DNA from: Sphaeroforma arctica JP610
Taxonomy: Eukaryota
DNA length: 55,058 bases
Reading direction: 5' to 3'
NCBI RefSeq assembly: GCF_001186125.1
Contig: NW_014040496.1
Coordinates: 20,315-75,372 of the forward strand
The notes beneath the pieces are model-generated. The model saw nothing but the letters and a program-made list of their open reading frames with translations, had not been told where the DNA came from and made no database searches. The position numbers and the translations under genes were made by a program. Below, in pieces: positions 1 through 55,058 of the stretch. The stretch's first letter is position 1; every line of letters starts with the position of its first letter.

Positions 1-426
1 AGTAGTAATTTGCTATATGTATAAGCGATTGGTCAGAGTTCGATAAACTTGCTCTAATTCTCTGTCAAAATGTCACTCAATGTTGACTATTTCAATATAT
101 TTTTGCAGAAAATAATTCCATACGTGCTCGAAAGATGTCAATCACGACTACATGTAGTCACGTGCAAGTAGAGGCCACCATACAAAGGCACGATTTGCTA
201 TTAAACGATGTGGAAAAATACTCCTGTTTAATTTATAAATCGTATATCTTCACCGCATGCCAGACCATAATATGAAGCTTTCAAAAATCAACTTACACAT
301 CCATCTGTATTTTGGACAAACTTTTAATATCAGAAACGCCATCGATACATGTTTGTTTCACCAGTGCGGATGACAGTATCGCATTTTTAACACAGCAGCA
401 ACAAAATAGGTTGCCGGCATCCCGAA

Positions 427-2168
<1,742 letters not shown>

Positions 2169-2402
2169 ATTCCTGGCTTGTATATATGAATGTACAAATT
2201 GACACTGCCTAAGATATATTTGGGCTGGCCGGGATGCAATACTTGCAATCACCTTGTGGCTTAGCATGGCGATATGTTCCATAGAAGGCAATATTATCTC
2301 TTTATTTATCTATTTATGATATAGTCTATAGAGATTATCATTATTGTAATAAATAGCCCATGAAAATTAAAAATTGTTCAATTTAGATTTAATTATATAA
2401 AA

Positions 2403-2530
2403 ATAAAAAGACCCCCTCTGTTGGAAAAAAAGACCCCTCTATGTTCTAAAAAAGAACCCCTCTGTTCTAAAAAAGAACCAACTCTGTTCTAATTTAAATA
2501 AAAAAATAGAGACCCTCTCTGTTCTAGAAG
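2403..2530. repeat. Degenerate tandem repeat (~20 bp, AAAAAGACCCCTCTGTTCT) upstream of HINT
   Basis: About 5 imperfect copies of AAAAAGA(A)CCCC(T)CTGTTCTA are visible. Confidence 0.7.
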
Positions 2531-2699
2531 TCTTTTTTATATATAAAGTAGATATTGGGACTTATGATTCATGAACAGAATTGATTAGTGTTTATTCAGA
2601 ATATTAATTGTGTTTTTATATTCTAGTAAAACAGAAGGATAATTGTGGGTGAACAAGATAGTAGCACATGATAATAATGTGAGTAACCAAAAAACCTAG

Positions 2700-3900
2700 T
2701 TGGGTTTATATATCGAGGAAAAAGGATGTAGGTCATGCCGACATGTGGCAGTGTACCTCGTTCTGTGATGATTGTGGTTGATTCGTCGGCCATTCGGAGC
2801 CCTGTTCAATATTAATGAGCCTATGGCAAGCGCTGGAGTTGAAGTAATTTACTGTGGCGCCTCCGTCAATTAAAAGTTGGGATTCCATAGATTGGTGAGG
2901 CGTAATCGTGCGTGTGATCTTGGCTACTCGTTTAAAATGCTGTCGAGACAATCGGTAGGGGAAGTTGTTTTATTTGCACGTTGGCTACAAACTACAGTAA
3001 GGTGATTAGATTGATTGCAATTGGTACAGTTCATCGCGGTGGTAGTACATTATCTGGCGTTGTGGGTTTTGTCGCCGCATTTTCCATATGTCTTCGTGCA
3101 GCGTCCAGAGTGGCGCTGTGTCGACCAGCACACGTAGCATTGAAACTTTCAGGGAGGCGGGGCTGGAGGTGCAGTCGTCATAGCATTGGGTGGAGGTGTA
3201 GGTTGAAGTCTGTTGACGGTGTGTGATTGGATGTTATTCATGACTTCCCACTCTTCCACGTACAGACAAAGATCTTGAATAGAGATGATACGGCGCGTGT
3301 TAGTCGAACAACTTAACAGGTCTCTTTTGGTTTGTTCTTGTTGTGACACAGGAAGGCCGGAGTGAAAGAGATCTTGGGTGTAATCGGAAGAAAATGTTGT
3401 TCCTTGTTCACGAGCATGACGAACAAGAAGTTCGCATCGGTATGCCTATTCATGGAGCGGTTCATCGTCTTTACGGTTGAATTTCCGGAAGTAGGCGTAA
3501 TTGATGTTCTTGCATTCCTTTGCCAAGTTATGCTTGAAGCGACGGATTAAGAATTTGAGAAGAAGTGATGGATGACTGAGCAGAATGTCAGTATGCAAGG
3601 ATGTGCGAAGTACAGTGGATAACGATCGCAGGATATCCTGGTGAGATCGTTGGTATGTATGCGCCGGTGACCTTATTATCTGTAGCAAATTGTGATGTAG
3701 GCATGTAAGTGGCGGCAGTGCTGTCGTAGTCGAGAAGGGGGTGGAGATCAGCGGTGTATTCGGTGGCCACGGTGAAATAGAGGTCTGTTTTCCAGGTGTC
3801 ATTTTCAGATCCAGATATATCTAAAATTGTCCATGTTCTTTTGTGGTGACTCTTGTCATTAGTGAACAACACGGTGGTGGGTGGGGTGGCGGTGACAATA
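2700..3900 (-). mobile_element. Degenerate LTR-retrotransposon gag-protease remnant, probably Ty1/Copia
   Basis: The minus strand at 3028-2987 encodes the zinc knuckle CTNCNQSNHLTVVC (CX2CX4HX4C). It is followed by the aspartic protease-like motif LLIDGGATVNYF. The reading frame is broken by frameshifts and stops. Confidence 0.7.
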
Positions 3901-3999
3901 GGTCGATGAGTCAGAGGGTAGGCTTCCGGGCGTGGTAGCCGTGTGTGTGGGGGGGGGGGGGGGGTGACTGGTCCCAGGAGGCATATATTAAGGAAAAAG

Positions 4000-6900
4000 G
4001 GTTATAGCCTGGTTCGATACTAAGTCCGAAAAGAAAAAACCCCCAAAAAAAAACAACCACACTAGTACATTTCAATATGGTGTGAGCTCACTTCAAGAAC
4101 CAACAAATGATGGCACTGCGATCACTACACTGGCAAAACGCTTGTGTACCAATGAGCAGCGTACCATTGAAGTTACCAACTACCGTTCCAAAGTTGTTAC
4201 ATCCACTAAACCGTCCCCTAAAAAACGACCATCCTCTCCAGTACCCGCTTGCTCACCAATGAGCAGCGTACTATTGAAGTTGCCAACTACCGTTCCAAAG
4301 TAGTTAAATCCACAAAACTGTCCACTAGAACACGACCATCCTCTTCAGTACCTAAAGTATTAGTCCGCCCAGCAGTTTCTGAAGCACTTATGTCACCTAC
4401 TGGCTCTTCTTCAAAGCAGTATTTCCAAATGGCAAGCCTCCTTCACGCTATACCTTCGAAGAAGTGTGGCGATCCCACCCTATTTTGAATCGTCACCATC
4501 TTCTCTCGTATCTGCCATCGAAACTATTTCCCGAACGCAACCGTCGAGGCCGAGCAACCAGCATCATCCAAATTTGTATTCCTGCTCATGTTGAACCCAG
4601 TTTGAACCGAATTACGAATGATTTCTGGAAGTGGCGCCCTAACGAAAATATCGATCTACGCTCCAATAAGCACACAGATTCAGCCAAAGCAGCATTTATA
4701 TATTATCTTCAAACCAAGCGCGAGGCCCAATGTATCTCCTTCTGAACCCTTTGACGAAATCAATAGATATCGAGATCCTCAAATCTACAACCGACAGCAT
4801 TCATAGGGCGTTTTAATCAAAGCGTGGCAACCCCACAACCCAAGACTTCAACGCAATCCAACTACCACATCAGCCGTTTCCCGACTTTTGAAGAAGGCAT
4901 ATCAACTAGAAGCACGTGATGCAGTTGTCGACATGGAAATCAACAATGCAGAACTTGCTAAGAAGATATTCAAAGCGTGACAACCCCACAACCCAAGACT
5001 CCGCACGCAACCTACCTGCCCCATCAGTGGTTTCCCGACTCTTGGAGGAGGCAGATCAACGGGAAACACGTGATGTTGATGACAACATGTAAATTAACAT
5101 AACAGATCCCGTTATCAACTTGTCAGAGGACAAACAATGCTAGGACATATGTAGATGACTCTTCTTAACCCACGAGGTCTCAATATGGATACTCCGACAA
5201 TATCAGATAAGTGTTTGAATGTTATATCGATTTTGGATCAGGTTGATGTTATGTGTGTGGTTGAAACCTGGCGTAAGGTGACTTTTCTAGATCGTGTACG
5301 TTTTTCTACGAAGCATCATATCTTACACCACACTGCACGACACAACCCCTACATCCTTCGCACTGTGGATTTGTATTTTTTTTCCAATCATCACCCATCA
5401 AAATTCAGCCTCATCCATTAGTGACCATGTGCGAAATTCTTCTCCCTCGTTGATATTTGAATGGCTGTATTCTACCTCCCACTCAACTCCTTAATAGAGG
5501 CAGAAGTTGAACAATGCATGAATCCCTTTAAGGCTGGCAACTTTCAAGCAGATGTAGTTGGGGGTGATTTTAATTTCAAAGCTAGACAGTATGGTCACAC
5601 ATCCACGATCAATGAACTGCGCAAAAAGACGGTAGAGGACACTACTCTCAGTGCCTGGCGCCTACAATACCTCCATACGGGAAGACCTACCGGTACGGAG
5701 CACGCGTACCACAGGCCAACAACCTCATCCTCTCTTCAGACACACCTTCTTGCGGATCACAGTATCTACGAAGGCCACAAATTTGGTCTCGATCTTGAGG
5801 TGGTCCAAAATGAATCAAGAATACGTCTTCGGCGAGTGCCTCCGTCTCAATCACTACCCCAGCACCAGAGTCTTCCATCTCACGGCTACAACCGGTATCA
5901 CCACCGACTGCATCATTTACACGAAAAGACCCGCACCCTGTTCTTTCAAGCTAAGATCCGTGAGCATCAACATATGTTACGGTCATGCCTGACAATACAT
6001 GGACCGTCAAACGAATTGGAGCGTATACTTTTCAAAATTGGCGCTACGCAGCGAGCCCTGCCATTTTTGGAAGTTACTACTATGACAATGACAAACCGTG
6101 GGTACAACGACTGCAGAATCACACGTTCCGCCCCCGATCTATTGCCCAGCACACCATTCAAATGTACAGGAATGTTTATCGCACATCAATGTCGATCATC
6201 GCGTCAGCATTGTATACCGGGTGTCCAGGATTCGGGCGCTGCACTGACGGACTATTACCAATACCTCTTCAACTCAACTAACCCACACGTCATCCCACCA
6301 GACACAACACCAACACCTACATCGAATGCAATTGTTCTCTCGGAGATGGTGTTGGAGGCAATACTGCGATATCCAGACAACGGTCCTGGTTCAGATGGTA
6401 TCCATATCCTTCTCCTTAAGGCTGCAGTAGAACGATCAACTGAACCCCCGACTATGGGACGCCCTGACCCTGACAGTCCACTTATTAGCATTTTGGCTGA
6501 GGCATTCTCTGCCCTTTTACTGGCTGATACATTCCCTAGAGCTCTTAACTGTACTCTCTTGACAGCCCATCCGAAGAAAGCAAACACGGATATTGCATCG
6601 CTGCCGAATTTCGACCGAAAACCTTAACGCATATTGTTCGACGCAGTTTTTAAGAAGTGCTTCCTACAGCGGATAACAAATCATACAGGATCAACCACCA
6701 ATGCAACTCAAGCTGGTTTTAATTCACGCTACCCCTGCCATACTCATGCCCTAGCCGCGATAAAATCTGAGACACAATCCGAAGACTCCTGGAATGATGT
6801 GTGTCTTGATATTGCTAAAGCATATGATAAGGTGGTCCTCCCGCGCAAATGGATACTGTTGCGCCACGCTGGAATGCCAGAAAACTGGATCAATCGTCTC

Positions 6901-8672
6901 CGTGCATTGTTCGAGAATATCCCCACACGGGCAACGTATCCTTTTAGGCTTTCACCTCTATTCCATAGAACGAACGGCAAACTCCAAAGTTCGATTGTCG
7001 GTCACAGCTGTTTATCATTTATATGGACTAGCTATTACGCTTGCGCAATTTCGGCCGAAACTCCTTCGAACCTACATCTTTTTAGACGACACGCGGATGC
7101 AGGCTCTGCAGTCTATTCTGTTGCAACCCTTCTTGGACGCGATCGATGATTGGGGTCGCCAATTTGGTCGAGACCAAGGGATTCTTAAGCCCCGAAAGAA
7201 ATCGTCTTGTATGTTGCATGCGGTACCGCCTCTCCGTATCAAAGAAAATCTCATCACGCCAACGCTAGTAGGCTTTCCAAATGCCAACAATCAAAAGACG
7301 CCTACTAACTCCGCCCATGCCCATGGCGGCGGAACTCTCTGACATCTACTCGCAGCCTTCTAAATACTTAGGATTTCAACTGTCCTAGGGTATGCCGGGT
7401 ATTAACTTTGTAAAACACATGGACAACTACGTGGCAGCATTACTCCAGGCTATAGTTTTCTTCCGGGCGTACGGGTTTTATGGATTCAGCTGGCGCCATC
7501 CGCAAAATCGGTTGGAAATATTTAAGACATTCATTCTTTCAACGGTCACCCATGGTCTGAACATCATTGCATGGGCTCCACCTGTTTGGCATGCCGCGTT
7601 AAAGCCACTGTACGAGCGATACAACTCAGGACAAATCCAAGCAGCAACCATCATAACAGATACTATATTTCCAAAACTTCCGTACCAGCGCATAAGGCTT
7701 TTTCGCTTCTGCGGATTACTTCCAGCGCCCAGATTTGTGGAGTACCTTAGTGGCTGCCTGGGACTACATCTTGACTCGATCAACAGTACAACCCTACTCG
7801 CACCACTTACGAGACCCGCTTGGACACGTAGAAGACCTACGGATAAATTCCCGTTCAGTATTTACGTTTATCTATAATCAACAGGCGGGTGCACACCTCA
7901 ACACAAAGAACTTCGTAAGCTCCACGAGTAGATCCGACATACTACCACTCAACGTCTCACAACTAAGGCGATAGCAGGCAAGGCTCGCCGCCAATACTTC
8001 TATCGACTTATAAAGTGAGAACCTCTCATCACGGACCGGGACAAGCCTTTATATGATAGCTTTACCCAATACCGTGAACACACCCCAATCTGCCTTTGTG
8101 CCATGATAGCAACCAACACGTTGTCGTTCAAATTGCTTGACTATTGAACTGGTGGATACCTCTGTCCCGTGTGCCCCGAAGATAGGACTTTTACGTCCAG
8201 CCATTTTGCTTGTATCACTTTCCTAATAAGGCGACTTCTGGAGGGCCCTAATCTACCCCCAATTACAACAACTACAGAATCAATCATGAACAGCAGGCAC
8301 CAATTTATCTCCATCCAGTACTGGTCGATAGGATGATGTTCCCTATACCCCGTCTCAATACTATACTGAAGTAATATTTTCATATTTCGGTACCGACCAA
8401 ATCGTCGAGACTTCTGATACCGCCTATGATATTTCCCGTGTCTATGGCTAGCCAGAATATTCAAAATATATCAGTTGTTTGATCCATCGACATGAGCTAA
8501 CGCACTGTATGTATTCCATCGTTATATCACTCGCCCCAAGCTTCTCGCGGCAGTTCGACAATCTTAACTTCCCTTCAAATTTCCCAGAACTTCTCCGACG
8601 AATATGAAGCCTGATAAGCATGTAGACATATAAATATTTATCTAAATTGTAAATAAATACTATTATCCCTAT
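4000..8672 (+). mobile_element. Near full-length, degenerate non-LTR retrotransposon (LINE): ORF1-like region, then APE endonuclease - RT - Cys/His C-terminus
   Basis: APE motifs are LLNPRGL, VMCVVETW and VVGGDFN. RT motifs are GPGSDGI, TQAGF, CLDIAKAYDKV, FLDD and FKYLG (~7358). Further motifs are RLEIFKTFILST and the C-terminal CPVCPEDRTFTSSHFAC. There are many frameshifts, and the stop is at 8605-8607. The 5' boundary is approximate. Confidence 0.9.
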
Positions 8673-10023
8673 GTTAAGAGGCTTTTAAAAATAGGAGGCT
8701 ATGAATATGGTCATCAAAAATGCACACCAAATTTATTGTGTTTGATCAAGTAGCTATGTTGATATTTAATCATAGCCTTCGTTTATAATCTTAAATTGAT
8801 TTTGTTTTGTTTTGACAATTCCAAATTTTTTTCTTCAAAATGTGTGTTGTACATTAGCCCTATTTTGATTTAGTGGGCCAAATATGTGTTGTTGCATACG
8901 CCATACATAGGCTACTAAATAAACGAATAAAACATTGCATAGCCTTCTAAAATGGTTCAATTGTTATTTTATATTTAATTAGAAGGCTATGTATGCTATC
9001 ATTGTTATGGTGCCTGGTGGCTATTTTTTGTCTTTCTTTTTCTTCTTTTCCCCATGCTTCGTATAAATATATGTGTTCTGCAGCACAAATGGGATGAACA
9101 CATCAACACAACAGTATTTTGGGTTTGTTTGGTTGACGTCTCGAGAACCAATAGATTGCATTCTATAGAACTTTCAATATGATTGAACTAGAGGATGTAC
9201 AGAACCTTGAAATCAGATAAGTACTAAAAATTTGAATCGAAGTGCAGAACTTTGGCACGACCGGCCAACATAAAATAGAATGAAATCCTCTCATGAAGTA
9301 GGAGCAATACGTAACAGCCGCCTTGCAACATGATTTTAACTAACAACCAAATTCTACCAAGCTGTGCTCATCCCCTGCGCGTCGTAATGTTTTTTCATGT
9401 TATTTATACATCAAGAAATCAGTGGTGAGCTCTTCGTACTATTGAAGCTCAGGGCTTTGAAAGAACAAATCCGTACTAGCTTACCATGGCAACATAATGG
9501 GTAACGTTTGGGATGTAGAGTGATTATGAGCATTTTGCATGTAAATGAGTGTGTGATATTTGCAAACCATGTAAGCAAAACTAAGTGAGTAGTCAGTTAC
9601 AGCATATATCAGTTTATCCAAGAATCAAGGTATACTGCAATCCAGTGATTTTCGACGAACCTTGACAGCGGAAGTGGAATGAAGTTGGAAAACGAATGCA
9701 CTACTAGGTTCTTCGATGTTGAATTAACGAATGAGGGTGCATTTCGCCAGGAAAATTTAGCTCAAGGGTAAACATATAGCGTGGAATGCACCTGCAGAGC
9801 GTTTACAACTTATGTACTAAACTCTGCAATGAACATGGCTTTTCCCGTCAAAATTGTTGCTTGCCTTCAAGCATGAAATTTGTGTATGTATTCTTTTGAT
9901 CAACAGCATGCTACGAAGGTCGCCTGGAAATAAACTTTTGCGAAAGATATTGCAATACGAGGAAGTATTCAACAGTTTGATTGATTGTAAAGAGTTCTTG
10001 AAGCCTTGTACACTGTGTGAGCT

Positions 10024-10240
10024 TAAATGAGCCTTTTCTTATAGATTGGTAAGGCTAGCCAGCTTTATATTAAAATAGGTGAATGACTGAACCTACGTAG
10101 TACCGCAAGGGCTTTGATCTTAGTCCGCACGATCCGCTCCGAGGTAGATTTATTTGTACTATATTGGTTGGTTCAGTCATTCACCTACTTTTCCACAAAA
10201 CTGGCTAGCTTTACAAAACTATAAGAAAAGACTCATTTTA
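10024..10240. mobile_element. MITE-like element with ~75-80 bp imperfect terminal inverted repeats
   Basis: The left arm AAATGAGCCTTTTCTTATAG...TAGGTGAATGACTGAACC matches the reverse complement of the right arm GGTTCAGTCATTCACCTA...CTATAAGAAAAGACTCATTT. There is no ORF. Confidence 0.75.
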
Positions 10241-10254
10241 TACCAAGAAGGGTA

Positions 10255-12800
10255 AGGTTATCATCAGCAATTCTGGTTTGGAGTATAGTTGGAGGCTGGC
10301 CGGTACCACACCAAACAACTAATGTATTTGGAATATCCTGGTTAGCCATATTGGGACGTATCACGGCGATACCATAAGTCTCGAAGATTTGGTCGGTACC
10401 GAAATCTAAAAATATAACTTCAGTAGAGTGACGAGACGGGGTATAGGGAACATCATTCTATCGACCACTACTGGATGGGGATAAATTGGTGTCTACTGTT
10501 CATGGATAAAAATTCTCTCGAGATGTTCGTGGTGAATCCATATGCCGTGGTAGTCCCGCCGATCTGTAGTTGTAATTGGGGGTAGATTAGGGCCCACCAG
10601 AATGCGCCTTATTAGGAAACTGATACAAGCAAAGTGGCTGGACGTAAAAGTCCTATCTCCGGGGCACACAGGATAGAGGCATCCACCAGTGCGATAGTCA
10701 AGCAATTTGTACATAACGTGTTGGTTGCTATCATGACACAAGGGCGGATTGGGGTTTGTTCACGGCAATAGGTGTTTTATATGGGAGGGCTTGTATCGGT
10801 CCGTGATCGAAAGCTTTCCTTACAAGTCGATAGTAGTATCGGCGGCTAGCCTTCCCTGGTATGTTCTCAGTTGTGAGACGTTGTGTTGTATTATGTCGGA
10901 TCTTCTCGAGGAGCCGTGATAGGAAGCTTTCCTTACAAGTATATAGTAGTATCGGCGGCGAGCCTTCACTGGCATCTTTTTAGTTGTGAGACGTTGTGTT
11001 GTATTATGTCGGATCTTCTCGAGGAGCTTACGGGGTTCTTTTGTGTTGAGGTGTACACCCGCTCCTCGATTCCATATAAGCGTAAATACTGAACGGGAAT
11101 TTGTTCGGAGGCCTGTTACGTGTCCAAGCGGGTCTCGCAAGTCGGGCAAGTGGGTTTGCACTGTTGATCGAGTCAATATGTAGTCCCAGGCAGCCGCCAA
11201 AGTACTCTGCAAACTGGCGTGCTGGAATTAACCCACAGAAGCGGAAAAGCGAAGTGTCTGTTATGATGGCTGCTGATTGGATTAGGCTGGATGGTACCGC
11301 TCGAACAGCGGTTTCAATGCGGTATGACATATAAGTGGAGCCCATGCAATGATATTTAGACCATAGGTTGCCGTGGAAAGAACGAATGTCTTGAATATTG
11401 TCAACCGATTTCGCGGATGGCGCCAGCAGAATCTATGAAACCTATACGCCCGGAAGAAAACTATAGCCTGGAGTAGTGCTGCCACGTGGTTGTCCGTGTG
11501 TTTCACAAAGTCGATACCCGGCATGCCCTGGGATAGTTCAAATCCTAATTATTTGGAAGGCTGCGAGTAGATGTCGAAGAGTTCCGTCGCCATGGGTATG
11601 GGAGGAATAAGTAGACGTCTGTTGAGAGTGTTGGCATTTGGAGAGTCTACTAGCGTTGGCATTATGAGATGTCCTTTGATATACGGAGAGGCGGTACCGC
11701 ATGCAGCATACTCGACGATCTCTTTCGGAACTTAAGGATCCCTTGTTCTAGACCAAATTGGCGACCCCAACCATCGATCGCGTTCAAGAAGGGCTGCAGC
11801 TGAACAGACGGAGGATCCTGGATGTGCGTATCATTTACAAAGAGGTGGGAACGGAGCAGTTTCGGCCGAATTGCACAGACGTGGTAATCACGTAGGTAAT
11901 GTAGATGATTAAAAGATGTGGATCCACAATCAAACCTTGGAGCATACAATTCGTTCTATAGAATAAAAGTGAAAGCTTTCCACGACCTCTTCCGTGTGGG
12001 GACTTTTTGAACAATATTCTTGAACAATCCACGGCGACAATAAATCCGGTTCTAGCATTCCAGCGTGGCGCAACAGCATCCACATGTCCGGAAGGATCAT
12101 TTCATCGTATGCTTTAGCGATGTCAAGACACACATCATTACAGGTATTTTCGAATTGAGTCTCAGATTCCAACGCGGCTAGGAAATGGTATGACAGGAGT
12201 AGTGTGATTTGAATATAGCTTGAGCGGCATAGGTGGTTGAGCTGGGGTGATTAGTTAATAGCTGTAGCAAAAGAATGCGTCTAATGATTTGCGTTAGGGT
12301 TATCGGTTGGAAGTCGACAGGCGATGCAATATCCGTGTCTTATTTCTTCAGAGGGTTGCATATGAGCAGACTGAGGAGCCTGGATGCGCGTATCATGCAC
12401 AAAGAGGTAGGAACGGAGAAGCTTCGGCCGAAATTATGCAAGCGTAGCAACCGGGTAGTCCATGTAGATTATCAAAATATGTGGATCCACAATTAAGCCT
12501 TGGAGCATTTAATTCGTTCTATGAAATAAAGGTAAAGGATTCCCACGATACGTCTCCCGTGTGGGGACATTCTTGAACAATGCACGGCGACAACTATTCC
12601 AGTTCTGGTAAACTAGCATGGCACAACAGCATCCACATGCGTGGGAGGACCACTTTATCGGATGCTTTAGTAATGTCAAGACACATCATTCCAGGCATCT
12701 TCAAATTGTATCTCAGATTCCATCGCGGCTAGGGCATGAGTATAGCAGGAGTAACGTGATTTACATACAGCTTGAGTTGCATGGGTGCTCCATACAAGTA
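10255..12800 (-). mobile_element. Second, truncated and rearranged copy of the same LINE family (RT plus C-terminal region), inverted relative to copy 1
   Basis: ORFs match copy 1: MPGIDFVKHTDNHVAALLQAIVFFRAY, NDVCLDIAKAYD and CPVCPGDRTFTSSHFAC. The RT segment occurs twice (~11810-12230 and ~12370-12790), and there is a ~110 bp internal duplication at ~10810-11030. Confidence 0.9.
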
Positions 12801-13264
12801 TGAATGAACATATTTCTCATTCACAGGTGAATGCACAATTATTATTTACATTTTTAAATTTGATTTTTAATTTGATTTTTATCAAAATAAAGTATGTTAT
12901 ACAGTGACAGTGGCAACTGGCAACATTTTTAAATTACTCGTGGACGTTCTCATACATGTATTGGTTGCAATTTTGGTAGCTGTTTTTTTCTTTTGAAACA
13001 ACGGTGTACTATGCTCTCCAGTTATCACTTTTGGGTCTTTTGTAAAAACTTTCAATTGTTCATAGTTCCTTTACATAGATACACACCCACACGAGATGGT
13101 TCAATAATAAACACATAAATAAATATGCACTACCTATAATTACAGGTAAATAAATATGGTCATATGTAACACCATATGTATGTAAGCTGCGCTATTTCAC
13201 AGAAATCAAAATGACAACAAAGTACAAAATATTTATTTACTGCTGCACGAGTGCTAAAGCTCAA

Positions 13265-14568
13265 AAAGTGCCTGTATGGACTCAGTCAGGTCGATTATGG
13301 AATGCGCCCATTAAGTCTAAATTACTCGGCATGAGATTCCGCAAAGCTGCTTGCGATTCGTGTTTGTTCATCACCGACAATGACAACCTTAAGTACATTG
13401 TACTTCTATACGTAGATGACCTTCTTATATGTGGGTCGACAACTTCAAACCCCTCTTCCAAGCGGAGTTCACTTGTAAAGACTTAGAAGCACCCAGATTG
13501 CTAATTGGTGTGAGAGTGCTGACTACTTCAGATTCTATCACCCTCGTCCAAGACAGATACATCTAGGACGCCCTGGCAACCTTCGAACTGACTTAGAGTC
13601 ATTCTACACTCCACCCCAGCAACACAAGATACATTATCCGAAAACATCGGACCCCGACACATGTGTGTGCATACCGCGAATTAATCGGCACATTGCAGTA
13701 CCTCTCCGTCGTCATACGTATCGATATTAGCTACGCACTCAATAGGAAAACCTCTGCCAACAACACTGGCTAGCTGCACAGCGCATCCTACGTTACCTAG
13801 GATTTACCTATAAGTACCAAAAAGGACCTCCTATGATTGACGCCGTTTTCGACGCAGACTGCACCGCTTGCCCCGATACCTGTCGCTCGACAACAGGCTA
13901 TATCCTACGGATTAACCAGATTTCAGTTGTCTGGAAATCACACCGGCAGAGAAAACGCTTTCCACCAGTTCAGCTGAATCAGAATACTTCGCTGCTTTTG
14001 AGGTACCTAAACATATCCATTTTTTTTTTTTCGGAATGCCCTCACAGAACTCGGCTTTCCACAAGCATCGCCTACGGTTCTACAGTGTGAAAACAAATGG
14101 GCGATCCATGCCATGGTCTTACAAAGCACCTAACGCACATTGATGACAACGGCATCATCAAAGTGGAAGTCGTCTCTCCTGCGGACAACCAAGCCGATAT
14201 TTTAATAAAAAAACACTGCACGTCCTACACATTCACGACATACCCATACTATGTTGCAAACCGTTCCCTCCGAGTTCATCGTTGCCTGCGAGAATCAGTA
14301 CAGGGGAGAGCGATATAATATTCGATTGCATCCTCTCGATTCACCACGTACTATTTCCAGGGGAGTGTTGGACAGAACAAATCAGCAAGAGTGAATCTCA
14401 AGAATATACAGTTCGATACATGAACTGAAAGGTGCCATGCCAATAGTAATATGACACCATGTCAAAAACAAAAAAGGTTCCCGTCCTAAGCGGTAGAACC
14501 CTATATTTTCCCAGTAGGGAAAAAATATATTAAAATTACTTCTTATCTGTTTACATTCGTCTAATACA
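13265..14568 (+). mobile_element. Ty1/Copia 3' remnant: RT - RNase H - PPT - putative 3' LTR
   Basis: RT motifs are QSGRLWN, DSCLF and VLLYVDDLLI. Copia RNase H motifs are DADCTACPDTCRSTTGY...VVWKSHRQ and DNQADIL. A purine tract AGGGGAG is followed by TGTTGG at 14366. The LTR end near 14568 (..CTAATACA) is tentative. Confidence 0.85.
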
Positions 14569-14769
14569 ATAACGTCACCATCGGGGGAAACAAACCGTAG
14601 GAACTAGGCGGTAACTTTAGAAGCGCATTGGTCAAGTGTAGGCTTAACGTAATAAAAGAAGTGAAGGCGTCACGAAGGATGCATGAATTAGACATTCATT
14701 TTCCAGTCATGACGTTCAATGGAGAGGGGGTTGCGTTAGTGTCCCGTTCATATGTTTTGCCATGCGAAG

Positions 14770-16329
14770 TGTAACGCGGCGACGGGTTGATCGTTAGGAG
14801 TATTCGTAGTAGTGTTTGTGGATGTGGGCTCGCAGTGCCATCTGTCAGCAGTAAGACAGATGGAGCGGTGTGTGTAGGGAGTGCCGGATGATTAGGGAGA
14901 AAGACAGTGACACGGGTCACAAGGGAGACGGGTGGTGGAGCGAGAAGACGTAACGCAGTATTGTAGAGGTTGAGAGTAGCTTATAAGATACGACCAGAAG
15001 AAACAATAGACCTCTTCTCAAATGCGAATCCTGCAGCTAGGTAAAGTCCTAAGCTGAAGGACTCGCATTGAGTCTTTATTTGTGTTTAGTATTTTCTACA
15101 CTAGACTCAATATTTACTTAGATCATTTTACAAATGGTGCTACTCCAGTATACGTGTACTACGAAGAAAAGAACATTGAGAAGAGGGTGGCGATTCGTGA
15201 GGAAATATTGGCCATGCTCAAAGAAGGTAGAATCGAACAATGCGGTTGGAAGACATTGTGGAATCTTCAGCCGGTTGTGGTGCCCGAGAGGGAACAGGGT
15301 GATTGGAAAATTTGTGCAAATTCAATGCCTCTGAATCGCCAGATTAAGTATCGTGAGTTTCCCGGGGTATAAGTATTATGCCAAATTGGATATGGCTAGG
15401 GGGTACTACTTGCAGATTAAGTTGTCGGAAACCGCTCGAAGTTACACGACCTTTACGTTGGAGGGTCAAAGATATCGCTATACTGTAATGCCCATGAGCC
15501 TTGTGGACTCCGGTTTTACCTTTCAATCATTGATAGAGGGAATTATATACATAGATGATGTGATTATGTGTTCTATGACAATTGACGAGCATATAGTGTT
15601 GATAGAAGAAGTGCTGCGGCGATTGAAGAAGCGGATCGTTAAGATACGGATGAGTAAGTGTGAGTTTACGAAACTGCAAGTGGAGTTCCTTGGGCACATT
15701 TTTTGGCAAGGTGCTTCTTGGATTAAAGACGAGGCTGCGAAGGCACTAAGAGAAACGCGCACTCCAAGCACGAAAGAGGAACTTCGAATATGCTACAGCT
15801 AACTGGTGGCATCGCTATGTGCCAAACTTCTCTCTTGTTCTGCAACCTGTCGCCAAGTTATGGAAGAAAGAAGTAACATTTAACTGGGGATCAGAGCAAG
15901 GTTGTTGACTAAGCGTATGGTCAGACATAAAATGCAGCAAATGTGGGATTTTATACTGTATTATATATCAAATTTATAGGGTGATACATGGAAGCCATTT
16001 ATTGACGCATTGAAAGAGAATCCACCTCTAGTGTCACCACGGAAAGTTGATATCCTGGTGCTGCACACAGATGCAAGTCGCATGGGTTGTGGAGCTGTGT
16101 TGTATGTATAACGCAACGATGTGATGCTGCCAGTTTCTTTTGCATCTACGCGCTGGAGTCCGGCACAGCAGCTCTACTCTATAACATACACTGGAAGCCT
16201 TAGCTATTGTTTGGGCTTACGATCGATGGGCACGACTGTTGGATCGTCCGCCAGGGTTTGCATACATTGAGACGGACCACTTGCCATTGTTGGGCCTCTG
16301 GAAACGCCTGGATGATGATGACACGGCGC
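14770..16329 (+). mobile_element. Gypsy element A, 5' part (putative LTR 14770-15132; degenerate RT and RNase H), interrupted by Gypsy B
   Basis: The putative LTR runs TGTAA...TTACA and is followed by AA-TGGTG (PBS-like). RT motifs are KLDMARGYYLQI, YTVMPM, YIDDVI, KCEF and VEFLGH. RNase H motifs are HTDASRMGCGAVL, EALAIVWA and ETDHLPL. Gag and protease are not seen. Confidence 0.85.
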
Positions 16330-17177
16330 TGTAATAAGCCGGGCCTCCACATTAGACTCTATGTTATAAACGTACTCTTAAGCAGTACGTAAATTATAAA
16401 CGTATTCTTAATAGTACGAGGAACTTAATTTTCCTAAATGTACTCTTAATAGTACGAGGAACTTAAGTTTCCTAAATGGACTTTTAATAGCACGAGGAAC
16501 TTAAGTTTCCTAAAATGGTTTTTAATCGTTTTAATAATTAATACCTTTTCCATTTTACATATCAGATATTTGGACGAGGCCATTAAAAGGCCTCAGTAAA
16601 ATACCAAACATAAAAGAATTGGTCTAGTTCTATTAATAGAACTTTAGTTACTTTCCAACTTTATTTATATCTGAATACCTCGGTAGCGAGATGGCTCAAC
16701 CGAATATAGGTTTCTAGGGACTATTAACGTTGCCTAGTTTATCCTCCGATCAGCCAACCAGATGTGCCAGTCTGATGAACGCTAAGTCGGTACTTCTTGA
16801 TAGTGGCAAGTTATTGGTTAAGACAATAACTAAAGGCATCAAGTATTTTATTATTATTTTATCTATTTTTTTTCTAAAGATAGGATTTTATGAGTCTCTC
16901 GGATTCACCCCAGTGAAACATACCATAGTTTCTAATAGAGCGACAACGAAACACTAAATAAAATCCCTTCGGCGGAAACAGTACTGAGAGGATTATATAT
17001 AGGCAATGTCTCAGCCTCACAATCCCTCAGAGTATTGCTGTTTTCACGAGGCATACCTAACTTGACTAAATGTCTCATTTCGTTTATTTACTTTGATATT
17101 TACACGATACTTAGAATTTACCTACGCGTTTATTTATTCTAAAGCTTTAGTATCGCCTCAATAGACCGAATCTTACA
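16330..17177 (+). repeat. 5' LTR of Gypsy B (~848 bp)
   Basis: The termini are TGTAA...TTACA. The end is defined by where it diverges from the copy ending at 24511. A TATA-like TTATATATAGG lies at ~16993, and there are three 38-bp tandem repeats in U3. Confidence 0.9.
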
Positions 17178-17303
17178 CATTTTAAAGTTAGCAAAGGTAT
17201 TAATTACTTAGACTACTTAAGCGTAAATGTAGATTAACTACCACAAAATTTTCTTGTCCAAGCTAGTCCTTAAGAGACAAGCTAGTAGTCATAAGTTAAG
17301 ATT

Positions 17304-19994
17304 GTGACCAAGAAAGACAATACTCCTTCTAAGAAGTGTAGAGCTGAAAAGAAGAAGATGGATAGAGAAGCCGCTAGCGCTGCCGCAGCTACTGCTGCTG
17401 CAGAAGCAACCGCCGCCGCTGCTGATGCGTTTAACCGCACTGTAGCCGAAGTACTTGCCTCTGACAATAATAGTCAAAAGGACAATGCTTCAGATAAGAA
17501 TGTAGCCATTCCGCTTAAGGAGACTACTCCCACTTACAGAGCCCGAGGGCCAACTATTGCAAAGAAGTGAGACAAGGGACACGTCTCAAGACGCCCCAAC
17601 CCATTCTTCTGACGAAAATCAGAAAGGAAAGTCCCCAATTATAAGGGCGTCCCCAATTATAGGGGACAAGGACAAATCTCAGAAGGAACCTATAATGGAA
17701 CCAGAAGAGGAGGCAAGCTCAAGTGGCAACCCCGAATCTACGTCCGAGACTACTAAGCTAACGCGCATAAGTAAGTTAATTACTGAAAACACTGATCTTA
17801 AGAATCAGTTAGCTACCCTTATGAAAGACTTGACTGTTGAACATGTATATCAATTGTATAGATCAGGAAAACACATACAGCACTTACGTGAGCATATTTC
17901 CCCGGGCATTACTGAAGCCCTACAAAAGTGGACAGAACGTCGACAGGCAATTACGCCCGAAGAACGTAAAGACTCAAGCGCTACGCCTGAGGCATATGAT
18001 CCAGATGTGCTCAGCGTATCTATACCTTACGAGGCACTACCGCCAGTAGTTCAGGCTAATTACTCGCCTGTTCTGACACCCGGCCGTGAGTCACCCGTCC
18101 TCGAGGGTATTATAGACTCAGAGGCAGGTAGAAATACTCCGCCACTTTCACCCAATAGGGATGACAATCGTCGGAAACCAGTTAAGACTGGGTATGTTAT
18201 CCAGACGCATGAATCACCCAAAATTATAATACCAACCACTATCCGAGGAACAGAGCACCGAAAGGCCTCGACCATGAACTTTACAAGGGGTAATAAACAC
18301 CCCCGTAGACGTGCTAACGAAGTCAAATGTAATCGCTTCGATCGCACAGCACTACATCAACCCGCAGAGGATTTTCACTCTGACGAGGTGACCGAACTTA
18401 ACAAATCGGTCGACGATTATACCATTAAAATGGAAATCGCCCACGATGCGTATCATGCTGATGATGTAGCATACTTTGCGAATATGATTGCGATTAAGCA
18501 AAAGCGCATTGATCAGTTATTTCAGGCCCAGCGTGGACAAGACCACAGGGACAACCAGAAGTACAAGGGACAGATCAGTCGACTTAAGTCGAATTGGGAT
18601 GCCAACAGCAAGCAGGTCGAGTTTATAAACAACCATGACCTCGACACGCTAACCCGTACGCTTAATGCGTTTACGGTCATGCTGGAGACGAATGATATCG
18701 CTCCCCAGCAATGGATCTCTGCTTTAATACAGACGTTTGACCCTACAGGTACAAGTTATTTGATCCTGCAGCGACACCAGCATGAGCTAGACACTTGTCG
18801 TGACTGGCCAACTGTGTGTTGGTTGGTTACATCCTTGTTAAGTAAGGACATGCGTAGCCCTGGACTGAGTTCAAATTTAACTGAACCAGGTTGAGAACAC
18901 GCCTATTCGAAGCTAGATGCTGACCTGAAACGTCCAGATAAAACAAAGGACAAGGCACAGCGATGGTACGAGTTCCTGGTTATGCACGTGTTCTGTAAGA
19001 ACATATATCAGTTACTTCAGGCCCAACGTGGACAAGACCACAGGGACAACCAGAAGTACAAGGGACAGATCAGTCGACTTAAGTCGAACTGGGATGCCAA
19101 CAACAAGCAGGTCGAGTTTATAAACAACCATGACCTCGACACGCTAACCCGTACGCTTAATGCGTTTACGGTCATGCTGAAGACGAATGATATCGCTCCC
19201 CAGCAATGGATCTCTGCTTTAATACAGACGTTTGACCCTACAGGTACAAGTTATTTGATCCTGCAGCGACACCAGCATGAGCTAGACACTTGTCGTGACT
19301 GGCCAACTGTGTGTTGGTTGGTTACATCCTTGTTAAGTAAGGACATGCGTAGCCCTGGACTGAGTTCAATTTTAACTGAACCAGGTTGAGAACACGCCTA
19401 TTCGAAGCTAGATGCTGACCTGAAACGTCCAGATAAAACAAAGGACAAGGCACAGCGATGGTACGAGTTCCTGGTTATGCACGTGTTCTGTAAGAACATA
19501 TGGAAGAGTTGCGACGTAAACACGCGACTGAGGCTCGAGACAAGGGACATGAAACAAAGTTTTATCTATCCCGACTTACGTGGGAACAGTTTTATGATAC
19601 TGTATCCGCCCTTTCCTCCGCACATCGAGTAACATCTAAAGGAAAAGCGGCTGTTAAGAAGCCGCGGGAGCACACCGATCACGGGTACGTATCCAGGCAG
19701 ACCTCAAACGAGAGACCCCAACATATACGTGCTCGCGACTCCACTCAATCCACGCGACCCAATAAACGGGCACGCGCGGGAGCGAAGGACATGGAACCTC
19801 CATTTAAGGAAATTAAGAAATGTTCCGACGCACAGTGTGGGTATGACATGTACCAATTAACCCCTAACGGTTATTGCAATGGCAGACATGCATCCACCTG
19901 TACACACTTTCTTATTAAGTGCGACAAGTGTGAGAAGACCAATGGCTATCACACTAAGTCTTGTGACAAAAAGCCCAACATTAAGTTGGAGTGA
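17304..19994 (+). pseudogene. Gypsy B gag-like ORF (frameshifts, premature TGA, 495-bp tandem duplication)
   Basis: It lies between the 5' LTR and the protease. The C-terminus is Cys/His rich (CNGRHASTC...CDKCEKTNGYHTKSC). Confidence 0.75.
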
Positions 19995-20049
19995 AGGTAC
20001 TACCAGGTACAATCGTTACACAGACAATACAACGACTCTTTAAATGAGC

Positions 20050-21925
20050 GTGTAATAATCCCTGTATATTGCAATGGAAATACAATCCTTGCGTTGATTG
20101 ACCCTGGTTCAGAAATTTCATGTATATCCGATCGCTTTGCATTAATGAAAGATATCGAAAGGAGAACACAAACAACTCACCTCATGTTAGCTGATGGTAA
20201 AACTGCTAAGTGTGATACCACGGCCACAGATGTCAAAATCTCAATGGCCGATGATAGGAATATCACTACCCAAGCTGTGATAGTTAAGATGTCACAGAAG
20301 TACGACATTATAGTCGGAATGAGTGATTTACTCACTTTAGGTATAACCGTAACGGGTCTACCAGATGTCACAGAAGTACGACATTATAGTCGGAATGAGT
20401 GATTTACTCACTTTAGGTATAACCGTAACGGGTCTACCAAATAACATAGATACATTAAAGGATCAATCAGACGATAACTGTCTGAATCCATATAAGCTCC
20501 CGTCAGACACAGTCAAGGCATTAATACCTGTCTTTGCGAACAAAATCATGGATCTGATTCTAGTTAATAGAAAGATAAAGTTCACAGATTGGGCAAAATT
20601 CCGCTTTAACGACGGATATGTCCGTCTTGACTTAACCAAGATAGACTTTACACAGTTAAAGTGTCCCTCAAGGAACTATGCATCCTGGAGACACGAGGCT
20701 GAGGTAAAAGAACAAGTTGAGAAATGGCTAGCAGATGGAGTGATAGAAATTAACTATCAACAGACGCCAGTTAACTTGGCGCTGCTAGCCGTAGACCAAC
20801 ATAACTCGGACGGATCGTTTAAGAAAGTCAGAGTATGTTTAGAAATGAGTCCAGTAAATAAATTATTGCCGACTCATAGCTTTCACTTACCTCATATTAA
20901 CGAGCTACTGCGAAGGATGGAAGGTGCTACAGTATTTACAACTATAGACCTTACACAAGGATACCATCAAATACAGGTATATGAACCACACCATAAATAC
21001 TTTAGCTTTACGTGGAAAGGTAAACAATACCGGTTCAGAGGTGCACCTTTCGGGTTACACTCTTTACCAGCATTCTCCCAACAAGTAATGGGAGAAATGT
21101 TTGCAGACATGCCTAACGTGCAAGTCTTCATAGATGACATAGTCATCTTTTCCAAAACTAAGGGCGAACACGCCGCATTAGTCAGACGAGTCCTTAAGAG
21201 ACTCAACGAGCAAAACTTCAAGATTAACGAGAAGAAGTGCCACTTCGCAATGAGCGAAATACAGCTCTTAGGCTACCATATATCTGGGGAAGGTATTAAG
21301 ATCGACCCCGGTAAAGTAGCACACCTGTTAGATTGGCGAACACCAACTACAGGAAGAGATGTTAACAGCATGTGTGGGGTTGTAAACTTCTTTTCCGATG
21401 GAGTACCACACTTAGCTGACTACTTTAAACCTTTTGGACACTTAAGATGTCATAAAGGCAAACTAGGAGACTTGTGGACTAAAGGATGTGATGACGCATT
21501 TAAAACGCTCAAACACGCAGTCCAACAAGCCCCAGTTGTACAAGGACCAGTCGATGGCGTGCCGTTTGAAATAGCAACGGACGCCTCCGACTTAGCCTTA
21601 GGAGGAGTATTATATCAGGTTATAAATGACAAACCTAGATATATACAATTCTTTAGTCGAGCAATGAATGCTTCACAGTTGAATTATCCAACTGTTAAAC
21701 AAGAGCTATTAGCCATAGTGGCAGCTTTAACACACTTCCGAGATTACTTATACGGAACAGCATTTACGCTGATGTGTGATCAGAAATATCTTCAATATAT
21801 GAACGAGATGAAACCCGACTCACAATTACTGAGTCGCTGGCATGATACAATATCAAAGTTTCATTTTGATATAAAACATCTGCCAAGGAATACATAACCG
21901 TTTACCGGATATGTTATCACGCTTT
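20050..21925 (+). pseudogene. Gypsy B protease - reverse transcriptase - RNase H
   Basis: The protease motif is ALIDPGSEISCI. RT motifs are TIDLTQGYHQI, APFGL, FIDDIVIF, KCHF and LLGY. RH motifs are TDASDLALGGVL, ELLAIV and HLPGIHNRLPDMLSR (the last after removing one inserted A at ~21886). Confidence 0.95.
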
Positions 21926-21967
21926 GTACCGGACTTTAATAAATCCGTACGTGAGTTACTAGCCACT

Positions 21968-22365
21968 GACTGGAAGTGTAATCCCAGGTGGTTTGATTTG
22001 GCTCAAAATATATTTAGGCCACATACCATAGATATGTTTGCTGCACATCATAATGCACAACTATCGAATTACAGAACTTTAAATCATCCTTTGGGAGACG
22101 CTTTCCAAACAGACCTCTCCCAACATAACGCGTGGGCTAATCCACCATGGCAGTTAATTGCCCAGTTTAAATTATGTTCAAATACATAAAGCTACCATCA
22201 CGTTGTGTTGCCCATTACGGAATAAAGATCCATGGCTCAATAAATTGATCAGCATGATACAACGCGAGCCAATATATTTAGATAGGGAAGTAGATACTTT
22301 CCTATATCAGGGTACCCGAGCCGTCCAGAAGACGCCCTGGAGACATACTAAAATATGTCGTATAG
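21968..22365 (+). pseudogene. Dam-like (phage/DIRS-type) DNA N6-adenine methyltransferase domain within pol
   Basis: The translation is DWKCNPRWF...PHTIDMFAAHHNAQL..Y......GDAFQTDL...AWANPPWQLI [frameshift] LNYV...ATITLCCP...PW. This matches the DW / DxFA / DAF / NPPW / PxxxxxPW pattern of DIRS-type MTases. Confidence 0.85.
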
Positions 22366-22757
22366 GTCCCATTGGAACAACAAAATGGACCCCTTCTGAG
22401 ACCTTCCTTAACACGGTCAAAGAATCAGAGATTCTACTCTCTACCCAATTAAACGTTAAGCAGTTCAAAGGCAACACAGCATTTAACGTCTGTGCACAAG
22501 AAATACAATCTACTAATGGCACTGTTAAGAAGCGTCAGTCTCTAGCTAGGACTCTGTTTAATAACATAAAGTCCAAGCCCGAGGTCTTTCAAACCCTATT
22601 TCTAAAGGGATTGATGAAAGACAATCCTGAAGCGTATACACATACAATGTGACTATTTAATAAGTCAGGTGTATCTAACGCACATGAGCGCACCTCTGAC
22701 ACTCTTGCGAAAGCAGGACAGGAGTCAGGAAACACTACGGACTTAGAGACCACGCAA

Positions 22758-23968
22758 GTGGATTCTCAACACCCTACCTTTATTCTGGAAGAGCAAAATG
22801 ATGAGAACATTCGTGCTTGGCTGACGCAAAATCATAAGCTGAAGCACCAGAACGTAGTAGGCGCACTTAATGATGCTAAGCAACATGGGATCGCGCACCC
22901 TAAGCTGGCAACTTTAGTTGACAGAGTATATCAGTCATGTACAGACTGTGATCTCAATCAGATCAAGCGCTATGGTTTCGCACCGCCTAAGAGTGTGACT
23001 GAAGATGTTCCATGGCGCAGGGTCATCGTTGATCTGGTTGACCTGCCCACGTCCGAGCACACAGGCGACCGTTACGTATGCCACTTCTTTGATGTGGCGT
23101 CACGGTGTAATTTGCTCTATCTATTAAAGGATAAGAATACGCAGACCGTGGCAGAATTATGTTGCTAAGTCTTTGCTGACCACGGGTGACCGGGTATTAT
23201 GTGCACTGATAGCGGGTAGTGAGTTCTGCGATGACGTTATGGAATCGCTAGTACTCGTATCAGGTATATGCCATAAGAGAGGTGTGCCATATAAGCCGCA
23301 AACGCAAGGCGCGAATGAAACGCGCCATAGAAGACTTAAGTTCTTTTTGCGTACTGCATTAACGGATGATGTAGATGATTGGCCGTACCACCTTAAGTGG
23401 GTACAAACACCAATGAACGAGTGTGCTGATCCGGTTACAGGAACTACACCCGCTCACTATTTTCGTGGCAGATATAGTGAGTTACAAATACCCTTTAACA
23501 AGGACGAACCTGATCACCATGAGCTACCATGGTTAGAGAAGGGACAACGTATTTATAACGTTGTACATCCTTGCTTGTGAGAAATACGCAATATAACCAT
23601 ATAAAAAAGGCAAAAGCGTTGGATCACTACCAAGAAGATAACAGAGTATCAGGTTGGTGACAGAGTTAACATCCGTCAACGTAATTCCGATGCTACTGTA
23701 TTGACATCTAAATGGATAGGTCCATATATAATCTCTGTAGCAGACACTAAAAATGAAACGTACGAGGTAAATAACCCCGATGGTTCTAGTGCGCTTAATA
23801 TAAGTCGTATTCCGACTACAGAGACTATACTCGCAAGAAGACACGACTCTAATGCCCCTCTTGATCGTTCTGAATTTAGAGACATTATATGGAGAACGGA
23901 TAAGAGAGGCTACACATACTATCGTACACGCTTTATAGACGGTACAATAGCTGAGTTGACTTCAGATG
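22758..23968 (+). pseudogene. Gypsy B DDE integrase with HHCC zinc finger and GPY motif
   Basis: Motifs are HKLKH...CTDC, PWRRVIVDLVDL, FFDVASR, (TD)xGSEF, YKPQTQGANE and KWIGPY. It runs into an assembly gap at 23969, and the remaining C-terminus probably lies at 24512-24611. Confidence 0.9.
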
Positions 23969-23988
23969 NNNNNNNNNNNNNNNNNNNN

Positions 23989-24511
23989 CGTCTGAAGGAA
24001 CGGAAGTTAAAACTTATCCGCCCACAGCATTTATCCCGAGCCTTAATGCTCATCCTTCATATGTACTTAACGTTACCTAGTTGATCCTCCGATCAACCAA
24101 CCAGATGTGCCAGTCTGATGAAGGCTAAGTCGGTAATTCTTGATAGTGGCAAGTTATTGGTTAAGACAATAACTAAGGACATCAAGAATATTTTTCTTCT
24201 TCTTCTAAAGATAGGATTTTATGAGTCTCTCGGATTCACCCCAGTGAAACATACCATAGTTTCTAATAGAGCGACAACAAAACACTAAATAAAATCCCTT
24301 CGGCGGAAACAGTACTGAGAGGATTATATATAGGCAATGTCTCAGCCTCACAATCCCTCAGAGTATTGCTGTTTTCACGAGGCATACCTAACTTTACTAA
24401 ACGTCTCATTTCGTTTATTTACCTTGATATTTACATGATACTTAAAAAATCTGTCTACGCGTTTATTTATTCTAAGGCATTAGTATCGCCTTTATTAGAC
24501 CGAATTTTACA
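23989..24511 (+). repeat. Third, variant LTR inserted into the 3' end of Gypsy B pol
   Basis: From ~24068 it matches the 3' half of the element's LTR and ends TTTTACA at 24511. The segment 23989-24067 differs from the U3 of the other two LTRs. The 5' end is hidden by the N gap. Confidence 0.8.
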
Positions 24512-24750
24512 ATATGTGCTTAAGACACTGAAGCGTAAGAAATGTCCAGTCGACCACCACGGACCTACTGGACCTAAGCCCAAAAATCATAGGGTAACCG
24601 AGAACGCTTAAATTCTCCGCCTGAGAAACATTAAATATATGTTATGCTACTTTATGTTTCGACCCGTTTTTTTCCTTTCTCGCTTTTGACCCATAATCAG
24701 CTTGAGTGAGTAACTTGCTTCTCATGGGTCTCAAAGCTGGGTGAGGGCTG

Positions 24751-25506
24751 TGTAATAAACCGGGCCTCCACATTAGACTCTATGTTATAAACGTACTCTT
24801 AAGCGGTACGTAAATTATAAACGTATTCTTAATAGTACGAGGAACTCAAGTTTCCTAAATGTACTCTTAATAGTACGAGGAACTTAAGCTTCCTAAATGT
24901 ACCCTTAATAGTACGAGGAACTTAAGTTTCCTAAATGTACTCTTAATAGCACGAGTAACTTAAGTTTCCTAAAATGGGTTTTAATGGTTTTAATAATCAA
25001 TCCCTTTTCCATTTTACATATCAGATATTTGGACGAGGCCATTAAAAGGCCTCACTAAAATACCAAACATAAAGAGTTGGTCTAGTTATATTAATAGAAC
25101 TTTATTTACTTTCCAATTTATTTATATTTGAATACTTCGGTAGCGAGATGGCTCAACCGAATATAGGTTTCTAGGGACTATCAACATTACCTAGTTGATC
25201 CTCCGATCAGCCAACCAGATGTGCCAGTCTGATAAAGGATAAGTCGGTAAGTCTTGTTAGTGGCAAGTTATTGGTTAAGACAATAACTAAAGACATCAAG
25301 AGTTGTTTTTCTTCTTCTAAAGATAGGATTTTATGAGTCTCTCGGATTCACCCCAGTGAAACATACCATAGTTTCTAATAGAGCGACAACAAAACACTAA
25401 ATAAAATCCCTTCGGCGGAAACAGTACTAAGCCTCACAATCCCTCAGAGTATTGCTGTTTTCACGAGACATACCTAACTTTGACTAAATATCTCATTTCG
25501 TTTATT
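24751..25506 (+). repeat. 3' LTR of Gypsy B (3'-truncated, TATA region deleted)
   Basis: It starts TGTAATAAACCGGGCCTCC and has four 38-bp repeats. It lacks the final ~90 bp and has a ~26 bp deletion at ~25429. Confidence 0.9.
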
Positions 25507-25509
25507 TTA

Positions 25510-25960
25510 GGGTTTTATGTCACACGTGGGCCTTATGATGGGGACCACTACGATATTCGTGCTCCAGGTGGTAACAACGTCCGTTTGCATCGCGACCAGC
25601 TTAAGCTTGCAGCAGGCGGCTCTCCTGGTACAGCTAAAACTGTGCGCGCACTTGTTACATTGAAGGAGTTCATGAAATCTTTTGAACGATTCAACGAGGT
25701 CCCTGATGATCTTGACAGACATGTTAGAAAGGGGCCGATTGGTTTGGGGATTGCCAAAAATTCTTCACTACATTGCAGAAACTCTGCCCTGAGGATAGGA
25801 GAACTTTGGATCCAGCATTGGCGAAGGCGAAATGTACTGGGATCGCGAGCACTTGGAATAGCTTCAAGTCACTTATCAATGCGATCCGTAGCTTTACCGC
25901 TGATGCTGACTGCCGTACGAAGAGACTATAATCTTTTTAAAAGCTCAGTGAGCGTGTAGG
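25510..25960 (+). mobile_element. Probable post-integrase C-terminal remnant of a Gypsy element, likely element A
   Basis: VTRGPYDGDHYDIRAPGGNNVRLHRDQLK resembles the region following the integrase GPY/F motif (H..xLK). Confidence 0.5.
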
Positions 25961-26060
25961 AGTCGGCAACTCCCAATCAGGAAAATTTGGGATTCGTGGG
26001 GGAATCCGAATTTTGGATAGTTTTTGGGTCTGGGACCATTCTCGAAATTTCAGTGCACTA

Positions 26061-26398
26061 TGTCGAAAAATTTTGGCCAATGAATTTTGACGAGTCATCA
26101 CCTCACGACCCTTGCGAAACGACTAAATATAGAATTAATAAGAAATCGCGAATAGGTTAGAGTCAGCTTAAAGTTCGTAGACATTACGTAGACATTTAGG
26201 CTTAGTTGTAGACCTTTAGACCGCTACGGGTCTGTCGGAAATTGTATAAATAGGGTAGTATAGTAGCTTGCAATCCTCAGACTTCAACACAGAGGATAAA
26301 GAAAGAATAGAGAAGGATTGCCGGGATTACTTGAATCGTAGGGGCCGAGCCAAGAATCAATAAAGAATACAACCGAGAGTTATTGCCCAAGTCTTTTG
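26061..26398 (+). repeat. Possible solo-LTR-like sequence
   Basis: It starts TGT, has TATAAATA at ~26245 and AATAAA at ~26359. There is no partner copy in the window. Confidence 0.3.
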
Positions 26399-26850
26399 AT
26401 AGGGATAATATTATTTATTTCAAAAATGGCAAATATGTATGATACAATGTATGAACATATGGTGTGGCTCTCATGGTCGCTGTAGTGGTTCAGGAAAGAT
26501 TGATGGGAAGAAGCGGTCAGTAAATTCCCGTTTGAAGCTTGGGCCAAGTGAGTCGACAATGGAAGATATGTGCTGAGTCAATTCGGGCCGGTGTTGACAA
26601 AACACTGATACTATCGAATGTTCCATATATTCGCTTGCTGACCCACTAGGTAGAGTACCCACCTCTGTGGTACGGATCGGGTCTGCGCCGTGTAGTGGCG
26701 CGGTTCAGGGTTCCTAGTGTATTGTGGACCAGGATTTTGGACTCGGGGCTTTTCGGGTTTAGCCAAGGATTTGTGGAATCTTGGGATTGCCGGTCCACGG
26801 TCAAATCGGGATCAGGACGGTAAATTAGGGTCAGGGATCTTATAAAATAC
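26399..26850 (-). mobile_element. 5'-truncated 3' end of a related, divergent LINE
   Basis: ELTQHISSIVDSLGPSFKREF...FPSIFPEPLQRP* aligns with the LINE copy 1 C-terminus ELTHCMYSIVISLAPSFSRQF...FPSNFPELLRRI*. It shares the 3' terminal motif AAATAAATAnTATTATCCCTAT. Confidence 0.75.
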
Positions 26851-28170
26851 ATAAATATGGGGGAGGGGGAAACCCCCCCTCCCTTGATGGCCATATTTGT
26901 TGTGTTTTTGGTTTGTTTTGTTTTGAAATAAATATATAAATAAATAAATAAATAAATTCACTGCCTCCATGCCTCTAAATATTTAAAAAATATATAAATA
27001 AAATCAAACTGTTTACAGTCAAACCTCAAGATAATGTCCAGGGTCCGTCCTGAGCCAAAAAGTGAACAATTAAAGAGATAGACAGACTCTGGGACAGGTA
27101 CACCCTCTATACGTTCAGGCGCTGATGATGACCTCAGCTCAAGCCGTTTCAAGTTAAAGCTTTTATATATACCTTGGCTATGCGTCAAAGTTCAATTTCT
27201 ATTACATACATGGTCCTGTAAATTTTCATGGAGAACCCAGTAATTGGAGTGGTGGTCAGGTCTATTGGGCATGTAGTAATACTTTCTTCCTCGTATGTTG
27301 GCATGATGTTTGTTCGTCAATGACAACTAACTGGCTTCAGGCATATATAGCTATATTTGTGTGGAATAGTATTGTACTTGTGTATACTGTGTAGTCTGTC
27401 GGCTCAGCCTGCAGGTCTGCCGCAATTTGTGTGTGTTTGTATAGACTGTAAACGCCGCCACTGTTTGGTATTTAATTGTAAAAGTTGTTGGGAAAATGTG
27501 CTGTCAGTTAAAAATAGGAAATGCGTCATGACTTTCAATGCTAGAGTTTATAATCGATCGAAACAGCTGCTATAGCCCATTTCGTGATTTTTAGGTGCAT
27601 AATCGAAGTGCAATTTTGGGGGTTTCGTTGGTTATATATTAGCGTTGAACCCGTTTAAAAAAAGTTTATACGACATGAAAATAAACATTAACGTTCAATT
27701 TTTAATCAGTACACCCATAACGTATTGAGCTTGGCGCTGACCTGTGGCCGTGGGACAGTATCAGAGCAAAGCATTCTTTAGATACTTCGACTTGCGTAAT
27801 TATATTTTTACTCATAGTCTTTCCGGGCTGTACTCCATCACAATTTGTAAAATAAAGTGAAATATGTAGTCCTAATATATATATGGGGTCACCCATATTT
27901 AAAGTGGACAGTTAAAGAGGTAGTATTTAGAAGGCTATGTCATACGAAAAATTGTCTTTTGTTTTTAAAAAACAAAAACAAAAAAAACATATATACAGTA
28001 CTTTTTTACAACAAAAATATAGAAAAACATAAATAATAAATAATAAATAAAATATTTACATTTCAAGTTTAAAAATAGTAATATTGATGAAGACATTCTA
28101 CAGTTATGTAAATAGTTACATGAACTGGATGGGACCGCAGTAGTAGGGTTGGTTTCGGGAGGCATTCATC

Positions 28171-35698
<7,528 letters not shown>

Positions 35699-37136
35699 CG
35701 TAGACTTAATAATAATGAAAGTATCACCTGACAATTTCCACACAGTATCGAGATTGATGTGCCCAAATTCCGGTCTTGATTTTGGTAGTTAACGTAGACT
35801 TAATAATGATGAAAGTATCACCTGGCAATTCTTCACACTGTATTGAGAAGATGTGCCTTTATTTTGGCATTGATTTGGGTGATTTTCTTGCCAGCGACGT
35901 ACAGGCCAATCTCAGCTGTAGGCGATACGCCTTCTAGAAATGCCAAGGTTAAATCCTAGAGAAGCCACTACCAGTTCGTACTCGTGCTTCGACTCAGATT
36001 GTAGCCTCTTGCACCACCAGTCTGTAATGGCAAAGTCGAGAAGTGAGCGAATGTGTGTGTGTGCACAGTAGCACAAAATCCAGACAAGCAAATCGATAGT
36101 ATCAGCGGATATTCATATATATATATATAGCGGAAACACAAAAATCATGGTAGTATTATTGTATAGGCACTCGAGACACGAGTTGTTAAGCAACAGACTT
36201 ACCAGAGGCCTGGGTAGTTGGGGCTTCGTGAAACGTTTGTTCATCGCGCTCCGTTCTGCGAAGAAAAATGATTGAAAGTCAGAACAACTTGATTGATAAA
36301 CATGCGACTCAAGACAAAAACGCAATAACTACATTATATAACGCAAAAGAAGTTCATGTGACTTCGTAAACAAAACTCAGAAAGCAAAGCGATCCGAAAG
36401 CAACTCGCATCTCGACAACGAACATACCTAGTTCTTTTTCAGCTTGAGAGTCGGTTGTTGGATTTGGTGCACGAGACCCACTACTTGTCATCGTCCTTGA
36501 ATGGCTGTGCGGTGTATTGCGGAGTAGTACGCCAAGTTAAGACTGACTGCCTGATATTCGTACAAATATCAAGTTACACCTCCGAGTAAACGAGGCGATA
36601 AACCGCATAAGGCACACAGACAGATGCTACCGTCAAGCGTAGTTATACTATCGGCCAGGTAGTGAAAACGATAAGACTACTAACTGGAATGATCCTAACA
36701 AGCAATCCATATATTTGAGACATCAACTCGGTCTACATTTACTGCAAGCAATGATACGTATGTGTCGCGTTAGTGATATGATCATGCAGCGAATCCATAT
36801 TTCTTTTGTGCTAACTCGAAAAGAAGTAATAACCTATTTCGGAATACCGAATAGGGCTTAAGACGAAACCAGAGGCTTTGATTTTGTTTAAAGACGATGT
36901 GCTTTTCGCAATTAGTTTCATATTTATGAGGGCATAACGCCGAAATATGTTGTTTCAAATGACACTTGAAATGAATTTCTTCGATTGACACACATACTAA
37001 CCTTTGTCCATCTTTCAGATACGCGGCTCTGTTTGACTTCATGCTGTGTCGATTTTCATTGGGTAGTCCATTTAATGATACGTGCCTTGTTACACGCTCG
37101 TCGTGCCCGTGAGCATCGTGAATTGAAAAGCCCTTC

Positions 37137-40100
37137 TCATTTTTTCGGTCTATAAGCGGGCCCTGTTAGGAATATCAAAACATTATGAGTCACCGGAGTC
37201 GCTTCACACAGAAACAAAACAATACAAAAACACAACAAAACAAAAACGCATGTCCAGATTCACGTGGATTTGTATGGTTATTTTTTACATATCTGAAGAC
37301 ACAATGTGAACGACCATGAGTATGCGGTGGTATTAATACATATATCTATACAAGTCTTTCCCTATGTATGTTTATCTATACAAGTCTTTCCCTATGTATG
37401 TTTATCTATACAAGTCTTTCCCTATGTATGTTTATCTATACAAGTCTTTCCCTATATATGTTTATCTGTACAAGTCTTTTCCTATGTATGTTTATTTATA
37501 CAAGTCTTTCAGTCTTCAAATATGAGTTACTATGGATACTGATGTGTATGCTGTACATTGATACGTATGAAGTCTTTAATGCGGAAATAAATGAAAATGC
37601 AGATGCAAATGTGGATGTAAACATATATGACTTCAAAAATATAAGTATATAAGGCTGCATACATTTTTCAATATCCGTATCAGCCATGCAATTATTTAGC
37701 AAATGTAGCAAACTGCTTAAATAGTTTGAGTTCATCTTCTGGTCCCACTGATGAAAATATACAAGCTGCGATGGACTTATGAACTGAACACTTTTCTTTG
37801 TATCCAGCAGCAGCCATACCTTGGTTTTGTGCTTTTCTGCTTGCGATCGTGCATAGGCCGCTTGCGCGTGGGAGCTCAACGCTGTCGGTTTAGTAAATAT
37901 ATGATTCGTAGGCCTGTTGGGTATGGAATGCACAATCAGCATTATTTGAAAACGAGCACATGGAAATACATTGGCACGGAAATAAACTTTCAAAATGAAA
38001 TCTGGGCGATATTATTGGACGAAAAGGACAGCACGTCCCTAGAGACGCAAATGACTCAACAATCTTCCCTGAACGCCTTTTTCGTTGAAGAGTTAGAATT
38101 CGCAGAGCTATGACATTTTGAACTTCACGAGTATACCCGAGGTGTACTATGCGGTCAAAAGAACAATACAAATTATTTACAATTAACTAGGAATCTTCAG
38201 ATACATACACGGTAATAAATCATTCGAGGTCTAATTGACATTGATAGACAACATTCAATATACTTTAAATAGTGACTCACCTTGCTACATTCAAAGCAGT
38301 GCGACCGTGTACGTGTTGATTAGTCCCACTTCTCGCGGCAACGGCATGTGTGCGTATCGTTTGTCGCACTGTATGCGTGTCTGCCTTCGTTAAACTAGTT
38401 GTCTGTACCTGTGCATGTGCTCGTGGGAGCACGTGTGCGTGTGACTGTTGTTGCTGCCGTGCCAGCAGGCTCTGTTGTTGCCGCTGTCGGGTCTTAAGGG
38501 CGAGTTCTTGGCCCATTATACTCACCTGAGTATGAAATGCGAAGAAGATGAGAAGGCGTATAGCGGAGAAGACTTCATTCGTACCCATTGAAACGAAGCT
38601 ATCGATACACAAAATTAAGGAGGTCAACGCTCCAGATTTGTACGAAGCAAAGCAAACAAAGAAAATGTTACAGCATAATTTTTATACAAGCACTTACCTC
38701 TAAAGCTCTCACTTCCCGTTGTCGCTTCTGTAATGCCTTTGTCTTGTCTGATAGCTCGCGGGTGAAGTCAGCAAGTTGACCGGGACTCAGCATGGAGTCA
38801 CCACCCACACCTTTCACCACATCTGCGGCTATGTCTGCAGCAGTTGGTCGTCTGTTAAATCCATCAGATAAGAAATCCATCAGACAGGTACAAACAGGAA
38901 TACGTTGCCCAAGTGCAAGCAACATCTACTAGCTTTCTGATCTCAGTGCAGAAACCTTTCCGTGGTTGAATTTAATTAATATGAAGTTACCATACCATTA
39001 ACCACATCTGTGGCTATGTTTGCAGTAGTAGAATGTGGTTGGAAGACGCATCCAGCTGGAAATCCCCAAATATGCACACAGATCGCATATCATACCGCAA
39101 TCATACACCTGTGGCATACATGTTTGTACTTTTTACATGACCATGTCAATGTGAGGTAAACCTGCATCTACATGCATGCATCTGCGGTAGCTTAAATATA
39201 TGGCTACCCTTCTTCGGAGACATACTATCACAGTACGGATCCAGACTTACTTGGTAGGGTCTGGGTCACACATCTTTCGAATTAACATGGCAAATTTTGC
39301 GCTGCATTGCGGCATTTCTTTCAAATTGCCTTCCCTTAAATCGGTCCAATCCTTTCCATTCTTCGGGAGGTCCTCATCGATTGCCTAGGAGGTGCAAAAG
39401 TTTACACGCGCATGTTATGGCAGATCCTGGCTGGCAGCTAGCACACTTGTGACAAAATAGTTCTAGTCAACTGAGTCAGAAACAATCTATTCCAAACAGA
39501 AATAGTACTTACAATGCCATAAATTAGAAGTCCGAGTCCGAATATATCGGCTTTTCGTAAGTTTCGGGTGTCTTCGGCTAATATTTCGGGTGCCAAGTAC
39601 CGACAGTCCCCTTCGTTCAGTACATCGGGCGTTTTAGAAGACACCGCATGGCCAAAATCACCGAGTTTGTACAGGAACTATATCAAGGTTAAAATTGATG
39701 AGGGAATTAGTAGTGATCGGACAGAAGCTACATCACGGTTAAGATTGATGAGGGAATTAGTAGTGATCGGACAGAAGCTATATCAACTAGCAGTCCTAGC
39801 CTACAGGTTATGTACTTTACCATCACAGCCTAAAAAACTCAGGAAATAGAATGCACTGAAACGACGTGCACAAGTTCATAGAAAGTAGGAAGAGCAGCAC
39901 ACCTTCGGCAACTCCTGATCCACGGGCTTCGAATTGGGGTGGCAGATTGCGCACACATATTTGTTGCCATTAGGCATCTTCGGCACACCCACACCCTCAT
40001 GCGCAGACTTCACATTAGAATTCGCCGACCACTCATCAGCACCGTTGGCCCTGTGTAAACTTTGGTGACTCTCGTTGGCGTCGACGTTCTGGTTTTCGTC

Positions 40101-43100
40101 TGAAAGAAAGAAATATGTCTCAATTAGGAACACGCACCGTTGAAGAATTGCATTATATCCGCGAATACAAAATACCTATCATCACACCTCCATATAATAG
40201 TGTTGATATTTTAACGCTTATTTTTTTAAAAGAAATAATACAAAATCTTATCCACGGAATTATACAGAGTGAGCGCAAGATTGGAACACTGCTAGTACAT
40301 ACTATCCGATATGTAGTCTCCCCCCCCCCCCCCTCACGATACACATCACTTATAAACCGGGAAACAGCATATACTAAGTCCTCACTTCGCACTTACGTGT
40401 GAAACTCGGCGTGTCTGGTATTCGGCCAGCATGCCGCAGTTTTGAGGAGTGCAAATGTGACGTTCCATCAGCCAAGGCTTCATCCTGTTGGTTTGAGATA
40501 ATACATAGAATTTAGTATGGTATGCCACAATGATCAATATAAACTAAAAGAAAGACGAAGTGTGTAAATAATAGATACCAGCTACGGGTCGAGAATCGAC
40601 TCCAATATCAACCAAAGAGTATGCCCCAACTCACATTGAATATAGTGGGAGTCTTTTCGGATTTTAAATCGCTTGAAAGCCGGTGCTTTGCGCAAAGACG
40701 TACCAAGTGTATGTTTTAGCAGCGCTTGCGGAAGATAGAATGATAGAACAAGTTATGACAATCCTCACATCGCGCCATCGAGAGTTACACGTCACAAGAA
40801 AGAAGAAAAAGGCAGACCACGTTTTCAACGAGCAGTTCTCGACTTACCCCTCGTCTGTGGTCGACGTATTCTTCGGTGTTGCATAGTGCTTTGACAAAGA
40901 CATTCTTCGGTTTCAGGTCCATATGAACGATGCCATGATTATGAATAAATTTCAAACCCTGTGCGTAATGTATATATATAGGCAGTGTCAGTAGGAAGAT
41001 TTAAGACCTAAAAGGGAAGCATGTGAACAAGCGATTACTCGATCATACGATCACGTGTGAAGGGAGGCAATTTGTGTCCTTATGCATTACCACCTGCCAT
41101 AGTGCACCTTCTAGAATGCGAAGATATAGGAGAGAAAACAAGGAAGAAAACACAATCTAGTCAGTCCAAAGTACTAATTTTATCAACGAATTCCCCCTCC
41201 CGGATGTATACTCATAACTTTCGTTCGGACATACCTCTGCTAGCTGCCACAGTATCTCGGTCAGCATGTGTTGGCATGGTGGATCTGATCGGCGATCTGT
41301 TGGATTATACCGATAACGAGTATGTAAGCGAGTAACAGGGATTGCCAAGCCTATTGGAAATAAACGCTACAACATGGAGAATCTGAACAGATCCACATTC
41401 CGTAGCCAGCAAACAAGCTACACTTGCCCGAGGACTAAATGTATATATTCACGACTCCCACATTCGAGAAGGAAAATACCACCTGGACCTGTTTGTATCC
41501 CGTCACATGGCGTATAGGGGTACGATACCGTCCGCTTCTATTAGTCTCACTAAGCACATACTGGCAAAACCAGATATAAACACCACCTTTCACTTACCTA
41601 CAAAATCGCACAAGTTGCCCATGTTACAGTACTCATTCTGGATGTGCATCAAACAATCCTCCACCCACGACGTATGATATCGCACCACGTGGGGCGAGTC
41701 TCCAAAGGCCGAGATTGCGGCGTGTGCATACACTTCTCTGTGAATCGGCTGCCTGCTCGGAGTACATGAATAAAAGTAGACGTACTTCTTTGCACAATAT
41801 AACGACAGAGCACCCAGGGTAGAACAAAGTGCACACATCGGAATGTTTAACTGTATGTACATACCTGCCCAGTTTCTGATATATACTTTCTTAAAAAGCT
41901 GTATTCTAGCTTTTAAAATGAGGATGCAAATCACGCCCAGTATCAACCTTTCGTAGTCAATATTTCGAACAGGCATACAGCCATCAAAACGATATCTGTG
42001 CTTGGGTTTAATCTGCACGCAAATTGTCGCATCAGTCAGTACTGGCGTCATAGCCAAGAGCGATTAGAGTTGATACGTATTACACTTACGTTTTGAATCG
42101 CTTTATCGCGTAGTAGGCTTTGTCCAATTTTCGATAGCACAAGAACACATTCCCGAATGATCCTGATCCAAGCGCAGAGATCTCCGTAAATTCTTCTCGA
42201 TACCTGCTCGTGGTTTTGACAGGTTTGTTCGATAGCCCTGAAGATTTCATGGCAATTTGAATGGGCATAAGAACGTATGTAAAAGTAATTATACACGTCT
42301 TTAGAAACAGCTGGGCAAATCAACTGCATTCTCGGAATACGCATGGTCGATAGCCCTGAAGATTTCATGGCAATTTGAATGGGCATAAGAACGAATGTAT
42401 AAGTAATTATACATATTATTATACACGTCTTTAGAAACAGCTGGGTAAATCAACTGCATTCTCGGAATACGCATGGTCGAAAAAACAAAAATAGTCATTC
42501 GCCAACAACTGCGTACAAAGTCACATATTTCATTGTGCCCACATGACCACGGAAGAAAGTTAATCTAGGGGAGCAACTAAATTATACGCATTGCGACTTG
42601 AAGGTGAGCCTGTGCTAAAAACTTATATATACATATACATATATTTAACTGCCGCGCTTCTATGTGTACACATTTAGGTGCATACCTTTTCGAGTATAAG
42701 ACTGATCATCTTCGAGTGCCATTTCCGGATGACGAATTCTAGCCCTGGCAGGCGATCCTACCACGTGCAGGGTGGTAAGGTTTAACATGTTTAATAAATC
42801 GAAATGAGCTGTAAAAAAGGTCTTAATGCTCAAACACATTATAAATATATGAAAGCCCATTATGTTTTAGGTAAACATATGTAATCCATTATGTTTAAAT
42901 CCTAAACACATTACAAATATATGCAATCCATTATGTTTAAATTCTAAACACATTATAAACATATGAAAGCCCATTATCTTTATCAAACACCTATTACTTT
43001 ATGATAAAAATCCATAACACATTGGAAACATATGAAAGCCCGTTATGTTTAAATCTCAAACACATTATAAATACATGTAATCCATTGTCCTTAAATCCAT

Positions 43101-44707
43101 AACACATAGACTTCAGGAATAGACTCAGTAAGACCTCAGGAATAGACTCAGTAAGTCCTCAGGAACAGACTCAGTATGACCTCAGGAATAGACTCAGTAT
43201 GACCTCAGGAATAGACTCACTAAGACCTCAGGATTAGACTCTATAAGACCTCAGGAATAGACTCACTTGGCATTTCCGCGGTAGACAGGTTGTACTCGCG
43301 TCTTTCGGGTGTACATCCAGGCGATGAGGGCATTCGAGACAGCCCTTTGTCCTTCCTGGTTGTAGATGACATATGTCGCTGCGTCACATTCGTTGTAATT
43401 CTGTTGGATGGTTATCATTATGCGGTTAGTGCAGTACTGACAGTTGGGAACACATTGACTATACACACACACGCACGCACACATATAGCTAAAGAGCAAA
43501 ATTTCACTCTCACATACGTCGCATCGCCATTTCGACCATGTATGTTCTCAACCCGAGTCCAATGCATAGTACTATAGCAAAATAAACAATCATACCATGC
43601 CAGTCTTGTATCTGCCGTTCACTTACAACAACGTACCTGGGCCGGTGCACATTCCCGTTGTGTGGGTTGCGGGACGTGGTCAGTGTCACATTACTACCAC
43701 AAGCAGTTCCTTTCACATTCAGATTGCATTCAAGCGTTGCTAGGCATCCATTGAGATTCCCATTCGCATCTGAATTGCCTTTTGCGTACTCCGAATTCGG
43801 ATTGATTGTACTGCTCGCCTTCGACCTCACTCCGGTGGGAGGTCTAGCGTGACTTGGCGTCTTATTTGTCATTGTTCGTGTGTGCGGTGTGCGGTTTTCA
43901 TTGGGCGTATTACTATGTGCGTGTGGTGTTCTGTTCGCGTGTGGGGTGTTTGTGTGTGGAGTATTGTGATTCCGTGACGAGGTAGTATTTGCCTGTGATT
44001 GACCGTGTTTGTGCACAGCAGATTCAGTAGCCTGAGCCCCATTCGGCTGTCGCGATGACGCTGCTAAACTCGTGGGATGCCGTCTGTGACCAAGTTGCAG
44101 ATACATGTAAGGTAAGTACAGTCTGTGAAGTACGACTTGATACTTCATGAAGGTTCACTATTCGATATAATATATCGCTAGGTATATGAGAACAGGTGCA
44201 AGTATACATGCGACACTACGTCAAGTGTGATAATGAGACCTATATGCAGCCATGCAAGTGAATGTCTTTCGACACTCCCATTTCTGTAACGAATTATTTG
44301 AGTTGGTCGTGCCAACACGGGCGATGATAATAGTACAAACCGAAAAAGAAAAAGAAAAGCTCATTCCAATATGCCTTAATGACGTACTGCACAACTGTAT
44401 AAACCCATCGATCCATTCATGAACCACATATACACACGGGCCTTACACAGCATACTGAACGACATGTGGGGGCCATCACTTACTCTAGTGGTCTGGCGAA
44501 ATAGTGATCCTCATTGAAACGCACATCTGGACTAAAACATGTCTCAAACGACAGCCGTGCGCGTTTGACAGGCGAGGTTTTGTTGGGCGTGGCCATGTCC
44601 CATGCATCGTTCAGTGTCATTTCCAGCCCCGCTGGCGTTTCAGGCGAGAACCCAGTTGACTGTGAACCGAGTGGTGAGGAAATAAATAATATCCGCTGTG
44701 CGGCCAT
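37137..44707 (-). CDS. WEE1: Wee1-family protein kinase, multi-exon (both ends tentative; possible extra 5' exon at 46234-46073)
   Basis: Motifs are SRYREEF...[10 protein letters not shown]...[21 protein letters not shown]...[26 protein letters not shown], the Wee1 signature [12 protein letters not shown], and KADIFGLGL. The N-terminus is SP/TP rich. Confidence 0.9.
37346..37510. repeat. 30-bp minisatellite (TCTATACAAGTCTTTCCCTATGTATGTTTA) x ~5.5, intronic
   Basis: Direct tandem copies are visible. Confidence 0.9.
42826..43105. repeat. Degenerate ~40-45 bp AT-rich tandem repeat (AAACACATTATAAATATATGAAAGCCCATTATGTTT)
   Basis: Several imperfect copies lie in a Wee1 intron. Confidence 0.7.
43107..43267. 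repeat. 23-bp minisatellite (GACCTCAGGAATAGACTCAGTAA) x ~7 abutting a Wee1 splice donor
   Basis: Direct tandem copies are visible. Confidence 0.9.
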
Positions 44708-45482
44708 ATCTCGCCTCTCTCAGCGAGAATGTAGCAATTTTGTCTATTCTTGGATCTGATGTTTCGCTCGAGTGCCCATAATTATAGTATTGATGCATTA
44801 CACGGGCATACTTTTAGACAGACAGCATGCGAAAATGGAAACATAACAGACGAGCAAGAAGCGAACACCATTGTATAGTGCTTCAAATGTCTGTCGCGGC
44901 TGCGACTACATGAGCGTAAATACTACTCTGAGCATTTATAACTTTGCATCATTTTGGAGGCTTAAAATACACAGACCTGGTAATTATCTGTATCTTTCGA
45001 AACTCTTCATCCAATCGAGAATCGTGTATAAAGAAATAGAAATCGACACACAAACCATGGGCAGCAATAAGAAAAGAAATCTGCATCTGCTCACACCTTT
45101 AGAGAGCTGGTGATTTGCATTCTAAAACATACACTATTAGAGGTAAAACAGTAGTGAGGTTTAACAACCACTGACACGATACTGATGTGATCCCTTTGGT
45201 ATAATATCAGACTGTTCGGAATCCGCACAAAAGTTCCCCACAGTGACTTTCGGCGTCACAAAAATCTACAAAATATACAGATACAAGCAGACAACAATAA
45301 GTTGCTGACACTGAGATCAAAACACTACAAACAAATCAATATTAATTCAAACCAGTAGAATTCATCGAATACCTCAAAGCAAATGAGCCGAATTTCTTAC
45401 ATACACATGTGAAATTATAGGCACAGATATTTAATCGCAGATTATGCAAACGCAATCGGATATAAATCATTGTATCATATAG

Positions 45483-45484
<2 letters not shown>

Positions 45485-45518
<34 letters not shown>

Positions 45519-45596
45519 TATATGAATATAAGAAATGTATGAATACATATATAAATATTAATAGTCATATGAATACATACCCCCCCCCTCCCCCAC

Positions 45597-45634
<38 letters not shown>

Positions 45635-45820
45635 AATATAAATATATATATATCTATGCACAAACGTATAAATGTAAATAAAAATACAAATACGATTATA
45701 TATAAGCAGAAAAATATGTATACATACACACACACATATATATATATACAAACACACACACACACGCACACGCACACACACACGCATATATATATATATA
45801 TATATATGCATATGCATATG
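45485..45820. repeat. (TA)n/(CA)n microsatellite cluster
   Basis: Seen directly in the sequence. Confidence 0.9.
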
Positions 45821-47169
45821 TAAAACGTTTTTAGAATTGTCAGATACACAAGTTCAATCAAAAGAAGATGAGCAGAAACAAAATTCAGATAAACCTTTAC
45901 AAACTATGTATCATAATTTGCATATCAGTTTATCATACTCGTATGGCAGCAACAAGAACTAAGTAAAAATTTGCTCAGATGCGTATGTCACCATCACTGG
46001 TATATTAGAGATGAATACTAACAACAACTAACAAACCATTCAATATGTCTCAAAAAACAACTTGTGACTTACGGTGCCTGCCCGGTGGGTCTGCCTGAGC
46101 GAAGATTTAATAGACGGTGTGGACGTGTTGAATTGAAACCCCGGACTATCTGTTGACCGCCTTCGATTGTTCGAATCAATTTTCCTCGGTTTGACAAAAG
46201 CATTGAACGCTACGGGGGTATCTAATTTAACCATCCTGCCTGAGTCAATTCACTTCTTATTTTTTTCTTCCAAGTATTCGCTTGCTACTTGTTGCAAGAT
46301 ACTTTATAAGCGTATAATCGAAGAAGAGGTGCCAGAACTTATCAACCCTCTACCCAAGGGGGTGAATGGCCACAAATCCGTATATCCCGCGGCAAATACG
46401 TGGAATACTACGTGAATGCTCCTTAATATATGGGAAATAACTAGCACAAAATTGCACAGATTAATATTAAGTTGACGCTGTACAATCAGGTACATGCTTT
46501 GTCACTCTCTGCCTGACATTTGCGCTCGAACGCTTCGTACCATATAATCGTCGTCAATAACTACTATCGTATCCTGAAGTGCGTTCATATAGCGTATGCA
46601 CTTATTTCATGCTATTCTGTCCTAAAGTGTGTTCATATAGCGTATGCACTTTATGCAGCATAGCTGATTCGAAGTATATTTACATGCAACTAAAAAATCA
46701 TAAAAAAAAGAATAATTTTCTCCATGATGGATGATGCAATCGTGAATTTATTATGGAACCATTTGCCGCCCAATTTACGGTTGTACTTTTGTTCCATAAA
46801 GTATACTTTGCCGGCCGGCCGGCCGGCCGGCCCCTGGCTCACTGGCTGGCTATAGATTAAAATATTTATATTTATGCAAATTAAAATAGAAATGGCGGCT
46901 TTCATAGCTTTTATAATTCCTTTATTGGTTATTTAAAAAAAAGGGCAACTATACATTAACATAGAGCCTTCTAAAATACTAAAAATCGAGACAATAATAT
47001 GTACTAAATATTAAATATTTACATGTTTCGAAGAAGGCTATGACAAACATATCACCAGTCCCTTTTTTAACTCTCGGATAGTATCCGACCGTCATTTTCA
47101 GTTCAAATCATTTATCCCAAACTCAGTACAATTAACATGACGGCATTTTAAAAGTACACATAAAGAACA

Positions 47170-47790
47170 CCATATTTATGCACATTTACACACGTTTACA
47201 TTTTACCCTATATAACGACATTCGTACAAATCCAAACGGTAACCATATAAACCGTTAATATATATCACCATATGTACAAATACACACATTTACCTTATAA
47301 CACCAAGCGTACATTTACACTCCGTTATCATAAGGTGCAAATACACACGGTTTCTATACGAAAAAAGGTACATTTACACACAGCTATCATACATCGCTGT
47401 ATGCTCACACACGTTTACCATATAGCATCATTCGTTCAAATACACACGGCTACCTTAGAACACCATAGGTGCAAATACGCGCGGTTAAATTATATTACCA
47501 TATGTATAAGTATACACGTTTACCACATGCCACCATTCGTACAAATACACACGGTTAGCATACATCTCCATGGGTGCAAATACACACGGTTAACATATAT
47601 CACCATATATACAAGTATACACGTTTACCATGTTTCACCATTTGTACACATACACACGGTAAGCATACAACACCATAGGTGAAAATACGCCCAAATAACA
47701 TATATCACCATATGTATAAGTATACATGGTTCCCAAATGTAAAAATGCATACGGTTACCTTATATCACCATATGTACATTTTACACACTG
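47170..47790. repeat. Degenerate tandem repeat (ATACACACGGTTA...TATATCACCATATGTA)
   Basis: Recurring ACACACGG/ACACGTTTACC and TATCACCATATG blocks. Confidence 0.65.
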
Positions 47791-48972
47791 TTATCGGACA
47801 CCATTGCAATTTATTATTGTCATAACCGCCTATGTTTAATTCAAAAGGCTGTTATTTTAAAAGGCTGTTTAATATAGGTGGCCATTTTATTATACACAAA
47901 AGGTACACAATTGAGTTGAAAGGTTGAGTCTTTATAGTTAGTAGATGGCCATCGAATCTTCGTGGTTGATAGGACAATCGAGTCTTTATTGATGATATCC
48001 TGCACTTTCCTTCGGCCTCGCCACAACATACGTAATTTCAGAATATTTTTGGTGTCCAGACTTTGTATACGTGATCAGTTATCCCAGGAGGGGGGGGGGG
48101 GGTTATTGGGAAGTTGTAGATTACTTCGGAGATGAGAAGTTCCTTCATTCCTGTCGTTCTCAGATGAGACCATGAGTCTCGGATATCACAATTACATTGC
48201 TGCCGTTTAATCTTGCACTCTTCTCAGTGACAGGGGGTTGAATGGTAATACATTTACAGCCTAACCTGCAATACGAGACCAACACGGCAGATTTCACATA
48301 TAGCTAGACCGACGAACTTAACTAAACAAATAAACTGCAACAAGGCCGGTTCAGCGGTGAGAATAATGGTCAAGCCGTCTGAAAAAGTCTGGTGTAATTT
48401 GTTTCGGGTCATCTCCTGACGATAAATGTCGATATACAGATAAATATCGACACAGCCATAATGTCGCAGTAGTTACTATGCATGTATCTCGCCAAGGACA
48501 CCAAATATTTTCTTTCCAGGCTTTTCATGTTCTAACGAAGCGCAGCCGACACTACTGTTATTGATATATTTTTATGATATAGCATTTTCAAATGAATACA
48601 AAACCTAAATTTGTGCAACGGGCCATAAACAACAGGCAAACTAAATTCCATTGAAGTTGTTGTCGTTCAGTTGTTTTAATGCTTTGTAATGAGCATCGAT
48701 ATTTAAGTATATCCACGTGTGAGATGATTAGCTTCACCCACACCGTGTACAAGCACAATGCAACGCGGACTTTTTGAGCGCGCGAAGCACCCCAGGAGAA
48801 GAGCGTGGCAGGTGTATATGTACAGCCAAGCTACGGCCGAAGCTCACCTCGTCCTGAGTAAAAATCGCTCACAAAATACCTACTTATTGATATGATAGAG
48901 ACGCAGCGCAACATATCGTATTTTATGAGGTGTGTTTTGGTAGATGGTTGCACTCAAGTCTTAAAAAGTGAT

Positions 48973-51453
48973 TTACGCCTGTGCTTCCGAGTCTACCGCA
49001 GGACTTCCTGAGGGGGTACTCGATGGGAAATCCGAGTTGTCGTTGTTTTTCATCAATGACTTCTTGAAGGCATTGCGAACGGAGGGGATGTTACCAATGG
49101 CATAGTACAGTGAAGCGAAGAAAGAAATCCACGTACCTGGAATTGAAGAAGAATATTAACAGAGATTAGCCACAAAAAAATTCAGTGCACTTGTAGAGAG
49201 AACGTCACTACACGTGATCTGCGACAAATAGCACAAGATCAACAAGCCAATAAATCACAGGAATAATACAGCAGGCAATGCACCTGCAAGTACAAAGCCG
49301 TACAAAGCCGACTTGGTAATACTATAGACATGATCTGAATGAAACGGAATCCAGCATATATTATTTATATATACAAATGGAAAGATACATATATACATAA
49401 CACGAGTACACAATGTACCTGCAAGTACCGAGCCGACTTGGCTCCATACATGATCTGAAAGAGAAGAATACAGCAAGGGAACGAGAAACTTATACAGGAC
49501 ACAATATACTTAAGAACTCAAATTACACTACACAAAGGGTCCGTGTGCGACGATAGAAAAAAGGCAACGCGGGCGAAATCATCTTCGTCAACGCAACCAT
49601 AAACAGAAGAACCGAAGTTGAAAAAAGACTGCTTTTGAAGCTCTCGTCGGCTACCACACTATTGGATCCATAAGCGAAGAATCACTGCAAACTAATTCAC
49701 ATGCCCGTCCCGCACTTTTAATTAATTCCGATATGTTGGTTCTTCCGCAACACTAGCAGGCGTACAAAATTTGATACTACGGAGAACTTGCAGCGCGCTT
49801 ATACTTGCACACCAAGAGAAGCACAACGAGGCAATCACGACCCAACGATACTTCACACAATCACAAACAGCGCAGCTGCTTGCTATGTCAACGGTCTGAA
49901 GATGCATAAATACATAGGTACATTGATACATTGCGTAAATTCGTAATACAACTTACTATAGTAACCGTTCGCGTTCAAACTGTTGACGATCCTGTTATCA
50001 GCGGTGATGTAAGAGGTGTAGAACGGTCCGTTAAAGGAAGTGTTGTAACCCGCTCCAAACGCCCACCAGATTACCAAGAAGCCGCCAATCGGCAAACTCG
50101 CTTTCTCAGCCATACCAGGGCTTGCAAAATTCAATGCGATCGCAATGAGGGCGATGAAGAAAGATACAACTCCTACGGCTACAGCCCAGGCGTTACTGTC
50201 TGAACAATCTCCGGAATCAGAGCATACTTCGGACGCCACCGCAAACTCTACAATAGAGGCCACAGCCAAAGTCCACAGAGCGATACCATAGGTATGCGAG
50301 ATATTTGCCATAGAGGCAAGTGCCAAGTATATATAATTCGCTACTGCGAAGAACGCGAGCCAAGATGAATAGTATCCATTGCCCGCCTGTTCGAAGGGGC
50401 CGCCTACACGTGTGTTAAAGCCTACACCAAACGCCCACCAGGCAACCAGGAACCCACCCAGGGGTACGGCCAATTTAGCACCATCTTCTGCCATTCTGCA
50501 GAAGACAAAATATAAAATACAGGAGGTCAGATGATAGCAAATTACAACTTCAATTCTATTATACCAGGCGAATACCTTCTCATTTCTGATTCTATTTTAA
50601 AAAACCGTAAGAGTAATTACCTGCGTCAAAAGTGTGAGTAACAGCTGATAACATCCAGAAAAATATGCTTCCAAATCAAAGTGTCCATCTACAACTATGA
50701 CATTATGCATGGTAAAATCCTTAAATACAGTCGTGTATTTAATTACCACAAAAGTAACACATACAATCAGGCAGAATATGCACTGCAATCTCAACAGATG
50801 GAAGAAGAATTTACATAAAATTAGAAAAGCCACATGAGGATCTCGATACGTTTTCCTGAGTATCACAAATACACTTGACTACGAATATCTTGCCAAATCC
50901 ATCTTCATGGCACAAGTAACTCAAAACAGTTCGATCCGACCTGGTCTACTAACTAGCGAGAACGGGAACAATCCATCGACTTTTATCAAAATGCTTATAA
51001 TCGATGAATTTTTAACCGCAAAATGCAAGCACAATTCTACCCAAATGAAAACTCGAAAACGCAGGCGAACTTATACCCATATAAGCGCCAAACTTCTCTC
51101 TTAAAAGCTTGGGCAAACGTAAAAAGCACACCAATCTAAAAAAGCCCGTGTGATAACCTTTCTGAAGCCAAACTACAGCGTGCACCACAACCACACTTAT
51201 CGACCACACAAGAGTGAAAAACAGCAACGCACAAGGGAGGAACACAATCACACACAAACGAACAAAGGAGGCGAGCATACCTCATATGTAGCCCCAAGCC
51301 TACAAGAATTACGATCGTGGAGACAACTCCGACCGCAACAGCCCATCCATAGTCGCCTGAACAGGAGTCCATTCGATTACACAGGTCAGCGGCTGTACCA
51401 AACTCAATGACCGAGGCCACGAGGCCTAAAAGCAATGCGGGAACAGCTTCCAT
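48973..51453 (-). CDS. Multi-pass membrane protein with two tandem MARVEL-like ~4-TM repeats; exons at 51453-51281, 50495-49957, 49136-48973
   Basis: Each repeat reads VASxxEFxxAxxxCxxxxxCSxxxxWAVAVGVVS...GGFLVxWWAFGxGxNT..xGPF...NGYYSxW..FF. The GT-AG junctions keep the frame. Confidence 0.8.
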
Positions 51454-53018
51454 TATATTGTGTAGAAAATAATACTCAACAGTTACAATGTATACGTTAA
51501 GTGCTCAAATATGATATTCCACTAAGGCCCAGTGGAAATTAAATACATATATTGACAACTCGCAACACTACATATTTCGATTTTTAAAATCGAGTAGCTC
51601 ACATGACCTAAATACCCCTGCGGCCTGTGGCCTGTAGGCTGTGGGGAGGGTTTTTTCTTTTGTTATGTAGCGAATTTTATTTTGTTTCGATTTCCATTTG
51701 CGTGTGTGGCTGACTGGCTGTGGCCTGTGGGCGCCGTGGCCCTTGTGTGGGCTGTGTGGCTGTAGAAAGTTTACGGAATTTCGTTTATTGCGTACATACG
51801 ATATTAAATATTTAATTCGACCTATCGCCTCTCTGCGTTTCGAATTTCGAGTTTGGGAGTCTGGGTGTCTGAGGCGTTTCAGCGTACTTTGGGACTTTGA
51901 GTTTGGGCCCTGGAGTCCTGGACTCTGGAGAGCTATGGCCCTGGAGGGGCCAGTGGCCACTGGGTAGGATATTTTTGTTTCAAATTTTACAAGTTTGATG
52001 CAATTTCTAAAAATCGTCTGACAGCCTTTTGGATACTGTGACAGGTGCATTTTTTTTGAATTGGGAATACTTCAGGACAGAAATCAATCTCCACAAAGAT
52101 AAATCAAATCATAAAGGCTAGAGTCAAAACCTAGCTGGCCCAAAACAAGAGATTTTCGAGGAAATTTGGAGCGAAACCGAAAACTTGTGCAGCCGGCATA
52201 TGACTCATTAATTTTTTTACTACACGAGTTCTCATTTGGCGCCTTTTTAACATCCAAAATCTATTGGCTGAGAATCAGTATTTTAGATTAACCGGCTCCT
52301 TTTATGGAATTTTAAATTTTTTACAGATTCTTGTTTCCGTTTTCATTTGCTACAAGGTTTTAAAAAAATAGTACGAGATTTGTATCATAGATGGACATTA
52401 GGAGTTCAGGACATGACCCATATCTATTCAAAAGTGCCCCACAGGCCACAGGCCCAGGTAACACACCCCAGTCCCCGAATCCCCACCGTGACTGGCCTCA
52501 GTGGCCCAGTAGTGTGACAGCTGTGGCCTGTCTTGTGAGACTGTGGTACTGTCAGTCGACAACGGATATAAATTCGGCTTCTTTTCAACTTCAGCAGCCT
52601 TTGAGTATACTGCCAAGTGCCAACCGTGAACTTGTTGGTCTTAAAAAAAACCAAACAAAAAAAAACAAAAAAAAACGAACCACAAGCAGTTGATAAAGCG
52701 AACCAATCATTTCTTGATAATTGAAGAATTTCACAAAATTAATGATATTTGATCACACACACAAGAGCGGTCTGAACTCTGAAGAGGTTACTCGCAAGAA
52801 AAACACGTTTCGAATGTTTTTCTACTGAGTTTACAGACAGCAGTTTACAGTTCACGGTTTATATGCGCGCCTAACGGGTCATCATAATCTTGTTCCATTC
52901 CAAGAGAGCAACAAGATGATGGATCCATATTTTAGTTTAGTCTGCCGGTCTCAAAAATTAATCCAAGAGTACGAAACTATCATCAGAATATACGTTGATA
53001 TTATCTCCACCTCGATCC

Positions 53019-54916
53019 TTAGCACCATCTTGACTGGGATTCGGAATTAATGCAATCGGCCGATTGCTCTCTTGCTGTGGTGTGTAGGGAATTTCCTGCT
53101 GACTGGTCTCGGTTATGTGTGGGTTCATCACAGCACGCGGAGTCTTCATCTATCCTATCCCGCCTCCGAACGTTCGCCGGTTCTTTATTGGCTTTAGACG
53201 AGCTAAAACTTGCAACAAATTGTGACGATTCTGCCGCAGGGTTGTCTACCGGTGAAGACCAGGTTGATCCCTTCAACATCGCCCATCGGTCGCCCACTCC
53301 CATATCCTCGACAGCTACACCGTCCGGGGTTTGACGGGGAAGTGTCCGACCATGTGGATTCGGCGATACGCTACGTTCGGATCCCGCCTCCTCTTGAGAT
53401 GCGGATAGCGTGTGCTCCTCTTTACTTGGAATGTGCGACTCGTTGTTGGTGTCTTTTGAATTGGAGCCATCCCAGCTGGTGTTGGGTCCTGTGTCGTTCG
53501 CACCATCTTTTGAATTGCTCGAGACTTGCTTTCGTTTACTTTTCTTCCCACCCAGCAAGCGTTTAAGTTTTCCTTCCTTCTTTTCCTTCTCTTTTGTGGG
53601 CGTCTGTACACCAGCGATTTCCCTTGAGCCCGGTCTCGAATTGGTATTACTTTTGTATCCTTTCTTGATCTTGTCGGGCTGTATTGTGGAAGTGGCTGTT
53701 CCCGATTGTGGTAAAGGTATGTGGTGTTGCGTATGAGCATTGTAATCGGTACCATGATGTGTACTTTCACCCTTGCCTCTTAATAATATTTGGTTCGGGC
53801 TGGGTATTGACTGATGAATCGTCGCCGCCATCATCGAATCCACCTGCGGACTGACAGCTGATTCGCTGAGCGAGTTCCCGTTTGCAATCTTCACTGTGTC
53901 ACATTCTGTTCCCTTCCCTTGGTCTGCACGCGGATAGTTTCCAGGACTTCCAGTTGAAGAACCCAGCGAGTTTTTCCGGTGTATATCCAAGCTCAATGCT
54001 GCAGTCGCAGCAGGGCTTGCAAGAAGATTGCCGGATGTAGGGTTTTCTAATCGTGTGCGGGGGCCACCTGACTGACTGACTTGAAGTGTGGATGTTTCCA
54101 CATAATCGCTAGTAATAACTGCTGACCCTTCCCCCTTGGGTTCTTCATCCCGACTTTGTGGTACATCTGAACTAGTGGTTGTGTGTTCAGTACTCCTGTT
54201 ACAGCTGGATGAGACGGAAGCGTTTTCTACTTTACGGGGGGTTGGATCATCGCCTTGAGCTATGGCATTTTTTGGCGATGTCACTTCAGACTTCGATTTG
54301 CTTATATAGTGATTATGGTCGATGTTTTTGGTATTAATATTGTCATCGACCACTGCTGTCCTATGTTGAGCATCTCGTATTTCACTGGCAGCTTTACCGT
54401 GATTTTGAAATGGTGTATGCCTAGCTGTCCCTCCTCCAGACGTGCGGAGAAATTCAGGCTCAGACATGCCGCCTCTGTGATGCGATCTCCTTTGTTTGTC
54501 TGGATAGAAGGATGTTTCGCTATCCGTCTCTTCCAACGTACTTTGCGTGTAGTATACATCCACACTCATTGATCGTATGGACCTCATGGCATCCATCCGT
54601 AGGAGATCCCCTGCGATTGAAAGCGAGTTCCGCATATCATCACACATCACACTCGTGCTTTTGCTTTCTCTTAAGCTCGCCGCTAACTTGCGTTTCTCTC
54701 GATATAGCCCAAAATGTAGCTGTTCGGGACTTCTGTGACTCTCAAAATTGTTGGGTGATCGCTCGCTAATTGTTTCGTCCGTTGTTGAATTGGTGGTGTT
54801 TGTCGCGTCGGAGTGTTCGGTGTTTTCATATCTCGGCATAGTATCGGGAGAGCGTCCACTACTATCATTCCTCCAGCCATCAGTTTTGGGACTCTCAGTC
54901 ACCCAAGGTGCTTCTC
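53019..54916 (-). CDS. Large terminal exon of an uncharacterised Ser/Thr-rich, disordered protein; the 5' part lies beyond the window
   Basis: The frame is open for ~1.9 kb. A candidate acceptor CTAATGCAG| lies at 54917, with microsatellite intron sequence upstream. There is a basic patch KEKEKKEGKLKRLLGGKKSKRK. Confidence 0.7.
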
Positions 54917-55058
54917 CTGCATTAGAGTGTTGCAAGTGGGTTGATGAATATATATATATATACATACATACATACGTACCTACATACATACATACATACA
55001 TATACAATACATACACACACACACACTCACTCACACACACACGCACAACACACACACA

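What the first reader, a model, noticed from the sequence alone, without database searches (positions are those of the whole stretch)
21890..22400. Gypsy LTR retrotransposon carrying a Dam-like N6-adenine DNA methyltransferase between RNase H and integrase
Seen: directly after the RNase H end motif (HLPGIHNRLPDMLSR, restored by removing one base) the same frame continues into DW...PHTIDMFA...GDAF...WANPPW. After a further frameshift it continues ...ATITLCCP...PW, then a linker, then an HHCC/DDE integrase. The element has a protease and direct TG..CA LTRs. Established: NPP(Y/F/W) is motif IV of amino-methyltransferases, and a phage-Dam-like domain after RNase H is a hallmark of DIRS tyrosine-recombinase retroelements. 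Standard Ty3/Gypsy pol is PR-RT-RH-IN. Inference: this is an integrase-type LTR lineage that captured an adenine MTase. It might mark its cDNA or LTR with 6mA (or 4mC) for host mimicry or self-activation. The NPPW motif is intact, but this copy is frameshifted. I cannot confirm from the sequence whether the architecture is already published.
Basis: partly seen in the sequence, partly recalled or inferred. Interest (0 to 1): 0.9.

Follow-up and report, generated by a model that had tools for sequence, protein, structure and literature searches.

The report
Decayed methylase-bearing gypsy element, known kind
This is a broken copy of a gypsy-type jumping gene whose intact relatives carry an adenine-methyltransferase-fold domain between RNase H and integrase, a real design that a May 2026 preprint already described, and the domain likely methylates the element's own nucleic acid, although no substrate has been shown.

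Summary
21965-22382 encodes a Dam-like domain (Pfam PF05869, E 3.5e-5; DMFA and NPPW motifs) directly after RNase H and before an HHCC/DDE integrase, in an LTR element nested in another gypsy element. This copy is dead (frame breaks, stops, truncated 3' LTR). Two intact relatives have RT-RH-Dam-IN in one ORF (one also with the protease), and their Dam domain is as conserved as RT (61-72% versus 67-72%). So this is not a one-off DIRS insertion. The RT lies outside DIRS-like RTs (100/100). RT-core and Dam trees group it with Abeoforma proteins, and the Dam tree also with a Sphaeroforma protein; the RT+RH tree supports this only weakly. The architecture and this lineage are published as 'DAM-LTRs', 'Ichthyosporean DAM-LTR lineage' (bioRxiv 10.64898/2026.05.21.726589). 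This scan also found the design on other DNA (23 notes, at least 3 genomes). Function is open: the preprint's E. coli assay was negative, and one close relative has CPPW. One addition: the best solved-structure match is the mRNA-cap methyltransferase CAPAM/PCIF1, ahead of T4 and E. coli Dam, so RNA substrates deserve a test.

The parts
16330..17177 (+). 5' LTR, 848 bp, TG...CA
   Evidence: 94.6% identical to the 3' LTR over 717 gap-free columns
17359..19994 (+). gag-like region, broken, with a 495-bp internal tandem duplication and Cys/His-rich end; no Pfam gag match (gag identity inferred from position)
   Evidence: (family D11)
20043..20345 (+). aspartic protease (active-site motif reads DPG, as in P0003)
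   Evidence: Pfam PF13975 E 1.6e-7; 47% identity to P0003
20764..21285 (+). reverse transcriptase core, Ty3/Gypsy type
   Evidence: PF00078 E 9e-28; best PDB match Ty3 RT/RH 4ol8, E 8.9e-59; trees
21562..21922 (+). RNase H, frame break near its end (about 21885)
   Evidence: PF17917 E 3.6e-29; 72% identity to P0003
21965..22382 (+). Dam-like / PCIF1-like adenine-methyltransferase-fold domain, about 140 codons; DMFA at 22031-22042, NPPW at 22139-22150; frame break at about 22165
   Evidence: PF05869 E 3.5e-5; 61% and 72% identity of its halves to P0003; fold of the P0002 domain
22383..22832 (+). poorly conserved linker with an in-frame stop at about 22650
   Evidence: no match to the P0003 linker at this place; 29% identity between P0002 and P0003
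22833..23949 (+). integrase: HHCC zinc finger (22833-22979), DDE core (23004-23472), C-terminal part (23629-23949); stops and a frame break; no chromodomain
   Evidence: tblastn with P0003 slices, 43%, 63-73% and 55% identity; rve in P0003 E 5.9e-9
24067..24511 (+). extra 3'-half LTR fragment ending in CA, absent from some other copies
   Evidence: contigs in all 4 runs join 24058 to 24512 (table 5)
24737..24750 (+). purine-rich stretch before the 3' LTR (polypurine-tract-like; inferred from position)
   Evidence: sequence
24751..25507 (+). 3' LTR, starts TG, truncated at its 3' end

Best explanation
The stretch is the Dam-like domain of a decayed Ty3/Gypsy LTR retrotransposon of the published DAM-LTR kind, likely of its ichthyosporean lineage, and in active copies the domain would be made as part of Pol and likely methylate adenines of the element's own nucleic acid during reverse transcription. 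Shown here: the domain order PR-RT-RH-Dam-linker-IN, intact in relatives; an amino-methyltransferase fold (predicted model); conservation equal to RT; this copy is dead. Inferred: a single ancient capture from a DIRS-like element followed by co-inheritance; packaging with Pol into the particle; methylation of the RNA:DNA hybrid or nascent cDNA so that new insertions arrive with 6mA that host AMT1 maintains as transcription-permissive chromatin (the preprint's model). My odds: identity as a DAM-LTR 0.95; ichthyosporean lineage 0.8; the cDNA/hybrid-methylation mechanism about 0.45.
For: Intact ORFs P0002 (RT-RH-Dam-IN) and P0003 (PR-RT-RH-Dam-IN), neither with a chromodomain. Window pieces tile both colinearly. 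Identity to P0003: RT 67%, RH 72%, Dam halves 61% and 72%, integrase core 63-73%, linker none. P0002 versus P0003: RT 62%, Dam 67%, linker 29%. Read sets hold many diverged copies with cover across the domain, and contigs in the runs differ from this copy at its three frame breaks. RT-core trees put the window in a clade of 11 rows, all Dam-bearing, with Abeoforma whisleri P0007 (SH-aLRT 99; 99/99). The Dam tree gives a matching clade of 17 rows (96/87) with Abeoforma P0004, P0006, P0007 and Sphaeroforma arctica P0017. 15 of the 16 clade members printed keep NPP(W/F). AlphaFold2 model pLDDT 93.6, with top fold matches among adenine-N6 methyltransferases. The preprint reports more 6mA and more transcription on DAM-LTR than on other LTR insertions in A. 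whisleri and S. arctica.
Against: No activity has been shown: the preprint's E. coli expression gave no extra 6mA. P0003, one of the two closest intact relatives, has CPPW in place of NPPW yet keeps the domain at 67% identity to P0002. Best fold match is the RNA-cap enzyme CAPAM (Z 10.3, rmsd 3.5, 139 aligned), above T4 Dam (Z 7.9, rmsd 3.1, 108) and E. coli Dam (Z 7.7, rmsd 3.7, 113). Iyer et al. judged DIRS copies likely inactive. With RT+RH the 11-row clade drops to 77/35. AU tests did not reject a tree holding the window trio next to the DIRS-like group (p 0.064; p 0.134). The host organism was not established (no genome held). Codon-level selection (dN/dS) was not measured.
Confidence: 0.8

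Rival explanations
1. The domain is an RNA methyltransferase like its structural neighbour CAPAM/PCIF1. It would N6-methylate the cap-adjacent or another adenine of the element's own transcript, affecting stability, translation, packaging or priming. The 6mA seen on genomic copies would then be a consequence of transcription and host AMT1.
For: CAPAM takes the top 5 Foldseek ranks (best E 4.1e-5) and the top VIA-align rank (Z 10.3, next 8.7). 8 of 60 aligned relatives match Pfam PCIF1 PF12237 (best E 1.7e-7). Iyer et al. place DIRS methyltransferases in the PCIF1 clade. The dsDNA assay in E. coli was negative, and the preprint says the eukaryotic domain lacks part of the target-recognition region of Dam.
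Against: 52 of 60 relatives match the phage Dam family PF05869 against 8 of 60 for PCIF1. By sequence profile CAPAM scores only E 1.6. CAPAM needs a helical domain for cap and RNA binding, which the 148-residue model does not include. A shared fold shows no function.
Confidence: 0.25
2. The domain is a catalytically dispensable nucleic-acid- or SAM-binding module of Pol (structural role in reverse transcription or packaging, or a PCIF1 mimic). The 6mA enrichment is laid down by host AMT1 alone.
For: P0003 has CPPW; across 152 aligned rows motif IV is NPPW 57, NPPF 44, FPPF 15, HPPW 4, CPPW 3, others fewer. Negative heterologous assay. Proposed for DIRS by Iyer et al..
Against: 15 of 16 printed members of the window's clade keep NPP(W/F) across 35-46% overall identity, together with the D-x-F-A motif, which a purely structural role would not obviously require.
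Confidence: 0.2
3. The segment is a one-off insertion of a DIRS fragment into this gypsy copy, or an assembly chimera.
For: The domain is flanked by a frame break on its 5' side, the locus is nested and rearranged, and it has an N gap at about 23969-23989.
Against: P0002 and P0003 carry it in frame in one ORF; 21 of 181 proteins with a near-complete RT carry both Dam and integrase; contigs of four runs cover the domain and differ from this copy at the breaks.
Confidence: 0.01

Closest known systems
Ichthyosporean DAM-LTR lineage (Pirum gemmata, Abeoforma whisleri, Sphaeroforma arctica) of Fernandez-Moreno et al., bioRxiv 10.64898/2026.05.21.726589
   Same: Ty3/Gypsy RT, Dam domain with NPP + aromatic motif, DDE integrase, no chromodomain; nearest named relatives are Abeoforma P0004 (46% identity to the window domain) and S. 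arctica SARC_09892 (40%).
   Different: A separate family at about 40-46% Dam identity and 33-42% RT+RH identity to the other clade members. Whether this very family is in the preprint's supplementary tables could not be seen. The main text does not state the position of Dam within Pol for this lineage; here it is RH-Dam-linker-IN.
DIRS tyrosine-recombinase retrotransposons with RT-RH-MT
   Same: Same Dam-like domain directly after RNase H; 44 RT-RH-Dam proteins without integrase came up in the domain search.
   Different: RT and RH are Ty3-type (20% mean identity to DIRS-like rows versus 36-38% to LTR rows); protease, DDE integrase and direct LTRs are present; no tyrosine recombinase found among the element's ORFs.
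CAPAM/PCIF1 mRNA-cap adenosine N6-methyltransferase
   Same: Best solved-structure match (Z 10.3, rmsd 3.5, 139 of 148 residues aligned); catalytic NPPF in CAPAM versus NPPW here.
   Different: 13-14% identity; no WW or helical domain; substrate unknown here.
Phage/bacterial Dam (Pfam PF05869; T4 Dam, E. coli Dam)
   Same: Best Pfam family; shared methyltransferase core (Z 7.9 and 7.7).
   Different: Only about 110 residues align; per the preprint the eukaryotic domain lacks part of the target-recognition region; no evidence for GATC specificity.
KnitGypsy-Dnmt3 (de Mendoza et al. 2018, PMC5890265)
   Same: A DNA methyltransferase inside the Pol of a gypsy LTR element.
   Different: Cytosine C5 enzyme of unrelated structure; charophyte host.

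Membership tests
Ty3/Gypsy LTR retrotransposon | Pol order PR-RT-RH-IN | tested here: met
   (Dam inserted between RH and IN)
Ty3/Gypsy LTR retrotransposon | RT groups with Ty3/Gypsy, not inside DIRS | tested here: met
   DIRS-like rows form their own side at 99, 100/100 and 100/100 without the window; best PDB match Ty3 RT. AU tests do not exclude a position next to the DIRS branch (p 0.064, 0.134).
Ty3/Gypsy LTR retrotransposon | HHCC + DDE integrase | tested here: met
   PF00665 in P0003 above cut-off; broken in this copy
Ty3/Gypsy LTR retrotransposon | Direct TG...CA LTRs with target-site duplication | tested here: inconclusive
   5' LTR complete, 3' LTR truncated, so no TSD can be read
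Ty3/Gypsy LTR retrotransposon | Primer-binding site after the 5' LTR | tested here: inconclusive
   no TGG start after 17177; self-priming duplex no better than shuffles, 89 of 100 as good; host tRNAs not available
DAM-LTR (bioRxiv 2026.05.21.726589) | PF05869 Dam domain in the Pol of a Ty3/Gypsy-like element | tested here: met
   window piece E 3.5e-5; P0002 stretch E 2.2e-7, 31.1 bits, above cut-off
DAM-LTR (bioRxiv 2026.05.21.726589) | Asn-Pro-Pro + aromatic catalytic motif | tested here: met
   NPPW in window and P0002; CPPW in P0003
Ichthyosporean DAM-LTR lineage | Dam and RT group with Abeoforma/Sphaeroforma/Pirum elements | tested here: met
   Dam tree 96/87 with Abeoforma and Sphaeroforma rows; RT core 99/99 with an Abeoforma row; RT+RH only 77/35; no Pirum row was in the set
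Ichthyosporean DAM-LTR lineage | No chromodomain | tested here: met
   none in P0002, P0003 or the window's C-terminal ORF at E <= 0.1
Ichthyosporean DAM-LTR lineage | Host is an ichthyosporean encoding AMT1 | not testable with these tools
   no genome held; window shows an intron-containing eukaryote with BAR, RhoGAP and kinase exons
DAM-LTR (bioRxiv 2026.05.21.726589) | 6mA enrichment and transcription of copies | not testable with these tools
   no base-modification data; no RNA holder on record
DIRS (tyrosine-recombinase retrotransposon) | Tyrosine recombinase in place of DDE integrase, no protease, inverted or split repeats | tested here: not met
   protease, DDE integrase and direct LTRs present
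PCIF1/CAPAM | WW + helical domain + methyltransferase, cap-specific activity | tested here: not met
   no WW or PCIF1 Pfam match in P0002/P0003; only the core fold is shared; activity untested

The most novel reading that the evidence does not exclude
The 'Dam' of DAM-LTRs is a miniature PCIF1/CAPAM-like enzyme that acts on RNA: the retrotransposon N6-methylates its own capped genomic RNA or the RNA strand of the replication hybrid. That would explain the negative dsDNA assay and make it a retroelement-encoded epitranscriptomic writer.
Probability: 0.2. Interest if true: 0.75.

Novelty: already known. Interest (0 to 1): 0.27.

Why it matters
As an architecture it adds little: DAM-LTRs and an ichthyosporean lineage of them are in a May 2026 preprint. 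What remains open is the substrate. This family is multi-copy and has a natural intact ORF with NPPW (P0002) and one with CPPW (P0003), a ready-made pair for a catalysis test. The fold match to CAPAM/PCIF1, which the preprint's main text does not mention but Iyer et al. 2016 noted for DIRS, points to RNA and RNA:DNA substrates that the published assay did not test.

Tried and rejected
Whole-genome copy survey: no genome held. phmmer of the broken domain against PDB sequences gave only chance amylase hits; the alignment profile found RNase H flanks and CAPAM at E 1.6 only. PHROGs gave only phrog_22740, unknown function, E 0.005. The search for related loci in JGI metagenomes: 39 pattern matches, none confirmed, so no DNA of relatives was obtained and dN/dS was not computed. 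The second search for full-length Dam-bearing relatives by shared words found only P0002 and P0003. ESM Atlas: unnamed eukaryotic clusters at 0.90-0.92, one with Dam on 11% of members; lead only. Self-priming primer site: not supported, 89 of 100 shuffles as good. ApT and GATC observed/expected in the element were unremarkable (internal 0.95 and 1.11). No tRNA genes in the window. Expression: no RNA holder listed; two runs guessed as RNA were laid but may be DNA. AU tests could not reject placing the window trio next to the DIRS branch. A first read-through put X at the wrong place and was discarded. The paper on caulimovirus Dam cited by the preprint was not found.

Full report
OBSERVATION. 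The RT-RNase H ORF (20353-21897) ends its homology at HLP. After a frame break at about 21885, GIHNRLPDMLSR continues in the next frame into DW...PHTIDMFA...GDAF...WANPPW (NPPW at 22139-22150). After a second break at about 22165 come ATITLCCP...PW...TPW. The first half alone matches Pfam Dam PF05869 at E 3.5e-5 (24 bits, below the 28.1 cut-off), its only Pfam match at E <= 0.1. Protease (E 1.6e-7), RT (E 9e-28) and RNase H (E 3.6e-29) lie upstream. The best solved relative of the RT-RH is Ty3 (4ol8, E 8.9e-59).

THE ELEMENT. The 5' LTR is 16330-17177 (TG...CA). The 3' LTR starts with TG at 24751 after a purine-rich stretch and is cut off at about 25507. An extra 3'-half LTR piece lies at 24067-24511; contigs in 4 of 4 runs join 24058 to 24512, so some other copies lack it. 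The two LTRs are 94.6% identical over 717 gap-free columns (K2P 0.057). The element sits inside a second gypsy element, whose RT (15302-15823) and RNase H run up to 16329 and whose integrase-tail-like sequence (GPY, motif name recalled) resumes at about 25510. A deletion appears to have removed the end of the 3' LTR together with part of the outer element, so no target-site duplication can be read. This copy is dead: duplications in gag and at the protease end, frame breaks at about 21885, 22165 and 23214, and stops in linker and integrase.

IS THE DOMAIN PART OF POL? Yes. A search with the domain (X at the break) among longer proteins gave 2 hits of 46 candidates: P0002 (1376 aa, 72%) and P0003 (1400 aa, 66%). 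Both are single ORFs: P0003 with PR-RT-RH-Dam-IN, P0002 with RT-RH-Dam-IN; neither has a chromodomain. The window's pieces tile both colinearly. Identity to P0003 is 67% for RT, 72% for RH, 61% and 72% for the Dam halves, 63-73% for the integrase core and none for the linker. Between P0002 and P0003 it is RT 62%, RH 77%, Dam 67%, linker 29%. The domain is therefore constrained about as strongly as RT; this is protein-level evidence, and dN/dS was not measured. Public runs hold many diverged copies: 61,121 contigs of run X1 were laid, 18,016 of them at 99% or more and 17,388 at 90-95%, with cover across the domain. At the break near 21885, 26, 13, 15 and 2 contigs of X1, X5, X13 and X18 differ from this copy by an indel; near 22165, 17, 14-15, 5-6 and 0; near 23214, 34, 10, 6 and 3. 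No listed piece spans the whole element.

RELATIVES AND TREES. An exhaustive search with the P0003 domain found 1,537 proteins at E <= 0.001, of which 150 were listed. Among all proteins fetched, 181 had a near-complete RT: 21 with Dam and integrase, 45 with Dam only, 105 with integrase only, 10 with neither. I labelled 44 of the Dam-only proteins 'DIRS-like' from their RT-RH-terminal-Dam layout; their recombinases were not checked. In an RT tree of 108 of the 181 rows (6 near-duplicates and most lower-ranked integrase-only rows left out), the window joins P0002 and P0003 (SH-aLRT 99) inside an 11-row clade (99) whose members all carry Dam, including Abeoforma whisleri P0007; the DIRS-like rows lie apart (99). 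A careful tree of 39 rows agrees (99/99; DIRS-like 100/100). The Dam tree of 69 rows gives a matching 17-row clade (96/87) with Abeoforma P0004, P0006, P0007 and Sphaeroforma arctica SARC_09892 (P0017). Against this: with RT+RH the 11-row clade has only 77/35, and AU tests do not reject a tree with the window trio beside the long DIRS branch (p 0.064 and 0.134). The trio is never inside the DIRS-like group, and its RT+RH identity is 16-24% to DIRS-like rows, 33-42% to the other clade members and 30-41% to integrase-only rows. Congruent RT-core and Dam trees fit one capture followed by co-inheritance; direction (from DIRS) is taken from the preprint and was not tested here.

FOLD. AlphaFold2 of the P0002 domain with a 60-row alignment gave pLDDT 93.6, pTM 0.88. 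Foldseek's top 5 matches are human and zebrafish CAPAM/PCIF1 (best E 4.1e-5; 3 matches at E <= 0.001), followed mostly by RNA methyltransferases of the Dim1/KsgA and RlmJ kinds. VIA-align over 48,161 chains ranks CAPAM first (Z 10.3, rmsd 3.5, 139 aligned), then DIMT1 (8.7); T4 Dam scores 7.9 and E. coli Dam 7.7. By sequence, 52 of 60 alignment members match PF05869 Dam and 8 of 60 match PF12237 PCIF1. Motif IV across 152 rows is NPPW 57, NPPF 44, FPPF 15, HPPW 4, CPPW 3, the rest rarer. Of the 16 clade members printed, 15 keep NPP(W/F); P0003 has CPPW. Numbering of the motifs as I and IV is recalled.

LITERATURE. A four-term search returned 2 papers. Fernandez-Moreno et al., bioRxiv 10.64898/2026.05.21.726589 (whole main text read; figures and supplements not seen, and they may list this family), describe DAM-LTRs. 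They define five lineages, among them an Ichthyosporean DAM-LTR lineage (Pirum, Abeoforma, Sphaeroforma) without chromodomain and with conventional Ty3/Gypsy organisation. They report a conserved Asn-Pro-Pro, no 6mA gain on expression in dam-minus E. coli, and more 6mA and transcription on DAM-LTR than on other LTR insertions. They propose methylation of RNA-DNA intermediates maintained by host AMT1. Its main text has no mention of PCIF1, CAPAM or m6Am. Iyer et al. 2016 (PMC4738411; passages only) put DIRS methyltransferases in the PCIF1 clade and think them likely inactive; it was the only paper holding PCIF1, DIRS, methyltransferase and retrotranspos- together. de Mendoza et al. 2018 (PMC5890265; passages) give the Dnmt3-gypsy precedent. 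A CAPAM structure review (PMC8287941; passages) shows the catalytic NPPF and the need for a helical domain. Earlier notes of this scan report the same design on other DNA (23 findings, at least 3 genomes; 8 shown) and none for this genome. I had found the preprint before reading them.

MECHANISM. Shown: domain order, intact relatives, conservation, predicted fold. Inferred: the domain is translated in Pol, enters the particle and meets the element's RNA, hybrid and cDNA there. I commit to methylation of the hybrid or nascent cDNA, seeding 6mA that host AMT1 keeps as open chromatin (about 0.45). It fits the retained NPPW, the negative dsDNA assay and the published 6mA enrichment. Rivals are RNA methylation in the manner of CAPAM (0.25) and a non-catalytic binding role (0.2). 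A one-off DIRS insertion is excluded.

VERDICT. The host was not established: no genome is held, and the window shows an intron-containing eukaryote with BAR, RhoGAP and kinase exons (5 of 90 ORFs scanned had Pfam hits). Interest 0.27. The remaining value is the NPPW/CPPW pair of natural intact proteins and the CAPAM-like fold, which point to testing RNA and hybrid substrates.

Noticed in passing
window 15302-16329 and 25510-25600: A second, unrelated gypsy element (RT 26-29% identical to P0002/P0003) into whose RNase H the DAM-LTR inserted; its integrase-tail-like sequence resumes after the truncated 3' LTR, and the part between is missing.
   Followed up: partly
window 20090-20110; P0003 residues 38-41: The protease active site reads DPG rather than the usual D(T/S)G (consensus recalled), in both the window and intact P0003.
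   Followed up: no
window 17178-17200: No TGG-type primer-binding site after the 5' LTR; a self-priming pairing with the LTR was no better than shuffles. The primer is unexplained.
   Followed up: partly
window 16397-16514 and 24818-24970: A 38-bp unit is repeated in tandem near the LTR 5' end, with more copies in the 3' LTR than in the 5' LTR.
   Followed up: no
window 18502-19296 and 20292-20430: Copy-internal tandem duplications: 495-bp spacing in gag (97% identical) and about 69 bp at the protease end.
   Followed up: no
window 6700-12800: Large degenerate inverted duplication (arms 74-91% complementary); ORFs at 5461-7146 have weak endonuclease/RT Pfam hits, so probably a LINE-like element.
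   Followed up: no
window 28147-32484 (+); 39441-42319 (-): Host exons: BAR and RhoGAP domains, probably one gene, and a protein kinase.
   Followed up: no
proteins P0050 and P0136: Single ORFs with an AP-endonuclease domain, Dam before RT, RNase H and an integrase zinc finger; very long RT branch. May correspond to the Euglena LINE-like DAM-LTRs of the preprint (not checked).
   Followed up: no
proteins P0014, P0025, P0027, P0110: RT-RH-Dam-IN elements (three with a chromodomain) outside the window's clade; P0027 and P0110 group with DIRS-like P0056 in the Dam tree (99/95), consistent with a separate capture.
   Followed up: partly
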